Origin: Phycisphaerae bacterium
GTDB lineage: Bacteria; Planctomycetota; Phycisphaerae; UBA1845
NCBI GenBank assembly: GCA_029260215.1
Contig: JAJDDQ010000078.1
Span: 1-64,000, forward strand
Direction: 5' to 3'
DNA length: 64,000 bases
Shown: piece after piece, positions 1 to 64,000 of the stretch
How the letters are laid out: each line of letters opens with the position of its first letter
Numbering within the stretch: the stretch's first letter is position 1
Program-made: the position numbers and the translations under genes
The notes under the pieces: generated by a model
Told to the model about the DNA's origin: nothing
Database searches by the model: none
What the model saw: only the letters and a program-made list of their open reading frames with translations

Positions 1-1
1 G

Positions 2-178
2 TCGGAGGCGGCTAACCGTATCGCGTACCGCGCGGTTCAGGTTCACGGCGGGTCGGGCTATGTGAAGGAATGTCGCGTCGAGCAACTCTTCCGCGACGCG
101 CGCATCACGACCATCTACGAAGGCACGAGCGAGATTCAGCGATACGTGATCGCGAAAGAACTGCTCAAGAACGGGTAG
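2..178 (+). CDS. acyl-CoA dehydrogenase, C-terminal fragment (5' part lies outside the window)
   Basis: Frame 2 translates to ...[49 protein letters not shown], the typical ACAD C-terminal helix domain (GGxGY...EGT.EIQR). Stop codon TAG is at 176-178. Confidence 0.7.
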
Positions 179-314
179 TGGTTTGGGTCCGGCTGCGTCC
201 TTGATCCTGAAATAACACGTGCCGGGCGTGCCCGACGTTTGTCATTATATTACCCGTTCGGGAACGCGGGTGGCCGCCTTGTCGTTTTACTCTTTCTCCG
301 GACACGTCCCCGAT

Positions 315-1520
315 ATGCCAAGCCACAGTGATCAACGAAGCAGCTCCGGATCACTCCAGTGCTGCCCCGTCTGCGATTACGATCTCACCGGCTTGCCGGA
401 GGCGTATGCGTGCCCGGAGTGTGCGTTTGAGTACGAGCCCAGCATTCGCGTCATCAACGAGCGACGCATTAACCCTTGGTTGCGCGGGATATTCGCGATC
501 ATCACGCTTGCATTAGGCGTGGGCGCAGTGCGCGGCGGATTCCTATGGTTCGAGAGATCAGGGCACTCCGATTACGTTGGCGTATTGGTAGCTGTGGCGG
601 GTGCAAGCATCATGTTGATTGCGGTTATCCTTGCGTTTCAGGCGTATCGACGTCTCAAACGCCAAACTGGCAAGATTGTCTTGACGTGCGCGCAGATCGT
701 TTACGTAGACTTTTTCGGAAACACGAAATCAGCTATTTGGCGCGACACTTCAAGCGTGACACTGACTGGTTCGGAAACACGTGTGTCGGTCGTTGATCGA
801 TCCGGGCACAACATATTCGTGGTCCCAACCGAGTTCTTCGGCTCCCCGCGCAAAGCGATGGAATGCGTAGCCGAAATCAGAGCGTTCTGGTACGAACACT
901 TTATCCTTCGGCCCGATGCGCCCCACGGAAGAATAGTTCTGTCTGATGACGGAGCATCGAATTCGAGAGCAATGTGCAAAGACGAGCAAATCGAGCGGTG
1001 CCCGATTTGCTCGTATATCCTTAAGGATCTGCCGCAACCGCCGACCTGTCCCGAATGCGGACTGCAATGTGGCATAAGGCTACTTGTGTTTGGCGGTGAG
1101 CGCGCTCGTTCCTTGACTGAGCCAATCATTGGGATTGGCTACGCGATCATCGCCATCTTTGCCGGGACGACCGTAGGATTCGGCAAGCCCCTAACATGGA
1201 TCTTTGCGGTGTTCGCGGCGACTACGTTGCGCAAAGTCTACCTTGCGCACCGCTACAGCACCACGAAAATTGCGATGTCGGCCACGGGATTCGTCGCAAC
1301 ATTGGCCGACCGCAGTGTCGTGCGATTGTCCTGGGATGCCTTCGGTGATGCCGGTTTCGATCACTATCCCTTCAACTCAGGACGGGTTGTTGTCCGTCGA
1401 CGTGACGGAGTGAGATTCCTTTCGATAGCATCGCACGTGTTTGCGGGTCTTCCGCATAAATACGAATTTGTAATGATGACCCGAGCCTATCGGTCCGTCT
1501 TTGCGAACTCGAAATTGTGA
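315..1520 (+). CDS. membrane protein with two repeated modules: Zn-ribbon (CPVCDYDLTGL...CPECAFEY), TM hairpin, then a soluble beta-rich domain
   Basis: ORF track 219..1520, with an ATG at 315 giving MPSHSD...; an alternative start is the GTG at 219. Two CxxC-x12-15-CPEC modules lie at aa ~50 and ~265, with hydrophobic stretches after each. This internal duplication is mirrored in the downstream paralog. Confidence 0.6.
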   Translation: MPSHSDQRSSSGSLQCCPVCDYDLTGLPEAYACPECAFEYEPSIRVINERRINPWLRGIFAIITLALGVGAVRGGFLWFERSGHSDYVGVLVAVAGASIMLIAVILAFQAYRRLKRQTGKIVLTCAQIVYVDFFGNTKSAIWRDTSSVTLTGSETRVSVVDRSGHNIFVVPTEFFGSPRKAMECVAEIRAFWYEHFILRPDAPHGRIVLSDDGASNSRAMCKDEQIERCPICSYILKDLPQPPTCPECGLQCGIRLLVFGGERARSLTEPIIGIGYAIIAIFAGTTVGFGKPLTWIFAVFAATTLRKVYLAHRYSTTKIAMSATGFVATLADRSVVRLSWDAFGDAGFDHYPFNSGRVVVRRRDGVRFLSIASHVFAGLPHKYEFVMMTRAYRSVFANSKL

Positions 1521-1662
1521 GACGACGGTTTCACAAAGACGGAAGATTCAGCATTGAGGTGGCCAACAGATATTGTGCCGAAAAACGCACTACTCGATCA
1601 GCGGTGATCCGGTGACCACCAAAACTTGACGATGCGTTGTGCGGCAGCGATGTTGCGCAATC

Positions 1663-2808
1663 ATGAGCGGTTTGATGAACGATTCCGGTAAATCCCTTGG
1701 TGGCCCCACGCGCTGCCCCGTCTGCGATTACGATCTTACCGGCTTGGCGGATGTTCACAGGTGCCCGAAATGCGGCCTGCATCTTGACATGGAAGTGCTT
1801 GTCTGTGAAGGCAAGTTTCCTTTTTCAGTGCCGTTCTATCTTTCCTGTCTTGTGCTTGTTGTGACTGGCTGGCTTTTGTTCGACAGGTACTACCTGAATG
1901 GCACGGGTAGGCTCATCGGATTCCGCGACTTGTTTGTTTGGGGTCCGCTCGGCGCGATGGGCATTTTCATCTACGGAATCTCCAGGGAACTCGCTTGGCG
2001 CTCCGTGAAAATCGTCTTGTCTTCTTCCGAATTGCTGCTGGTGAATCGAAATGGTAAATCGAGGAGAGTAAATCTGTCCGACATCTTCCAAATATTTCCC
2101 TATTCTTGGATGCCGTATGTTAGGGTTCAGGGACATTTCGGACAGACGATCATGATGCTGCCTCCCTTCGCTTCGGGAAATTATTCAGAATTTCTGCGCA
2201 CAGCCGACCGCCGTGTGAATGCGCTGCGCAACGCGAGCGCCCGCTGCCATGTATGCGGGTACAACTTGTCAGGCCTGCCGGAAGCATATACCTGCCCGGA
2301 GTGTGCGTTTGAGTACGATCCGAGCGTTAGTGTCATCGATGAGCAACATTTCTCTTTCTGGTCATATGGTGTGTTCGGAGCAGCAACACTAATCGTAGGC
2401 CTGACGTTGGCTGGACCGAGAATCCAAAGCCTTCGTTTCGGTTCCGGCGGCGGGTCCGAGATTGCGCTCTTCATCGCGGGAACGGCGATCATTTGGATTT
2501 CGATCACACGAATGTTCCGAGCGTATCGGCAAATATCGCGTCACAAGGCGAAAATCGTCCTAACCACGACGGGCGTCACGTACGTAGCCCCCTTTGGCGA
2601 AGCGAAGACGACGACGTGGGGCGACATAGCACGTATCGACTTGATCAGCCTTGGGCGCGGGATACGGGTCGTCGATCAAGCCGGGCGATTCGTCTTCATC
2701 GTTCGGCCAAGCTTCTTCTCTTCCGTACACGGTGCGTCAGTATTCGCATCGGAAGCAAGAACGCTTATGCAAGCCGGTCGCGATGGACCCGATCCTCCAA
2801 ACACGTAG
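1663..2808 (+). CDS. paralog of the upstream gene: double Zn-ribbon/TM/soluble-domain membrane protein
   Basis: ORF 1639..2808; the ATG at 1663 (MSGLMNDSGKSLGGPTRCPVCDYDLTGLADVHRCPKCG) is placed by analogy with the upstream gene. The second module reads CHVCGYNLSGLPEAYTCPECAFEYDPSVSVIDE. The KIVL(T/S)...V-Y-V-PFG blocks are repeated as well. Confidence 0.6.
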   Translation: MSGLMNDSGKSLGGPTRCPVCDYDLTGLADVHRCPKCGLHLDMEVLVCEGKFPFSVPFYLSCLVLVVTGWLLFDRYYLNGTGRLIGFRDLFVWGPLGAMGIFIYGISRELAWRSVKIVLSSSELLLVNRNGKSRRVNLSDIFQIFPYSWMPYVRVQGHFGQTIMMLPPFASGNYSEFLRTADRRVNALRNASARCHVCGYNLSGLPEAYTCPECAFEYDPSVSVIDEQHFSFWSYGVFGAATLIVGLTLAGPRIQSLRFGSGGGSEIALFIAGTAIIWISITRMFRAYRQISRHKAKIVLTTTGVTYVAPFGEAKTTTWGDIARIDLISLGRGIRVVDQAGRFVFIVRPSFFSSVHGASVFASEARTLMQAGRDGPDPPNT

Positions 2809-2870
2809 AATGTCAGCATAACGAAACCGCTTCGTCAGGCAGACTTGTACATCCGAATCGGAGAAACGAA

Positions 2871-4775
2871 TTGAAGGCTACAGGAATCATACTCATCTTT
2901 TCGCTGGCGATGATGGCTGGCTGCGCCTCGACGGGGCAGCACGTGACGAAACACTCCTGGCCCGTGCCGAAATACGACGCGCGGACTTTTTTCGAAACGA
3001 CCAGCCTGGGCGGAGCGTCGTTTTCGCACGATGAATCGCGCATCCTCATGTCCAGCGACGCGACGGGCGTGTTCAACGTCTACAGCCAACCGGCGACCGG
3101 TGGCGAGCCGACCATGCTGACCAACTCGGCCAGCGAATCGCTGTTCGCCGTGCGTTATTTTCCGGACGACGACCGTGTGCTCTATCGGGCTGACAAGGGC
3201 GGCAACGAGCGCACGCACGTTTACGTGCGCGAGGTCGACGGCTCGGTTCGTGATCTCACACCGGGCGATGAAGTGCGTGCGAGCTTCGCCGGCTTCTCCG
3301 AAGATCGTAAATCCTTCTGGATCACGACCAACGAACGCGATCCCAAGCATATGGACCTGTACCGCTTCGCGACCGACGGCTACGCGAGAGAGCTGGTATT
3401 TACCAACCTCGAAGGCTGGGATGTTTCCGACGTTAGCCGCGACGGTCGATGGATCGCACTGACCAAGGTACGCACCAACGCCGACAATGATGTCTTCGTC
3501 TGGGACACGACCAATCCCGAGGCGGAACCCGTACTGGTCACGTCGCACGAAGGCAACGTCAACCACGGCGTGCTCACGTTCACGCCTGACGGGGCGGAAC
3601 TTTACTACACAACCGACGAGCACGGCGAATTCGCACAGGCGTGGTCGGTGTCGCTCGAAGATCGATCGCACAAGCTCGTCGTGCAGGCCAACTGGGACGT
3701 GTCCAACGTGACGTTTTCGGAGAAGGGCCGATACCGCGTGACGGCGACCAACGAGGATGCGAAGACTGTCGTGCGGATTTTCGACACACGCACGAATCGC
3801 AATGTACGCCTGCCGCAGTTGCCCGCGGGTGAGATTCAGAACGTGCGTTTCTCGCCGAGCGATTCGAAGATGGCCTTCTATGCAAGCAGCGATCGTTCAC
3901 CGCCGAATCTGTATGTGCTGGACATGAACTCGGGTGGTTTCCAACGGCTGACCGATTCGATCAACCCGGCCATCAAGTCGAGTCATCTGGTCGACGGGGT
4001 TGTTGTGCGTTATCAGAGTTTCGACGGTCTGGAGATTCCCGCCCTGTTGTATCGTCCGCGCGGCTCATCGGGCGAGAACAAAGCTCCGGGGCTGGTGTGG
4101 GTTCACGGCGGACCTGGCGGGCAGAGTCGCCTTCGATACAACGCGGCGCTGCAGCATCTCGTCAATCACGGCTACGCGGTGTTGGCTGTCAACAATCGCG
4201 GATCGAGCGGTTACGGCAAGACGTTTTTCCACCTCGACGATCGCCGCCACGGCGAGGACGATCTTCAGGATTGCATCTGGGGTCGGCGGTATCTGGAATC
4301 GCTGGACTGGATCGACGGTGACAGCATCGGAATCTTCGGAGGCAGCTACGGCGGGTTCATGGTGGCGGCTGCCCTGACGCTGGAGCCGGAGGCGTTCGAT
4401 GCGGGCGTCAACATTTTCGGCGTGACCAACTGGGTTCGCACGCTGACGAGCATCCCGCCTTGGTGGGAGTCGTTTCGCGAGATGCTTTACGCGGAGATGG
4501 GCGATCCCGAAACCGACGGCGAACGACTCCACCGGATTTCGCCTTTGTTTCACGCTTCGAATATCACCAAGCCGCTGCTCGTCGTTCAGGGTGCGAAAGA
4601 CCCACGCGTGCTGCCGGTCGAAAGCGACGAACTGGTAGCCGCCGCCCGCAAGAACGGCACGCCGGTCGAGTACGTCCTGTTCCCCGACGAGGGCCACGGG
4701 TTCCGCAAGCGCGAGAATCGCATTACGGCTTCGGAGGCGTATGTCCGGTTTCTGGATAAGTATCTGCGCGACTGA
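2871..4775 (+). CDS. S9 family serine peptidase (prolyl oligopeptidase / dipeptidyl aminopeptidase-like) lipoprotein with N-terminal beta-propeller
   Basis: Catalytic motifs are present: GGSYGGFM (the GxSxGG nucleophile elbow), WVHGGPGGQ and DEGHGF. The TTG start at 2871 is preceded by GGAG and gives MKATGIILIFSLAMMAGC, a signal peptide with a lipobox. It is in frame with track ORF 2493..4775. Confidence 0.8.
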   Translation: MKATGIILIFSLAMMAGCASTGQHVTKHSWPVPKYDARTFFETTSLGGASFSHDESRILMSSDATGVFNVYSQPATGGEPTMLTNSASESLFAVRYFPDDDRVLYRADKGGNERTHVYVREVDGSVRDLTPGDEVRASFAGFSEDRKSFWITTNERDPKHMDLYRFATDGYARELVFTNLEGWDVSDVSRDGRWIALTKVRTNADNDVFVWDTTNPEAEPVLVTSHEGNVNHGVLTFTPDGAELYYTTDEHGEFAQAWSVSLEDRSHKLVVQANWDVSNVTFSEKGRYRVTATNEDAKTVVRIFDTRTNRNVRLPQLPAGEIQNVRFSPSDSKMAFYASSDRSPPNLYVLDMNSGGFQRLTDSINPAIKSSHLVDGVVVRYQSFDGLEIPALLYRPRGSSGENKAPGLVWVHGGPGGQSRLRYNAALQHLVNHGYAVLAVNNRGSSGYGKTFFHLDDRRHGEDDLQDCIWGRRYLESLDWIDGDSIGIFGGSYGGFMVAAALTLEPEAFDAGVNIFGVTNWVRTLTSIPPWWESFREMLYAEMGDPETDGERLHRISPLFHASNITKPLLVVQGAKDPRVLPVESDELVAAARKNGTPVEYVLFPDEGHGFRKRENRITASEAYVRFLDKYLRD

Positions 4776-4794
4776 CGCTCGGTTGGTGCCGAAT

Positions 4795-6705
4795 TTATTC
4801 GCTGTCGCCGAAGAGTTCCGCCGCGTCGAGCTTCTTGAACAGGAGTTGGGCTTGTCCCAGGGGGGCGCCGTCTTTGAGCGGCTGCGTGGCGACATCCCAG
4901 CTTAGTCCGTCCGCGCCCAGATTGAACATTTGCAGACACTTGGCAGCGCTGTGCGGCAGGAAGGGAGCCATCAGTGTGGTTAATGTGCGTGCGGTTTGTA
5001 GGCAGACATTCACCGCTCGACCGCAGGCGTCCATGTCGGTCTTGCGGGATTTGAACGGCGCGGTGGTGTCGAAGTAGCCGTTGCCGTCGCGGGCCAGTTG
5101 CATCACACGCGCCAACGCGGATTTGAAACGGAACGCCTCCAGCTCAGCGGCTGTTTCATCGGCTGCGCTTTTACAGCGGGCCAACTGCTCGTTGTCCACG
5201 GCGTCGCGTTCGCCGGCGGGCGGCACTTTTCCGTCGAAGTATTTGTGTGCGAATGTGATCGAGCGATTGAAGAAGTTCCCCAGAGCAGCCAGCAATTCGC
5301 CGTTGTTTCGTGTGATGAAGTCGTCGAGGTCGAACACTGTGCGTTGCGTTTCCGGTGCGATGGCCGTCAGGTAATACCGCAGCGGGTCAGGGTCGAACGA
5401 TTTGAGATAGTCCTCGATCCAGACGGCTGTCCCGCGCGATTTGCTGATCTTCTCCTCGTCCTTGCCCGGAAATTTGATGTTCAAAAACGCGTTGGCCACC
5501 ACGTTGGACGGGAGTTGGTACTCGCCGGTTTCGCCCTGAAGCGAATCGCTGTCGTGCGTGGCCAGCATCATGGCTGGGAAGGTCAGCGCATGAAAGACGG
5601 TGTTGTCCTCGCCGATGAAATTCACCACCTTGCAATCGGGGTTCTTCCACCACTTCTCATACGATTCCCAGCCCTCGCCAAGCTGCTCGCACAGTTTGGC
5701 TGTAAAGGAAATGTATCCGATGGGCGCGTCGAACCAGACGTAGAGCACCTTGCCCGTCGCGTCGGGATCCTCCAGCGGCACGGGCACGCCCCAATCCAAG
5801 TCACGCGTCATCGCCCGATCGGGCAGGCCGCCCGCGATTTCGTGCGCGACACCTGCTTCCCTAAGCATTTCGACGGCCCGTTCCCGTTCGGTGCGCGTTT
5901 CGAACGTCAAACGCAGGTGCAGCTTGTCGTCGCCGAGCGATTGACCCTTGTGCGGAGGCAGTTTCGCATGCACGTCAGCCACCTGCTCAGCCGACGCAAA
6001 GCGCACATCAACTGCCGGAATCATTTGGCCTAGTGTGAAGTTGATGACCGTCGAGCGCCAGGTTTCCTTCTTGCTCTCAAGCCAACTGCGAAGCTGATCC
6101 TCCAGTCGATCGAGACGTAAATACCAATGAATCGTCTCGCGCGGTTCCGGCTTGGTGCCGCTCATGGCGCTGACCGGATTGACAAGTTCGAGCGCGTCGA
6201 GACTCTTGCCGCAACCCTCGCACTGATCGCCGAACGCATTCGGGCTGTCGCAATGCGGGCAGGTGCCCTTGACGAATCGGTCGGGGAGAAATTGCCCGGC
6301 TTCGGTGTCGTAAAGCTGCTTCGTGGTTCGTTTGGTGAAGAAGCCCTTCTCGTGAATTTTGAGGAAGAAATCCTGGCTGATGCGTTCGTGCATCTCGACG
6401 AAGTCCGGCTGATGCGTTCCGCCGTAAATGTCGAACTCAATACCCAGCCCGGCGAAGCTGTCCCGTTGCGAGGCGTTGAAGCTCGCGGTGAGTTCCTCGA
6501 CGGATCGCCCCTGCTCGCGGGCGGTTTTGACGGCTGCTACCCCGTTGTCATCGCTGCCGCAGATGAAGCGTACGTCGGCACCGGTAGCCCGCAGATATCG
6601 GATGTAGATGTCGGCGGGGAGGTAGGCTCCTGCGATGTGCCCGACGTGCAGTTTTCCGTTGGAATAGGGCAATCCCGATGTAATCAGATACCGGCGTGTT
6701 GTCAT
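4795..6705 (-). CDS. metG: methionyl-tRNA synthetase
   Basis: HIGH motif (KLHVGH), KMSKS motif (KISKSRG) and zinc-knuckle cysteines (CPHCDSPNAFGDQCEGCG) are present. The start is moved to MTTRRYLITSGLPY (6705) within track ORF 4795..6771. Confidence 0.9.
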   Translation of the reverse strand: MTTRRYLITSGLPYSNGKLHVGHIAGAYLPADIYIRYLRATGADVRFICGSDDNGVAAVKTAREQGRSVEELTASFNASQRDSFAGLGIEFDIYGGTHQPDFVEMHERISQDFFLKIHEKGFFTKRTTKQLYDTEAGQFLPDRFVKGTCPHCDSPNAFGDQCEGCGKSLDALELVNPVSAMSGTKPEPRETIHWYLRLDRLEDQLRSWLESKKETWRSTVINFTLGQMIPAVDVRFASAEQVADVHAKLPPHKGQSLGDDKLHLRLTFETRTERERAVEMLREAGVAHEIAGGLPDRAMTRDLDWGVPVPLEDPDATGKVLYVWFDAPIGYISFTAKLCEQLGEGWESYEKWWKNPDCKVVNFIGEDNTVFHALTFPAMMLATHDSDSLQGETGEYQLPSNVVANAFLNIKFPGKDEEKISKSRGTAVWIEDYLKSFDPDPLRYYLTAIAPETQRTVFDLDDFITRNNGELLAALGNFFNRSITFAHKYFDGKVPPAGERDAVDNEQLARCKSAADETAAELEAFRFKSALARVMQLARDGNGYFDTTAPFKSRKTDMDACGRAVNVCLQTARTLTTLMAPFLPHSAAKCLQMFNLGADGLSWDVATQPLKDGAPLGQAQLLFKKLDAAELFGDSE

Positions 6706-6962
6706 AGCGTGGGTCGTTCCGTCCTTTCCAATTGCGGTGGGAGAGATTCTATCCCCATCGCGAAACGCCACAACCGCACGTTACCCACGCGCCCGCAGCG
6801 CATGAGAAAAAGGGGGCTGTCGGGTGCCCCGCCTCTTTAGAGGTGGGGAAGTCGAATGGTTCTTGGATTTGACTTTCCCGCGGCTAAAGCCGTGGGGCAC
6901 CCAATTCTTCAATTGAGTCGTGAGAATGCACCAGCCATACGCCCGAATCACATGAGAAAAAA

Positions 6963-6985
6963 GGGCCGGCTGCCAAAGCCGACCC
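6963..6985 (-). terminator. rho-independent terminator-like hairpin downstream of the flotillin operon (minus strand), flanked by a T-run on the minus strand (A-run 6955-6962 on plus)
   Basis: GGGCCGGCT-GCCAA-AGCCGACCC is an 8/9-bp stem. On the minus strand it is followed by TTTTTTCTC. A second similar module (CATGAGAAAAAGGGGGC...GCCCC) lies at 6801-6833. Confidence 0.5.
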
Positions 6986-7023
6986 CCTTCGTGTGGTCTT
7001 TTTCGCAATTGCCAAGCGGGCGG

Positions 7024-8364
7024 CTACGCGGTCGCGCTGGAACCGGCCTCGGGTTTTGCCCCGGGTGACGATCGATTGTTGGCGATCGTCTGCATCAGCT
7101 CCCGCAAGTCGAGGCCCAGCACCGATTCGACCGTGCCCAGCGATTCCGCGAGCATGCGCGCCCGACCCAAAGCCGCGTTCGCGATAGACGACCCGCTCCC
7201 GCCGTCGAAGACGGTGATGTCGCCAAGTTCGACATTCTTAATGGTGCTCGCCAACTCCTGAACCACGCTGGGCATCATCTCTGCCAGCATGACCTTGAGC
7301 GCTTCGGGATGGGCTTCAATCGCTTTACCAATCTGCTCGATGGAGGCGGCACGGGCTTTGCCTTCTTCCTCAACCATCGCAGCCGCACCTTCCGCGTTTG
7401 CTTTGGCCACGTCGCGTTCGGCGTTGGCTCTTACAACGTCGGTGGCGAGCAGGCGAGCCTCTTCGGCGATGGCTGCCGCCTTGTTGCGTTCGGTCTCTTT
7501 TAGGGACGCCTCACGAGCCAATTCCGCCTTGCGAATACGCAGCTCGTTATCGGACTCGGCGATGGCTTTGTCGGCGGACAGGCGTGCCTGTTCTGCACGC
7601 TGACGACTCATCGACTCCGCCTCTTTCGCATCCGCGTCGCGCTCGGCCTGTGCTTGTCGCGAGGACGCGTCGGCTTCAGCCTCTTTGATGTCAGCCTCAG
7701 CCTTCCGTTGTGCCTCCCACTGCCGCGCGGTGGCGCGTACCGCAGCGGATGCCTTGCGGGCAATGGATTCGAGGTATTCATCTTCGTCATGCACGTTTTG
7801 AATGTTGACGCTGTCGATCACCAATCCGAGCTTGCGAAAATCATCGTTCACCTCGTTCATGACGGTGGCTACGAATTTGTCACGGTCCTCGACGATTTCT
7901 TCGGGCGTCATCTTGCCGATCACGGCGCGTATGCCACCCTCAAGCGTCTCGCGCGCGACGAGCTTCATCTCGTCCTGCGGCTGGCCCAGGAACCGCTCGA
8001 TGGCGTTTCCGCGAACTTCAGGTTCCGACGAAACCTTGACGTTGGCCACCCCCGTTACGGTTACGGGAATCATCTTACCGCCGCCGGACTGAGCTTTGAC
8101 TTCCAAGCCAACTTGCATGTTCCGCAGGCTGACGCGGGCGACTTGCTCGATGATCGGGATAACCAACGTTCTCCCGCCGATCAAGGTCCGATAGCCGACG
8201 CCCTCGCTCGAGCGTTTTCCGCTGATGACCAGCAGTTCGCTGGGATCCCCGACCACCATGATCTTTGCGACCAGCACCGCGAACGCGACAATGATAAACA
8301 GAATACCACCGCCGATCATCATGACGGCCTCAGTGTTCATCTGTGCGATCATCAAATTATTCAT
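7024..8364 (-). CDS. flotillin / SPFH (band 7) domain protein
   Basis: An N-terminal TM segment is followed by an SPFH domain (…VISGKRSSEGVGYRTLIGGRTLVIPIIEQV…) and a long Ala/Glu/Arg-rich coiled coil, as in YqiK/FloA-like flotillins. Confidence 0.85.
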   Translation of the reverse strand: MNNLMIAQMNTEAVMMIGGGILFIIVAFAVLVAKIMVVGDPSELLVISGKRSSEGVGYRTLIGGRTLVIPIIEQVARVSLRNMQVGLEVKAQSGGGKMIPVTVTGVANVKVSSEPEVRGNAIERFLGQPQDEMKLVARETLEGGIRAVIGKMTPEEIVEDRDKFVATVMNEVNDDFRKLGLVIDSVNIQNVHDEDEYLESIARKASAAVRATARQWEAQRKAEADIKEAEADASSRQAQAERDADAKEAESMSRQRAEQARLSADKAIAESDNELRIRKAELAREASLKETERNKAAAIAEEARLLATDVVRANAERDVAKANAEGAAAMVEEEGKARAASIEQIGKAIEAHPEALKVMLAEMMPSVVQELASTIKNVELGDITVFDGGSGSSIANAALGRARMLAESLGTVESVLGLDLRELMQTIANNRSSPGAKPEAGSSATA

Positions 8365-9067
8365 CGCTTCCTCCTGTTTTGGAATTCGTTAGGAATTCGT
8401 ATTCGCGCCGCGACACGACCTCAGCCGTGCCGTTGTGGAACCCGACGATCACGACGCTGTCCGCGACCTCGAATGTGTCGTCTGGGCGTTTGGATTTCGC
8501 AGGCACAAAGCGTTCAACACCCTTAACATGAACCGCCACCTCGCCGCGCTGAGGCGGACGGACCGCCAACGTCACCCGCGCGATTTTCCTGAGGAAGTCG
8601 TGCTTGAGCGCCTGCGTGTTGCCGCTCGATCGACGCAGCGAATTGAGCGCCTGGTGAGCGCCCTGTCCGATAACCAAGCCGCCCAGGACAGCCCAAGCCG
8701 CCACAGCCAACTCGCTCATGTCAGTCAGGAACGTCAAAACCGTTCCCACCAGCCCGCAAGCCGCAGCGAAATACACCATGAACTGCATCGAGAACCAGTT
8801 GGACAGCGACAGCCACGATGCGTGCTCACCGGCGGCACCGAGCGCATCGCCATCAATGTCTGCGTCCAGATCCGCGTCGAAATCGATGTCTGCATCAAAG
8901 TCAACGTCAACCTCGACATCCAGCCCGGCGTCGCTGTCACCGCCGAAGAGCGTCGAAATGACCAGAAGCCCGCCGCCGACAATGAGAAGGATCGAGTAGC
9001 CAGCCCCCATCGTGGACATGGCTGGTATCGCCGCGACAAGTGCTTCAACCGTATGTACATTCCACAT
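8357..9067 (-). CDS. NfeD/YqiJ-like membrane protein, the partner of flotillin, with an acidic D-x repeat
   Basis: It overlaps the flotillin start by 8 nt, the usual operon partner arrangement. Hydrophobic N-terminal half is followed by a C-terminal OB-fold-like region. Start moved to MWNVHTV (9067) inside track ORF 8357..9334. It carries an unusual DVEVDVDFDADIDFDADLDADIDGD tract. Confidence 0.6.
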   Translation of the reverse strand: MWNVHTVEALVAAIPAMSTMGAGYSILLIVGGGLLVISTLFGGDSDAGLDVEVDVDFDADIDFDADLDADIDGDALGAAGEHASWLSLSNWFSMQFMVYFAAACGLVGTVLTFLTDMSELAVAAWAVLGGLVIGQGAHQALNSLRRSSGNTQALKHDFLRKIARVTLAVRPPQRGEVAVHVKGVERFVPAKSKRPDDTFEVADSVVIVGFHNGTAEVVSRREYEFLTNSKTGGSDE

Positions 9068-9294
9068 AGCTTTGTCTCCCCGTACGCGCATGTTCCTCGG
9101 AAGCGCGTGTGACCTGCTTCTAATGTACCTCACCACGGAAAAGCCGCCATTACAATCGCCCACCGGTTTCCGAATCGGGAAAATTGTAAGATTATGCACG
9201 AAACGGAGTTTAACGCTGCGGAGTCGCATGTGCGTCCGGAACGCGTTCTTGCTACAATGCCGTCGGACACGATAATCAACATCGGAGACTGGAT

Positions 9295-10560
9295 GTGACA
9301 GGCGAATCGAGCCGGACGAAAGACGTATTCTCACCCGTCGAACAGGCGTTTGAAGACCTGCGCGCCGGGAAGCTCATCATTCTCGTCGACGACGAGGATC
9401 GCGAGAACGAGGGTGATCTGGTGATGGCCGCCGAACTCGCAACGCCCAAAGCCGTCAACTTCATGCTGACTGACGCGCGCGGCGTACTGTGCGTTTCGCT
9501 GCCGGGCGAGCGGTGTGAACATCTCAACCTCTCGAAACAGGCCGCCGAGAACACCACGCGATTCGGAACAGCCTTCACGGTTACGGTCGATGCCCATTCC
9601 CGCTTCGGCGTGACGACCGGTGTGTCTGCCTCCGACCGTGCCAAGACCATCGAAACGCTCGTAGCCGCCGACACGCGCCCGACCGATTTGTCCCGACCCG
9701 GCCACGTAAACCCCCTGATGGCCGTCGAAGGCGGCGTGCTCGTCCGCGCGGGGCAGACGGAAGGCTCGCTCGATCTCTGTCGGCTGGCGGGGTTGAAGTC
9801 CGCGGCTGTCCTGATCGAGATCATGAACACCGACGGCACGATGGCTCGCGTGCCGCAGTTGACCGAATTCGCACGCACGCATCAGCTTAACATGTACACC
9901 GTCGCGTCGATCGTTGAATACCGCATGCAGCGCGAGACGTTTCTCAAGCGCGGCGAGACCATCAAACTGCCCACGCGCTTCGGGGAGTTTCTGCTGACGG
10001 AGTACCACTCGCCCGTTGACCCCGAGCCGCACCTCGCCATCTACTGCGGCGAGATAGGCAGACTCGATTCGCTGGGCAACCCCATCCCCGTGGACAGGCC
10101 CGTATTGATCCGCGTCGAATCGGAATGCATGACCGGGCACGTCTTCGGTTCCAGTCGTTGCGACTGCGGCCAACAACTCGCCAAAGCGATGCAACTCATT
10201 CAGGAAGAGGGTGAAGGCTCGATCGTCTACCTCCGGCAGGAGGGGCGTGGCATTGGTCTGCACAACAAGCTGCGTGCGTACCGTTTGCAGGATGAGGGTT
10301 TGGATACGGTCGAAGCCAACGAGAAGCTGGGCTTGCCCGTGGACCGTCGCGATTACGGCGTCGGTGCCCAGATTTGCCGTGACCTCGGCTTGCGGAGCAT
10401 TCGCGTGCTGACCAACAATCCCAAGAAGATCAATCGTTTGCAGGTCTATGGGCTGGACATCGCCGAGCAGTTGCCGCTGACCACACCGCCGAACGAGCAT
10501 AATCTGCACTACCTGCGCACAAAGAAAGAAAAGCTCGGACACTCACTCGACCAGGTTTGA
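9295..10560 (+). CDS. ribBA: bifunctional 3,4-dihydroxy-2-butanone-4-phosphate synthase / GTP cyclohydrolase II
   Basis: LIILVDDEDRENEGDLVMAAE is the DHBP synthase signature and RVESECMTGHVFGSSRCDCGQQ is the GTP cyclohydrolase II zinc site. GTG start is preceded by GGAGA. Confidence 0.9.
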   Translation: MTGESSRTKDVFSPVEQAFEDLRAGKLIILVDDEDRENEGDLVMAAELATPKAVNFMLTDARGVLCVSLPGERCEHLNLSKQAAENTTRFGTAFTVTVDAHSRFGVTTGVSASDRAKTIETLVAADTRPTDLSRPGHVNPLMAVEGGVLVRAGQTEGSLDLCRLAGLKSAAVLIEIMNTDGTMARVPQLTEFARTHQLNMYTVASIVEYRMQRETFLKRGETIKLPTRFGEFLLTEYHSPVDPEPHLAIYCGEIGRLDSLGNPIPVDRPVLIRVESECMTGHVFGSSRCDCGQQLAKAMQLIQEEGEGSIVYLRQEGRGIGLHNKLRAYRLQDEGLDTVEANEKLGLPVDRRDYGVGAQICRDLGLRSIRVLTNNPKKINRLQVYGLDIAEQLPLTTPPNEHNLHYLRTKKEKLGHSLDQV

Positions 10561-11630
10561 CTTCCGGGGGGCACACGGCTATGCAGCCCGCCGTCGCACG
10601 CATTCTGGACGCCAACGCCAACCGCGCCCGTGAAGCCCTTCGCGTCGTCGAAGAATTCGTTCGTTTCGACCTGGAAGACGCGCGACTCGTCGAACGAATC
10701 AAGACGCTGCGACATGAGTTGAGCACGCTTGTACGCTGGCCGTCGATGGCCCGATTGGCTGTCGCGCGCGACGCTGCCGGTGACGTTGGGCGGACGGTCG
10801 AGACCGAGTCCGAGTTCCATCGAGCCGATGCACGCGCCGTCGCGAGCGCGTCCATGAGTCGCGTGACTGAAGCGTTGCGGGCGTTGGAAGAATACAGCAA
10901 GCCGGTTGATGTCGATTTCGCCCGGGCGATCGAAGCACTGCGCTACCGCACCTACGACTTGGAAAAGGCCGTCAAAATTCGCTGGGACGCCCGTGACCGG
11001 CTGCACGCTTGTCGCCTTTGCGTGATTGTGACCGAATCACTCTGCCACAGTCATTGGCTCGACACCGCCCGGCGCGTGTTGGATGGCGGCGCGAACGCCG
11101 TGCAACTCCGCGAAAAAAAACTCACCGATCGCGCTTTGCTCGACCGGGCCACAACGCTTGCGGAATTGTGTCGTGATGCTGGTGCCTTGTTTTTCGTCAA
11201 CGATCGTGCGGACATCGCCCGGATGTCCGCCGCCGCCGGCCTGCATCTCGGGCAGAATGATGCCCCCCTCGCACGGGTCCGACGATTTCTGGGGACGGAA
11301 ACGCTCGTCGGAGTATCGACCCACACTGCCGATGAGGTGAAACGCGCCGCCGACGAAAACCCAAGTTATATCGCCGTAGGACCCGTTTTCCAATCAACCA
11401 CCAAGCCGCAGGATCACGTCGCGGGTGTCGCGACGGTCGCCGCCGCCCAGGCGACAACATCGCTGCCGATATGGGCCATCGGCGGCATCACACAGGGCAA
11501 CATTGGCGAAGTATTGGCCGCCGGTGCAACCTGCATCTGCGTCTGCTCAGCCGTCATCTCCCAGCCATCGCCCGAGCGTGCGGTCCAAGCCCTGCGCAAG
11601 CGTATGAACGAGACACCTTGCGGCACTTGA
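10557..11630 (+). CDS. thiE: thiamine-phosphate synthase with a ~150-aa N-terminal extension of unknown function
   Basis: The C-terminal 200 aa match ThiE (…AVQLREKKLTDRALLDRATTLAELCRDAGALFFVNDRADIA…IAVGPVFQSTTKP…IWAIGGI…). N-terminal region reads ILDANANRAREALRVVEEFVRF…. It overlaps the ribBA stop by 4 nt. Confidence 0.75.
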   Translation: MTSGGHTAMQPAVARILDANANRAREALRVVEEFVRFDLEDARLVERIKTLRHELSTLVRWPSMARLAVARDAAGDVGRTVETESEFHRADARAVASASMSRVTEALRALEEYSKPVDVDFARAIEALRYRTYDLEKAVKIRWDARDRLHACRLCVIVTESLCHSHWLDTARRVLDGGANAVQLREKKLTDRALLDRATTLAELCRDAGALFFVNDRADIARMSAAAGLHLGQNDAPLARVRRFLGTETLVGVSTHTADEVKRAADENPSYIAVGPVFQSTTKPQDHVAGVATVAAAQATTSLPIWAIGGITQGNIGEVLAAGATCICVCSAVISQPSPERAVQALRKRMNETPCGT

Positions 11631-11660
11631 CGACTGAGATTCGGTCGCGATGCTTGGCGC

Positions 11661-12344
11661 ATGCTGATGGACGCTTCTGAATCCCAATTGACTGACGCGC
11701 CTCCTGCGACGCTGTCGAATACGCCCGGTCCTGCTGGCAGATGGTGGTTCGGGGTTGGTGTGGGTGCGGTCGTTGTGCTGCCGTTTGCGTTTGTCCTGTC
11801 CTACCTGGCTTCTTTGCCGTTTATGCTCGGGATGTTCTTTTTTGCATTATTCGGCTTGGTGGTGGGGGCGGTGGCGTTTCGCGTTTCCGCACCGGCGAGG
11901 CCTGTGCCTCGGGCGTCGGTCGTGGCTGGCACGGCCATCATCGTCCTGGTTGGATGGTCGTTCTCGCTGGTGAAAGAGTCGCGTGACTTTCCCCACGACA
12001 TGGGTGACTACGTCGTCGATAACGTGCAGATGATTCCCGAGGGGATGGACGTGGCTTCGCTCAAGCAGGATGTCGTGCGTCACGTACGCCAACATTTCGA
12101 GGAGCATTACGGGAGTGCCGGCTTCCTTGGGTATGTGCAGTGGACGCTGACCGATGGAAGCCTCGACTATCCGGTTTCGATGATCAAGAATCCCATCGAA
12201 TTGCGCGCCGCGCAAGCGCGGGGCTGGTGGGCTGTGCGCGTTTTATTGTGCGGCGTGTTGCTTGCGTTTGGTGTGTATTCGCAACTGGCTCCGCTCGCAC
12301 GCCCGAGCGCGTTGCCGACGGGCGATCCAGAGACCCAGGCTTGA
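11661..12344 (+). CDS. hypothetical membrane protein
   Basis: Several hydrophobic helices are predicted and codon usage matches the neighbours. No recognisable motif. Confidence 0.45.
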   Translation: MLMDASESQLTDAPPATLSNTPGPAGRWWFGVGVGAVVVLPFAFVLSYLASLPFMLGMFFFALFGLVVGAVAFRVSAPARPVPRASVVAGTAIIVLVGWSFSLVKESRDFPHDMGDYVVDNVQMIPEGMDVASLKQDVVRHVRQHFEEHYGSAGFLGYVQWTLTDGSLDYPVSMIKNPIELRAAQARGWWAVRVLLCGVLLAFGVYSQLAPLARPSALPTGDPETQA

Positions 12345-12348
12345 ATAC

Positions 12349-12744
12349 ATGAGCAGCCAGACGCCCAAACTCACGGTTACGTCCTGCATCCTCGAAAGAG
12401 GCAATCGCGAGGTGCTCATCTGCCTGCCCAAAGGCGACGCAGACCCGCGTCAATGGGAATTCCCAACCGGTGAGAAGCAAGACGGCGAGTCGTTTGAAGC
12501 TGCGGTTCGCCGCGTCTGCCGCGCGTGTCTCGGCGTTGGGGTGGCCATCACCATCGGGCAGCCTCCGTTCGTGGCGGACTACCACGGGCGATTAGCCACC
12601 TACCGGTTTTTTCTCGCCACGATCGAATCCGGCGAGCCTGAACCGCTCGATTATGCAGAGATTCGCTGGATTCAGGCGGGGCAGCTCTGTGAGTATGACT
12701 ACAACGACGTCGTGAAGCCGGTCGTGGAATGGTACACGCAGTAG
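12349..12744 (+). CDS. NUDIX-fold hydrolase-like protein with a degenerate Nudix box
   Basis: GEKQDGESFEAAVRRVCRACLGV follows the G-x5-E-x7 spacing, but the REUxEE glutamates are replaced (RV…AC). The ATG at 12349 comes after the upstream stop, inside track ORF 12262..12744. Confidence 0.55.
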   Translation: MSSQTPKLTVTSCILERGNREVLICLPKGDADPRQWEFPTGEKQDGESFEAAVRRVCRACLGVGVAITIGQPPFVADYHGRLATYRFFLATIESGEPEPLDYAEIRWIQAGQLCEYDYNDVVKPVVEWYTQ

Positions 12745-12802
12745 TCGCGATTGCGACACAGCGTCACCGCCGGATTTCCTCGACGTGCGTGCAGTCGCCC
12801 GC

Positions 12803-14359
12803 TCATTCCCATTCGATGGTAGCCGGCGGTTTGCTGGATATGTCATACACCACACGGTTAATGCCGTGGACTTCGTTCATGATCCTGGTGGCGATGCGGC
12901 CCAGGACATCGTGATCGATGTGTACCCAGTCAGCCGTCATGAAATCCGTGGATTCGACGAACCGCAGGCACGCTACGTATTGATCGTGATAGCTGCGGTC
13001 GTCGCCCATCACGCCGACGGCCTGCACGGGCAACAGCACGACCAGGGCTTGGGCGATTTTGGGATACCAGTCGGCTGCGACGATTTCGTCGAGCATAATC
13101 TTGTCGGCCTGTCGCAACACAGCCAGTTTTTCCGGTGTGACAGCCCCGATCACGCGGACCGCCAATCCAGGCCCCGGGAACGGATGTCGCCACGCGATGT
13201 GGTACGGCAATCCCAACTGTTTTCCGAGCAGGCGCACTTCGTCTTTGAACAGTTCGCGTAACGGCTCGATCAGTTCAAACCCAAGTTCCGCCGGCAGCCC
13301 GCCGACGTTGTGGTGCAGTTTAATGTTCGCGGCTGTTCCGCCGACGCTGTGGCCTGACTCGATTACATCGGGGTAGAGCGTCCCTTGAGCGAGGTACTTC
13401 GCGTTTGGGATGCGCTTGGCTTCGTCTTTGAATACCGCGATGAATTCGTGGCCTATGATGCGTCGCTTTTCCTGCGGATCGGCAATTCCATCAAGCTTTG
13501 AAAGGAAGCGATCGGCTGCACGCGCCACGCGCAGATCGATCTTGAAATGGTCTTTGAATGTGGCTTCGACCAGCTCGACTTCACCTTGTCGCATTAAGCC
13601 ATTGTCAACAAAGATGCAGACAAGCCGGTCGCCGATGGCCCGATGCAGCAGGGCTGCGGTGACGGAACTGTCCACGCCGCCCGACAGTCCGCAGATGACG
13701 CGCTCGTCGTCCATGACCTGTTGACGCAAACGTTCGGTCGTGACGCGAAGGATGTCGCCCAATTGCCAATCGCCCTTGCACCGACACACGTCGAAAAGAA
13801 AGCTGCGAATAATCAGTGAGCCTTCCGGTGTGTGTGTGACCTCCGGGTGAAACTGCACGCCGAACACGGGCTTCGTGCGGTGGCGTACGACCGCAAACGG
13901 ACAGGTTTCCGTTTCCGCGAGCGACTCGAAATCCGCACCGAGTTCGTTCACGATGTCGCCGTGGCTCATCCAGACATCTGTCACGGGCGACAAGTGTCGA
14001 AGAATGCTCTCTTTGCGCATCACACTCAGCCGCGTTCGGCCATATTCGCGTGTGGATGTCGCGTTCACGCGACCACCGAGCGCCTCGCATGCGATTTGCA
14101 TCCCATAGCAGATGCCGAGGATGGGGACGCCCATATCGAGGACGGAAGGGTCGCATCGCGGGGCACCTTCGGCATACACGCTCGACGGGCCGCCGGACAA
14201 GATCAGCCCCACAACATTCTCGGCCCGCAGCGCATCGGCTGACACTTCAGGCCCGGTGATGATGCTGCGAACATTGTGTTCGCGGACACGCCGCGCGATG
14301 AGCTGTGTGTACTGACTGCCGAAATTCAGAACTGCGATGGTTTCGACCGGCTTGTTCAC
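12803..14359 (-). CDS. guaA: GMP synthase (glutamine-hydrolysing)
   Basis: The N-terminal GATase domain ([19 protein letters not shown]…) and the ATP-pyrophosphatase motif SGGVDSSV are present, with a conserved C-terminal dimerisation region. Confidence 0.92.
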
Positions 14360-14363
14360 TGAT

Positions 14364-15239
14364 TCACCAGGTTAATCGTAACAGAGGCCAACAGAATTCA
14401 TACGAATACGTCAAACCGACCTGCCACGCCGCGACAATTCCGCCAACGATAAGCGGAGCAATCGCGACGAATGTCGTCAGACGCCTGCGACCGGGAAGAG
14501 ACGACGTCTGGGCCAGCCGCAACATGAACAGCCACCACATCAACGCAGTCACCCCCATCATGGCGGCGGCGACGCGCAGCGGTGTTTCCCTCGGCGGCGA
14601 CAGAGGCCACCGAGCGACTTCCCACAAGTCGAAAAGCGGCACAGCGGCGAACACAACGGCTGCCAACCATACCCACAAATACCAAACACTCCCGTAGTGC
14701 AGCGCAGCCCCAAACCGCCCCTCGTCGCGTTGAGCGGGCGACAGTGATCGCCGCACGCCCGCACCGACTACCAACTCCATCAGAGCGACCATCGCCCAGG
14801 CAGCCATCACCAGCGGCACGATCGCGACAGCCATGCGAACAGGGTTGATCCACAGTGCGACGCATCCGAACTCGTTCGGCAGGTAGTCAGCCGACAGCAC
14901 CTGCGTCCACCCGCGCCCCTCGGGCGTCAATACGAGGTGGGATGCGTTGTCCGGCGTGCGCATCACGCGATGCCACCCAACGCCGACCAATGCGTACAAG
15001 ACAGCCGCAGCCACCAGAAGAACGCGATGCCGGCGGGCGAATGATCGTGACGCTTCGGACGGTCGCATCAATGTCAGGTGACGAAGACGATCCGCGCCGG
15101 CACGACGAATCCAACGACGCGTTTCACGAAGCACGCCGCGATCGCGTCGGGCCGCCTTCGCGTAGGGTGTCCCGTCGTCGCTGGTGACTGTGTCGAGCAC
15201 AATCGCCCCGCAACTCGGGCACTTACCCGAATCAGACAC
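14364..15239 (-). CDS. Zn-ribbon-containing membrane protein (member of the window-wide family); start uncertain
   Basis: The track start is GTG (…[13 protein letters not shown]). The in-frame upstream sequence, with no stop for 36 codons, encodes …[11 protein letters not shown]…, which completes a CPEC-x11-CPSC ribbon. There are multiple TM helices. Its stop lies 4 nt upstream of the guaA start. Confidence 0.5.
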
Positions 15240-15352
15240 GATGTAAGGTTCGGCGCACTCCGGACACTGACGCGACGAATCTCCCTGCCGTGATTGGCTG
15301 GGCGATTCGCAGCCCGCAGGCGAACGGTCAATCTGGGCGAAGTCGCGATCGG

Positions 15353-15946
15353 CTATTCTTCAACCGCCTTCTCCGCAGCCTCATCAGCCGCGGGTTCCAT
15401 CGAGTTGTCCGCTGTCGCCGCATACGTTCCAGCCGGATGCGCGTCCGGCGGCATGGGGGCGTCCTGACACGGTTCCGCATCGTAGGCCGGCAACCACCTC
15501 CGTCGCGATTGCTGCTCGACGCCGTCACTGCACTGCACGTCACCGACATGATCGAACACCATGCTGAACGGCATCAGCACGAGATTCACAAAGAACCGTC
15601 CCGTGCCGTACCAAAAGTAGACGTAATCTTCCCCCCTCGTCTTGAAGCGGCCGTCGTTGCTGCCGTTCATTTCGTACGGATCTTCCATCCACAAAGGAGC
15701 GTGCGCGACCACGCCGGATTGAGCCCCGATGTGGTACTCCTCAAACTCCCGAGGCCAACGTACGGATTCCGCGGTCGACATCTGAGCACGATGCATGGAC
15801 GCCGTCGTAATCGTATCCGTTCCCGGCAGATCGTCGGTGAAGGTGTTGGGAAACTCGTGGCAACCGGCGCTCAGACACATCGCAATCGCCGGCAGCAACC
15901 CGCAGCCAACCGCAAGACTATTTTTCCGAAAGGTATTCAATCTCAT
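15353..15946 (-). CDS. hypothetical lipoprotein
   Basis: [29 protein letters not shown] is a signal peptide with a lipobox. It is in frame within track ORF 15353..15979 and overlaps the 3' end of guaB. Confidence 0.45.
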   Translation of the reverse strand: MRLNTFRKNSLAVGCGLLPAIAMCLSAGCHEFPNTFTDDLPGTDTITTASMHRAQMSTAESVRWPREFEEYHIGAQSGVVAHAPLWMEDPYEMNGSNDGRFKTRGEDYVYFWYGTGRFFVNLVLMPFSMVFDHVGDVQCSDGVEQQSRRRWLPAYDAEPCQDAPMPPDAHPAGTYAATADNSMEPAADEAAEKAVEE

Positions 15947-17417
15947 AATTCGGAGACTCTTTCGTAATGGAGACATCATGCGGGTGCGATTCCAGCAGCC
16001 CCGCGTGCGTTACCCGACAAAATACCGCGTTCTCGCGTAGGGCGTCAATCGTGATTGCACCACAATAACCCATGCCCGATTTCAGGCCGCCGACAAGTTG
16101 ATACACAAAGTCCGAAAGCGGGCCTCGGAACGGCACGCGACCTTCAACGCCCTCGGGAACGAACTTGCCGTTGCCAACGCGATCCGCCTGACTGTAGCGG
16201 TCGGCCGACCCTTTGGCCATCGCCCCCAGCGAACCCATCCCACGGTATTCCTTGAAGCGCCGGCCCTTCCACGTCACCTGCTCGCCGGGCGATTCCTCCA
16301 GCCCCGCGAACAGCGATCCGAGCATCACGCAATGGGCACCGGCAGCCAGCGCCTTGGGAATGTCGCCCGATCGCCGGATGCCCCCGTCGGAAATCACCGG
16401 CACGCCCGCATCATGAGCCACCGCGGAAACTTCCATAATGGCGGTCAATTGCGGCACGCCGACGCCGGCAACGACGCGCGTGGTGCAGATGCTGCCCGGA
16501 CCGATCCCGACCTTCAAAGCGTCCGCACCGGCATCGATCAGATCGGCGGCGGCTTGGCGCGTCGCGATGTTGCCCGCGATAACACCAACCTCATATCGCG
16601 AACGAATCTCACGCACGGTGTTGATGACATTGTCACTGTGGCCGTGGGCGGTATCGACGACCACCACATCGACCCCTTCGGCAATCAGCGATTCGATGCG
16701 TTCGAAATCAAACACGCCGACCGCTGCCCCGACGCGAAGCCGACCGCGTTCATCCTTGCAACTCTGCTGGAAGTCGCGACTTCGTTCGATATCGCGCATG
16801 GTAATCAAACCCGCCAGCCGCCCGTCCTCGTTGACCAGAAGCAGTTTTTCGACCTTGGCTTTGTTGAGAATGCGATCCGCTTCGGGCAGCGTCGTGTTCG
16901 GCGGGGCGGTCACCAGATTAGCAGCGGTCATGACTTCCGCGTTCGTTTGGCCGGCGGACTCGAGAAACTTCAGATCGCGTCGCGTGATGATGCCCCGCAG
17001 CGTACCGTCCTCCTCGGTAATGGGCACGCCGGAGACATTCTGACGCTGCATCAGTTGCTGCGTCTTTTCGACAGAGTCAGCCGGTCGAAGCGTGAACGGG
17101 TCGGTGATAACGCCGCTCTCGCTGCGCTTCACCTTATGAACCTCCCGACACTGATCCTCGATCGAGAGATTCTTGTGAATAATGCCCATGCCGCCCTCCT
17201 GAGCCAACACGATGGCCAAGGCGGATTCGGTCACGGTGTCCATCGGAGCCGAAATCAGTGGTATGTTCAGCCGGATGTCCCGCGTGAGTTGCGTAGCCAC
17301 ATCGATCTTATCGGGGACAGCCGACGACCGCTGCGGAACGAGCAGCACATCGTCAAACGTCAGCGCGAGTGGGATAAAGCGGTACGGATCGTTGGGGGGT
17401 GTGGGCATTGGCAGCAT
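15918..17417 (-). CDS. guaB: IMP dehydrogenase
   Basis: A TIM-barrel IMPDH with an inserted CBS pair. Catalytic loop GSICTT and [28 protein letters not shown] are present. Confidence 0.92.
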
Positions 17418-17493
17418 TTCCTTTCAGCTAATGCCCCATATTGACTACCGCGCAAAGCCCCGCCCGTCAACCGCGACCATTCAACCACCCAAT

Positions 17494-17628
17494 GGGTGCA
17501 TCTCATTCTGGGTGGCACGGTCTGGCGTAGCCAGGCCGTGGCGGTCCGCAACTCCCACGGCCTACCGGCTGCGCCGTTAGACCGTGCCACCCTGCACTAC
17601 GAATGGCCATCCGTTTTCGGATGCACCC
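17494..17628. repeat. nested imperfect palindrome (~135 nt) in the divergent guaB/kef intergenic region
   Basis: Three inverted-repeat pairs are nested: GGGTGCATC (17494-17502) with GATGCACCC (17620-17628); GGGTGGCACGGTC (17510-17522) with GACCGTGCCACCC (17580-17592); and inner AGGCCGTGG with CCACGGCCT. Confidence 0.5.
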
Positions 17629-17775
17629 ATTCTTCAAGAAACAGCGATATTGTCCGGGACAGGAGGGCCGGATAGCCTGCGGTGACATGGTTAATACCTG
17701 CAAGTTCGATCCGCGGGCCAAAATCACGCAAGTCGTAGCGATGGTGCCAGGTGTCGACATTTATCGGTTGTTTTC

Positions 17776-19449
17776 ATGAACCTTTGGGCGGCACTTCTCG
17801 ATGTATTGATCCTGTTGTTGGCGGCATTGCTGCTCGGAGCGTTGGCCGAGCGACTCAAACAAAGCGCGATCCTCGGCTATCTGCTCGCCGGCACACTGCT
17901 GGGGCCAAACGCACTCGATCTGATGCCGAGTCACAAAGCGCTAACCACCATCGCGGAACTCGGCGTGGCTTTGTTGTTGTTTACGATCGGGCTGGAATTT
18001 TCCTGGCGACGGCTGCGCACCATCGGGCCGATCGCTCTTGGCGGGGGAACTGTTCAGGTATTGTTGACCATCGCTCTGGCGGCTGGGGCATGCATGGCTT
18101 TGGGCGTCAGCGGGCGTTCATCGCTGGCCATCGGCGCCGTGGTAGCGCTCAGCAGTACCGCTTGCGTGTTGCGTCTCCTGGTAAGTCGCGCGGAAATCGA
18201 CGGTATCTACGGTCGCAATGCGCTGGGCATTCTGCTCTTGCAAGACATCGCGGTCGTGCCGCTCGTGCTCGTCGTGACAGCTTTGGGCGGCGAGGGTCCG
18301 ACGACGACGGCTCAAATTGCGTGGGATTTGGGCCGGGCGGCCGGCGTGGCGGGGTTGCTGGTCGCAGCGCTCTTCCTCTTGCTCAACTACATCGTGCCGC
18401 TGCTGTTGCGCGCCAAAGAAGCGGCACAGAATCGGGATCTGCCCATTCTGCTTGCGATGGTCACAGCCGTGGGGGCGGCTTGGGTGTCCCACAAGCTGGG
18501 TCTCTCGCCGGTATTCGGAGCGTTCATCGCCGGCTTGCTCCTGGCTGAGTCACCCTTCGCCACGCAAATTCGAGCCGACGTCGCCTCTTTGCGAACGCTA
18601 TTCGTGACTTTGTTCTTCAGTTCGATCGGCATGCTGGGCAATCCGGCGTGGGTGCTGGAAAACTGGACGCTGGTCGCGGCTGTCGTGGCCGCCATCGTGT
18701 TCGGAAAGGCCATTGTGATTTCCGGCATCGCGCGCATTTTTCGATCCTCGCCCAGCCATGCAGTGGCCACCGGTGTTTGCCTGGCTCAGGTGGGCGAGTT
18801 TTCGTTTGTGCTCGCCGAGGTAGCGCGACATGGCCGATTGATCGACAGTGAATTGTTCGAACTGATCGTCGCGGCGACAATTACCACACTGTTTCTGACG
18901 CCGTATCTGGTGGCGCTCGCGCCGCATCTTGTAAACGCCGTGGGCAGGCTCTCAAGGGATGGAGCTCGGGCGTTGCATGAAGAGGAAGCGTCACGCGCGG
19001 CCACCGAGAAACTGGTCGGGCACATCGTGATTGTGGGCTTTGGCCCGGCAGGCCAGGCTGTCGCCAACGCGCTCAAAGAAGATGAACGGACAACCGTCGT
19101 GGTTGTCGAGTTGAGCGTAACGTCAGCGGCTGCGGCACAAGCCGTCGGTCTTCGCACGTACATCGGCGACGCCACCCGCGCAGAAATGTTGGAGCAAGCG
19201 CGCGTCGCAACGGCGGCGGCAGTCGTGGTAACGGTCCCGGACCCAGCCACAGCGCGGCACGTCATCGAGCAGGTTCGCTCGCGGTCGCCGCAGACACCTG
19301 TCATCGCCCGGGCACGGTACCATCGGTACTATGCGGATCTGGTGCAGGCCGGCGCGATCACGGTTATTGACGAGGAGCGAGCGGTCGGCTTCCATCTCGC
19401 GTCCACGGTGCATGACAAGCTCCATCCTGCTCAACCCGACGCTCGGTAA
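17776..19449 (+). CDS. monovalent cation:proton antiporter (CPA2, KefB/KefC-like) with C-terminal RCK/TrkA-N domain
   Basis: About 12 TM helices form a Na_H_Exchanger-type N-terminal core. C-terminal Rossmann motif is HIVIVGFGPAGQAVANAL. Confidence 0.85.
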   Translation: MNLWAALLDVLILLLAALLLGALAERLKQSAILGYLLAGTLLGPNALDLMPSHKALTTIAELGVALLLFTIGLEFSWRRLRTIGPIALGGGTVQVLLTIALAAGACMALGVSGRSSLAIGAVVALSSTACVLRLLVSRAEIDGIYGRNALGILLLQDIAVVPLVLVVTALGGEGPTTTAQIAWDLGRAAGVAGLLVAALFLLLNYIVPLLLRAKEAAQNRDLPILLAMVTAVGAAWVSHKLGLSPVFGAFIAGLLLAESPFATQIRADVASLRTLFVTLFFSSIGMLGNPAWVLENWTLVAAVVAAIVFGKAIVISGIARIFRSSPSHAVATGVCLAQVGEFSFVLAEVARHGRLIDSELFELIVAATITTLFLTPYLVALAPHLVNAVGRLSRDGARALHEEEASRAATEKLVGHIVIVGFGPAGQAVANALKEDERTTVVVVELSVTSAAAAQAVGLRTYIGDATRAEMLEQARVATAAAVVVTVPDPATARHVIEQVRSRSPQTPVIARARYHRYYADLVQAGAITVIDEERAVGFHLASTVHDKLHPAQPDAR

Positions 19450-19547
19450 GACGTGGACTGCGGTGAAATTCCACGGGGTCAACCGGAGGACATGCAATCT
19501 GCCCCACGGGGGTGCATGACATTTCCGGCAGGTCGCGTTCGCAGCCG

Positions 19548-21404
19548 TCAACGGTCAACCGAGAGTTGGAAGGCAGACACGTCGTACAAATCGACGAAGC
19601 CCTCCCCGGTCAGGTCGGAACACGCGCAACCCGCGGGTAGCGGGACAGCCGGTCCTTGAAGGCAAAAGAAATCGAGTTTGGGTCCACCGGCGGATTGAAG
19701 AGCGTCTTGATCGCACGCATCGAAATCGACACCGGTCGCGTCCCCGTACGCGACATCGACGAATTCGATGACGTCAAGGTCTGAGCGTTGAATGGTTTGC
19801 GTGTTGTGGTTCGTGATGTACATGGCGCTTTCCCAAGGCGATATTCTGATGAACCGTTCGCGGGAACCACTGACCACATCGCTGCGTCCGATGCTTTCGA
19901 GGATTTCTGAGTTGTTCCCGTCCAGGTCAGCCCGATAGAGAAAATCGACATTGGCCCCGGTATTGGCATTGAATTCACTCATCCACCAGTACAGCTTCTT
20001 GTTTACCACGTCTACGGCTATATCCTCCATGAGAGGGGACGCATTCGAGACGAAGATGATTTCACCGCCCGATCCATCCAATCGTGATCGGCGAATATAA
20101 CCTGTTGCATAATTCGCGTAGGAGACGAAGAGATACCCGCGCAAGCGATCGATCGCCGTATTGCCGGGTCGAAAGAACTCGTGGACGGGAATGGGAATAT
20201 CAAACAGAACGTCAACCTCGCCGTTATCGATCCCCGTTCGTTGCAGCCTGACACCGTTCGTGAAGATCGAATAAATACTGCGCGTACTCGTGTCCAGCGT
20301 AAGCGACGCGTGCCTGCCCAAGTCATTCCTGACGGTCACGGGATCGCCCGATATGGGCGAAAGACGAAGCTTTTCAATATCAAGCCAGAAGAGTTGGTTG
20401 CTTGCCCGGTTCACGACCAGGCTGTCCGTCCTAATGATGTCGTTGGGAAAAAGGTTTGTCGTCTCTCCGGAATCAAGCTCCGTCGCAAAGATCGTCGAAT
20501 GATCTTCGTTGCCCCAGTAAAGTCGCCGGTTGTCGACATCAACATCGACCCCCGCGAATCTCCCAGGGAAATTGGGGGCCACGGCGAACCGTATCGCATC
20601 GTTACCGTCGAGGTCCGCTCGGTATATGCCCTTGAGTCCCTGCTCTTCGTCAGCCCAATAAATGTGCCCACCGACGGGATCAACAGTGATCCCAACTGGA
20701 TAGATGTATTCCGAACTGATCAACGTCTGGATATCTGTCCCATCCATGTTCGCGCGGTGAATCGCACCTGTTGAGCTTACAACCGCCCAGTACATTCTGC
20801 GGTTCGTCAGATCGAGCGCGATGGACTTAATAAAACCGCCGGTTTGGGCCAGCGTTTCGATATCGGAGCCGTCGAGATTTGCGCGACGGACCAGATAGTC
20901 AGTCTCTTCCGTCCAGTATATTTTGCCATTGGGAATATCGAGCGCAATGTCCGTGGGCGCACTGACCTCTTCCAACAGAACATCCTCAATGTTCGAGCCG
21001 TCAAGGTTGGCTCGTCGGATTCTTGATAATCCGGCCATGCCTGAAGCAACATTTGTCCAGTAAACCTTGCCGCCCTGCGTGTCCAGCGCAATCCCACTCG
21101 GAAACGCATCGGTCGAGTCAACAACGACCTCAAGGTTTGAGCCGTCAAAGTCCGACCGCTCGATCAGTCGCCTTACCGCATCAGTCCAGTAGACTTTCCC
21201 AGCCGCCGAATCGACCGCGATCCCACTCGCGCGTGGGCGGTGGTTTTGCAAGATAAGCGCCTCAGTTTCGCCCGTGGATGTCGGCTGGCGAAAGACGCCG
21301 TTCGGTTGGGTCCAGTAGAGTGTTTGGCCTGGCGAAGGAACGGCGGACGCGATCAGCGAGGTGGAGAATAGGAACAGCGTGGTGGAACGCGACGTTTTGG
21401 GCAT
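19548..21404 (-). CDS. secreted YWTD (LDL-receptor class B) beta-propeller repeat protein with C-terminal dockerin-like segment
   Basis: Repeats KVYWTD, KIYWTEE, RMYWAV, HIYWADEE, RLYWGNED, QLFWLD and KLYWWM recur about every 43 aa. The signal peptide is MPKTSRSTTLFLFSTSLIASAV. C-terminal segment is …DLTGEGFVDLYDVSAFQ. Confidence 0.7.
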   Translation of the reverse strand: MPKTSRSTTLFLFSTSLIASAVPSPGQTLYWTQPNGVFRQPTSTGETEALILQNHRPRASGIAVDSAAGKVYWTDAVRRLIERSDFDGSNLEVVVDSTDAFPSGIALDTQGGKVYWTNVASGMAGLSRIRRANLDGSNIEDVLLEEVSAPTDIALDIPNGKIYWTEETDYLVRRANLDGSDIETLAQTGGFIKSIALDLTNRRMYWAVVSSTGAIHRANMDGTDIQTLISSEYIYPVGITVDPVGGHIYWADEEQGLKGIYRADLDGNDAIRFAVAPNFPGRFAGVDVDVDNRRLYWGNEDHSTIFATELDSGETTNLFPNDIIRTDSLVVNRASNQLFWLDIEKLRLSPISGDPVTVRNDLGRHASLTLDTSTRSIYSIFTNGVRLQRTGIDNGEVDVLFDIPIPVHEFFRPGNTAIDRLRGYLFVSYANYATGYIRRSRLDGSGGEIIFVSNASPLMEDIAVDVVNKKLYWWMSEFNANTGANVDFLYRADLDGNNSEILESIGRSDVVSGSRERFIRISPWESAMYITNHNTQTIQRSDLDVIEFVDVAYGDATGVDFDACDQDALQSAGGPKLDFFCLQGPAVPLPAGCACSDLTGEGFVDLYDVSAFQLSVDR

Positions 21405-21658
21405 GACACGAGTCCTTTTTCGGATATACAGAGAATCCTGCAAGATCGAGAAAAATCGCCACGCTCCTCCCCTGCAGCCGCGATTCTACTTTCCTTGACG
21501 GCCAAATACGAAGGTTTTCGTTCAATTGAGGCGCAGGCAAGTACCTGATCTATGAGGTTCTTCAGCGCGGAAACCGGGATTGGGTAAAATCAGGCACCGG
21601 TTGGCGCGCGTGTTCTTCCGCTGGGGGCTGGTAGACGGAATGACGCCCCCCTGCGGCG

Positions 21659-22021
21659 TCAGCTTACAAATGCACCGGGGGGGATGTCCTCGGACGTGGT
21701 CAGCGTGACCGTTCGCGTGCGGTCGGCGTCGCTGGCAGCCAGGAGCATCCCCTGGGATTCGACGCCGCGCATCATGCGCGAGGACAGGTTGGCGACGATG
21801 ATCAGCTTCTTGCCCAGCAACTGCTCCGGCGTGTAGACCCCCTTCAGCCCCGCGCAGATTTGACGCTGCTCGTCGCCGAGATCGACCTTGAGCACGAGGA
21901 GCTTGTCGGCGTTGGGATGGTCGGCGGCTTCGATGACCTTGCCGACACGCAGCTTGACCTTCACGAAATCGTCAAACGAGATCGTTTCGGGCTTTTCGGG
22001 CGTTGCGGATTCTTCGCTCAT
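21659..22021 (-). CDS. stand-alone tRNA-binding domain protein (CsaA/Trbp111/EMAP-like OB fold)
   Basis: FVKVKLRVGKVIEAADHPNADKLLVLKVDLGDEQRQICAGLKGVYTPEQLLGKKLIIVANLSSRMMRGVESQGMLLAA matches the Myf/tRNA_bind domain. The start is MSEES at 22021; the 5' part of the long track ORF is read-through. Confidence 0.7.
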   Translation of the reverse strand: MSEESATPEKPETISFDDFVKVKLRVGKVIEAADHPNADKLLVLKVDLGDEQRQICAGLKGVYTPEQLLGKKLIIVANLSSRMMRGVESQGMLLAASDADRTRTVTLTTSEDIPPGAFVS

Positions 22022-22198
22022 TGCTTCCAACTCCTTTACCAGGCGTATGTTGCAGCCGATATCGACCCTGCGGGGGCAAACGCACCGCACTGTACGACGC
22101 TGGGCAGGCTTCGACAAGCTTTGGTTGCGGCTGATTCGCGGTTGCGGTTGCCGAAATGGCTCGTAAAATCCGATGATGACTGTAAGGAGGTATTCTCG

Positions 22199-23299
22199 TT
22201 GCGCATTTGTCCGCTGATATTCCAGCCGATCTTCAAACCCAAGATATGGGGGGGGCGCCTGCTCGAACAGATTTTCCCCAAGCAGCTCCCGCCGACCGAG
22301 CCGATCGGTGAATCCTGGGAGTTGGCTGACCTGGAAAACGATCAATCCGTCGTGCGTGACGGACCTGCCAGGGGCAAAACCCTCGGTCAGCTTGTGAAGG
22401 AGTGGGGCACGGGCTTGATGGGACGGGCGGAGCTTTTCGAGGGTCGATTCCCGCTGCTGATCAAATTCCTCGACGCCCAGCAGGATTTGAGCGTTCAGGT
22501 CCACCCGGACGAAGCCATGGCCCGCAAGCTGGGCGGAAACGTGCGCGTCAAGAATGAAGCGTGGTACGTGCTGCATGCCGAGCCGGACGGAGCCATCTAC
22601 CACGGCTTCAGGGACGGCGTGACGCGGGAGTCGTTCGCGGCGGCCATCAGCGAGGGGCGTGTACCGGAAATGCTGAAACGCATCCCGGTCAAAAAAGGAC
22701 ACTGCTACTATCTGCCCAGCGGCACGATTCACGCGCTGGGGGCTGGCGTCGTGGTGGCGGAAGTGCAGACGCCTTCGGACATTACGTACCGCGTGTACGA
22801 TTGGGACCGCATCGACGCCTCGACGGGCAAGGGCCGGGAGCTGCATATTGAGCAGGCGATGGAGTGCATCCATTTCGACTCGGACACGTCCGCTCAGCAA
22901 GAGCGGTCACACGTCGGAAGCGTGTGGACCTCGGTCACGCGGCTGGTGCTCAGCGATTCGTTCATCCTCGAGCGTGTGCGCATGGTGGAGGGCGTCAATC
23001 AGGAGATTCCCACGGGCGAATTGATCGTCTGGATCGTGCTCGAAGGAAAAGGGCGGGTCACTTTCGACAACAATTCCGAGACCTTGTCGTTTGCGTCGGG
23101 TGACACCGTGCTCATACCGGCTGGTTTGGGGGCGGCGCGGATCGAGACGCTCGACGAATGTGTTTGGATCGAGGCAACGATTCCGCTGGCCAGCGATCTG
23201 GCAGACTTTCCCAGGCCCGACCGATCGACCTTGAACGAGCCGGACGATCACGGACTCATTCAGATAACACTACCTTCCCAAAACGAAAAATCGTTGTAG
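22199..23299 (+). CDS. manA: mannose-6-phosphate isomerase, class I
   Basis: PIFKPKIWGG…WEL, QDLSVQVHPDE, the AEPDGAIYHGF cupin and YDWDR motifs are present. The TTG start at 22199 lies after a GGAGG sequence. Confidence 0.8.
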   Translation: MRICPLIFQPIFKPKIWGGRLLEQIFPKQLPPTEPIGESWELADLENDQSVVRDGPARGKTLGQLVKEWGTGLMGRAELFEGRFPLLIKFLDAQQDLSVQVHPDEAMARKLGGNVRVKNEAWYVLHAEPDGAIYHGFRDGVTRESFAAAISEGRVPEMLKRIPVKKGHCYYLPSGTIHALGAGVVVAEVQTPSDITYRVYDWDRIDASTGKGRELHIEQAMECIHFDSDTSAQQERSHVGSVWTSVTRLVLSDSFILERVRMVEGVNQEIPTGELIVWIVLEGKGRVTFDNNSETLSFASGDTVLIPAGLGAARIETLDECVWIEATIPLASDLADFPRPDRSTLNEPDDHGLIQITLPSQNEKSL

Positions 23300-23459
23300 T
23301 CCGCAATTCATTCCGCTCGTCGCAGGCATTTAGGTAAGTGTTTGGCGCTTAGTCCCATAATTTATTTCGCTTGTGTGCATTGAATCGAATCGCACTGTCG
23401 GCTAATTTAGCAGAACAGGAGGCGAACGGTCGCCAACGTCAAGGATCGACGGGAAAAGC

Positions 23460-24110
23460 ATGTTTGAGCAGGGCATTTCAGCGAAGTGGATTCAGCGGGC
23501 ACAGTGGGCGATTTACATCTTTTTCGGCGGTTTTGCATTGCTGGCGCTGTGGTATGTCTTCGCCGCAGCCTTTCGCCGCGAGGTGTTTCAGTCGCTGATC
23601 GGTGCGGGCGTGGTGTGGGGGTCGATCGGGCTGGGTATCGGTATGCATTGCGTGTCGCAGATGGCCGCCGTCGTAAACGCCAACCGTCAGTCGATCCTGG
23701 AATTATCGGACCGTATCGCAGAGCTTCAGGCGTCGCTCGCGGAGGCTCGTCCGACGGTCGAGCTGGGGGTGAGCGAAGAGCGGGTTGATGAACTGGTCGC
23801 TGCCGACGCTCAATCCGATGCCTATCCTCGTTTGACCGAGCCGGCGGAAGCGATTGAACCGCTCGCAATGGGGCAGGACGCGTTATCGGACGAGCAGGCT
23901 GCGGAGTCCGATGATGCCCCGTCGGATTTTCGTACCGCGTTTCGCGAGGCGTTGTTCGACGGCCAACTGGCCGAGGCCCTCGATATCGGTCAGCGCATGC
24001 TCGACGCGGACCCGCAAAGCGCGATGGCCAAGCAGTTTGCGGAACTTCGCCCGCTTCTGGAGCAGCGAAACGAAGCTCTTATCGACTCCGGCGAACCTGT
24101 CTTGGTTTGA
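23460..24110 (+). CDS. hypothetical membrane protein
   Basis: Two N-terminal TM helices are followed by an acidic, Ala-rich, probably helical tail. No known motif. Confidence 0.45.
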   Translation: MFEQGISAKWIQRAQWAIYIFFGGFALLALWYVFAAAFRREVFQSLIGAGVVWGSIGLGIGMHCVSQMAAVVNANRQSILELSDRIAELQASLAEARPTVELGVSEERVDELVAADAQSDAYPRLTEPAEAIEPLAMGQDALSDEQAAESDDAPSDFRTAFREALFDGQLAEALDIGQRMLDADPQSAMAKQFAELRPLLEQRNEALIDSGEPVLV

Positions 24111-24289
24111 CACTTTGTTTTTTTCGGCATGCCCGCAATCGGTCGCCAAAGACCGGGCTTCGCGTTGACTTGCTTTCCGCCGAACAGCTATTATTCATTG
24201 CATCGCGGTTTTCACTTCGGGGAGATTATCGACCCGTCGATGGGTGCGAGCCGGCGAGTCTCAAGAATACTTTCCCTGGGGTCAACACG

Positions 24290-27200
24290 ATGAATCGAGT
24301 ACTCGTCATAGCGGTCTACGCCGCGATGCTGACCGGCTGCAACGTTTCACGCGAAGCGAACAGTCCTCGTCTGCACACGTTCGCGACGACTGAGCCGGCT
24401 GCGTTTTCGCAATCGGAATCCATTTCGATCGGCGGGCGTTCGCTGGGCCGTGTCGATGTGCAGGCCAATGCGTTTACGGGCAGCCGCCAGGATTCCGTGT
24501 CGATCGCGCCGATGCGAAACGGGGACATCGTTGCGGTTTGGCAAAGTCGGCGGCAGGAGGAAGGGACGTACGGAATCTTCGCCCGGTTTATCGATCGGCG
24601 CGGGCGGAAGCTCGGTCCGGAAACGCACATCAATGCCTACACGGCCGACGCACAAAAGCAGCCCGCCGCCGCTGTGGACGGCGCGGGCGGTGTGTGGATC
24701 GCGTGGGAGTCGTTCGGGCAGGACGGCGACGGGCGCGGTGCTGTGCTTCGACGATTCGACGAGAAGCTAAAGCCGCTGACGCCGGAAATTATGGTGAGCG
24801 AAGAGTCCGCCGGGCATCAACGGTCGGTCTCGGTCGCGGGATTGCCCAACGGCGGCGTGAGCGTCGTGTGGGTTTCGCAAGGACATGACGATAGGCTGAG
24901 TCGCGTGTTCTCGCGCCGATTCGGGATCGCCGGGCAACCGATCGGCAAGAGTGTTCGCGTCGATCAGTCGGATGCATTCCGGGATGGCCAACCCGTCATT
25001 CGATCGGACGCGGGCGGTCGAACGGTTGTCGTCTGGCAGCGGTGGGGCGATCCGTTTTTGCCGTCGGGCATTATGGCTCGACGGTTCGATGCGGAGGGTT
25101 CGTTCCTTGGAGATGAGTTCGCGGTTTGCGATGTTGAGGACCGTGCTCATGTTGAGCCGTCGCTGGCGGTGGCGGCGGATGGCCGATTCGTGGTGGCTTG
25201 GGCGACAGCCGCCGACGACGATTACGTGATTTCGATGCGTCGCTTCAGCGCGGACGGCCGACCGGCGTCTGATATCGAGCGTGTTGATCAGGGGGAATTC
25301 GGCGGGACGACGGGTTTGTCGGTGGCTTTGACGCGAGACGGGGCGTTCGTTGTGGCGTGGAGCAGGCAGGCGGAGCGCGAGACGGACCTTTACGCGCGGG
25401 CGTTCGATTCCGACGGCGAACAATTGAGCGATATTTTCCGTGTGACCGCTTCTGCGGAGGGCGATCAGCAGATCACTATTGCCGGTGGGGGGCAGCGCAT
25501 GGCTTGTGATGAGCGTGGTCGCATCGTCGTCGGATGGTCCGGCCAGGCTGGGGCGGGCGATTCTTCTGCGGCTGTTGTGACGATTATTTCAGCCGATTCG
25601 TTGCCAGCCATTGCCCATCGTTACAACGCGGGCGTGGAAGATGTGCCCGCGGCTGCTCCGCATCAGCCGCCGACTTTCTCGGCCAAGGAGCAGCCGATCG
25701 ATCGGGCGGCGATCGCGGAAGCTGAGGCTGGCAAAGCTGAGGCTGACGGGTTTCTCGGTATCGTGGACACCGGCTGGAACCCGCCCGATCCGCATTTGGC
25801 GGTCGGCATGAATCACATCGTTCAGGTGACCAACGGCGAGATCGCGTTTTTCACCAAGGAGGGTGTGATGACGTTTTCGGATGATCTCGAAGGCGCGACG
25901 GGTTTCTGGGGTCCGCTTGGCGCGACGACTTTCCTGTTCGACCCGGAAGTTATTTACGATTCGTTCGACGATCGATTCATCGCAATCGCCAACGAACGCG
26001 GGTCAAACGGAATACCCTATCTCCTGTTGGCTGTCTCGGATGACGGGGATCCCAACGGGTTGTGGCACAAATACCGCTTCGACATGTCCGCGTTGGGTAA
26101 CAACACCATCGATTCTCCGAACGTGTCCGTCGACGCGACGGCTGTGTACATCGGCGTGGATTTTCTGAGCAATTTCAATCATGTCGTGTTGATTGTGGAG
26201 AAGGCGGCTGTGCTCGTCGGCGACACGCCGGTGTTGAACAACACAACGGTTTCCTCGGTCCGCGCGATGGGGATGGTGGTCAACGCCAGCCTGCCCCCTG
26301 CACAATACATGATGGAATCGACGCTGAATCTGTCCAGCACCAACGTACGCATGTACGCCATCACCGACCCGTTCGGCGCTGCGACCGTCGAGACGTATGA
26401 CGTGTTTGTTTCGCTTTACGATCAGCCCGAAAACCCGCCGAGCCTTGGCACGACGATGCGCGTGGACACGTTCGATTCGCGATTCTGGAGCTGCATGTAT
26501 CGCGACGGGTTCGTCTGGGCGACGCACCACATCGGTGCGGGGTTTGCACGCCAGCGCTGGTATCAGATCGACATGAACGGTTGGCCTGAGGGCGAAGGGA
26601 CGCCGCTGGTCGTGCAGTCCGGGACGATCAGCCCGGGCGACGGTGCGCGTACGTACTACGGCAGCATCTGGGCGGACGAGTTTCAAAACGCGGTCATGTA
26701 TTTTTCGCGATCCAGCCCGACGGAATTCATTTCCATGAGCCGGACGTACCGTTTGGCCGACGATCCGCTGGGGCAAATGCGTACGCCGGAGTTCGTGAAA
26801 GTCAGCACCGATCCGCTGTCGATCACCGGCTCGGACCGCTGGGGCGATTACTCGATGGTCGTGACGGACCCGGCGGTCGCGGGTTTGTTCTGGGGCGTGG
26901 GGGAATACCTCGACAGCGAATGGCGTACGTGGGTGAATCCGTTCCCCGTCGTGGACCTGACGCCGCCGTCGATCGCGTCGGTCAGCCCGTTCGACGGCTA
27001 CATCGACCCGCGTCTGGAGAGCACCAACGGCCTGGATTTCAACCTGGGGATCAGCCAACTTACCATCACGTTTGACGAACCGGTGCGTAACGTCGGCGGC
27101 GGTTTGCTCGATGCTTCCGCCTTTACCATTACAGCCGATGCTGGCGTTGTGCCGCAGGTTGCGATCGCTAATTCGGTGGGCAATCCGGTGGTCGAGGTTT

Positions 27201-27526
27201 TTCTTGAGGACGTCATTCCCGTGCAGGCCAACACGACGATCACGATGGACATCGAAGACGAAAACGGAAACGCAACGACGCTTGAGATTCGTTATGGCTT
27301 CCTGCCGGCTGACGTGGATCAGGATGGGGCTGTTGGCCCGTTCGATCTGTTGCGATTCCGCCAGATTGTGAATGGTGTTTTCACACCGACGGAAGGTGCA
27401 AGCAAACTGTTCGCGGACATCGATCGCGACGGTGCGATCGGGCCTTTCGACCTGCTGGTATTGCGACAACTCATCAACGGCGTTGGGAATGCGACGCAGC
27501 CGTGGGCGGGTGAAGAACTGCCGTAG
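24290..27526 (+). CDS. large secreted lipoprotein with N-terminal ~50-aa repeats, a central unknown region and a C-terminal double dockerin-like repeat
   Basis: The start is MNRVLVIAVYAAMLTGC (lipobox), in frame with track ORF 24107..27526. At least 5 repeats end in …G.FVV.W (VSVVWVSQG, TVVVWQRWG, FVVAWATAA, FVVAWSRQA, IVVGWSGQA). C-terminal segment is DVDQDGAVGPFDLLRFRQIVNG…DIDRDGAIGPFDLLVLRQLINGV. Confidence 0.65.
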   Translation: MNRVLVIAVYAAMLTGCNVSREANSPRLHTFATTEPAAFSQSESISIGGRSLGRVDVQANAFTGSRQDSVSIAPMRNGDIVAVWQSRRQEEGTYGIFARFIDRRGRKLGPETHINAYTADAQKQPAAAVDGAGGVWIAWESFGQDGDGRGAVLRRFDEKLKPLTPEIMVSEESAGHQRSVSVAGLPNGGVSVVWVSQGHDDRLSRVFSRRFGIAGQPIGKSVRVDQSDAFRDGQPVIRSDAGGRTVVVWQRWGDPFLPSGIMARRFDAEGSFLGDEFAVCDVEDRAHVEPSLAVAADGRFVVAWATAADDDYVISMRRFSADGRPASDIERVDQGEFGGTTGLSVALTRDGAFVVAWSRQAERETDLYARAFDSDGEQLSDIFRVTASAEGDQQITIAGGGQRMACDERGRIVVGWSGQAGAGDSSAAVVTIISADSLPAIAHRYNAGVEDVPAAAPHQPPTFSAKEQPIDRAAIAEAEAGKAEADGFLGIVDTGWNPPDPHLAVGMNHIVQVTNGEIAFFTKEGVMTFSDDLEGATGFWGPLGATTFLFDPEVIYDSFDDRFIAIANERGSNGIPYLLLAVSDDGDPNGLWHKYRFDMSALGNNTIDSPNVSVDATAVYIGVDFLSNFNHVVLIVEKAAVLVGDTPVLNNTTVSSVRAMGMVVNASLPPAQYMMESTLNLSSTNVRMYAITDPFGAATVETYDVFVSLYDQPENPPSLGTTMRVDTFDSRFWSCMYRDGFVWATHHIGAGFARQRWYQIDMNGWPEGEGTPLVVQSGTISPGDGARTYYGSIWADEFQNAVMYFSRSSPTEFISMSRTYRLADDPLGQMRTPEFVKVSTDPLSITGSDRWGDYSMVVTDPAVAGLFWGVGEYLDSEWRTWVNPFPVVDLTPPSIASVSPFDGYIDPRLESTNGLDFNLGISQLTITFDEPVRNVGGGLLDASAFTITADAGVVPQVAIANSVGNPVVEVFLEDVIPVQANTTITMDIEDENGNATTLEIRYGFLPADVDQDGAVGPFDLLRFRQIVNGVFTPTEGASKLFADIDRDGAIGPFDLLVLRQLINGVGNATQPWAGEELP

Positions 27527-27607
27527 CGGAGACTCTTCAGCCGCTTGCAATCCCTGATGGCAGCAAGAAAACCGCCGCCTGATCATGAGGCCATCCACAA
27601 CATTTGA

Positions 27608-28753
27608 CTATATCTCGGCTTGACGCAGGGCGCGCAGCAGGTTGCCGCCCAGGATCTTGTGGATGTCCCGCTCGGAGTAGCCGCGGCCTAGCAGTTCCTG
27701 GGTGATGAACGGATACCCGGAAACATCTTCGAGCTGTTCGGGCATGGTGCTCGCCCCGTCGTAATCCCCACCCAAGCCGACGTGGTCGATGCCGGCGACG
27801 CGGACGATGTGATCGATATGATCCACAAGCATGCCGACGTTTCCGTGCGGGATGGGGTGGGCCTCCTTCCACTGCCTCAGCGCCCTTTCGAACGCCTGCT
27901 CGTCGGGATGCTCCGCCTTGAGCTTGCGCTCGTCCTGAAACTGGTTCGCTTGCAGCAAGGAGCCCTCCGGATGAATAAAGCCGGAGAAGAAGTTGACCAT
28001 CACGACGCCACCGTTTGAGGCGACCATACGAAGTACATCGTCGGGCACGTTGCGATCGTGCCGGGCAATAGCATAAGCCGACGAATGCGAGAAAATAACC
28101 GGGGCCTCGCTCACACGCAGGGCGTCGCGCATGGTTTCAGCCGAGACGTGGGCGAGATCCACAAGCATGCCCAGACGATTCATCTCCAGAACCACCTGTT
28201 CACCGAACTCCGACAGCCCGTCGCTGCGCGCTACGTCGGTAGCTGAATCAGCCCAGTCGATGGTCTCCGAGTGGGTCAGCCCCATGTACCGGGCGCCGAG
28301 CTCGTAGAATCTGGCCAAAGTATCCAGGGAGTTTTCGATTGTGTGTCCACCCTCGACGCCGATCAACGAAGCAATTTTTCCATTTTTGTGGATACGGGCG
28401 ATGTCTTGGGCCGTGTAGGCCAACTCGAACACGGCGGAGTAGCGCTTCACCATTCGATGTATCAGGTCGAACTGCTCCAGTGCCATATCGGTAGCCGTCC
28501 CGGAATGCGCCGTTTCGGGCGGAACGTACACCACCCAGAACTGCCCTCCAAGGCCGCCCCGGCGGAGCCGCGGAATGTCGGTCTGCAGCTGGTCCTGCGG
28601 CAGAGCGATGTCCATATTGTCGAAGGAAGAACCGGCCAGCGAGCGTATCTTCCAGGGCAGATCGTTGTGTCCGTCGATTACGATGGCGGCTCGGTGGACG
28701 CGCATCGCCGCGACCATCGTCTCACTGTAGCCTATTGGTCTGGGATTCTCCAT
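27608..28753 (-). CDS. membrane (renal-type) dipeptidase, peptidase family M19
   Basis: AIVIDGHNDLPW, …LGGDYDG and HVGLGGDYDG are M19 signatures. The start is MENPRPIG at 28753, preceded by AGGAGG 9 nt upstream. Confidence 0.85.
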   Translation of the reverse strand: MENPRPIGYSETMVAAMRVHRAAIVIDGHNDLPWKIRSLAGSSFDNMDIALPQDQLQTDIPRLRRGGLGGQFWVVYVPPETAHSGTATDMALEQFDLIHRMVKRYSAVFELAYTAQDIARIHKNGKIASLIGVEGGHTIENSLDTLARFYELGARYMGLTHSETIDWADSATDVARSDGLSEFGEQVVLEMNRLGMLVDLAHVSAETMRDALRVSEAPVIFSHSSAYAIARHDRNVPDDVLRMVASNGGVVMVNFFSGFIHPEGSLLQANQFQDERKLKAEHPDEQAFERALRQWKEAHPIPHGNVGMLVDHIDHIVRVAGIDHVGLGGDYDGASTMPEQLEDVSGYPFITQELLGRGYSERDIHKILGGNLLRALRQAEI

Positions 28754-29669
28754 ATCCGAACTTCTCCTCCTTGATCCTAACGAACATGGTTCACAGAACC
28801 ATACGCTGATCGTGGATTCCACCGTGAACCAACTTGTTTGGTCGCTCCAACGTGCTAACTCCACTCCTGTTGTCCTGAGGACGATGGCGCCAGCTTGTTT
28901 TCGCGCGCGGGCAACCCCTGCTCCAGCACGAACTTTCCGTTTTGAGGCGGATCACGACGAGGTCGTTGACTAGATGGGAATGGAATTCCTCGGCCTTCCT
29001 GCCCAAGAACTCCGGTTCAAAACGCCTATACCTTCAAGAACGGCAGCCTAAGCGTCTCCTTTTCGCTGGCCGCCGCGAACTGTCAAGAACTCTCGAATGC
29101 GGTTGGCACGACCCATAAAAGGTCTTAGCGAGACGCGGCAAGTGGTTCATCCGCCTTCGTGAGACGATCGAACAGCGACTCCCAGGGTGAGAGCTCATGC
29201 AATCGCCTGGCGTTTTTCGTTCGACCAACGTATACTGTATAGCAGGAAGGGGAGTTTCCGTGAAGTGCAAGCAAGCTCCCAAGACGACTCGAATACGAGT
29301 CATCGGATGACTAGCTAGAGGGCAACCCGGTTATGCCGGGGGGCTCGTTAAACAGTAATCCACATCGATAAGCACCTTCAGGTGTTTGACCACGTCGGCT
29401 TTTTTGCATGTCGAGGTATCATTGAGGTTCCCTGGGACGGACTCGATGGATCAGTCCGCTCTTGAACGGGCGCAGCGGATCGTCCAGACCGCCAAGGATC
29501 TCGATCAGTAGACGGCCTGACAAACAGAGACGCTCTCGAAGGAAAACGGCCAAGAGAGGATCGTGAAGTGATTGAGTATGAAACTTCTCCGAGCTCAGCT
29601 CGAGGAATAATGAGAGACATCGATGATTGTGATGTGTCGATATTTGCGCAGCCACGATTCAGCAGTCCA

Positions 29670-30758
29670 ATGGAACGAGTCGCAACCGCAATCGTTTATT
29701 GCGAAGCCAACTTCGGTACCGTCGATGGAAAGACCGCCAACGGGCTCGTTCGTTACTCGGAGCTGTACGACATCCTCTCGGTCATCGACAGCGAGAAGGT
29801 TGGCCTCGATGCCGGAGTCGCGCTCGGCGAAGAGCCAAAGGGCATCCCCATCTCTCGCGATCTCGCCGACGCGCTGGCCCGCGCCGGAACTGTACCCGAC
29901 TATTTCATCTTCGGAGTGGCACCGGCGAGCGGCATGTTATCGATAAGCGAACGCGGAATCGTGCTCGAGGCCATGGCTCTCGGGATGAACGTCGTGAACG
30001 GTCTGCATGAGTTTCTGAACGACGATCCGGAGTTCGCTGCGATGGCCGCGGCGAAAGACGTGCAGATCCTCGACGTTCGGAGGCCCCGCGCAAAGAAGGA
30101 CTTGCGGCTGTTCAGCGATCGCATCGTTGAGGTCACCTGCCCGCGTATCGCCGTGTTAGGCACCGACTGCGCCATCGGAAAGCGCACGACCGCTACGATC
30201 CTTACGCGCGCGCTGAATGATTGTGGCGTAAACACCGTGTTGGTCGGCACCGGCCAGACCGGGTTAATCCAAGGAGCGCGCTACGGTGTCGCGCTCGATG
30301 CTGTACCATCACAGTTTTGTTCGGGTGAGTTGGAGGCCGCCATCGTCGAAGCGTTCGAAGGCGAAACCCCCGATGTGATCGTCATTGAAGGACAGGGCGC
30401 ACTGAGTCACCCCGCCTTCTCGACCTCGAGCCTCATCATTCGGGGCAGCCGTCCCGACGGCGTCGTCCTGCAGCACGCACCGAAACGCACTCATCGTTGC
30501 GACTTCGCACAAATGGCGATGCCGACGCCCGCCGCTGAAATCAATCTCATCCAGACATTCGCCGATACGAAGGTGATCGGCCTCACGATTAATCACGAGA
30601 ACATGTCCGATGCTGAGGTCAGCGCGGCCATATCACTGTATGAGAATGAACTCGGCATCCCCGCCACCGATGCGTTATCCCGTCCACCCGAGCGTCTGGT
30701 TGATATGGTCCTTGCGGCGTTCCCGGCACTCGAGGCGAAGCTGACGGCAGGCGTGTGA
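29670..30758 (+). CDS. DUF1611 family protein (DgcN-like; putative D-amino-acid N-acetyltransferase), N-terminal Rossmann-like + P-loop-like domain
   Basis: ATAIVYCEANFGTVDGKTANGLVRYSE…VLGTDCAIGKRTTA is typical DUF1611 architecture. The start at MERVATAIVY is within track ORF 29568..30758; an alternative upstream start is at 29568. Confidence 0.75.
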   Translation: MERVATAIVYCEANFGTVDGKTANGLVRYSELYDILSVIDSEKVGLDAGVALGEEPKGIPISRDLADALARAGTVPDYFIFGVAPASGMLSISERGIVLEAMALGMNVVNGLHEFLNDDPEFAAMAAAKDVQILDVRRPRAKKDLRLFSDRIVEVTCPRIAVLGTDCAIGKRTTATILTRALNDCGVNTVLVGTGQTGLIQGARYGVALDAVPSQFCSGELEAAIVEAFEGETPDVIVIEGQGALSHPAFSTSSLIIRGSRPDGVVLQHAPKRTHRCDFAQMAMPTPAAEINLIQTFADTKVIGLTINHENMSDAEVSAAISLYENELGIPATDALSRPPERLVDMVLAAFPALEAKLTAGV

Positions 30759-31831
30759 TGACAGGGCCGCGATTGGAAATCGATCTCGAAAAGATCCACC
30801 ACAACGCCCGCACCCTGATCGAACGGCTGGCCGAACGTGGCATCTCTGTCACGGGCGTTACAAAGGCAACCCTCGGCTCACCGGAGATCGCGAACACGTT
30901 ACTTCGGGCGGGCGTGAGTGCACTCGGTGACTCCCGAATCGAGAACATCGAGGCGATGCGTCGTGCGGAGGTACGGGCGTCTATGACACTCATTCGCTCT
31001 CCCATGGTCAGCCAGGCTGCCCGCGTCGTCATGCACGCCGACGTCAGTTTTAATACGGAACTCGACGTCATCAGCAAGCTCTCGTCCGCCGCGCAGAAAG
31101 CGCGTCGAACGCACGGGATCGTGCTCATGGTCGAGCTTGGAGACCTCCGTGAAGGCATCATGCCCGGCGATCTTGAGAACACCGTACGTGAGACACTTCG
31201 CTTCCCGAACATCGTGCTCAAGGGTATCGGCACCAACCTCGCATGTCGCAGTGGAGCGTCGCCCGACGTCAAGAACATGACCGAGCTGTCCGCGCTGGCC
31301 GATTCGATAGACGCGACGTTCGGCCCCATGCTCAGCATCGTCTCGGGGGGCAACTCCGGCAACCTGCCGTGGGCGCTCGGCGGTGTGGACACCGGGCGGA
31401 TCAACGATCTCCGCTTAGGGGAATCGCTCCTGCTCGGTCGCGAAACGCTCCATCGCCAACCGATCGACGGTCTGTACACCGACGCCATCACGCTCATCGC
31501 CGAAGTGATTGAGTCGAAGGCCAAGCCATCGCAGCCCTGGGGCGAGATCGCACAGACCGCGTTCGGCGAGAATCCACCCGCCACGGACCGGGGCCTCATC
31601 TCGCAGACGATCCTTGCCGTTGGACGCCAGGACACCGATCCGTGCGGCCTTCAAGCGCCAGCGGGAATCGAAATCCTCGGCGCCAGCAGCGACCACCTCA
31701 TCGTAGACACCGGTCGCGACCGCCCGTGCGTCGGCGCAGAGATCACCTTCCAGCTCAACTACAGCGCGCTCGTCCGCGCCATGACCTCACCCTTTCTCGC
31801 CAAGGTCGTGAAAGCCCATGTTCCCGTGTGA
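30755..31831 (+). CDS. putative amino-acid racemase, PLP-dependent alanine-racemase-fold family (DgcA-like)
   Basis: It overlaps the DUF1611 gene by 4 nt (ATGA). N-terminal TIM-barrel alanine-racemase-like fold (…GVTKATLGSPEIANTLLRAGVSALGDSRIENIEAM…VELGDLREG…). Confidence 0.7.
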   Translation: MMTGPRLEIDLEKIHHNARTLIERLAERGISVTGVTKATLGSPEIANTLLRAGVSALGDSRIENIEAMRRAEVRASMTLIRSPMVSQAARVVMHADVSFNTELDVISKLSSAAQKARRTHGIVLMVELGDLREGIMPGDLENTVRETLRFPNIVLKGIGTNLACRSGASPDVKNMTELSALADSIDATFGPMLSIVSGGNSGNLPWALGGVDTGRINDLRLGESLLLGRETLHRQPIDGLYTDAITLIAEVIESKAKPSQPWGEIAQTAFGENPPATDRGLISQTILAVGRQDTDPCGLQAPAGIEILGASSDHLIVDTGRDRPCVGAEITFQLNYSALVRAMTSPFLAKVVKAHVPV

Positions 31832-32077
31832 CGGGCGACGATCAGCTTAAGTTCCGGAGGGGGTTCGAACCGCTACTTTCAAATGCGAGCCGCTCTGCGT
31901 GTACCCGATGAGGACCCGACGAAACCGGTCCAATTCCCCGCGAAGGTAGTCCGGATGGTCGTCTCGTTCTTCTTGCGAGCCGAAGTGTCGTTCCGGTCCA
32001 ACCCCCCCTGTATCCCCCCGTTGCAAGGGGGAAGAGGACATTCCCTGTCGGACGATTTTGATCGTGCGTGGTCGCGT
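31832..32077. other. structured GC-rich convergent intergenic region (candidate small RNA or bidirectional terminator complex)
   Basis: GGAGGGGGTT (31846-31855) is complementary to AACCCCCCC (31990-31998). There is a perfect palindrome GGTTCGAACC (31852-31861). GTTCCGG and TTGGACCGG occur as direct repeats. Hairpin CCCCCCG-TTGCAA-GGGGG sits at 32004-32021. Confidence 0.3.
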
Positions 32078-33466
32078 TTACGCGTCGCCTTCGCGTAGGC
32101 CTGCTACGATGTCGGTGAGCGATTTCTTGGCATCGCCGAAGATCATCATGGTCTTGTCCATGTAGAACAATTCGTTGTCGATGCCGGCGAACCCCGCGCC
32201 TAAGCTGCGTTTGCAGATCATGACGGTCTCGGCTTTATCGACTTCGAGAATGGGCATGCCGTAAATCGGTGAGGTTTTGTCGTCGCGGGCGGCGGGGTTG
32301 ATGACGTCGTTGGCACCGAGAATCAAAGCCACGTCCGTCGTTTCAAAATCCGGATTGATCTCCTCCATGTCGATAAGCTGCTCGTAGGGGACGTCGGCCT
32401 CCGCCAGAAGCACGTTCATGTGCCCCGGCATGCGGCCAGCGACGGGGTGGATCGCGAACCTCACGGTTGTGCCGTTTTTCTCGAGGATTTGGCACAATTC
32501 GTAGGCGACGTGCTGGGCACGTGCGACGGCTAACCCGTAACCCGGAACGATCACGACGGTGGAGGCGTTGTCGAGAATCATCGTCGCGTCTTCGATGCCG
32601 TAATTGCGGACGGACCTCTTCTCACCCGAAGCCCCTGACGTGCCGGTGGAATCGGCAGCGCCGAACGCACCGAAAATCACGTTGCCCAGTGAGCGGTTCA
32701 TGGCTTTGCACATCAGCGCGGTGAGAATCATGCCGGCGGCTCCGACCAGCGAGCCGGCGGTGATGAGCAGTTGGTTGCCGAGTACGAATCCTGTGGCACA
32801 GGCAGCCAACCCGGAGTAGGAGTTAAGCAGCGAGATGACGACGGGCATGTCCGCTCCGCCGATGGGGATGACCAGGAGCACGCCGAGCACGAAAGACAGC
32901 ACGAACATGGCGTACATCGCCCATGTCGGTCCTTCCGTGGTGCAGATTGGATAGAAGACCGCGAGAATAGCCATAAAGAGCGCGGCGTTTGCGAAATTCT
33001 GAAACGGGTAGGTGATCGGTGCCGACGAAATCTTGCCCGCGAGCTTGCCGTATGCTACGACGCTTCCGGTCAGCGTGACGCCGCCGATGAGAATGCTTAT
33101 GCCCATGCTGACCAGCATGACGTGGTCCTGATCGGCTATCGGGGTTTGATGGAATTCGCTCATCGCGACCAGGGCGGATGCGAACCCGCCCGAGCCGTTG
33201 AGCAAGGCTACCAGTTCCGGCATGCCCGTCATCTGCACGCGCACGGCTGCAATGATTCCGATGACCGCGCCGACCGCGATGCCGCCGTAGATCCAGTTTT
33301 TGTCCACGACATCGTGATGCAGCAGCGCAGCGATCATGGCCACCAGCATGGCTAAGCTGGCGAGCAGGTTGCCGAATCGGGCCGTTTTGGGGCTGCCGAG
33401 CTTCTTGATGCCCACGACAAAGCAGGCGACCGAGGCGAGGTAAGCAAGTTGAACGTAGACATCCAT
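32078..33466 (-). CDS. pntB: NAD(P) transhydrogenase subunit beta
   Basis: About 9 TM helices are followed by the C-terminal dIII NADP(H)-binding domain (…GYGLAVARAQH…HPVAGRMPGHMNVLLAEA…). Confidence 0.9.
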   Translation of the reverse strand: MDVYVQLAYLASVACFVVGIKKLGSPKTARFGNLLASLAMLVAMIAALLHHDVVDKNWIYGGIAVGAVIGIIAAVRVQMTGMPELVALLNGSGGFASALVAMSEFHQTPIADQDHVMLVSMGISILIGGVTLTGSVVAYGKLAGKISSAPITYPFQNFANAALFMAILAVFYPICTTEGPTWAMYAMFVLSFVLGVLLVIPIGGADMPVVISLLNSYSGLAACATGFVLGNQLLITAGSLVGAAGMILTALMCKAMNRSLGNVIFGAFGAADSTGTSGASGEKRSVRNYGIEDATMILDNASTVVIVPGYGLAVARAQHVAYELCQILEKNGTTVRFAIHPVAGRMPGHMNVLLAEADVPYEQLIDMEEINPDFETTDVALILGANDVINPAARDDKTSPIYGMPILEVDKAETVMICKRSLGAGFAGIDNELFYMDKTMMIFGDAKKSLTDIVAGLREGDA

Positions 33467-33502
33467 CGTATATTTGCCGTATGGGACCGCCGCGCGCGGT
33501 GA

Positions 33503-33793
33503 TTAATTCTTTTTCTTGTTCTTGAACATTTTGAGCATGCGGTCGGTGACCATGAAACCACCGACGACGTTGATCGACGCGCACGCGACGGCGGCTGCAC
33601 CGAGCACCTTGGAATAGGTGCCGATGCCCAGAGCGCCGGTGCATAGAATCGCACCGACAATGGTGATGCCCGATATAGCGTTGGCACCGGACATGAGCGG
33701 CGTGTGCAGCATGGACGGTACTTTCGATATCAACTCGAAGCCGAGGAAAATCGACAGGAGGAACACGAATAGCAGGGGTATCAAGTCTTCCAT
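33503..33793 (-). CDS. pntA: NAD(P) transhydrogenase subunit alpha part 2 (membrane dII fragment)
   Basis: A 96-aa protein with 3 TM helices (…MSGANAISGITIVGAIL…), located between pntA part 1 and pntB. Confidence 0.8.
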   Translation of the reverse strand: MEDLIPLLFVFLLSIFLGFELISKVPSMLHTPLMSGANAISGITIVGAILCTGALGIGTYSKVLGAAAVACASINVVGGFMVTDRMLKMFKNKKKN

Positions 33794-34965
33794 CAGGATG
33801 AGCCTTGTGCTGTCATGCGTTGTCGGGACTGCTCGTGAACGACTTGGCCGTCGCGTGTGATCAACGCGCCAGCCACGATTTCATCTTCCGGGTCGAGCTT
33901 CAACTCTTTGTCTTTCCACAAATCCAACAGGAGTGTGGATACGTTGCGGCTGAACATCTGGCTGGCGTGTACGGGAATCGTGCCGGGCAGGTTGAGACGC
34001 CCGCAGATGGTTACGCCGCTTTTTTGAACGACCTGTCCCGGTTCGGTCAGTTCGCAGTTGCCACCGCGTTCGGCTGCCAGGTCCACAATGATCGAGCCGT
34101 CGCGCATGGATTCGACCATGGCGGCGGTGACGATGATGGGGGCCTTTCGCCCCGGAACGAGGGCCGTCGTGATGACTATATCGGATTGTGCAACGTGGGC
34201 GGCGAGTGCTTCTTTTTGCTTCCGCTGCTGATCTTCGGTGAGTGACTTGGCGTAGCCGCCCTTGTCTTCGGCGTCTGCTTTGCCCAGATCGATCTCGACG
34301 AATTTCGCACCGAGGCTCAAGACCTGTTCCTTGACGACGGGTCGGGTGTCGAAGGCTTCGACGATGGCGCCGAGTCGCTTTGCGGTCGCGATGGCCTGCA
34401 AACCTGCGACGCCCGCGCCGATGATCAACACGCGTGCCGGCGAGATCGAGCCGGCGGCTGTGGTCAGCTTGGGCATCATCTTTGGCAGCAGTTCCGCCGC
34501 AATGAGGACGGCTTTGTAACCCGAGATGGTGGCTTGCGAGGAGAGGATGTCCATGCTCTGTGCGCGGGTGATGCGGGGGACGCAATCGAGCGAGAGGGCG
34601 CTGATCTTGCGCTGGCAGAGTTTTTCCGCCAGCCCCTCGTCCACACCCCCGCCGAGCGCTCCAAGGTTGGCGATGAGGATGCTGCCTTCCTTCATGGTGT
34701 CGATTTCGTGGCCGCCGTTTCCGGGGCATTCTGCGGGCGCGTTGATTTTCGCGACGATGTCGGATTCACCGAGCAGCTTCGCGACGTCGGCTTCGATGAA
34801 CGCACCCTTTTCGGTGTAATCCGAGTCGGCCGCACCGGACGCGATGCCCGCACCGGCTTGCACCGCGATTTCGAATCCGGCTTTGTGCAGCCGTGCCACA
34901 TCGGCGGGCACGAGCGCGACGCGCGTCTCGTCGGGCGTGATTTCCTTTGGAACGGCGATCCTCAT
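33793..34965 (-). CDS. pntA: NAD(P) transhydrogenase subunit alpha part 1 (dI, alanine-dehydrogenase-like)
   Basis: MRIAVPKEITPDETRVALVPADV… and the Rossmann motif LIIGAGVAGLQAIATAKRLGA. Start moved to MRIAV (34965) within track ORF 33793..35019. Confidence 0.88.
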   Translation of the reverse strand: MRIAVPKEITPDETRVALVPADVARLHKAGFEIAVQAGAGIASGAADSDYTEKGAFIEADVAKLLGESDIVAKINAPAECPGNGGHEIDTMKEGSILIANLGALGGGVDEGLAEKLCQRKISALSLDCVPRITRAQSMDILSSQATISGYKAVLIAAELLPKMMPKLTTAAGSISPARVLIIGAGVAGLQAIATAKRLGAIVEAFDTRPVVKEQVLSLGAKFVEIDLGKADAEDKGGYAKSLTEDQQRKQKEALAAHVAQSDIVITTALVPGRKAPIIVTAAMVESMRDGSIIVDLAAERGGNCELTEPGQVVQKSGVTICGRLNLPGTIPVHASQMFSRNVSTLLLDLWKDKELKLDPEDEIVAGALITRDGQVVHEQSRQRMTAQGSS

Positions 34966-35203
34966 GACTGAACCAACCCGAGTTTCGGGGTTTTTGCATA
35001 AGCACAACACCGAGGCCATCGGGCTGGTGTTTTACACGGTCGTACCATCGTCGGCACGCCGCGTAGCATATCGCACGGAGCGACCGCTGTCATGGCGATG
35101 CGTGGTCCCATGAATCAAAAAAAAGACCGACTGATTTCCACCAGCCGGTCTTTTCACATTTTGAGAATTCCGCGTCTTGTGCGGATTAGCGGGGATCGCA
35201 GTC

Positions 35204-37933
35204 TTAGCCCCGGTGACCTCTGGCTTGGCTGCTCTTGTTCACGAATTCCGCGTCCAGGACCTTCTCGATGCGCTGCTTCGCTTCATCGAGGTGTGCGAGC
35301 GTGTAAGCGTCCAGCTTGTCGCGCGAAAGGTCGAGCGCGACCTCGATGTCGTCGTGAATGTCCTTGAGCGTCATGCGTACGATCGAGTATGCATCCGCGT
35401 TGAGGCCTCGGCTCGGGCCGGCCAAGTGTATGTTGATCAGCCGGTTGAGGTAGGCACGCTGGAGGTTGCGTCTCGTGCTCGAAATCCTCGGCTTGCGATT
35501 GGTGTACCTGCCGGACGGTGCGCCGTCGAGTTCGGTCCAGATCGCTTTCGTAACCGTGTTGAACAACTCGGGCACGGTCATGGCGTCCTCATCGGCGGGC
35601 ACTTTCAGCTCTCCGTCGTAGATGCGATTGATGACCATCGGGTTGATGAGAATCGTCAACACGCGCGACTGCATGCCGAGGATGCGGTCGTGGACGTCAT
35701 AGGAAACGTCGAAGTTCATCTGATCGCTGTCCCAGTGAATGAATCGTCCGGCGGCCAGCTTGTTCAGCAACTCCGGCGAGAAATCGTAGTATTCGTCGCT
35801 GAAAACCGTGTCAGCCAGAAGACTCAGCGCTTCACGCTGTTTGGCGACCGGCACGATTTCGATGGGCGGCTTGGCGTTGGGATCACCCTTGTGGTGACGG
35901 TGGACGACCTGTCCGCCGACCAGGCGGGCGGCGATACGGGCACTGAAGCCGTATTCGTTGGTGACGATGTTGAACGCGCGGCGCATGCGTGCGTAGCTCT
36001 CACCATCCTTGACAGCCCGATCGGGAAGGTCTTTTAACAACCGGCGCGACAAAGCCATACGGTGCTTGGCGTAGGCGATCGGATCGTCGCCGTTGTCGTA
36101 GCGGTACGTGTAGGGGTCGGGTCCGAACTCGGAAGTATCCTCGTCGGTCCCGTAGGCCAACCCGTCCTCCGCCACGCGCGAGAGAATCGTTTTGAGCATG
36201 TCGCCTTCGGATTTCGCATCACCACCGGACGAGAACTGACTGTAGCCATACGCGATGGCCCAATCGTCGTAGGGGCCTGTAGTCTGGGACACGAAATCGC
36301 TCTGCTCGATCTCAGACTGAGCGTACTCGGCGGGGTTGTAATCCATGATCGATCCGGTGAGCGCACGGGATTCGGAACTGGGCGAGAGCACATCGCTGAG
36401 TTTCTTCCAGGAACTGCCCTTGAAGTTGTGACGAAGCCCGAGCGTGTGCCCGACCTCGTGGGCGACGATTTCCCGGATGACCTGTCCGACGAACTCCTCG
36501 GGCAGATCGCGATTGCCATTCTGCACGGAAAGAAGCTGGTTGAAAGCCATTTGATGTACCATGCCGCGTCCAAGATCGCAGGCGCTGTCCCGCTGATCGA
36601 AAAAGCGTGTGGGCGTGGACACGGTCTCGGTCTCGAACATGTGCGCGCCAGCCGCGTATTCGGGCGTCAGTTGTTCCATCATCGGCGTGAACTTGTATTC
36701 GGGGAATTCGCGGAAGAAGTCGTCACGCATAGGGTCGTCGTGCATGTCGAACGCCGACGAACCCATGAGCGTATTCTCCTGGATGTAGAAGCGGACCATC
36801 GAATCATCGAAGATGATATCCGCATCGAGAATCTGGCCTGTGAACGGGTTCACGCGTGAAGGTCCGCGTGCGAAGGCTCGGCCGCTGACAATCCAGCGGA
36901 AGAAGTTGTAGCGGATATCCTCCGGGTCGAGGTCTTTGAATTCGTTGGTGTCGGTTTGCTGGCGGACTTGAACGGCGCTTAGCAGGCCGACCTTCTCAAA
37001 CGCGTCGTTCCATTCAAGGATGCCTTCGCGCACGTAGCGACGGAACTTCACCGGCACGGTCTTTTCGATGTAAAAGACGATCGGGTTCTCGACGGGTGAT
37101 TCCGTGGCTCTGGGGTCTTGCTTGCGCAGGTTCCACCGATGGATGTAGCGTTTGAAAATGGTCGGATCGTTGTGATCGGTGCTCCAGTCTTTCTGTGCGG
37201 TCATGAAGTAGCCGATGCGATCGTCAGCCTCGCGCGGCTTGTAATCGTTCTTCGGGATTTCAGAGAGGCTGACATACACCGATGCGATCACGCCGTCCGA
37301 TGCAGGCCCCTTGCCCATGTAGGCAGCGTCGACGGAAATCTCCACGTTGTGCGGAAAGGTTTTGATCGTGCTCCAGCGCGAGAGTTTGGCGTCCATGCGC
37401 CGGCTGCCGTACGCGCTGCCCAGACCGACGAAATCCGTCTTGAGCAGGTCGCCGAGGTCGATGACCGGATCACCGCCGGGGGCTTCGGTCTTGATGTCGA
37501 GGGCTTTGACGATGGTGTCGGTGTAGGTTCTGCCGACAACGTCCTCAACGGTGCTGCCCTTGGCATCCTTGTAGCGCGTGTCGGACTCCATGAGGACGAG
37601 CTTCTTGTCGTGACGCTCCCAGTAGAGGGCGCTGCCGCCGAGCATCCAGCCAGCGTAGGTCGGTCCTTTTGAGACCGAGAGGCTGAGCAGGAAAGGCTTC
37701 TTGATTTTCGATTTGGGAATCCTGGCCAGCAGCGTGTCTTTTTCCTTGTCGAAGTAGAGCGTGAAGAACCCTTCCTTGACTTCCATGTCTTTGACGACTT
37801 CGTCGAATTTCGGGAAATCGTCCTTGTCTTTCTTGCCCGCGAGCGCGGACGACGGAGCAAGCATGCCGGCAAGCAGCAGGACCATCGCCGCTCGAGCGAA
37901 ATAGTTGGTCGAGTTTGTCATTGCGTGATTCAT
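35204..37933 (-). CDS. secreted zinc-dependent metalloprotease (zincin HExxH; DUF5117/DUF4953-type), ~909 aa
   Basis: VAHEVGHTLGLRHNF contains the HExxH motif. A signal peptide is present. It is paralogous to the downstream gene. Confidence 0.75.
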   Translation of the reverse strand: MNHAMTNSTNYFARAAMVLLLAGMLAPSSALAGKKDKDDFPKFDEVVKDMEVKEGFFTLYFDKEKDTLLARIPKSKIKKPFLLSLSVSKGPTYAGWMLGGSALYWERHDKKLVLMESDTRYKDAKGSTVEDVVGRTYTDTIVKALDIKTEAPGGDPVIDLGDLLKTDFVGLGSAYGSRRMDAKLSRWSTIKTFPHNVEISVDAAYMGKGPASDGVIASVYVSLSEIPKNDYKPREADDRIGYFMTAQKDWSTDHNDPTIFKRYIHRWNLRKQDPRATESPVENPIVFYIEKTVPVKFRRYVREGILEWNDAFEKVGLLSAVQVRQQTDTNEFKDLDPEDIRYNFFRWIVSGRAFARGPSRVNPFTGQILDADIIFDDSMVRFYIQENTLMGSSAFDMHDDPMRDDFFREFPEYKFTPMMEQLTPEYAAGAHMFETETVSTPTRFFDQRDSACDLGRGMVHQMAFNQLLSVQNGNRDLPEEFVGQVIREIVAHEVGHTLGLRHNFKGSSWKKLSDVLSPSSESRALTGSIMDYNPAEYAQSEIEQSDFVSQTTGPYDDWAIAYGYSQFSSGGDAKSEGDMLKTILSRVAEDGLAYGTDEDTSEFGPDPYTYRYDNGDDPIAYAKHRMALSRRLLKDLPDRAVKDGESYARMRRAFNIVTNEYGFSARIAARLVGGQVVHRHHKGDPNAKPPIEIVPVAKQREALSLLADTVFSDEYYDFSPELLNKLAAGRFIHWDSDQMNFDVSYDVHDRILGMQSRVLTILINPMVINRIYDGELKVPADEDAMTVPELFNTVTKAIWTELDGAPSGRYTNRKPRISSTRRNLQRAYLNRLINIHLAGPSRGLNADAYSIVRMTLKDIHDDIEVALDLSRDKLDAYTLAHLDEAKQRIEKVLDAEFVNKSSQARGHRG

Positions 37934-37972
37934 ATCGAAAAATTCCTTTGGATTCTGGTTTGTTAAATTAAA

Positions 37973-40726
37973 TTAGAGCTTGAAGTCAGCATCGAGGGCT
38001 TTGTCGATTCGGGCCTTTGATTCGTCGAGGTGTGCCCGTGTGAACGCATCCAGCTTGCCGTCGCCGGCTGCCAGGAAATCGCCGATTTGCTGGGACAGTC
38101 CCTTCAGTGTCAGCCGCGTGACCGAGTGGGCGTCCGCTGGCATGGTCCTGCCCGGTTTTTCCAGGAGGATTCCGACGAGCATGTTGAGCTGCGTTCGCTG
38201 CAGCGAGCGGCGAATGCTCGAAATGCAAGGTTTGCGGTTTGAGTAATTGCCGTTGGCAGCGCCGGTCAGCTCAGACCAGATAGCCCGTGTGACCCTGGAC
38301 ATCACCTCGGGGACGGTCATTGCGTCTTCGTCCGCAGGAATCTTTGATTCCGCGTCGTAGATGCGTCCCAGTGTGATCGGGTTCATTAGGTGGAACAGCG
38401 GCCAATACTGTGTGGCGGCGATGCGATCGTGCAGTGGATAGTCGCGTTTGCTGTCGAATTCATCGCTGGCCCAGTGGCGCCAATGGCCCGAGCCCAACCT
38501 GGTGATCAGATCGGGGTCGAAAATGAAGGCTTTGTCGCTGAAAAGGTGTTCTACGAGAAAGTCCAGCGCTTCGCGCTGCTTCTTGACCGGCACGACGACG
38601 GTAGGCGGCTGCTCGTCGGGATCGCCTCGGTGGTTGCGTGTGACGTATTGTCCGCCCACAAATCGCCCGGCGAATCGCGAGACCCTGCCGTACTCGAAGA
38701 GCAGCGCATCGAACGCCCGGCGCAGGCGGCTGTAGGCATCGCCGTCTTCCATCGCCCAGGAATCGATGTCCTTTTGAAGGTGCTGCACCAGTTCGATGCG
38801 GTACTTGGCGTAGGCGATGGGGTCGTCGCCGTTGTCGTAGACGTTGACCAGCGGGTCCGGTGCGAACGTGCCCCGATCCTCGTCGGAGGCGTACGCATGT
38901 CCCGGCTCGGCTGACCGCGATGCGATGGACTTCAGAAGCTCTTTTTCGGTTTTGAACTCGTCGTCCGTATGCCGGTAGCCGTATTCGATCGCCCATTCAT
39001 CGTAGGGTCCGAGACCGACGCCGTAGAAATTCTTCTGGTTGTCTTCACTCGTGTTGAACATGGCTGGGCAGTAGTCCATCACCGAGGCCGACGTGGGTAC
39101 GTTGGCATCGCCGTTGGTTGCGAGGATTTCCTCAAGGGATTTCCACGAACTGGCTTTGAAGTTGTGACGCAGACCCAGGGTATGCCCGACCTCGTGGGAG
39201 ACGAGCCATTTGACGAATTGGCCTGTGTATTTCTCGCTCAGCCCTTGGCCGCCCTCGGCTTTGAGGATCAGGTTTGCAAAGGCCATCTCATGGTTCATGC
39301 CGCTCGCGTAGGTGCAGACAGCCTGGTCCTGGTGGAGCATGCTCTGAACCCACTCGTGATCCCAGGCTGTTTCCGCGCCGCCGTAGTGCGTTGTGTTGGG
39401 GAGCAGTTGCTCCTGTTGCGGTACGAACGCCCATTCAGGGTGAAGGGAAAGAAACTCGCGGGCCTGGGGATCCCAAGCGGCTGTCGGACCCTTGGCGGCC
39501 ATCCGTTCGTACTTGGCGTTGATGGCGCGCAGGAACGAATCGTCGATGACGATGTCGGCGTCGAGGATTTGCCCGGTTTTGGGATTGGTTCGCGACGGGC
39601 CCATTGCGAACGCCCTGCCGCTGACGATCCAGCGGATAAAGTTGTAACGCACGTCTTCGGGATCGAGGTCTTTGAATTCGTTGGTGTCGGTCTGCTGGCG
39701 GACAGCCACCGCGTTCAGCAAACCCGCTTTGGCGAAAGCGTCGTTCCACATGAGCACGCCTTCGCGGATGTAGCGGCGGTACTGGAGCGGAATCGTTTTT
39801 TCGAGGTAGAAGACGATTTGGTCGTCCGGGTGGACGTCTGAGACCTTGGCATCGGGGTCGGCTTTGCGCAGATGCCAGCGATGCACGCGGCGATCGAAGA
39901 CGGTCGTGGCGTTGTGGTCTTTGCTCCAATCCTTGACCGCGCTCATGAAGTACCCGACGCGGTCGTCGGCTTGACGCGGTTTGTAGCCGTTTTTTTCCGG
40001 CAACTCACTGATGCTGTAATGCACGCGGGCCAACACACCGTTTTCGTTGCCGCGCATGAGGGCGGCTTCGACGGTTAGCTCGATGTTCTTCTCGAAGGCT
40101 TTGGTGGTCACCCACTTGCTGAGCGACGCACTCATGCTGGCTGAGTAAAACCGGCTGATGCCGATCCGGTCGCGTTTGAAGACCTTATCCAGATCGATGA
40201 CCGGGTCGCTCCCGCGCTTGCTGACGATCTTGGTCGCGAAAAGAATGCGATCGGTATACGTCCTGGCCACCACATCCTTGACCGTGGATTTGTCCGCCGT
40301 CGCGTAGCCTAGGTCGGGGCTGACCAGGATGAGCTGCTTGTCGCGTTCCTCCCAGCGGACGACGTAGCCTCGCCACATGTACCCGGTCATGGTCGGCCCG
40401 CCGGATATGCTCGTCGAGATCAAAAAGTCCTTGCCGATCATTTTCTTGGGGATGACGCCGAGCAGGTGGTCCTTCTTCTTATCGTAATAGAGATCGAAGA
40501 ATCCGGGAGTCTTTTCGTGCCCCTCGCTGACTTCGTCAAAGGGTGGGAAGTCGGGCTTTTTCTCCTTCTCTTTTTTCTCGTCCTTGGGTTTTTCCGCTGC
40601 CGGTGGGGCATGGGGTTTGGCGGGCGGATCTTCCGCGCGCGTCGCACCGGGCGACAGGGCGATCAAACAGGCACAAACGCCGACCCATCCGATTGACGAA
40701 CCGGGCGACCACAACTTGAGATTCAT
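37973..40726 (-). CDS. secreted zinc-dependent metalloprotease, tandem paralog
   Basis: VSHEVGHTLGLRHNF is present. It is collinear with the upstream paralog, for example WNDAFEKVGLL vs WNDAFAKAGLL and VRQQTDTNEFKDLDPEDIRYNFFRWIVSGRAFA in both. The start is MNLKLWS (40726), preceded by AAGGAG. Confidence 0.75.
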   Translation of the reverse strand: MNLKLWSPGSSIGWVGVCACLIALSPGATRAEDPPAKPHAPPAAEKPKDEKKEKEKKPDFPPFDEVSEGHEKTPGFFDLYYDKKKDHLLGVIPKKMIGKDFLISTSISGGPTMTGYMWRGYVVRWEERDKQLILVSPDLGYATADKSTVKDVVARTYTDRILFATKIVSKRGSDPVIDLDKVFKRDRIGISRFYSASMSASLSKWVTTKAFEKNIELTVEAALMRGNENGVLARVHYSISELPEKNGYKPRQADDRVGYFMSAVKDWSKDHNATTVFDRRVHRWHLRKADPDAKVSDVHPDDQIVFYLEKTIPLQYRRYIREGVLMWNDAFAKAGLLNAVAVRQQTDTNEFKDLDPEDVRYNFIRWIVSGRAFAMGPSRTNPKTGQILDADIVIDDSFLRAINAKYERMAAKGPTAAWDPQAREFLSLHPEWAFVPQQEQLLPNTTHYGGAETAWDHEWVQSMLHQDQAVCTYASGMNHEMAFANLILKAEGGQGLSEKYTGQFVKWLVSHEVGHTLGLRHNFKASSWKSLEEILATNGDANVPTSASVMDYCPAMFNTSEDNQKNFYGVGLGPYDEWAIEYGYRHTDDEFKTEKELLKSIASRSAEPGHAYASDEDRGTFAPDPLVNVYDNGDDPIAYAKYRIELVQHLQKDIDSWAMEDGDAYSRLRRAFDALLFEYGRVSRFAGRFVGGQYVTRNHRGDPDEQPPTVVVPVKKQREALDFLVEHLFSDKAFIFDPDLITRLGSGHWRHWASDEFDSKRDYPLHDRIAATQYWPLFHLMNPITLGRIYDAESKIPADEDAMTVPEVMSRVTRAIWSELTGAANGNYSNRKPCISSIRRSLQRTQLNMLVGILLEKPGRTMPADAHSVTRLTLKGLSQQIGDFLAAGDGKLDAFTRAHLDESKARIDKALDADFKL

Positions 40727-41066
40727 GATTAAGGCTCCTTGCATCCACCGTCACCAAACGTGCCGACGAGTTTGTTTCGAGATTCTGAACGAAACGCTCA
40801 TGCCCTCCGCCCGATTCTCGCAATTTCGAGAGTATAACGGAAGTTGCCGCGAAAAAGCGTGCCGCCAACCGGCGAGTTGACAGCTTATTACATATTGAGT
40901 TTCCTACCCAAACCGGGTATCGACCGGGAGTCGCCCGCAGCATTTGTCGAAGTTGCCGGTGTTTTCGCCGGTTGTGTGGCTGGCTGGGCTGGTGGCGGCC
41001 AGGATCGTGGCGGCGATTCCAGCGTATTCGCACCTGACGCGACGCGCGTCTTTTTTTGTAGGAAAT

Positions 41067-43226
41067 ATGGATCCCAAGCTTATCAACGCCCAGGACCGTT
41101 CGCGCGCGCGGCCGGTACCGCTGCACACTTCCGTCGCGTTTCGGCGGATGATTCGCTCCGTTCTGCCCCATCGCAAGCTGGTTTTCTCCGGAATCGCAGC
41201 CTCCATTGTCTACGCCCTGCTGCACTCTGTGAGCATTTTCGCCGCGCTGCCCGTGCTGCGCGTCATGCTTGACGACGAGGGCCTGCACGGATGGTCGGAC
41301 AGGCAACTGGCTGAGAAGAGGCTGGGGGTCCAACTCGCCTTTCCCGGTGAGAAATCGGGGGAAGACGATGCCATTCTGATCGTTCGGCAAATCGAGCCGA
41401 CCAGCCCGCTAGCAGGTTCCGCGATCCGCGTGGGTGACCTGATCGTGTCGTTGAACGGCGAGCAGCCGGGCGCGAAAGCTTGGCTGAAGCGCGTTGCGTT
41501 CGCGGAAGTCGGCGAGGAGATTCGGTTCAAAACCCGAAGCGCAGAGGGTACGACTGCACAGCCCTACTCCGTCATCGCAGCCGAGTACCCGTTGAAGCTG
41601 CGTGTGGCGCGCGATGTGCTGTCCTTCATCCCTCGTGACCCGAGCGGTTCCAATCGGCTGACCGTGTTGAAATATGTGCTGGTTTGGCTGGTCCTCGTCG
41701 TGATGTCAGCCAACGCATGCCGATTCGCCGGTGAATACTGGGTGCGGCTGGGTGTGTTGCGCGGGGTGATGGACCTGCGGCGGCAGCTTTACAAGAAGGT
41801 GCTTCGCCTGCCGATGTCGCGTTTCTCGCGCGATACCGGGGATATGGTCACGCGATTTGTGCAGGATATTCAGGAGATACAACGCGGGCTGATGTCGCTG
41901 TTCGGCAAGACGATTCGCGAACCGTTCAAAGCCGGATTCATCCTGCTCTGGGCGCTGGCGCTCGATTGGCGTCTTACGCTGGCGATGTTTGTGATCGCGC
42001 CGGGTGCGGTGCTCGTGTTCTGGAAAACCGGATCTTCCGTCAAAAAAGCCAATAAAAAGCTGCTACGCGGCTACGGGGCGATGATCAGTGCGTTGTCCGG
42101 CACGCTGGCCTCGATCAATATCGTCAAAGCCTATACCGGTGAAGCGGCGGAGCGGCGACGGCTGTGGCAGGTGGACCGGTCGATGTTCCGCCAGCAGAAA
42201 AAGATCATTCGGCTGGAGGCTATGCTGAGTCCGCTGATCGAGGTGGTCGCGATCGTGCTGGTCGCGGGCGGGGCGGTTTGGCTGGGCAAGCGCGTCATCG
42301 GTGGGGAAATCGATCTGTCCGTTTTCGGGACGCTGGTGGTGGCGCTCGGAATGCTTTTCGATCCGCTGCGCAAGCTGGCTGATGTGTACACGCGGGTTAT
42401 GCGCAGCGGAGCCGGTGCTGAACGCCTGTTCGAGCTGCTCGACGCGCCGGAGGAAACCGAACCCGACAAAACCGGGCAAAAGCTGGAATCCTTCACCGAT
42501 TCGATCGAATTTCGCGGGGTGACTTTTACCTATCCCGAATCCGATCATCCCGCGTTGTGTGAAATCGACCTGAAAGTCTGTTGCGGTGAGACGATCGCGC
42601 TGGTCGGGCGGAACGGGTCCGGAAAATCGACCCTGATGGGTCTCCTGACGCGGTTTTACGATCCGAGCGACGGCCAAATCCTCCTCGACGGCGTCGATCT
42701 GCGTTCCTACGCACTCCGCAGCCTCAGGCGAAACATCGGGCTGGTGACGCAGGATGCCGTCGTGTTTCCGATCCCGCTGGCCGACAACATCGCTTACGGA
42801 ACGCGCAATGTGAGTCGCGAGCGGGTCATGGACGCTGCCCGGCGCGCTTTCGCCGACGAGTTCATCCGCCAGACCCCTCAGGGTTACGACACGGTTCCGG
42901 GCGAGATGGGCAGGACGCTCTCCGGCGGCCAGCGGCAACGCATTTCCATCGCCCGGGCCATCCTGCGCGATCCGCCGATCCTCATCTTCGACGAAGCCAC
43001 AAGCCAGGTGGATTCGGAATCAGAGCAACGCATTCAGGCCGCCTTGAAGGATTTCGCCCAGGAGCGCACCACGTTCATCGTAGCCCATCGTCTGAGCACC
43101 ATTCGCTTCGCCGACCGAATCGTCGTGCTCGACGAAGGGCGTATCATCGACAACGGCACGCACGAGGAGTTGTCCGAGCGATGCTCGTTCTATCGAGGCC
43201 TGTGCGAAACGCAGTTGCAGGCGTGA
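41067..43226 (+). CDS. ABC exporter (fused TMD-NBD, MsbA-like) with an N-terminal TM + PDZ domain extension
   Basis: The PDZ-like segment is AILIVRQIEPTSPLAGSAIRVGDLIVSLNGEQP. It is followed by six TM helices of the ABC_membrane type and then Walker A GRNGSGKST, signature LSGGQRQR and Walker B ILIFDEATS. Confidence 0.8.
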   Translation: MDPKLINAQDRSRARPVPLHTSVAFRRMIRSVLPHRKLVFSGIAASIVYALLHSVSIFAALPVLRVMLDDEGLHGWSDRQLAEKRLGVQLAFPGEKSGEDDAILIVRQIEPTSPLAGSAIRVGDLIVSLNGEQPGAKAWLKRVAFAEVGEEIRFKTRSAEGTTAQPYSVIAAEYPLKLRVARDVLSFIPRDPSGSNRLTVLKYVLVWLVLVVMSANACRFAGEYWVRLGVLRGVMDLRRQLYKKVLRLPMSRFSRDTGDMVTRFVQDIQEIQRGLMSLFGKTIREPFKAGFILLWALALDWRLTLAMFVIAPGAVLVFWKTGSSVKKANKKLLRGYGAMISALSGTLASINIVKAYTGEAAERRRLWQVDRSMFRQQKKIIRLEAMLSPLIEVVAIVLVAGGAVWLGKRVIGGEIDLSVFGTLVVALGMLFDPLRKLADVYTRVMRSGAGAERLFELLDAPEETEPDKTGQKLESFTDSIEFRGVTFTYPESDHPALCEIDLKVCCGETIALVGRNGSGKSTLMGLLTRFYDPSDGQILLDGVDLRSYALRSLRRNIGLVTQDAVVFPIPLADNIAYGTRNVSRERVMDAARRAFADEFIRQTPQGYDTVPGEMGRTLSGGQRQRISIARAILRDPPILIFDEATSQVDSESEQRIQAALKDFAQERTTFIVAHRLSTIRFADRIVVLDEGRIIDNGTHEELSERCSFYRGLCETQLQA

Positions 43227-43256
43227 GGGAAACGCAGATTCATGTGAGGTAGGAAT

Positions 43257-43275
43257 CTAGCTGCGTCCCCGTTTC
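43257..43275. repeat. left terminal inverted repeat (19 bp)
   Basis: It exactly matches the reverse complement of 44260-44278. Confidence 0.8.
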
Positions 43276-43549
43276 AACGTTTCAAAATCTTTCAAAATCC
43301 TGTTCCGCGCGGCGGGCCATCTCATCAAAAGAACCACGTAAAGTCGGCAGACGAAAGACAAGTACGGCGGGTTGGTTCACAACGGTCACTTCAATGGCGT
43401 AGTGCGATGTCATGAGGATGAGCTTGGGAAACCGCTGCAATGGAAAAAGCCGGGCCGTAGCACGTCTCGGTGAAAACGAAAAAGGCTAATTGACAAATCA
43501 CGAGCACGAAATTATGGCTTTCTGTCGGGCACTGTTAGCATGGTGATCG

Positions 43550-44035
43550 ATGAGTGAGAAGATCGGCATGGATGAAGAATCACAGAATTCTGTCGTAGAT
43601 TTGATGGCGTGCTTGGAACGCGGATACTGCCTACGGGGGCTCGCAGAGTCACGGTGCCCAGAGTGCGGAAAGTCCTTTGATCTCGAATTAGTCATGCGGC
43701 GTAACGCCGCTGTTCAAGCGAGCGATCGCTATTTCAAGAACTACTCAGTCATACTGGTTTTGTGGCCGGTCATAGTCTTGTTGGAAAGACCGTTGTTCGG
43801 TACAAGCGCCCTGACAAGTGTCTTCGACCGTTTGACCTCTGACCACGCGAACAACATGTTGTGGAAAATGACATTCTTGAATATCCCACTCCAAGCTGTC
43901 CTCGCAGTCACAGGTTTCTATTGTATTCGCCAGAACAACGCGTCGACAAAACGGATCGGAAAACTGTCGATCATCGTCACGACGGCAATCCTAATCCTCT
44001 ATGGTGCTTACTCTGCTTCCTCGTTGTGGAATTGA
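43550..44035 (+). CDS. small Zn-ribbon membrane protein (family member) carried inside the TIR-bounded islet
   Basis: MACLERGYCLRGLAESRCPECGKSF carries the family motif. Three TM helices follow. GC is low. Confidence 0.55.
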   Translation: MSEKIGMDEESQNSVVDLMACLERGYCLRGLAESRCPECGKSFDLELVMRRNAAVQASDRYFKNYSVILVLWPVIVLLERPLFGTSALTSVFDRLTSDHANNMLWKMTFLNIPLQAVLAVTGFYCIRQNNASTKRIGKLSIIVTTAILILYGAYSASSLWN

Positions 44036-44217
44036 GGACAATTTCCAAAGTCATTATCGTTCGTGTTCGCCCCACAAGTAAACTGGCAATTTACAAGATC
44101 ATCTGAAACCAAGTTGTAGCAGCAATCGTCACAATCTGGTGTATTACAAGACTGGTGACAGAATCCCTGGGCAGTCAATGCGTCGTTCTGACATGCAGCA
44201 GCATTGATTGCACACAA
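44008..44217 (-). CDS. possible Cys-rich small protein (69 aa, 10 Cys); doubtful
   Basis: It has only a TTG start and no internal Met. It lies in a low-GC segment where strand assignment is ambiguous. Cys spacing is C-x7-C…C-x3-C…C-x2-CC…C-x3-C…C. Confidence 0.2.
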   Translation of the reverse strand: MCAINAAACQNDALTAQGFCHQSCNTPDCDDCCYNLVSDDLVNCQFTCGANTNDNDFGNCPQFHNEEAE

Positions 44218-44259
44218 TCCTGCACCACCGATAATGCCGCCGATAATTTCGATGGGAAT

Positions 44260-44278
44260 GAAACGGGGACGCAGCTAG
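44260..44278. repeat. right terminal inverted repeat (19 bp)
   Basis: It exactly matches the reverse complement of 43257-43275. Confidence 0.8.
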
Positions 44279-44598
44279 TTTTGACGCCGATTCTTACCAG
44301 CGACAGCCTCCGTGGATACCGAGAACGGCGAGAGCAGCACCGGGCGGATTCGTGCATCACGTGCTGAACCGGGCGGTGGCGCGTCTGCGGGTGTTTCGCA
44401 AGGAGGCGGATTGTGCGGCCATCGAGCGTGTGATGCTGGATGCGTACGAGCGGGGGCCGTGCGAAACGTGGCTTCGAGCGTGCGTGAATCGGTTTTGAGG
44501 CGGTGTTCACGCGCCTGGGGTGGGGTGAATCCATCTACCTCGAATATGTTGTCTGATCTTGTCGCACAGGGTAGCCTACCTGTCTCGGGTCGCTGCTG

Positions 44599-46968
44599 TT
44601 GATCCAGAGGGGAATGGAAGCCATGCACACACGACACGCGGTGGTGATCGTCTATCTGGTCTTTGCGGGCTTGCCGGCGGCGGGCGGCGAGCCTTTGATC
44701 GGTGGGGGCAAGCACGTCGAATCTCCGTCGTCGTGCCTTTCGCTGACAGACCGGGCGGGCATCGAAAGCAAACTTGCGGCGCTCCCTTCTGTCGGCCAAT
44801 CGTCAGATTCCGGCGAGGCGTCTCCGCCGCTCCTGCGTTTCTTCCCGTTGGCGGGGCGCATGTGGGGTGATCTTTACTTGTTCAACTACGTCGATCTCGA
44901 TCCGTCGGTCGAGTTCAGCGATTGGAATTGCACGAGCCGGACGTACGACGGACATCAGGGAAGCGACACGGACATTCGCAGTTTCGGGGAGCAACTGATC
45001 GGTGTGCCGGTCTACTCCGCCCAAGACGGTGTGGTCGTCGATACGCACGACGGCGAACCGGACATGAACACAGTTTGGGACAACCAGCCGGCGAACTACG
45101 TCATTATCGATCACGGGTTTGGGCGTTTGGGGTGGTATTTCCATTTCAAGAAAGACAGTGTGGCGGTTGTGGTTGGGCAGCGTGTTCGCGCGGGGCAGCA
45201 GATTGGGCTGTGCGGGTCGAGTGGAATCAGCACGGGGCCTCATCTTCATTTTGAACTGCGCGAGAACGGTGCGGTCCACGAACCATTCACCGGCCCCTGC
45301 CACGACGAGGTCAGCAGTTGGGAAGTGCAGCCCGAGGCCAGCGAACAGTCCTATGTGCATGATTTCGGATTTTCTTACCAGATCATTTCGGCTGACTGGC
45401 CTGCGGTTTGGCCCCGGACGGGTCAGGTCGGGTTGTTGGATCCGGTGATACGCGTTTGGTGGTACGGCACGGAGTTGCCGGTTGGCAGCGGCTGGCGTGT
45501 GCAGTTTTTTCGTCCGGATGGTTCGATGGCCTTCGATGGCAGTGAACAGTTCTTCGGGAATTCGATACCGTGGCGGTGGTACAGTTGGTGGTGGACGTAC
45601 AACGTCGCGGATATGCACACGATCATGGGCACGTGGCGGATGAAGTTGATCGTCAACGATATCGAGCTGGTCGACGCGCCGATCGAGGTGCGTGAGATGC
45701 GTACGGCGGATTTCAACCGCGCCCCAGCGGCGATTACGGCTGACCTTGTTCCGCAGCCGGCGTTTCCGGGTGACGCTTTGATCTGCCGGGTGGATTCTGA
45801 TCTCGTGCTGGATGATCTTGACTACGATATCGTGCGTTATGAATACGTCTGGACTGTTGACGACGAGGAAGTGAGGTGGGTGACGACGGCGGCTCACTCG
45901 GATACGTTGCCGCACCACATTGCTCATTATGGTGAAAGCGTTGCGTGTGCGGTGACGCCGGGCGACGGGCGTGATGTCGGTCCGATGTCGGTTGCGAGTG
46001 TGATGATTCAGTGCCCGCAGCGTTTTGACTTTTCGTGCGACGGTGATGTCGATCTTGTGGACTACGATTCTTTTTTTGAATGCTGGTCGGGGCCTGGGGT
46101 GCCGGCGGCTGGGATGTGCGGTCAGGCTGATTCCGATGGTGATCTCGATGTCGATCTTGCGGACTATGGGGTGTTCGTGCAGGTTTATTCGGGCGACTGC
46201 GGTGCGCGGATCACTGGTGATCCTGTGGACGAGACCGTTTGTCCGGGTGAATCGGTCGTGCTCAGTGTCGGTGTGGAAGGTGGGGAGTTGGCCTACGAGT
46301 GGATGCGTGACGGCGTGCCGATTTCAGGCGAAACGGCAGACACGTTGACCATCGATTCTGTGACGAAGCAAGACGCCGGTGCGTACGAGGTTCGTGTGAC
46401 GGGCGCGTGCGGTGTGGATTATTCGAGCGCGGCGCGCGTGAGTTTGATCGCTCCGCCGATTGTTTCCACGCAACCGTCGAGCCAATCGACGTGCATCGGC
46501 GACAGTGCGATCATGAGCATTCAGGCCAACGATGCGGGTACGCTAAGTTATCAGTGGCGGCGGAATGGGGAAGATATTGCGGGTGCGGATGAACCGGACT
46601 ATGAGGTGCCGTTTGTGGCGCAAGACGATCTGGGACAGTATTCCTGTGTGGTTTCGGACGGATGCGGTCAGCAAAATTCGTCAATGGAGGCCACATTGAC
46701 TGAGTGGCCTGAACCTTTGATTTCGGTCCAACCTTTCGGTACGACGATTTGTGAAGGCGAGTCGATCTTTCTGTTCATCAGCGCTCAGAACGTTACATCG
46801 TATCAATGGTACAAGAACGGAGAGGTTCTTCAGAACGGCGGCAGCGCATTCCTGAGCGTTTCGAATGCGTCGGTTGTGGATTCGGGCGGTTACCACGTCG
46901 TGGCGAGCAGCCCATGTGACTCCACTCAGTCCAAGGTTGCTCCGGTTCAGGTGGTCTTTTGCAGATAA
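44599..46968 (+). CDS. secreted M23 family metallopeptidase (LytM/lysostaphin-like) with dockerin-like and C-terminal Ig-like repeat domains
   Basis: M23 motifs GHQGSDTD and GSSGISTGPHLHFE are present. Acidic repeats are CDGDVDLVDYDSFFECW and DSDGDLDVDLADYGVF. About four ~90-aa Ig-like repeats (…AYEWMRDGVPISGETADTLTIDSVTKQDAGAYEVRVTGACG…) follow. Confidence 0.75.
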   Translation: MIQRGMEAMHTRHAVVIVYLVFAGLPAAGGEPLIGGGKHVESPSSCLSLTDRAGIESKLAALPSVGQSSDSGEASPPLLRFFPLAGRMWGDLYLFNYVDLDPSVEFSDWNCTSRTYDGHQGSDTDIRSFGEQLIGVPVYSAQDGVVVDTHDGEPDMNTVWDNQPANYVIIDHGFGRLGWYFHFKKDSVAVVVGQRVRAGQQIGLCGSSGISTGPHLHFELRENGAVHEPFTGPCHDEVSSWEVQPEASEQSYVHDFGFSYQIISADWPAVWPRTGQVGLLDPVIRVWWYGTELPVGSGWRVQFFRPDGSMAFDGSEQFFGNSIPWRWYSWWWTYNVADMHTIMGTWRMKLIVNDIELVDAPIEVREMRTADFNRAPAAITADLVPQPAFPGDALICRVDSDLVLDDLDYDIVRYEYVWTVDDEEVRWVTTAAHSDTLPHHIAHYGESVACAVTPGDGRDVGPMSVASVMIQCPQRFDFSCDGDVDLVDYDSFFECWSGPGVPAAGMCGQADSDGDLDVDLADYGVFVQVYSGDCGARITGDPVDETVCPGESVVLSVGVEGGELAYEWMRDGVPISGETADTLTIDSVTKQDAGAYEVRVTGACGVDYSSAARVSLIAPPIVSTQPSSQSTCIGDSAIMSIQANDAGTLSYQWRRNGEDIAGADEPDYEVPFVAQDDLGQYSCVVSDGCGQQNSSMEATLTEWPEPLISVQPFGTTICEGESIFLFISAQNVTSYQWYKNGEVLQNGGSAFLSVSNASVVDSGGYHVVASSPCDSTQSKVAPVQVVFCR

Positions 46969-47072
46969 TTGGCAGCGACTTCCGGTTTGATTGTCCGTCA
47001 GATGCGTGCCGGTTAGACTGCTCGCGGAATGGAGAACGGGCCGTCGCTGGGTTAAGGATCGGAGACTCACTC

Positions 47073-47723
47073 ATGCATCACAAAGGTCGAATCGCTCTTT
47101 CGGTATTTTCGTTGCGTGGTTTTTTCGCGAATTGTCGCGTTGCGATTTTCGCTGGCTGTGTGTTGGCCATGACCGGGTGCAGGGCGAGTCCCGCATCTCT
47201 TGCGCTCATGTTCGTCGGCGACGCCATCAGCGATGCCGAGGTCAAGGATCGTGCGCCGAAAATCGTCGGCAAGCCCGGGGCGGCTGCGGATGCCATGTTC
47301 GGCGAACGTGTTGAAACGATCGAGACCGACGGGGACAGGGTTTTACAAGTCTATGAGGTCAAGGGAGAGATTCTGTCCGAGTCCCGCTACGTCGTTGAGA
47401 CGAGAAACGGGACGATCGTAGCGCTGACCAAGACGAAGTACGACGCTGACGGCGTGGAGGATCTTATCGAAGGATCGGCTTTGAAGGACAAGCTGATCGG
47501 CAGGGGGCCGGCGTTTTGCAGTACGGAGGGTGAACTGGGTCGCCCTGTGCTCAGAGGCAAGAGCCTCGACACGGGCGAAGACGTATACATGTACGACGTG
47601 AAGAACTGGACCAATCTTCGCAACGCGCGCTACGCCGTTCTGCGCTTTCGGGATGGCAAGTGTTCGGAGCTTCGTCTGATCGGCGTTTCAGCCTCGACCA
47701 AGAAAAATCCGATTCGCAAGTGA
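47073..47723 (+). CDS. hypothetical lipoprotein
   Basis: MHHKGRIALSVFSLRGFFANCRVAIFAGCVLAMTGC is a signal peptide with a lipobox. RBS AAGGA/GGAG lies upstream. Within track ORF 46959..47723. Confidence 0.5.
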   Translation: MHHKGRIALSVFSLRGFFANCRVAIFAGCVLAMTGCRASPASLALMFVGDAISDAEVKDRAPKIVGKPGAAADAMFGERVETIETDGDRVLQVYEVKGEILSESRYVVETRNGTIVALTKTKYDADGVEDLIEGSALKDKLIGRGPAFCSTEGELGRPVLRGKSLDTGEDVYMYDVKNWTNLRNARYAVLRFRDGKCSELRLIGVSASTKKNPIRK

Positions 47724-47763
47724 TGTGGCCGCTTTGTCGGAGCGTGCGAGTCGGACAAACTGT

Positions 47764-48720
47764 TTACGGTAACGGGCTGCGCTGCGATGCTTCCCGAGCA
47801 AGCAAGGCTGCGCCCACCAATCCCGAATAATCGCCGAGCGCGTTCAACTCGACGCGAACATTTTCAGGTTTCAGTGAACTGGGCACCTGCTCGTACAGAC
47901 GTGAGGCTGTGTGAACGATTGAGGGGATTCCTCTCGCGACGCCGCCGCCAATAATGATCGTGTCCGGTGCGTACACGTGCGTGATTTGCACAAGAGCGGC
48001 ACACAGCGGGCGGGCCAACTGTTGAATCAATCGTGCCGCGCTTGTGTCACCATTCTGGAAGCGAACTTCGATTTCGCCAAGATCGTCACCAATTTCCATC
48101 GCGGCGGCGGCATGGCGGATTGCGGGGGCTGCCACCAGCGACTCAAGGGTTCCGCGGACGCCGGTGTTGCAAAGCGGTGCGTCGTCGGCTGTGTCACAGA
48201 TCAGATGCCCGAGGTGCCCGGCGCTGTGGTGCGTGTGGCGAAGCGGTTGCCCGTCGAGGATGACGGCTCCGCCGACGCCCGTGCCGAGGGTTAGATAGAC
48301 GAAACGTTTCGGTCTTTTTTCGTAGGCACAGAATTCCCCCCAAGCGCCGGCGACCGAATCGCAATCCAGGATCGTGATCAAACCAGTCCGTTCGACCAGC
48401 CGATCGCGCAACGGCAGGCCGACCAGAAACGGCAGATTGACCGCGTGAATGATGGCTGACCGCCCGGGTTCGAGTACGCCGGGCAGTCCGACACCCATCG
48501 CCTCCGGCGCGGGGAATGAATCGGTCTGCTGACGGCAAAAACGATAGGCATCCTCAAGCCATTGAACGATATCCTCACCATCGTTGCCGATGGGGGTCTC
48601 TCCGCAAAGGTCCGCCATTACCCGGCCGAACGCATCGACGATGGCCAACCGCGTAAACGTACCGCCGATGTCCACGCCAACGTAGTTTTTGGTTTCGTCC
48701 GTCTCGTGTTTGTGTCCCAT
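47764..48720 (-). CDS. ROK family sugar kinase (glucokinase/GlcNAc-MurNAc kinase-like)
   Basis: VGVDIGGTFTRLAIVD is the ROK N-terminal ATPase motif. CxCGxxGC-like Zn motif is also present (HHSAGHLGHLICD). Confidence 0.8.
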   Translation of the reverse strand: MGHKHETDETKNYVGVDIGGTFTRLAIVDAFGRVMADLCGETPIGNDGEDIVQWLEDAYRFCRQQTDSFPAPEAMGVGLPGVLEPGRSAIIHAVNLPFLVGLPLRDRLVERTGLITILDCDSVAGAWGEFCAYEKRPKRFVYLTLGTGVGGAVILDGQPLRHTHHSAGHLGHLICDTADDAPLCNTGVRGTLESLVAAPAIRHAAAAMEIGDDLGEIEVRFQNGDTSAARLIQQLARPLCAALVQITHVYAPDTIIIGGGVARGIPSIVHTASRLYEQVPSSLKPENVRVELNALGDYSGLVGAALLAREASQRSPLP

Positions 48721-48796
48721 CTGAATACCTCGCCGCACAGTTTGGCGTTTGCTTTCGACGGGTGCAACCTTGCTGTGATTGGATTAGCCTGCTTGA

Positions 48797-50269
48797 ATGG
48801 CCGCGATTGATGCTTTGGTGTTGGGAACGTATTTCGTCGGGATTCTCGCGGTCGGGTTTTGGGCCGGTCGCGGTGAGCGCGACAGCGAGGATTTCTTCCT
48901 CGGCGGGCGGAATCAGCATTGGCTTGTCGTTGGGCTGTCGATTCTCGCGACCGAGTTGTCGGCCATCACGTTTATCGTCGTGCCGGGCACCGCTTATCAC
49001 GGGGATTGGTCCTACCTGCAATTGTACGTCGGTGCCTTCATCGGGAAGCTCGTCATCGTGCAGCTGCTGCTCCCTGCGTTCTATGGCGCGCGGGTGACGA
49101 CGGTGTACGAATTTCTGGGTCAGCGATTCGGGCCTTGGACACGGACGACGGCTTCACTGCTTTTCTTCGCTTCACGCATCGTGGGAAGCGCCTTGCGTCT
49201 GTTGGCCGCCGCGATCGCGATCAGCATTGTGTTCGATTGGCCTCTGGTGACGGTGATCGTTGGTTGTGCGGTGGTGGCGATGGCGTACGCGACGTTTGGG
49301 GGGATCAAGGCCATCGTGTGGACGGACGCGCTGCAGGCAGTCGTTTTCCTTGTGAGCGCGACGGCAGCTTTGGTCTATCTGTTCGTTACGACGCCTGGGT
49401 CGGTTGTCGAGAATCTTCAATTCGCCCACGACGCTGGCAAGCTGCGCGTGTTCGACTGGAGTTTGAACCTCAACGACGAAAGCGCGTTCGTCGTTCTGTT
49501 CGTTCATACGTTGTTCCTCAACGCGGCTGTGTTCGGCACGGATCAGGACATGACACAGCGCATGCTCACCTGTCGCGATATCAAACAAGGGCAGCGCTCG
49601 CTGATGTTCAACATGTTCATCGGGCTTCCGGTGGTCTGCCTGTTCCTGCTCGTCGGCGTCATGCTGTGGGTACACGATGCAGCCAACGGCACCGCGAGCG
49701 TTACGGAAGCCATGAACGCGAACGTGGTGTTCCCGCACTTCATCGCCAACGGTCTGCCAGCCGGCGTGGGATTGCGTGGGCTGTTACTGTCCGGCCTGTT
49801 TGCGGCTGCGATGTCGAGCCTTGATTCCGCTTTGGGTGCGTTGTCTTCGAGCGCGGTGGTTGATTTCTATCGCCCTTACTTTGCGCCGAAACGTTCGGAA
49901 CGACATTATCTTCGCGTCGCCCGATTGTTTACAGTCGCGTTCGGTTTGATCCTGGTTGCCGTCGCGATCGGTTTCATCGGTTCGAATAATCTTCTGTGGG
50001 CGGTGTTCGAGTGGGCGGGGTTGTTTTTTGGTGCCTTGCTCGGCGTGTTTCTGCTTGGCGTCACCACGCGAACCCGTGGCAGCGACCGGTTCAACGTGTT
50101 GGCGATGCTCAGTGCGATCGCCATCGTGGGCGCGCTCAAGCTGTGGCAGGATCCGAACGCGCCGATCGTAGCTTGGCCTTGGTGGATTGTGATTGGGACG
50201 GTGTGGACGTTCGCGGTCGGCGGACTATTTCGGTCGGGGGATATTGTCGGGGATGCAGCCGGTGTTTGA
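48797..50269 (+). CDS. sodium:solute symporter family (SSS) transporter
   Basis: About 13 TM helices with an SSF signature region (…GGRNQHWLVVGLSILATELSAITFIVVPG…). Confidence 0.85.
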   Translation: MAAIDALVLGTYFVGILAVGFWAGRGERDSEDFFLGGRNQHWLVVGLSILATELSAITFIVVPGTAYHGDWSYLQLYVGAFIGKLVIVQLLLPAFYGARVTTVYEFLGQRFGPWTRTTASLLFFASRIVGSALRLLAAAIAISIVFDWPLVTVIVGCAVVAMAYATFGGIKAIVWTDALQAVVFLVSATAALVYLFVTTPGSVVENLQFAHDAGKLRVFDWSLNLNDESAFVVLFVHTLFLNAAVFGTDQDMTQRMLTCRDIKQGQRSLMFNMFIGLPVVCLFLLVGVMLWVHDAANGTASVTEAMNANVVFPHFIANGLPAGVGLRGLLLSGLFAAAMSSLDSALGALSSSAVVDFYRPYFAPKRSERHYLRVARLFTVAFGLILVAVAIGFIGSNNLLWAVFEWAGLFFGALLGVFLLGVTTRTRGSDRFNVLAMLSAIAIVGALKLWQDPNAPIVAWPWWIVIGTVWTFAVGGLFRSGDIVGDAAGV

Positions 50270-51133
50270 GGCGAGTCGCGCTTCGGCTCCGGGGTGATCG
50301 AGGTTGGCGAAGTGCATGACGATCGCGGTCTTGACGCGACCGCCGGCGCGTTTGAGCAAGTCCACGGCATCCGTACGCGACAGGTCGGTGACCTCGCATA
50401 GAATACGCTCAGCCCGGTCGGTGAGCTTGGCGGCTGCACCGGTGTTCAGGTCGGTCATCAGGTTTCCGAAGACCTTGCCGATGGAAATCATGCTCAGCGT
50501 TGTGATCATGTTGAGGGCGAGTTTGGTGGCGGTTCCGGCTTTGAGGCGCGTGCTTCCGGTGATGATCTCCGGACCCGTCAGAATGCGAATGGACACGTCG
50601 GCGGTGTCGGGGGCTTGCTCAAACGGTACGCAGGCGAGAAAGACGGTCTTGGCACCGTCGCGTTTGGCTTGTGCGAGGGCACCGTGGACGAATGGTGTCG
50701 TTCCGCCCGACGCGATGCCGAGTACGACGTCGTTGAAATCGACCGTTTTGTCTGCAATGGCGAACGCTCCGTCGTCGGCTGAATCTTCCGCGCCTTCCGC
50801 GCTGCGACGCATTGCGTCCCATCCGCCGGCGATAATTCCCTGCACCATGTGCGGATCCGAGAGAAACGTCGGCGGGCACTCGGACGCATCGAGTACGCCA
50901 AGTCGCCCGCTTGTCCCCGCGCCGACGTAGATCAACCTTCCGCCTGCGCGAAACGACTCCGTCACCAAGTCGACCGTTTTGCAAATCGCGTTCCTGGCAC
51001 GCGCGACTGCCGCCGGCACGCTCGCGTCTTCGGTCGCCATGACATCGAACGCATCAGCCACCGACAGCGTGTCGATAAGTCGCGAGCGTTCGTTGCGTTG
51101 TTCGGTGAGAAGGTGTCCCCGGTCTTCATTCAC
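50225..51133 (-). CDS. murQ: N-acetylmuramic acid 6-phosphate etherase
   Basis: SIS domain LIYVGAGTSGRLGVLDASECPPTF with the catalytic Glu context, about 300 aa. Confidence 0.85.
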   Translation of the reverse strand: MNEDRGHLLTEQRNERSRLIDTLSVADAFDVMATEDASVPAAVARARNAICKTVDLVTESFRAGGRLIYVGAGTSGRLGVLDASECPPTFLSDPHMVQGIIAGGWDAMRRSAEGAEDSADDGAFAIADKTVDFNDVVLGIASGGTTPFVHGALAQAKRDGAKTVFLACVPFEQAPDTADVSIRILTGPEIITGSTRLKAGTATKLALNMITTLSMISIGKVFGNLMTDLNTGAAAKLTDRAERILCEVTDLSRTDAVDLLKRAGGRVKTAIVMHFANLDHPGAEARLASNTGCIPDNIPRPK

Positions 51134-52466
51134 GTTCGATACTCGATAGCTGCGTCAGTTCGATATCGTCGAAGTAGTGTCGCAGGATCTGTTCGTATTG
51201 GAAACCGTTGATGGCCATTCCAAGGGCACCGATCTGACACATGCCCGCGCCATGTCCCCAGCCCCCACCGCGAAACGTGAAGCGGGTCGGTTCGCCGGCG
51301 TTGTCTCGTGCAATATCAACCACGAACGCGCTGCTGTACAGAAACGAATCGCACAAAGCGTTGCGGATGTTGTACTGGTCTTCAATAATCGTGGCTACTT
51401 GGCGACCGTCTCTGTTGATGTAAACGATTTTCACTTCCACGGCTCGCCCACTGAACCCCCGTCGCGTCACGACGAGATCGTACACGCTTTGAAGGTCGAT
51501 GCCGTCGTCGCCGAACGTTGCGAAGTGTTTGCGACGGAGAATATCCGCGAATTCGTCGGGGCCGTAACTCACCTCCCAGCGGAATCGCCCGCAACCGTCG
51601 TCCACTCTGCCCAGGAATTTCGGCAGGTCGCCATCCGGCACAACGGAAGGGCTGCAGAACGCATCGCTTCCCTGCTGAAGATATTCCTCCATGTTCGCAT
51701 CCGCAATCGGGTACAACCCATGCAATGCTGTGCCCGGCGGTGCGTCGACCACGCTGCGTTGGCCGGGTTTGCGATTCGACCACACGTGTTCCGGCGATTC
51801 ACTCACACCGCCGCAGCTCTTGGAATAGTTCGCGTCGACAATCACGCGTCGCCGTGCGATTTCAGGGTCGGGCGCCGTCATAACGATACCGGCTGTCTTC
51901 TCGACTGCGCGACGTGCTGCATTGGTGATCGCCCCCAAACCTTGGAACCGCTGACAACAATCATCGTTGCAAAGATCGATGCCAAGATTGGCGTGTTTGC
52001 GCTCACTCGCAACCGCCGTCCAGGATCGGGCCACGACGCATTGTGCTTTGAGGAACTCGATCGGCGCATCGCCGCTCATCTCGGCTGTGATGACTCCTTG
52101 CAGGTACTGTTCAAGCGGAAGTTCGTTGACGATGAACAAATACCCGTTGTGACTCGTGATTTCAATCAACCCTGACAGGGCTGTGTCGATATGCCTGGAC
52201 CAGTGAAAACCGCGACCGGCTGGGCAATCATGGACGACGGTCTTCTGTGCAGCGTCCCGCGATACGATTCGGACGATGGGTTGCCCATCGGTGTGGACGC
52301 GACCGTCGTCTGCGTATCCGGCAACGCAATCGCCATGTGCGCGATAGGTGATACGATCTCCGTCTGATGTCCCGCCCGCCGGTGCAAGCGTCAGGTCCAC
52401 CGACGTAATCTTGTCTTGCGGAAGGATGATTCCGATCTTGATGTCGACGTCTGAATTCGTACTCAT
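51126..52466 (-). CDS. SpoIID/LytB domain protein (cell-wall amidase enhancer / lytic transglycosylase-like)
   Basis: LEQYLQGVITAEMSGDAPIEFLKAQCVVARSWT matches the SpoIID core (EEYL.GVV..EM…EALKAQAVAART). It overlaps the murQ start by 8 nt. Confidence 0.7.
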   Translation of the reverse strand: MSTNSDVDIKIGIILPQDKITSVDLTLAPAGGTSDGDRITYRAHGDCVAGYADDGRVHTDGQPIVRIVSRDAAQKTVVHDCPAGRGFHWSRHIDTALSGLIEITSHNGYLFIVNELPLEQYLQGVITAEMSGDAPIEFLKAQCVVARSWTAVASERKHANLGIDLCNDDCCQRFQGLGAITNAARRAVEKTAGIVMTAPDPEIARRRVIVDANYSKSCGGVSESPEHVWSNRKPGQRSVVDAPPGTALHGLYPIADANMEEYLQQGSDAFCSPSVVPDGDLPKFLGRVDDGCGRFRWEVSYGPDEFADILRRKHFATFGDDGIDLQSVYDLVVTRRGFSGRAVEVKIVYINRDGRQVATIIEDQYNIRNALCDSFLYSSAFVVDIARDNAGEPTRFTFRGGGWGHGAGMCQIGALGMAINGFQYEQILRHYFDDIELTQLSSIERE

Positions 52467-52518
52467 TTCTATCGTTGCGATTCAGGAACAAGGGAAACAT
52501 CAAGCCTCGGTGCCCAGT

Positions 52519-53034
52519 TTACGAACTTGGCGAGACGCATTGCTCATCGAGGAATTCTCTCCATCGATCTGTTTCCGCAAAATCTTTCAATATTCGATTT
52601 CGTTCAATGAGGAATGAACGCATGTATCTTGTTAGAAAAACGCGCTCCGCGATGCGGCCGAGAGCCCAGAGGGGGGCTTGAAACCTGAATTCATCCGTCA
52701 TTTCCGTTAGGCCGGAGATTTCTTTGAATAGGTGCGTGTGTTTCATGGATGCAAATGCGCCATCCACCATTTCATCCGTAAAAAACAAGGGACGTTCGAA
52801 TTCAGTTAATCTGATTTTCAACTGCTGCGTCACGCCGAAGTGTTTTGCTTGCCAAGTGACTTCCTCTCCCAGCCCGATAAGGCCGGTCGTCTTTCCCTCA
52901 ATCGCTACTTCTCTCGTGCCGGAGGTTGATGCCATGTGTGCGTCAATACTTCGGGATAAATCAAAAACTCGTTCTATCGGAGCGTTGACGATTGTTCTGA
53001 TGTTAATTAACGGCATAGCCTTCATACTCAGCAT
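52519..53034 (-). CDS. SRPBCC superfamily protein (polyketide cyclase/START-like)
   Basis: INIRTIVNAPIERVFDLSRSIDAHM… is a typical Polyketide_cyc2 N-terminus. GC is locally low (~48%). Confidence 0.6.
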   Translation of the reverse strand: MLSMKAMPLINIRTIVNAPIERVFDLSRSIDAHMASTSGTREVAIEGKTTGLIGLGEEVTWQAKHFGVTQQLKIRLTEFERPLFFTDEMVDGAFASMKHTHLFKEISGLTEMTDEFRFQAPLWALGRIAERVFLTRYMRSFLIERNRILKDFAETDRWREFLDEQCVSPSS

Positions 53035-53681
53035 ACGTCCAGGTCTTTCGCAATGTCACGCCCGCACTCTGGACAGCGAAGCCCGCCGGTGAGGCCAAAC
53101 AGATCGTAACCGCAACATTCGCACACGCGCAGCCCATACCGTGCCAGCGCCCGGCGGACGGACCTCAGGCGGCCGATCCTCGCCACGTCCCACGGCATGA
53201 TCCACTTGTAGATAGCGAAAATGAGAAAAACGGGTGCCGCCGCCGAAAACATGATTCGCCCGCCGGTGATACCAGAGGCTCCGAAGATCATCCACGGTAT
53301 CGGAATGATCAGCGGAGCGATGCTGTAGAATGGACGCACTTCATAGTGCAGCGCCGCGCCGTGTTCCGCCTCCTCGATTCGCAGCGCGATCCGTGTCCAT
53401 GAGTTGACCGAAGCCGTCCGCTGCCGGAAGTTGAAACCATCCACCGATTCACGCCCGATCAAGTTGTCGGCATCGAGCACGACTCGAACAGCCTGGCGAA
53501 TCTGTGCCGCGTCGGCGGTCGTTTGCCATCGTTCGCGAAGGATGGCGGGACCGTTTCGATAGTACCAGCCGGCAAAGCGGTAGTATGCAGCAGCCTCAAA
53601 CCAAAGGGCCATCTCGAAGACCACGATGAGGATCAGCGGCACAAGAAGGTCCGTCGGGATTCTGGAGAGAAACGAAGTCAT
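53028..53681 (-). CDS. membrane protein with C-terminal Zn-ribbon (family member)
   Basis: C-terminal segment is CECCGYDLFGLTGGLRCPECGRDI. There are 4 TM helices. It overlaps the SRPBCC gene by 7 nt. Confidence 0.55.
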   Translation of the reverse strand: MTSFLSRIPTDLLVPLILIVVFEMALWFEAAAYYRFAGWYYRNGPAILRERWQTTADAAQIRQAVRVVLDADNLIGRESVDGFNFRQRTASVNSWTRIALRIEEAEHGAALHYEVRPFYSIAPLIIPIPWMIFGASGITGGRIMFSAAAPVFLIFAIYKWIMPWDVARIGRLRSVRRALARYGLRVCECCGYDLFGLTGGLRCPECGRDIAKDLDVC

Positions 53682-53948
53682 GCTGTCCTCACGGCGACGA
53701 TCATCGTTGGGTCCGTGACACTTCCGGCGGGGCGGCCACGGTTTATCAGAACCGCGACACTGAGAGCGCCCAATGCGGAAGCACGAAGGGAGCGGCCGAG
53801 CCGCGAATGTGTTACACGTTTTTTCGTCCGTACCAGCCGTTCTGATAAGAGATTTCGAATTCCGCCTATGTTGTCACAAACCCACCATCGTCTCGCCGCC
53901 GATTAACCCGTGGTTGCCGAGCGCCCGGCGTGGTATCGTAATACGATC

Positions 53949-55001
53949 ATGCAGCTCTCGACGGCCCGCATCACCGTGCATACGCGACATCCATTTCGCA
54001 TCGCCCGCCCCGGTGCCAGTGTGGACGGCTGCGATGTGCATCGCGTTATTGTCCGCCTCGAACACCAAGGCCTCTGCGGATACGGTGAGGCTGCGCCGAC
54101 GCCCTATTACAACGAGTCGCTCGATTCTGTCGAGGAGGTTGTGCAACGAGTGCAACTTGAAGGCCTCCTCGGCGGCGACCCGCGCGACATCGAGGGAATC
54201 GTCACTCGATTGCTCAGCGCATTCGATGATGGGCGTGCAGCCGTCTCCGCTATCGACGCAGCTCTGCACGATTGGAACGGTCGCCGCGACAGCACACCTG
54301 TCTGGCGACAGTTGGGGCTGGACCCGTCGCGCACGCCGCCCACTTCGTTTACCATAGGCCTTGGTGACGCGGGGACGATCGAACGGAGAGTGCGTGAAGC
54401 CAAACCATTCGACATCCTGAAGATCAAAGTCGGCACGGATCGCGACGAAGAGATACTCGAAGCTGTTCGCCGTGCTGTTCCAACCAAAACGATTCGCGTC
54501 GATGCCAACGCTTCGTGGCGACCGGACGAAGCCCTCGCGAAAATTGAAGCGTTCGCACGTTTCAATCTCGAACTCGTCGAGCAACCTATCCCAGCCGCTT
54601 TGCACGAAGACCTCACGCGACTCAACAAGCGCAGCCCGATACCGATTTTCGTCGACGAGGACAGCGTTTGCTCGGAGGATTTGCCTCGATTGGCTGGTTG
54701 CGTCGCGGGTGTCAATGTCAAGTTGGCCAAGTGCGGCGGTATTCTCGAAGCGTTGCGCATGATCCGCCTCGCGCGAGAATTGGGCCTGAAGGTAATGCTC
54801 GGCTGCATGGTCGAAACTTCGCTCGGTGTATCCGCCGCAGCGCAAATAGCGTCGCTTGCGGACTTCGTCGATCTGGACGGATCGCTGCTGTTGGCCGACG
54901 ATCCGTTCCACGCCGTACGGATTGACGGATCGATCGTTCGCCCGGCCGACGGCGTTGGACTGGGCGCGAACGCTGGCTGTTTTTTCGAGGAGTCATCGTG
55001 A
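53949..55001 (+). CDS. L-Ala-D/L-Glu (dipeptide) epimerase, enolase superfamily (MR/MLE family)
   Basis: KIKVGTDRDEEILEAVR…IRVDANASW…LELVEQPIPA…IFVDEDS…VNVKLAKCGGI are the MR_MLE N/C motifs with the KxK…D…E…D…K catalytic pattern. Confidence 0.75.
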   Translation: MQLSTARITVHTRHPFRIARPGASVDGCDVHRVIVRLEHQGLCGYGEAAPTPYYNESLDSVEEVVQRVQLEGLLGGDPRDIEGIVTRLLSAFDDGRAAVSAIDAALHDWNGRRDSTPVWRQLGLDPSRTPPTSFTIGLGDAGTIERRVREAKPFDILKIKVGTDRDEEILEAVRRAVPTKTIRVDANASWRPDEALAKIEAFARFNLELVEQPIPAALHEDLTRLNKRSPIPIFVDEDSVCSEDLPRLAGCVAGVNVKLAKCGGILEALRMIRLARELGLKVMLGCMVETSLGVSAAAQIASLADFVDLDGSLLLADDPFHAVRIDGSIVRPADGVGLGANAGCFFEESS

Positions 55002-55999
55002 TACGCAGGATCGCGGTAATGCTGATTGTTGTCGTATCGACGTATGTGCTCGGCAGCACGTGCAACATGCCCGACCGGCGATCCGCCCCGTCATCCACGC
55101 GCGAGGACGACAGCATCATAGTCTGTGGCCAGCCGTTCCACACTGGATCGCGCGTCGTGCTCTGGCACGATTCCGGCGGCTTTAACGGTTATCTCAAGCG
55201 CTCGTTTCGCAAGCCAAACGTTGTTCTGCCAACCCATCCCGCACCGGGTTGCAATACGCCGGAACGCTACGGTGTGCGGGCATGCTTCCTCGACGAACAA
55301 AGCCAACCGACGAAGCCGTCGGCTCGCGCGGAGCGGCAACTTATCGAGCGGAACGTTGACCGAATCGTCATGCATTACGATGCAGCCGGAACGAGCAGCC
55401 GATGTTTCGAAATCCTGCACGACGATCGCGGGCTGAGCGCACACTTTCTTGTCGATCTGGACGGCGTGATCTATCAGACGCTGGATGTGCGCGAACGGGC
55501 CAGGCACGCCGGAACCTCGAACGACCGCTCCGTTGGCGTTGAGATTGCCAACGTCGGTGCCTACCGCTCACTCGAAGAACTCCGTGCCGCCATCGGTCGC
55601 GTGGACGCAGCCGGTTACGGAACCGCCTATCGACGCCTATTGGACGAAGGGCCTGTGACCGGAACGATCCAAGGACAGGAGTTGTACCAGTATCGCTTCA
55701 CGGACGCCCAATATATCGCCCTCGCGAATCTGACGCGTGCGCTGGGCGAAGCCTTGCCGCGCCTCCGCCCGGTGTTTCCCACGGAGGCCGGCGGCGAGGT
55801 TCGGAGCACGACGTTGTCGGAGCGGGATATTACGTCCTTTAAGGGCATCGTCGGGCATTGGCACGTAGCCACCCACAAGGTAGACCCCGGTCCGTCCTTC
55901 GATTGGCACAGGTTGATTCGGGAGTTGAACCGGGGCGGATCGGATCCGATCGGATCGGGCCGATCATCCTCCGTTGACGGAATCGACGTCGGGCGTTAG
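54998..55999 (+). CDS. N-acetylmuramoyl-L-alanine amidase, Amidase_2/PGRP (AmpD-like), lipoprotein
   Basis: IVMHYDAAGTSSRCFEILHDDRGLSAHFLVDLDGVIYQTLDVRERARHAGTSNDRSVGVEIANVG carries the Amidase_2 Zn ligands (H…H…). N-terminal signal is LGSTC. Confidence 0.8.
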   Translation: MIRRIAVMLIVVVSTYVLGSTCNMPDRRSAPSSTREDDSIIVCGQPFHTGSRVVLWHDSGGFNGYLKRSFRKPNVVLPTHPAPGCNTPERYGVRACFLDEQSQPTKPSARAERQLIERNVDRIVMHYDAAGTSSRCFEILHDDRGLSAHFLVDLDGVIYQTLDVRERARHAGTSNDRSVGVEIANVGAYRSLEELRAAIGRVDAAGYGTAYRRLLDEGPVTGTIQGQELYQYRFTDAQYIALANLTRALGEALPRLRPVFPTEAGGEVRSTTLSERDITSFKGIVGHWHVATHKVDPGPSFDWHRLIRELNRGGSDPIGSGRSSSVDGIDVGR

Positions 56000-56045
56000 G
56001 CTTTTTTCGTGGGTTTTCCGGTTTGCCGGTGTACCCGACACGGTC

Positions 56046-56118
<73 letters not shown>

Positions 56119-56399
56119 AATTCTGTAAACCTCTGTAAGTATTAGACTTATGGCGGCTTCTTGGTGGGTCGCAACCCGTCCGAGAATCCGATTTTCCGTC
56201 CGGATTAACCGCCCAAACATCTTGGCGACGCCTCCCGTATCGTCCAGACGGGGAATAGGCGCTCGCAATCGCCCTGCGTATTGTCGTGGTCGAGCCAGCT
56301 GGGCAGCTTAACGCGCTGATCTCCATCCGCTCTCGATCCTCGATCCCGCCGTCCGATGGCATCCCCGCCGCGACATCCAGCTTGCGGTTTGCCGCTCTT

Positions 56400-56723
56400 G
56401 ACCCGGGTAGCTGCGAATCAACCACCAAGTGGACGATATTCAACCACATTGCCCGCTTCCGCACGCAGGCAGGATGCGAGGCAGACATCGTTCTGGAGGA
56501 TCGGTCGGGGCGAATTGTCGGCATCGAAGTGAAGGTGGGTGCCACAGCTCGAACGATCTCAAGGGCTTGGAGGCGCACGGGTAAGCGGTTTCACCGTGGT
56601 ATCGTGCTGTACGCAGGTCAAGAGGCGATCCCATTCGGCTCGCGCATCCATGCGATGCCCATCAGTGCGCTGCGGGTTGGCAGCTCACAGAAATCTGGAG
56701 CGTCGGCTACGAAGAGGGAGTAG
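56400..56723 (+). pseudogene. C-terminal fragment of a COG1373/DUF4143-type AAA+ ATPase (truncated remnant next to tRNA-Phe)
   Basis: …ADIVLEDRSGRIVGIEVKVGATA…GIVLYAGQEAIPFGSRIHAMPISAL matches the C-terminal 100 aa of about 400-aa ATPases. No N-terminal P-loop region is present upstream. Confidence 0.45.
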
Positions 56724-56861
56724 AGGCGTTGCGGCAGGGTTTCTGCGGCCGGAGTGCCGAAGCGCGATACGCTTGATTCATGTAACGCCAAGCCGATCCT
56801 ACCCTGTTTTGGTGACCCGCTGCCTCATCCCTCGGCTCGCTGCGCTTGGATTGAAACCTCG

Positions 56862-58028
56862 CTAATGCTTGATGATCCAATTGACGTAGACGTTGGCCGG
56901 ACGGGTTTCTGCGTCACCGCCGCTGTTGATGGTGTGTCCGTGGCCTCCGCCCGAACCCGCGGAATGAGCATGACCGCCGGCTGAGCCGATGCTGTGGCTG
57001 TGACTGCCGCCGGATGGGATATTGAGCAAGCCCAGGAAGCTGCCTGTGCCCGCCTCCGGTTCGCTTGGAAAACCGGTATTGTTGCCGTCTCTGCGCATGC
57101 TGGCGAAGTGCTGGTGAGAACCGCCGCTGCTGCTGTGTGAATGCGACGACACTGAACTGATCGAATGCGTGTGGTTTGAGACTGAGCTTGCAGAGAAGTT
57201 CGAGTTGGGTCGGCTTGTTGCGTCGGCTTGCAGGGAGCCGACGATGTTGCCAGTGTTGCCGCCGCTGTTTGAGGCTGTCCGTTGAGTTCGGTTGGGATCG
57301 TTCGACGTCGCACCGGACACGCCGCGCAGGAATCGCCCGCGCATGTCGGGCAAGTGAAACGTAGTAGAGCCGTCACCGCTGCCATAAGCGGTGCCGATCG
57401 ACGCGAACAAGTCCGCGAACGTCGCACGGCTGACTGTCGATCCGTCACACACCAACCATCCGTCCGGCGCAGCCGCTCCGCCGTAAGCGAGCATCGCCCC
57501 GGCTGGTACGAGCTGTCGTGGAAGGTATTGGCCAACGGTATCTGAATCGAGCGCGTGGTCCGCCTCCAACGCATGCTCAGCCTCGGCGGCTCGATCGGAA
57601 TCCAGCGCACGATAGACAAACGGCGCGCTGGCCAATCGCTGGTCCGGGGACAACTGAAACACACCGTGTCCTAGTTGATCGTCGAACCAGATGCGCAGCA
57701 AGACATCGTCGTTTTCGAAAACGGTTGACGGCAATGCAGCCATCGGCGATTGGCCGAGTGCGACGCTGTACACCCCGTTTACGACGCCGAGGCCCAGAGG
57801 CGCTATCGGCCTATTGGTCGTGCCGATTTCGCTGCCGTCGTTGGTCCAGAGGTTGACGCCGTTCACACCGGGTGCGATCAGCGCAAAGTAGAAGTTTCCC
57901 GTACCGGTGAATCGTTGCCCGTCGACCGCCACCACGCCCTGGTGGCTGATCTGTGCGGGAATCTCTGCGCGAAGGAGGCCCGACGCGCAAACCAGAATTA
58001 CGATGCCAAACACGCCGATTCGTCTCAT
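56862..58028 (-). CDS. secreted phage-tail-collar (MdpB-like) domain protein with Gly/Ser/His-rich tail
   Basis: GWLVCDGSTVSRATFADLFASIGTAYGSGDGSTTFHLPDMRGRF matches the collar domain. C-terminal segment is …ETRPANVYVNWIIKH. The start is MRRIGVFGIVILVC (58028), with GGAG 7 nt upstream. Confidence 0.7.
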   Translation of the reverse strand: MRRIGVFGIVILVCASGLLRAEIPAQISHQGVVAVDGQRFTGTGNFYFALIAPGVNGVNLWTNDGSEIGTTNRPIAPLGLGVVNGVYSVALGQSPMAALPSTVFENDDVLLRIWFDDQLGHGVFQLSPDQRLASAPFVYRALDSDRAAEAEHALEADHALDSDTVGQYLPRQLVPAGAMLAYGGAAAPDGWLVCDGSTVSRATFADLFASIGTAYGSGDGSTTFHLPDMRGRFLRGVSGATSNDPNRTQRTASNSGGNTGNIVGSLQADATSRPNSNFSASSVSNHTHSISSVSSHSHSSSGGSHQHFASMRRDGNNTGFPSEPEAGTGSFLGLLNIPSGGSHSHSIGSAGGHAHSAGSGGGHGHTINSGGDAETRPANVYVNWIIKH

Positions 58029-58282
58029 TGCTTCACTCCAGACAGAAAAGACCGATGTCGCACAAAGCCCCGCCGTCCGGTACAGACCGCCCGCGCGACA
58101 ACCAAACGCAACGATCGCGGAGCGCGCACCGCTCCCGACCTCTGATGGACTTGTGAAACCCCAAGTACACGGTACACAATCAGCCTGTGCGTTGCAATCA
58201 TCTTCGCCGAAATCGCTAAACTGAAGCACGCGCGACGCGAAAATTCGCCGACAATGCACTGAAACCTCAATGCTTCAAGACG

Positions 58283-59554
58283 CTAAATGTGGGTCCGATA
58301 GGCGGGCGCGGGGCGAACCGGGGCATCGGGCTGGGCGCTTCGATCGAAATCGAACGGGCGATCGGCCAACAGGTAAGGCCGGCGACGTGAAACGCTCACC
58401 AACAACCCTACAGCGAGGAAATTCGTCAACAGACTGCTTCCCCCGTAGCTAACGAACGGCAGCGTCATCCCGGTTATCGGAACCAGCCCGAGCGTCATGC
58501 CGATGTTGATCACCACCTGCGTGAGAATCAAAGACACCACACCCACTGCCAGCAATCTGGCGAAAGGGTCCATCGTCTCAGCCGCGATCTCGATACCAGC
58601 CAGCGCGATGATCATGTAGCAAATCAGCACGATCAAACAACCCACAAACCCCCACTGATGCCCGACCATTGCAAAGATGAAATCGTTGTGCTTGTCCGGG
58701 AGAAAACTGAATTCGACAAACACGCCCTCGCCCCAGCCATGCCCGGTCCACCCGCCCGAACCGAGCGCCGCCTTGGAGCGCACAAGCTGCATGCCGATGT
58801 CCACTTCCCACTGGCGCGCCTGCTGCTCCGTACCCAGCATCCGATAACGATCCGGTTCTTCGATGATCTTGCGGCGGAGCGTGTCGGATTGCAGGAGCAC
58901 GCCGAGTATCCGGGCACGCTGGTAGGCGTGAATCTCAAACCAAAGCGCCGGGGCCAAGCATAAACCGACCAGCGCGAGGCACGCAAAGTGCTTGAACCGT
59001 GCACCGGCAGCGAACAGCATGATGAAGAAGACTGGCATGATCAGGAGCGCCGTCCCCAGGTCAGGTTCCAGCAGAATCAGAACCAGCGGAACCATCGAAG
59101 CTGCCATTGGAATCAACAGCCCTAGGAATGTGCGGTAGTTTCGCCGGTAGCGCAGATAGGCAGCCAACCCAATGATGTAAGCCACTTTCATCAGCTCCGA
59201 CGGCTGAAGACTGTAAAACGGAAGCTGAATCCAACGATAGGCTCCGCGTTTCTGCGGTACGAGCGGTTCCAGCGATACGTAGCGCGCGACAAAAAGCGGT
59301 ATGAGCAGCAGAACGGCGACGGCGACGATGAGCGGCGCGAACCGCGCAACGGTGGGATAGCCGATGCCCACGACGGCTGCGAACGCGGTGGCGGCTACCA
59401 GAACATTGAGCATTTGCTTGATCGTGTGGGCGGGGATGACTGATCGACCTGCTTCGGTCGCGTAGATGCACAGCAGGCCTATGACGTAGAGAATGCTGAC
59501 CGCGATCAATATCGCCCACGCGGATTCGCTCAGATTGAATACGCGTCGCCTCAC
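58283..59554 (-). CDS. rodA: SEDS family peptidoglycan glycosyltransferase RodA/FtsW
   Basis: About 10 TM helices and conserved SEDS periplasmic loop (…FSFLPDKHNDFIFA…PFVSYGGSSLL). Confidence 0.85.
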   Translation of the reverse strand: MRRRVFNLSESAWAILIAVSILYVIGLLCIYATEAGRSVIPAHTIKQMLNVLVAATAFAAVVGIGYPTVARFAPLIVAVAVLLLIPLFVARYVSLEPLVPQKRGAYRWIQLPFYSLQPSELMKVAYIIGLAAYLRYRRNYRTFLGLLIPMAASMVPLVLILLEPDLGTALLIMPVFFIMLFAAGARFKHFACLALVGLCLAPALWFEIHAYQRARILGVLLQSDTLRRKIIEEPDRYRMLGTEQQARQWEVDIGMQLVRSKAALGSGGWTGHGWGEGVFVEFSFLPDKHNDFIFAMVGHQWGFVGCLIVLICYMIIALAGIEIAAETMDPFARLLAVGVVSLILTQVVINIGMTLGLVPITGMTLPFVSYGGSSLLTNFLAVGLLVSVSRRRPYLLADRPFDFDRSAQPDAPVRPAPAYRTHI

Positions 59555-61680
59555 GCGCCCGAATCTCCCACGTTCGCGCCGTCCGGATTCAGCGACGGCC
59601 CCAGCACATCGTAAACGGTCTGCGCAACCTCTTTCGCCACTGGGCCCGCTGCGTGACCACCACTGCCGCCGAATTCAATCATGACCGCGAACGCGATAGC
59701 CGGCGATCGCGACCAAATCGGCCTACCGTCGCCGTCGATCGATTGCAGATACCCCGCGAACCATGCATGCGAATGCTTCTCTTTTTCGTGTGCCGCCTTG
59801 GGCGGTGGCCAATATTGTTCGACACGAACGTCGGCTTTGGCGTCGAAAACAGCCTCCGGATGCTTGCGCGACATCCAGTCCAGTGCGTCCCGCCGCGTCT
59901 TTCCCGGTGCCATCGCGATGATATCCCGTTCTTGCTCCGTGTCGTACCGGACCCGGTAGTGCGTCGGTGTCGGCCTGGTGGTTGCGCTGCCTGTCTTCCC
60001 GCACAGCGCGTACCGATCGTTCGTCCAATGCGCGGTCTTGTTGGCTGTCCCCGCGCGATCGTTCGTTACGCGGAAAAGCCCCTCCCGAACAGCCTGAATC
60101 GCGGCATCGGAAATAGGCAGTCGCCATTCGGGCCGATCCTGGCCGTCCATAACAAGCGACACGTGACGAAACGCGCCCGTTGCGTAGACAGCCATCAGGT
60201 TGGCTGCCTGAAGCGGTGTAATCACCAACTCGCCCTGGCCTATGGCGAAATTCCGTGCGTGGCCTCGGGTTGCCGTCTGACTTCGTCGCGACATCAGCCA
60301 ACCCGGCGTCGGGTTGATGCCGGTGCGTTCCTCGATCATGTCCAGACCCGTCGACCGCCCGAAACCAGCCATGTCAAAGTAGTGGCACAGCCGATCAGGT
60401 CCGACGCGATCGCCAATGACGTACATGAACACATTGCAACTGCCCGCGATGGCGTCGGCTACGGTGATATCGCCGTGGGCCTTTCGCCGGTTGGTTCCGC
60501 CGACTTTCCAACATCGATAGCTCTCGGGGTAGCGTTCGCGATCGTAGTACCCGTTGCAATGAATGACGCTGCGCGCGTCGATGACCCCCGTGCCCATGCC
60601 CGCGAAACAGGTCAGCGGCTTGACGATCGAACCGGGTTCGTATGCGTTGGAAATCGCCCGGAAACGAAGCGGTGTTCCCTTGGAGTCGCTGCGCAGCAGG
60701 TCGTAGTCTTCGTGAAACGCGCCCGTGTCGTAACCGGGGTACGAAACCAACGCGAGCACTTCGCGCGTTTGCGTGTCCAACACGACAATGGCACCGCCCG
60801 GCGACAAGGGTGCCACTTCTGACAGTCGCCGGTCCATTAATTCGTACAACGCGGTTTGCAACTTGGCGTTCAAGGTCAGCCTGACGTCCGCGCCGGTCAT
60901 CGGCTGTGTGTTTTCGACCATCTCGCCGCGACGATTCCGCTGCCGCCGCCCGCGACGACCACGCAGCAACGGCTCAGCCGATCGCTCCACGCCGGACACG
61001 CCGACCACGTCCGCCGGCATCAGACGCGCCAGCCTGTCGCCTGCGTTGGGGTCGTTCGCCAATCGCTCAGCCGTCACAGGCCCCAATTGTCCCAGCACGT
61101 GCCCGAAAGCGGGGTGGGCAACCCGACGCCGACGCTTGCCGTGTGTCACCTCGATCCAGGAGTATTTCGCCAAGCGCTGCCGGGCCGAAATCTGCTCCTG
61201 ATCGTCAAGCTCCCGCACGATGGGGTGGGCCATGCGCTCTTCGCGTATTGATACGTCGTATCCGTGGGCGGCTCTGACCGCATCGCGCCATCGTTCGACG
61301 CGCTCGACGACATTTTGCGCTCGCGTCAGCAATGTCGCGACCGGCTCGTGCGCAAACACCGCCAGGTCCATCCACGAATGGCGCACAGCCGACTCGTTGT
61401 ACTCACGAGACCCACGCGATCGCCCGGTCGATTCACACAGGACGGAATAATCGACACTTACCTGCCAACAAGGCTCATCAGCGGCCAGCACATAACCGTT
61501 GCGATCCAGAATGCGCCCACGGACAAACGGCAACGAGGTCGCCGGCCTCAGAAGCACGCGGGCCGCCTCTTCGCGGTAATAGTCCGCATGCACGACCTGG
61601 AGATCGAGCAACCGCAGAATCAACACGGAAAAAACAACGCAACCGGCGAGCAGAATGATCTTCAATCGCCGTTCAAACAT
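59551..61680 (-). CDS. mrdA: penicillin-binding protein 2 (class B transpeptidase)
   Basis: SxxK (GSIVKP), SxN (GSCNVF) and KTG (CGKTGSA) are present, with an N-terminal TM anchor. It overlaps the rodA start by 4 nt. Confidence 0.85.
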   Translation of the reverse strand: MFERRLKIILLAGCVVFSVLILRLLDLQVVHADYYREEAARVLLRPATSLPFVRGRILDRNGYVLAADEPCWQVSVDYSVLCESTGRSRGSREYNESAVRHSWMDLAVFAHEPVATLLTRAQNVVERVERWRDAVRAAHGYDVSIREERMAHPIVRELDDQEQISARQRLAKYSWIEVTHGKRRRRVAHPAFGHVLGQLGPVTAERLANDPNAGDRLARLMPADVVGVSGVERSAEPLLRGRRGRRQRNRRGEMVENTQPMTGADVRLTLNAKLQTALYELMDRRLSEVAPLSPGGAIVVLDTQTREVLALVSYPGYDTGAFHEDYDLLRSDSKGTPLRFRAISNAYEPGSIVKPLTCFAGMGTGVIDARSVIHCNGYYDRERYPESYRCWKVGGTNRRKAHGDITVADAIAGSCNVFMYVIGDRVGPDRLCHYFDMAGFGRSTGLDMIEERTGINPTPGWLMSRRSQTATRGHARNFAIGQGELVITPLQAANLMAVYATGAFRHVSLVMDGQDRPEWRLPISDAAIQAVREGLFRVTNDRAGTANKTAHWTNDRYALCGKTGSATTRPTPTHYRVRYDTEQERDIIAMAPGKTRRDALDWMSRKHPEAVFDAKADVRVEQYWPPPKAAHEKEKHSHAWFAGYLQSIDGDGRPIWSRSPAIAFAVMIEFGGSGGHAAGPVAKEVAQTVYDVLGPSLNPDGANVGDSGA

Positions 61681-62212
61681 AGGCCCGCCCCACAGCCGCC
61701 CGACTGTGCGCGTACCGGGATGTGTGCAAGCCGAACAAGATCACTCCGCAGGCCAACACTCCGTCGAGCAAAACCGCCCACGCGGCTGTATATGTGGAAG
61801 ACAACAGCGCAGTCCACAACGCAAAGGATATGCCGCCGTATGCGGCTGGGTAAGTCGTCACGCGATAGACAACGAGCGCACCGTTCACCGCGACGGCTGC
61901 ACACAGTGTGACGAAAAAGTGTGTTGACGTGCGTTTGAGAAACACGACTTCGCGCACCGAGTTGGCTGCCAGAGCAGCTAGGCAGTAGAGCAGGGAGAAT
62001 AATCCGAGTCGTTCCAGACTCATCAGATCGGCTCCGAAACCGATGAACCAACCAGCTACGACGGCTTCGCGGCGTTTGGCGTACAGTCCGAAAAACACAG
62101 CGATTGCGAGAAGAAAGTCGGCGTCCATCCCGCCGATCGAAACGCGCGGAACCACCGTCGTCTGCAAGACCCACGCAACGACGGCGACTGCTCCGAACGC
62201 AAACCAGTTCAC
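61673..62212 (-). CDS. mreD: rod shape-determining protein MreD-like
   Basis: 179 aa with 5 TM helices. It lies immediately upstream of mrdA and overlaps it by 8 nt. Confidence 0.6.
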   Translation of the reverse strand: MNWFAFGAVAVVAWVLQTTVVPRVSIGGMDADFLLAIAVFFGLYAKRREAVVAGWFIGFGADLMSLERLGLFSLLYCLAALAANSVREVVFLKRTSTHFFVTLCAAVAVNGALVVYRVTTYPAAYGGISFALWTALLSSTYTAAWAVLLDGVLACGVILFGLHTSRYAHSRAAVGRAYV

Positions 62213-63274
62213 CTAATTCGCTCCTCGGCCACGGAATGCGGCGGCGGACGCTCCAAACGGATCGCCCGTTCCAAGTATGCCCAGAATCGCATCGGCAGCC
62301 GCCACCTGTATCCACGGGTCAGCCTGATCGCTCAGACGCTTTTCCAACGCGGGCAGCGCGGCAGGATCACCGATCGACCCTAAAGCGTTGGCGGCCAACT
62401 GTCGCACGCGACGAATCTGCAATCGCGGCGGATCCTGCGCGACGTTTTCCTGCGGACGGTTGAAGTCAATGTGCTTCAGTGCCAGCTTCAACCCGTCGTC
62501 GATGCCCAGTCGCCCGAGTGCGTTCGCGGCGGCCAATCGCGTCTCGACGTATTCACCCTTTTGCAGCTTGTAGCGAAACGTGTTGGCCAGCGATGGTTGT
62601 TCCAGTTCCGCGAGCGTGTTTATGGCGGACACGCGACGGTCCCCCGGTCCGGAGCTGGCCGAAAAAGTCAATTGTGAAACGGCTTCGGGGTTACCCAGTC
62701 GGGCCATCGATTCCAATGCTTCCTGCCGAACGTATTCGTCTTTGTCCTTCATCGCCCGGGCCAGAAGTCTCACCGCCTTCGCTTCATCCAGCAGGCCCAA
62801 AACCATCGCACCGCTGCGTCTTACTTCCGGCGACGGGTCATCCAACAGCAGTTCCGGCAGTCGCGCCGAGTAGCGGGTATCGCCCATCTGATGCAGCGCG
62901 AAGCAGGCAGCCACACGCAACACCTTGTTCTCATGCTCAGCCAGCATGGCCACACGCTCGCGGGAATCCCGATCGCGCAATGTCCCCAACGCCATCAACG
63001 CGGCGAAATTCACCCCAGGCTCTTCGTCGTGCAGCGCGTTGCGAAGCCAAGGCAGCGCGTCGTCGCCCAAACGACGTTGCATCACCTCGATGCCCAGCGC
63101 ACGCACGCTTCCCGCATGCTCATAACGAACGGCACGTTTGATCGCTTCGACCGCCCGATCGCGCAGAGCGTCAACAGCCACCGGATCCACCATGTGCGGC
63201 GACGGCGTTGTCGCACACCCCCCAGCCAACATCAGCAGTGCGAACCCTGAAAGACCAGTCGTCTTGCGTTTCAT
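62213..63274 (-). CDS. HEAT-repeat (PBS-lyase-like) lipoprotein
   Basis: The signal is MKRKTTGLSGFALLMLAGGC. Multiple HEAT units follow (…PEVRRSGAMVLGLL…EYVRQEALESMARLGNPEAV…). Confidence 0.7.
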   Translation of the reverse strand: MKRKTTGLSGFALLMLAGGCATTPSPHMVDPVAVDALRDRAVEAIKRAVRYEHAGSVRALGIEVMQRRLGDDALPWLRNALHDEEPGVNFAALMALGTLRDRDSRERVAMLAEHENKVLRVAACFALHQMGDTRYSARLPELLLDDPSPEVRRSGAMVLGLLDEAKAVRLLARAMKDKDEYVRQEALESMARLGNPEAVSQLTFSASSGPGDRRVSAINTLAELEQPSLANTFRYKLQKGEYVETRLAAANALGRLGIDDGLKLALKHIDFNRPQENVAQDPPRLQIRRVRQLAANALGSIGDPAALPALEKRLSDQADPWIQVAAADAILGILGTGDPFGASAAAFRGRGAN

Positions 63275-64000
63275 GCGGAATCCTCTTCTTCATCACCCCA
63301 CCGCGCCCGGACACAGATGTAATCCAGACAAAGCAACCACCAGAGCACGGCACAGGTCAGCGCGAAAACGTCGCCCGTCCTGGAATAAAAACTGTAACGC
63401 GTGTCAATCATAACATGATCCACGCGAAAGCCTGTCTCGCCCACGCCGATCTTCGAATACGCCCGTCCGTTCGGATCAATAAATCCGCTGACCCCCGTAT
63501 TGACCGATCTCGCAATCCCGACCCGATTTTCGACGGCCCGAAACACGCAAATCGCGAAGTGCTGCGGCAATTCGTCGCTGTGCAGAAACCAGCCGTCGTT
63601 GCTGATATTCAATAGAAAATCGACGCGTTTCCCATCCTCCCCCTCGCCGCGGACGAACCCGCGGGCTACGTAGGGCATGACATCTTCATAACAAATGGGC
63701 GTGCCGAACCGGTACTTGCGCCCGTCGCTTTCGGCCGTCATCGTGAACGCGTTCAAATCCTCGCCCGGCGAAAGCGAATACTCAAACCCGCCCACCCCGA
63801 ACGGCGACAGGCTGTTGAACCACAGGTACAGAAAACGCAGGCGGCCGTAGCGAAACGGGACCATTTCGCCGAACAGTACGGGGTGAATCTTGTCATGTCG
63901 TTCCGGTTCACCACCCTCAGCCCGGAAGTGGTAAGCGGAATTGTACAAAAGCTCTTCGCTCCACAGGCTGAACGGCGTGGGCGTCAACGATGCACTGCCG
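63271..64000 (-). CDS. lnt: apolipoprotein N-acyltransferase, C-terminal CN-hydrolase domain (5' part lies outside the window)
   Basis: GTPICYEDVMP is the catalytic Cys region and RAVENRVGIARSVNTGVSGFIDPNG is the C-terminal Lnt region. It overlaps the HEAT gene by 4 nt. Confidence 0.7.
   Translation of the reverse strand, partial: GSASLTPTPFSLWSEELLYNSAYHFRAEGGEPERHDKIHPVLFGEMVPFRYGRLRFLYLWFNSLSPFGVGGFEYSLSPGEDLNAFTMTAESDGRKYRFGTPICYEDVMPYVARGFVRGEGEDGKRVDFLLNISNDGWFLHSDELPQHFAICVFRAVENRVGIARSVNTGVSGFIDPNGRAYSKIGVGETGFRVDHVMIDTRYSFYSRTGDVFALTCAVLWWLLCLDYICVRARWGDEEEDSA

Follow-up and report, generated by a model that had tools for sequence, protein, structure and literature searches.

The locus lies in a 64-kb stretch of DNA (the window, meaning the whole stretch that was analyzed) from a Phycisphaerae planctomycete (Planctomycetota). 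Gene identities were assigned with Pfam and NCBIfam profile scans, using curated equivalog and subfamily cutoffs. The original prediction had read the region as a peptidoglycan recycling neighborhood of seven genes, and each of these was recovered in place by the scans. The small lipoprotein ORF and the two ORFs of the variable slot had not been mentioned and are included in the inventory:

44599-46968, + strand: Peptidase_M23 protein with three Ig domains and a signal peptide
46959-47723, + strand: small lipoprotein ORF, probable start at ~47073
47764-48738, − strand: ROK-family sugar kinase (PF00480, 153 bits)
48797-50269, + strand: SSF/SSS sodium:solute symporter (PF00474, 131 bits; TIGR00813, 194 bits versus a cutoff of 184)
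50225-51133, − strand: MurQ, N-acetylmuramic acid 6-phosphate etherase (TIGR00274, 354 bits versus a cutoff of 302)
51126-52466, − strand: SpoIID/LytB-like protein (PF08486, above cutoff; TIGR02669, 154 bits versus 83)
52519-53034, − strand: ORF with a weak SRPBCC match (variable slot)
53028-53681, − strand: membrane/zinc-ribbon ORF (variable slot)
53910-55001, + strand: MR_MLE enolase-superfamily enzyme of the MLE subgroup, with MR_MLE_N and MR_MLE_C domains
54998-55999, + strand: Amidase_2 protein, N-acetylmuramoyl-L-alanine amidase (PF01510, 74 bits), with a signal peptide

The kinase and symporter genes are divergent and separated by a 58-bp spacer, the symporter gene and murQ converge with a 45-nt overlap of their 3′ ends, and the enolase-type gene overlaps the amidase gene by 4 nt. 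Since the kinase (−), symporter (+), and MurQ (−) genes alternate in strand, they cannot be read as one transcript, and the triad makes up three transcription units. Scans of the cluster for promoters and terminators gave no signal above background. The genes for RodA and PBP2 are found 2 kb away, which fits the presence of a peptidoglycan wall in the host; this organism probably makes its own wall. Within the 64-kb window, no gene was found for NagA, NagB, NagZ, AnmK, or MurK, for AmpG or MurP, or for a hexosaminidase of the GH20 or GH3 type.

A synteny check, which had been put forward as a way to assess the grouping of symporter, kinase, and MurQ, showed that it is a conserved unit in the three closest genomes (L003, L004, and L005). 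The conserved core consists of the ROK kinase, the symporter, the MurQ-SpoIID-like pair, and the pair of enolase-type epimerase and Amidase_2, with the ROK orthologues retaining their divergent position and the symporters sharing 65 to 69% identity with that of the window. The genes flanking the core are unrelated across the three genomes, and the retention of the core order despite these flanks indicates that its grouping goes beyond chance. The M23 gene and the small lipoprotein are missing at the corresponding position in all three, so that the proposed seven-gene neighborhood stands for its core but not for the M23 peptidase. In L004 and L005, a DgcN-like DUF1611 gene intervenes between the MurQ-SpoIID and MLE-Amidase_2 pairs and fills the variable slot (52519-53681 in the window), the membership of which in the cluster is doubtful.

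The assignment of MurQ is reinforced by a 362-bit match to NF003915. Its GTG start overlaps the stop codon of the SpoIID-like gene by 8 nt (GTGAATGA), as expected from the translational coupling of the two genes that had been predicted. The SpoIID-like protein aligns with the SpoIID proteins of Bacillus anthracis and Clostridioides difficile (4RWR and 5I1T) at the catalytic-Glu motif and at the GWGHGxGxCQ motif, and the catalytic Glu (E129) is the same in all 78 of the family members compared. The maximal ORF contains no hydrophobic N-terminal segment, with a Kyte-Doolittle 15-residue maximum of 0.81 versus 2.4 to 2.5 for the amidase and the M23 peptidase (2.54 at the N terminus of the amidase). 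Such a segment is also missing from 70 of 75 relatives. Lacking an export signal, the protein is unlikely to be a secreted murein hydrolase of the conventional kind; it is apparently a cytoplasmic, uncharacterized enzyme. Across 80 metagenome loci, an AmpG-like MFS permease gene comes after the SpoIID-like gene in 39 and an SSS gene in 10, mostly directly downstream and on the same strand, and the family is sometimes fused to GT2-DUF4922.

On a tentative reading, which we hold to be possible, the SpoIID-like protein might be a new cytoplasmic enzyme of wall-sugar recycling, acting on the sugar that is imported by AmpG or by the symporter. One possibility for its activity would be the opening or formation of the 1,6-anhydro ring of MurNAc, and another would be cleavage of an imported disaccharide. 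If this reading were true, an ordinary 6-kinase (MurK or ROK) together with MurQ would suffice without AnmK. It would account for the growth of Tannerella on anhMurNAc, which takes place even though this organism has no AnmK (PMC7670621). It would likewise account for the presence of lytB inside the Tannerella operon and for the way in which, in Bacteroidota, Planctomycetota, and other phyla, SpoIID-like genes are tied to those for permeases, MurK, and MurQ.

The symporter is part of an assemblage that is repeatedly encoded beside MurQ and MurNAc-specific enzymes. Its relatives adjoin MurQ in 15 of 53 loci, belonging to five lineages, and the region within 6 kb of the SSS gene contains MurQ in these 15, GH3 in 12, Amidase_2 in 7, and GH20 in 4 of the 53. 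The relatives linked to peptidoglycan sugars are found in several lineages and are 32 to 38% identical to the window symporter. Eight Alteromonadaceae genomes carry a lipoprotein GH3 gene, an SSS-BadF/G kinase-MurQ-NamZ run, an RpiR gene, and a D-lactate-dehydrogenase-like gene; Planctomycetales ZRK34 carries SSS-AnmK-MurQ, and a Phycisphaeraceae MAG carries a ROK::GH3 fusion followed by MurQ and SSS. At four Planctomycetota loci (L033, L034, L038, and L039), a lipoprotein Amidase_2 gene homologous to that of the window is divergent from the SSS gene. The SSS gene of sister Phycisphaerae shows translational coupling to one for a GH20 hexosaminidase that lacks a signal peptide. Verrucomicrobiota homologues, ∼40% identical, have only housekeeping genes as neighbors.

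Phmmer comparisons gave 230 to 235 bits between the window symporter and those linked to MurQ or amidase genes, and 183 to 185 bits with the MurT-type symporter of the Bacteroides peptidoglycan cluster (28 to 30% identity; 167 to 186 bits over all comparisons). The latter, taken from the gtf-lytB-ampG-murK-murQ cluster, served as a proxy for Tannerella MurT. SiaT and SMCT1 scored 158 and 153 bits. The original prediction had considered that the symporter might instead fall with those for proline, pantothenate, or sialic acid; the scores do not favor this, with 230 to 235 and 183 bits on one side and 53, 31, and 42 bits for PutP, PanF, and YidK, respectively, on the other. In an NJ tree, the window, MurQ-linked, and Bacteroides symporters form a group with 48 to 53% support, and the SiaT lineage is sister to this whole assemblage with 85% support. 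Over all trees, the node that joins the window and Bacteroides symporters has 37 to 53% bootstrap, and deep nodes are weak. SiaT (PDB 5NV9) is also the closest solved structure (26% identity, 123 to 158 bits), and its substrate and the one proposed here are both N-acetylated sugars with a carboxylate. In the alignment, the position of SiaT Arg135, which we take to be a carboxylate-binding residue, is occupied by Gly in the window symporter.

From this gene context, we propose that the symporter imports MurNAc/anhMurNAc or the GlcNAc-MurNAc disaccharide. The GH20 without a signal peptide that is coupled to the symporter in the sister Phycisphaerae suggests that a disaccharide containing GlcNAc could be the substrate, in place of free MurNAc. 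The GH3 and NamZ proteins of the Alteromonadaceae are lipoproteins, which indicates that a monosaccharide is imported there.

The triad had been likened to that of Tannerella, and for the kinase this did not hold: the window protein is a ROK kinase (PF00480), whereas MurK of Tannerella belongs to the BcrAD/BadFG kinases rather than to ROK (PMC5790795, PMC10465942). Its score against BcrAD/BadFG PF01869 is 21.5 bits, below the cutoff of 31.5. Tf MurK (8OQK) and K1058 (8OQW) were not among its PDB matches, the best of which are glucokinases (3VOV, 2e-31), the alternative named in the original prediction. Among NCBIfam entries, the NanK subfamily ranks first (124 bits versus a cutoff of 283), with ROK_glcA at 110 bits (cutoff, 260) and NagK at 75 bits (cutoff, 380); no equivalog or subfamily cutoff was reached, including that for glucokinase. 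The ROK zinc motif, tested as GHx(9-11)CxCGxxGCxE, reads LCNTGVRGTLE in the window, where Thr replaces the second and third Cys, so that two of the three are lost; the orthologues in L003 to L005 retain CxCGxxGCLE. This protein is the candidate MurNAc (or GlcNAc) 6-kinase of the locus.

The enolase-type enzyme had been predicted to be a dipeptide epimerase. The scans place it in the enolase superfamily but do not favor the dipeptide specificity: the match to DgcA (248 bits versus a cutoff of 400) is higher than that to YcjG (160 bits versus 343), and both are below threshold. In the PDB, it comes closest to 3IJI of Bacteroides thetaiotaomicron (221 bits), a dipeptide epimerase by its PDB title. 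A DxD motif, which is diagnostic in the dipeptide-epimerase literature, is present as VDLDG. In broader terms, the enzyme is a putative racemase/epimerase that acts on a wall product with D-Glu; the candidate activities are those of an L-Ala-D/L-Glu epimerase and of a DgcA-like N-acetyl-D-Glu racemase. No DgcN-like gene lies beside it in the window, where a distant paralogue is located 20 kb upstream.

For the amidase, the label "AmpD-type" turned out to be imprecise, since the protein has a signal peptide followed by a lipobox-like LGSTC. An identity as AmpD was rejected: the NF008758 equivalog scored only 52 bits versus a cutoff of 143, and the protein is exported. It is predicted to be an AmiD-like periplasmic lipoprotein.

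We consider it likely that the locus is a PTS-independent salvage or catabolic locus for MurNAc in this planctomycete. In the proposed pathway, the periplasmic lipoprotein Amidase_2 would trim the peptide stems off muropeptides that arise from turnover or are scavenged, and the freed sugar (MurNAc, anhMurNAc, or possibly GlcNAc-MurNAc) would be imported by the symporter, as the gene context in several phyla suggests. A cytoplasmic kinase, for which the divergent ROK protein is the candidate, would then produce MurNAc-6-phosphate, this being the weakest step. MurQ, assigned at the curated equivalog level, would convert MurNAc-6-phosphate to GlcNAc-6-phosphate and D-lactate. The MurQ-coupled SpoIID-like protein, with no export signal, would putatively act on the imported sugar in the cytoplasm, and the enolase-superfamily enzyme would recover D-Glu of the stem peptide. 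The conserved core and the peptidoglycan-sugar neighbors of related symporters speak for this reading. Against it weigh the alternating strands, the kinase with its scores below all family cutoffs and its altered zinc motif, the low identity of the symporter to the MurT type and the weak deep nodes of its trees, the housekeeping neighbors of the Verrucomicrobiota homologues, the GH20 coupling in sister Phycisphaerae, and the lack of NagA, NagB, NagZ, AnmK, and MurK genes in the window.

The same pathway could be divided in another way, which we regard as rather unlikely. The symporter would be AmpG-like and import GlcNAc-(anh)MurNAc, the ROK protein would be a NagK-like GlcNAc kinase, and MurNAc-6-phosphate would come from the cytoplasmic SpoIID-like protein and a kinase, or from an AnmK or MurK with its gene at another genomic site. 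The coupling of the symporter to a GH20 without a signal peptide in sister Phycisphaerae agrees with this division, as does the position of an AmpG-like MFS or SSS gene after the SpoIID-like gene (39 and 10 of the 80 metagenome loci). Known GlcNAc kinases occur in the ROK family, and the window kinase has weak matches to NagK-type entries. Against it stand the lack of a GH20 or GH3 hexosaminidase within the window, the lipoprotein GH3 and NamZ of the Alteromonadaceae, which point to monosaccharide import there, and the fact that Tannerella MurT, a characterized SSS transporter, carries free MurNAc (PMC7670621).

Two further readings are much less probable. That the symporter and kinase form a sialic-acid/ManNAc module (SiaT and NanK type), or one for the uptake of another sugar, and are simply adjacent to the MurQ operon is very unlikely. 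The best solved relative of the symporter is indeed SiaT (5NV9, 157 bits) and the NCBIfam entry closest to the kinase is that of the N-acetylmannosamine kinase subfamily (124 bits), but both matches are far below the family cutoffs, and the symporter scores 75 bits higher against MurQ-linked symporters than against SiaT. Moreover, the recurrent neighbors named across the 53 SSS loci are MurQ, GH3, Amidase_2, GH20, NamZ, MurK, and AnmK; among the named gene families of the window and of these recurrent clusters, there is no nanA or nanE. The conservation of ROK-SSS-MurQ-SpoIID as a block in L003 to L005 also argues against such a module. A coincidental grouping of unrelated housekeeping genes is hardly credible. 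It would be in line with the alternating strands, with the promoter and terminator scans at background, and with the M23 gene and two small ORFs that are not conserved with the cluster. It is at odds with a core order that is kept in three genomes with unrelated flanks, and with the linkages of SSS to MurQ, of SSS to an amidase, and of the SpoIID-like protein to MurQ or a permease, all of which recur independently in other phyla.

Returning to the preferred reading of a MurNAc salvage locus, its components can be compared with known systems. The SpoIID-like protein shares with SpoIID of Bacillus and Clostridioides and with LytB the SpoIID domain, the catalytic Glu in (S/A)EM, the Cys/His zinc-site positions, and GHGxGxxQxGA. 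It differs from them in having no membrane anchor or signal peptide and in an extra insertion of ∼70 residues. Unlike SpoIID, its family shares operons with MurQ, which is cytoplasmic, or with permeases of the inner membrane, and some members are GT2-DUF4922 fusions. The enolase-type gene recalls the DgcN-DgcA pair, with DgcA as its best NCBIfam match and the DgcN-like DUF1611 gene beside it in L004 and L005.

In Escherichia coli recycling, the stem peptide is taken off by an Amidase_2 enzyme, and its L-Ala-D-Glu part is handled by a member of the enolase superfamily. The components are AmpG, NagZ, AmpD, AnmK, and MurQ, with MurP for free MurNAc and YcjG as the epimerase. The window has MurQ as a common end point with this route (PMC5371407). 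AmpG, MurP, NagZ, and AnmK are missing from the window, where uptake would be carried out by the symporter, and the amidase is an exported lipoprotein like AmiD, unlike the cytoplasmic AmpD.

We read the window cluster as a variation on the MurT/MurK/MurQ system of Tannerella, one that most likely imports and degrades MurNAc. The original prediction had pointed to an SSS-type MurNAc transporter from Tannerella, and MurT does belong to the SSS superfamily (PMC5790795). The Tannerella operon is gtf-gtf-lytB-ampG-ybbC-murT-murK-murQ (PMC5388701), and it is mirrored by the Bacteroides peptidoglycan recycling cluster (SSS-GT2/DUF4922-SpoIID/LytB-AmpG-MurK-MurQ). As in the ampG operon of Tannerella forsythia (Tanf_08345-08385), an SSS importer stands in for MurP of the PTS, import is followed by a sugar kinase in the cytoplasm and by the etherase MurQ, and a lytB (SpoIID/LytB) gene is found within the cluster (PMC5790795, PMC5388701). 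In contrast with the BcrAD/BadFG kinase and the single murT/murK/murQ operon of Tannerella, the window has a ROK kinase and three transcription units. It is without AmpG, NamZ/YbbC, and the GT2/DUF4922 gene, and it has in addition an amidase that is a lipoprotein and an epimerase related to D-Glu. The window host probably makes its own wall, whereas Tannerella is auxotrophic for MurNAc. The predicted equivalence to the Tannerella route is borne out by the conserved grouping of symporter, kinase, and MurQ. It does not extend to the ROK type of the kinase or to the three units, and the kinship of the symporter with MurT, at 28 to 30% identity to the Bacteroides protein, is tentative. The earlier reading as a whole is partly to largely supported.

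Gene identities in the window were assigned from an ORF listing combined with Pfam and NCBIfam scans. All seven genes named in the original prediction of a peptidoglycan recycling neighbourhood were recovered, together with ORFs absent from it.

Genes of the locus (coordinates, strand, identity).
44599-46968, forward: M23 peptidase with signal peptide and three Ig domains
46959-47723: small lipoprotein ORF, absent from the original prediction
47764-48738, reverse: ROK kinase (PF00480)
48797-50269, forward: sodium:solute symporter, SSS (TIGR00813 cut-off passed)
50225-51133, reverse: MurNAc-6-phosphate etherase, MurQ (TIGR00274, 354 bits; cut-off 302)
51126-52466, reverse: SpoIID/LytB protein (TIGR02669, 154 bits; cut-off 83)
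52519-53034: weak SRPBCC ORF, absent from the original prediction
53028-53681: membrane/zinc-ribbon ORF, absent from the original prediction
53910-55001, forward: MLE-type enolase-superfamily enzyme (MR_MLE_N and MR_MLE_C)
54998-55999, forward: Amidase_2 protein (PF01510)

The proposed coupling of murQ to the SpoIID gene was also borne out, by an 8-nt overlap in which the murQ GTG start crosses the SpoIID stop codon (GTGAATGA). A 4-nt overlap joins the enolase and amidase genes. The convergent 3' ends of SSS and murQ overlap by 45 nt (50225-50269), and the identical 45-nt overlap is found in L004, one of the three closest genomes. Downstream of the cluster, at a distance of 2 kb, are the genes for RodA and PBP2; MreBCD genes beside them were considered and rejected, the products of the ORFs there being a HEAT-repeat protein and a CN-hydrolase. 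A phage tail-collar domain occurs in a protein of 465 aa encoded between the amidase gene and the RodA-PBP2 pair (56862-58259, reverse). AnmK, NagZ, NamZ, GH20 and MurK were not found in the window, and promoter and terminator scans gave no signal above shuffled background.

The nearest homologues of the SSS are found in assemblies of Phycisphaerae and other Planctomycetota. The three contigs with the closest homologues (L003, L004 and L005; 65-69% identity) hold the same core, with ROK divergent from SSS, SSS convergent with MurQ-SpoIID, in some cases a DUF1611 gene, and a divergent enolase-Amidase_2 pair, whereas the genes flanking this core are unrelated in each. Synteny is kept for the core. 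The slot between the SpoIID and enolase genes is variable, being occupied in the window by the SRPBCC and zinc-ribbon ORFs and in L004 and L005 by a DgcN-like DUF1611 gene (L004 copy, 295 bits versus a DgcN equivalog cut-off of 480). The M23 peptidase, which had been included in the cluster, is not counted in the unit because none of the three contigs has it at that position. At family level, MurQ, the SSS and ROK families, the SpoIID domain, Amidase_2 and the conservation of the cluster are established. A fusion-looking 792-aa "SSS" deposited for L005 (P0005, L005:10001-12379) was rejected; on the strand opposite this gene call lies the real, intact murQ, which the call crosses in antisense, and P0005 is thus an artefact of annotation in a high-GC genome.

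Several other proteins were observed in the window. The M23 peptidase (44599-46968, forward) carries Asp-rich dockerin/EF-hand-like repeats (DGDVDLVDYDSF, DSDGDLDVDLADYGVF) ahead of its Ig domains, and a 1139-aa protein encoded upstream (24107-27526, forward) closes with a dockerin_1 domain. A tandem pair of paralogous DUF5118-DUF5117-DUF4953 met-zincin proteins of 909 and 923 aa (35204-40744, reverse) is encoded upstream of the gene for an ABC exporter (40944-43226, forward).

In Tannerella forsythia, the MurNAc transporter MurT is a member of the superfamily of sodium symporters, and the kinase MurK is a BcrAD/BadFG protein, not a ROK protein (PMC5790795, PMC10465942). A proxy for MurT was obtained by searching with 61 residues of T. 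forsythia MurK taken from PDB alignments, which returned only short fragments from error-rich assemblies; frameshifted Bacteroidota clusters on contigs then gave a stitched SSS, and this led to a clean Bacteroides protein, P0179, which stands in for MurT and is not the T. forsythia protein itself. Its cluster, SSS-GT2/DUF4922-SpoIID/LytB-AmpG-MurK-MurQ, mirrors the Tannerella operon gtf-gtf-lytB-ampG-ybbC-murT-murK-murQ (PMC5388701, figure 2 legend).

In phmmer comparisons, the window SSS scored 183-185 bits against the Bacteroides proxy and its relative L123, 153 against human SMCT1, 122 against vSGLT, and 53, 42 and 31 against PutP, YidK and PanF of Escherichia coli. A sialic-acid reading was considered and rejected, given 230-235 bits against MurQ- or amidase-linked SSS proteins versus 158 against SiaT. 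A bootstrapped neighbour-joining tree joined the window clade, a Verrucomicrobiota group, the Bacteroides proteins and a MurQ-linked clade in one assemblage, with SiaT as its sister (85% support for the combined group) and PutP, PanF, YidK and vSGLT outside both. By scores and tree, the transporter therefore does not cluster with the proline, pantothenate and sialic-acid symporters, a grouping that would have counted against the original prediction; with 28-30% identity to the proxy and 48-53% support for the assemblage, strict orthology to MurT is not demonstrated.

The gene neighbourhoods of SSS relatives were explored in a scan with one genome per species, which gave 48 loci; contexts were derived from tblastn and neighbour clustering, followed by Pfam scans. 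Of 53 loci, 15, from five lineages, carry MurQ at 6 kb or less from the SSS gene. Because MurQ is usually present as a single copy, its recurrence beside SSS is not due to chance. The Verrucomicrobiota homologues (~40% identity) have only housekeeping neighbours (HisG, Dus, EF-P, T2SSE and others), which give no functional clue. The more distant homologues (32-38%) have strikingly specific contexts. Eight Alteromonadaceae genomes (L036, L037, L041-L044, L049 and L052) combine a lipoprotein GH3, SSS-BadF/G kinase-MurQ-lipoprotein NamZ, an RpiR/MurR-like regulator and a FAD/Fe-S D-lactate-dehydrogenase-like gene, and the kinase has a match at 5e-17 to 8ZO3, a solved MurNAc/GlcNAc kinase. By its gene content, this operon looks like a complete MurNAc catabolic set and a proteobacterial counterpart of murTKQ; no description of it was found in the literature searched. 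Planctomycetales ZRK34 holds SSS-AnmK-MurQ, a Phycisphaeraceae MAG holds a ROK::GH3 fusion-MurQ-SSS, and at four Planctomycetota loci SSS is divergent from the gene for a lipoprotein Amidase_2. Because related symporters occur in the Alteromonadaceae MurK-MurQ-NamZ and Planctomycetales AnmK-MurQ operons, SSS-type uptake of MurNAc extends beyond Bacteroidota.

The ROK protein falls below every equivalog cut-off (NanK subfamily, 124 bits versus 283), and its best solved relatives are glucokinases. Position is the sole tie of this protein to MurNAc: throughout the clade's four genomes the gene is divergent from SSS, and in the relative locus L035 a ROK domain fused to GH3 lies upstream of MurQ-SSS. 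At residues ~175-200 the window copy reads LCNTGVRGTLE versus CxCGxxGCLE in the L003, L004 and L005 orthologues, so that it alone has Thr in place of two of the three zinc-binding Cys. The window enzyme may be weakened, or the Cys loss may be an assembly variant. Assignment as a MurNAc kinase is the weakest step of the model, in which a ROK kinase appears, from the gene arrangement, to have taken the place of MurK at this locus.

The maximal ORF of the SpoIID-like protein has an N-terminus without a hydrophobic segment, as do its orthologues in L003-L005 and L050 and the Bacteroides LytB. Aligned with SpoIID of Bacillus anthracis and Clostridioides difficile, the protein matches at the catalytic Glu, at the Cys/His positions of the zinc site and in the C-terminal GHGxGxCQxGA motif. 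A metagenome scan with a six-member alignment of the family gave 80 loci, where most linked neighbours share the strand of the SpoIID-like gene and AnmK is found at none.

Neighbours of SpoIID-like genes (of 80 metagenome loci).
AmpG-like MFS permease: 39, downstream, mostly directly
GT2/DUF4922: 34, mostly upstream
SSS: 10, mostly downstream, often directly
GH3: 10, nearby
NamZ: 9, nearby
MurK: 4, nearby
MurQ: 2, nearby

A hydrophobic stretch is absent from 70 of the 75 complete N-termini, nearly all of which start with an EPx(I/V)xVGI motif, and the catalytic Glu and about twenty further positions are invariant among 78 sequences. At three metagenome loci (L091:3236-7102, L109:3340-7122 and L125:2652-6476), GT2, DUF4922 and the SpoIID-like domain form single ORFs of 1260-1288 residues. 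DUF4922 is also found in GDP-L-galactose phosphorylases, and the fusion argues for a cytoplasmic role tied to sugar nucleotides. Together, the N-termini, invariant residues, fusions and neighbours point to an active-looking and almost certainly cytoplasmic family, with links to MurQ and to inner-membrane permeases for muropeptides or MurNAc. The literature searched yielded no paper treating SpoIID and MurQ together. This family could be a candidate to fill the AnmK gap noted for Tannerella (PMC7670621).

On the peptide side, the amidase had been described as AmpD-type. It scores 52 bits against the AmpD equivalog (cut-off 143) and has a signal peptide and a lipobox-like LGSTC; it is therefore AmiD-like and periplasmic instead. 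Clear lipoboxes are present in the homologues encoded next to SSS in other Planctomycetota. The proposed L-Ala-D/L-Glu epimerase is indeed an MLE enzyme of the enolase superfamily, with the DxD motif and the Bacteroides protein 3IJI as best PDB match (221 bits). It scores below the cut-offs for both DgcA (248 bits versus 400) and YcjG (160 versus 343), and given the DgcN-like neighbour in L004 and L005, a role as N-acetyl-D-Glu racemase is about as likely as the epimerase role. Elsewhere in the window, 27608-31831 may form a second module handling D-amino acids or dipeptides, with an M19 membrane dipeptidase (27608-28864, reverse), a DgcN-like DUF1611 protein (29568-30758, forward; 167 bits) and an ornithine-racemase-like PLP enzyme (30755-31831, forward; 351 bits versus a cut-off of 480), whose gene overlaps that of DUF1611 by 4 nt.

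In the model suggested by this gene context, the lipoprotein amidase and other hydrolases would release MurNAc or a close derivative in the periplasm, the SSS would import it, the ROK enzyme might act as a MurNAc 6-kinase, and MurQ would turn MurNAc-6-P into GlcNAc-6-P; the enolase-type enzyme would recover D-Glu of the stem peptide under either role. Chief among the alternatives is a model with disaccharide import by the SSS and with the ROK enzyme as a GlcNAc kinase. In sister Phycisphaerae (54-58% identity), a GH20 hexosaminidase gene without signal peptide lies directly upstream of SSS; this GH20 beta-N-acetylhexosaminidase-SSS pair is seen at L001:8148-11500, where one base is common to both genes, and also in L007 and L008, a hint that in that clade the cargo of the symporter is a disaccharide containing GlcNAc.

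Planctomycetes were accepted as peptidoglycan-bearing about a decade ago, and no study of planctomycete wall recycling was found in the literature searched. The locus offers a concrete, testable route by which this Phycisphaerae bacterium could recover or feed on MurNAc. Once MurQ is noticed next to SSS, a specialist would anticipate this basic reading of the cluster. Of wider value is the cytoplasmic SpoIID-like family, conserved yet unstudied in peptidoglycan recycling clusters, including the well-studied Tannerella operon. The predicted working of the locus is like that of Tannerella MurT/MurK/MurQ, and the original SSS-kinase-MurQ salvage proposal stands in part, whereas two defining features of that system are missing here: the kinase is a ROK protein and not a member of the MurK family, and the genes do not form a single operon.
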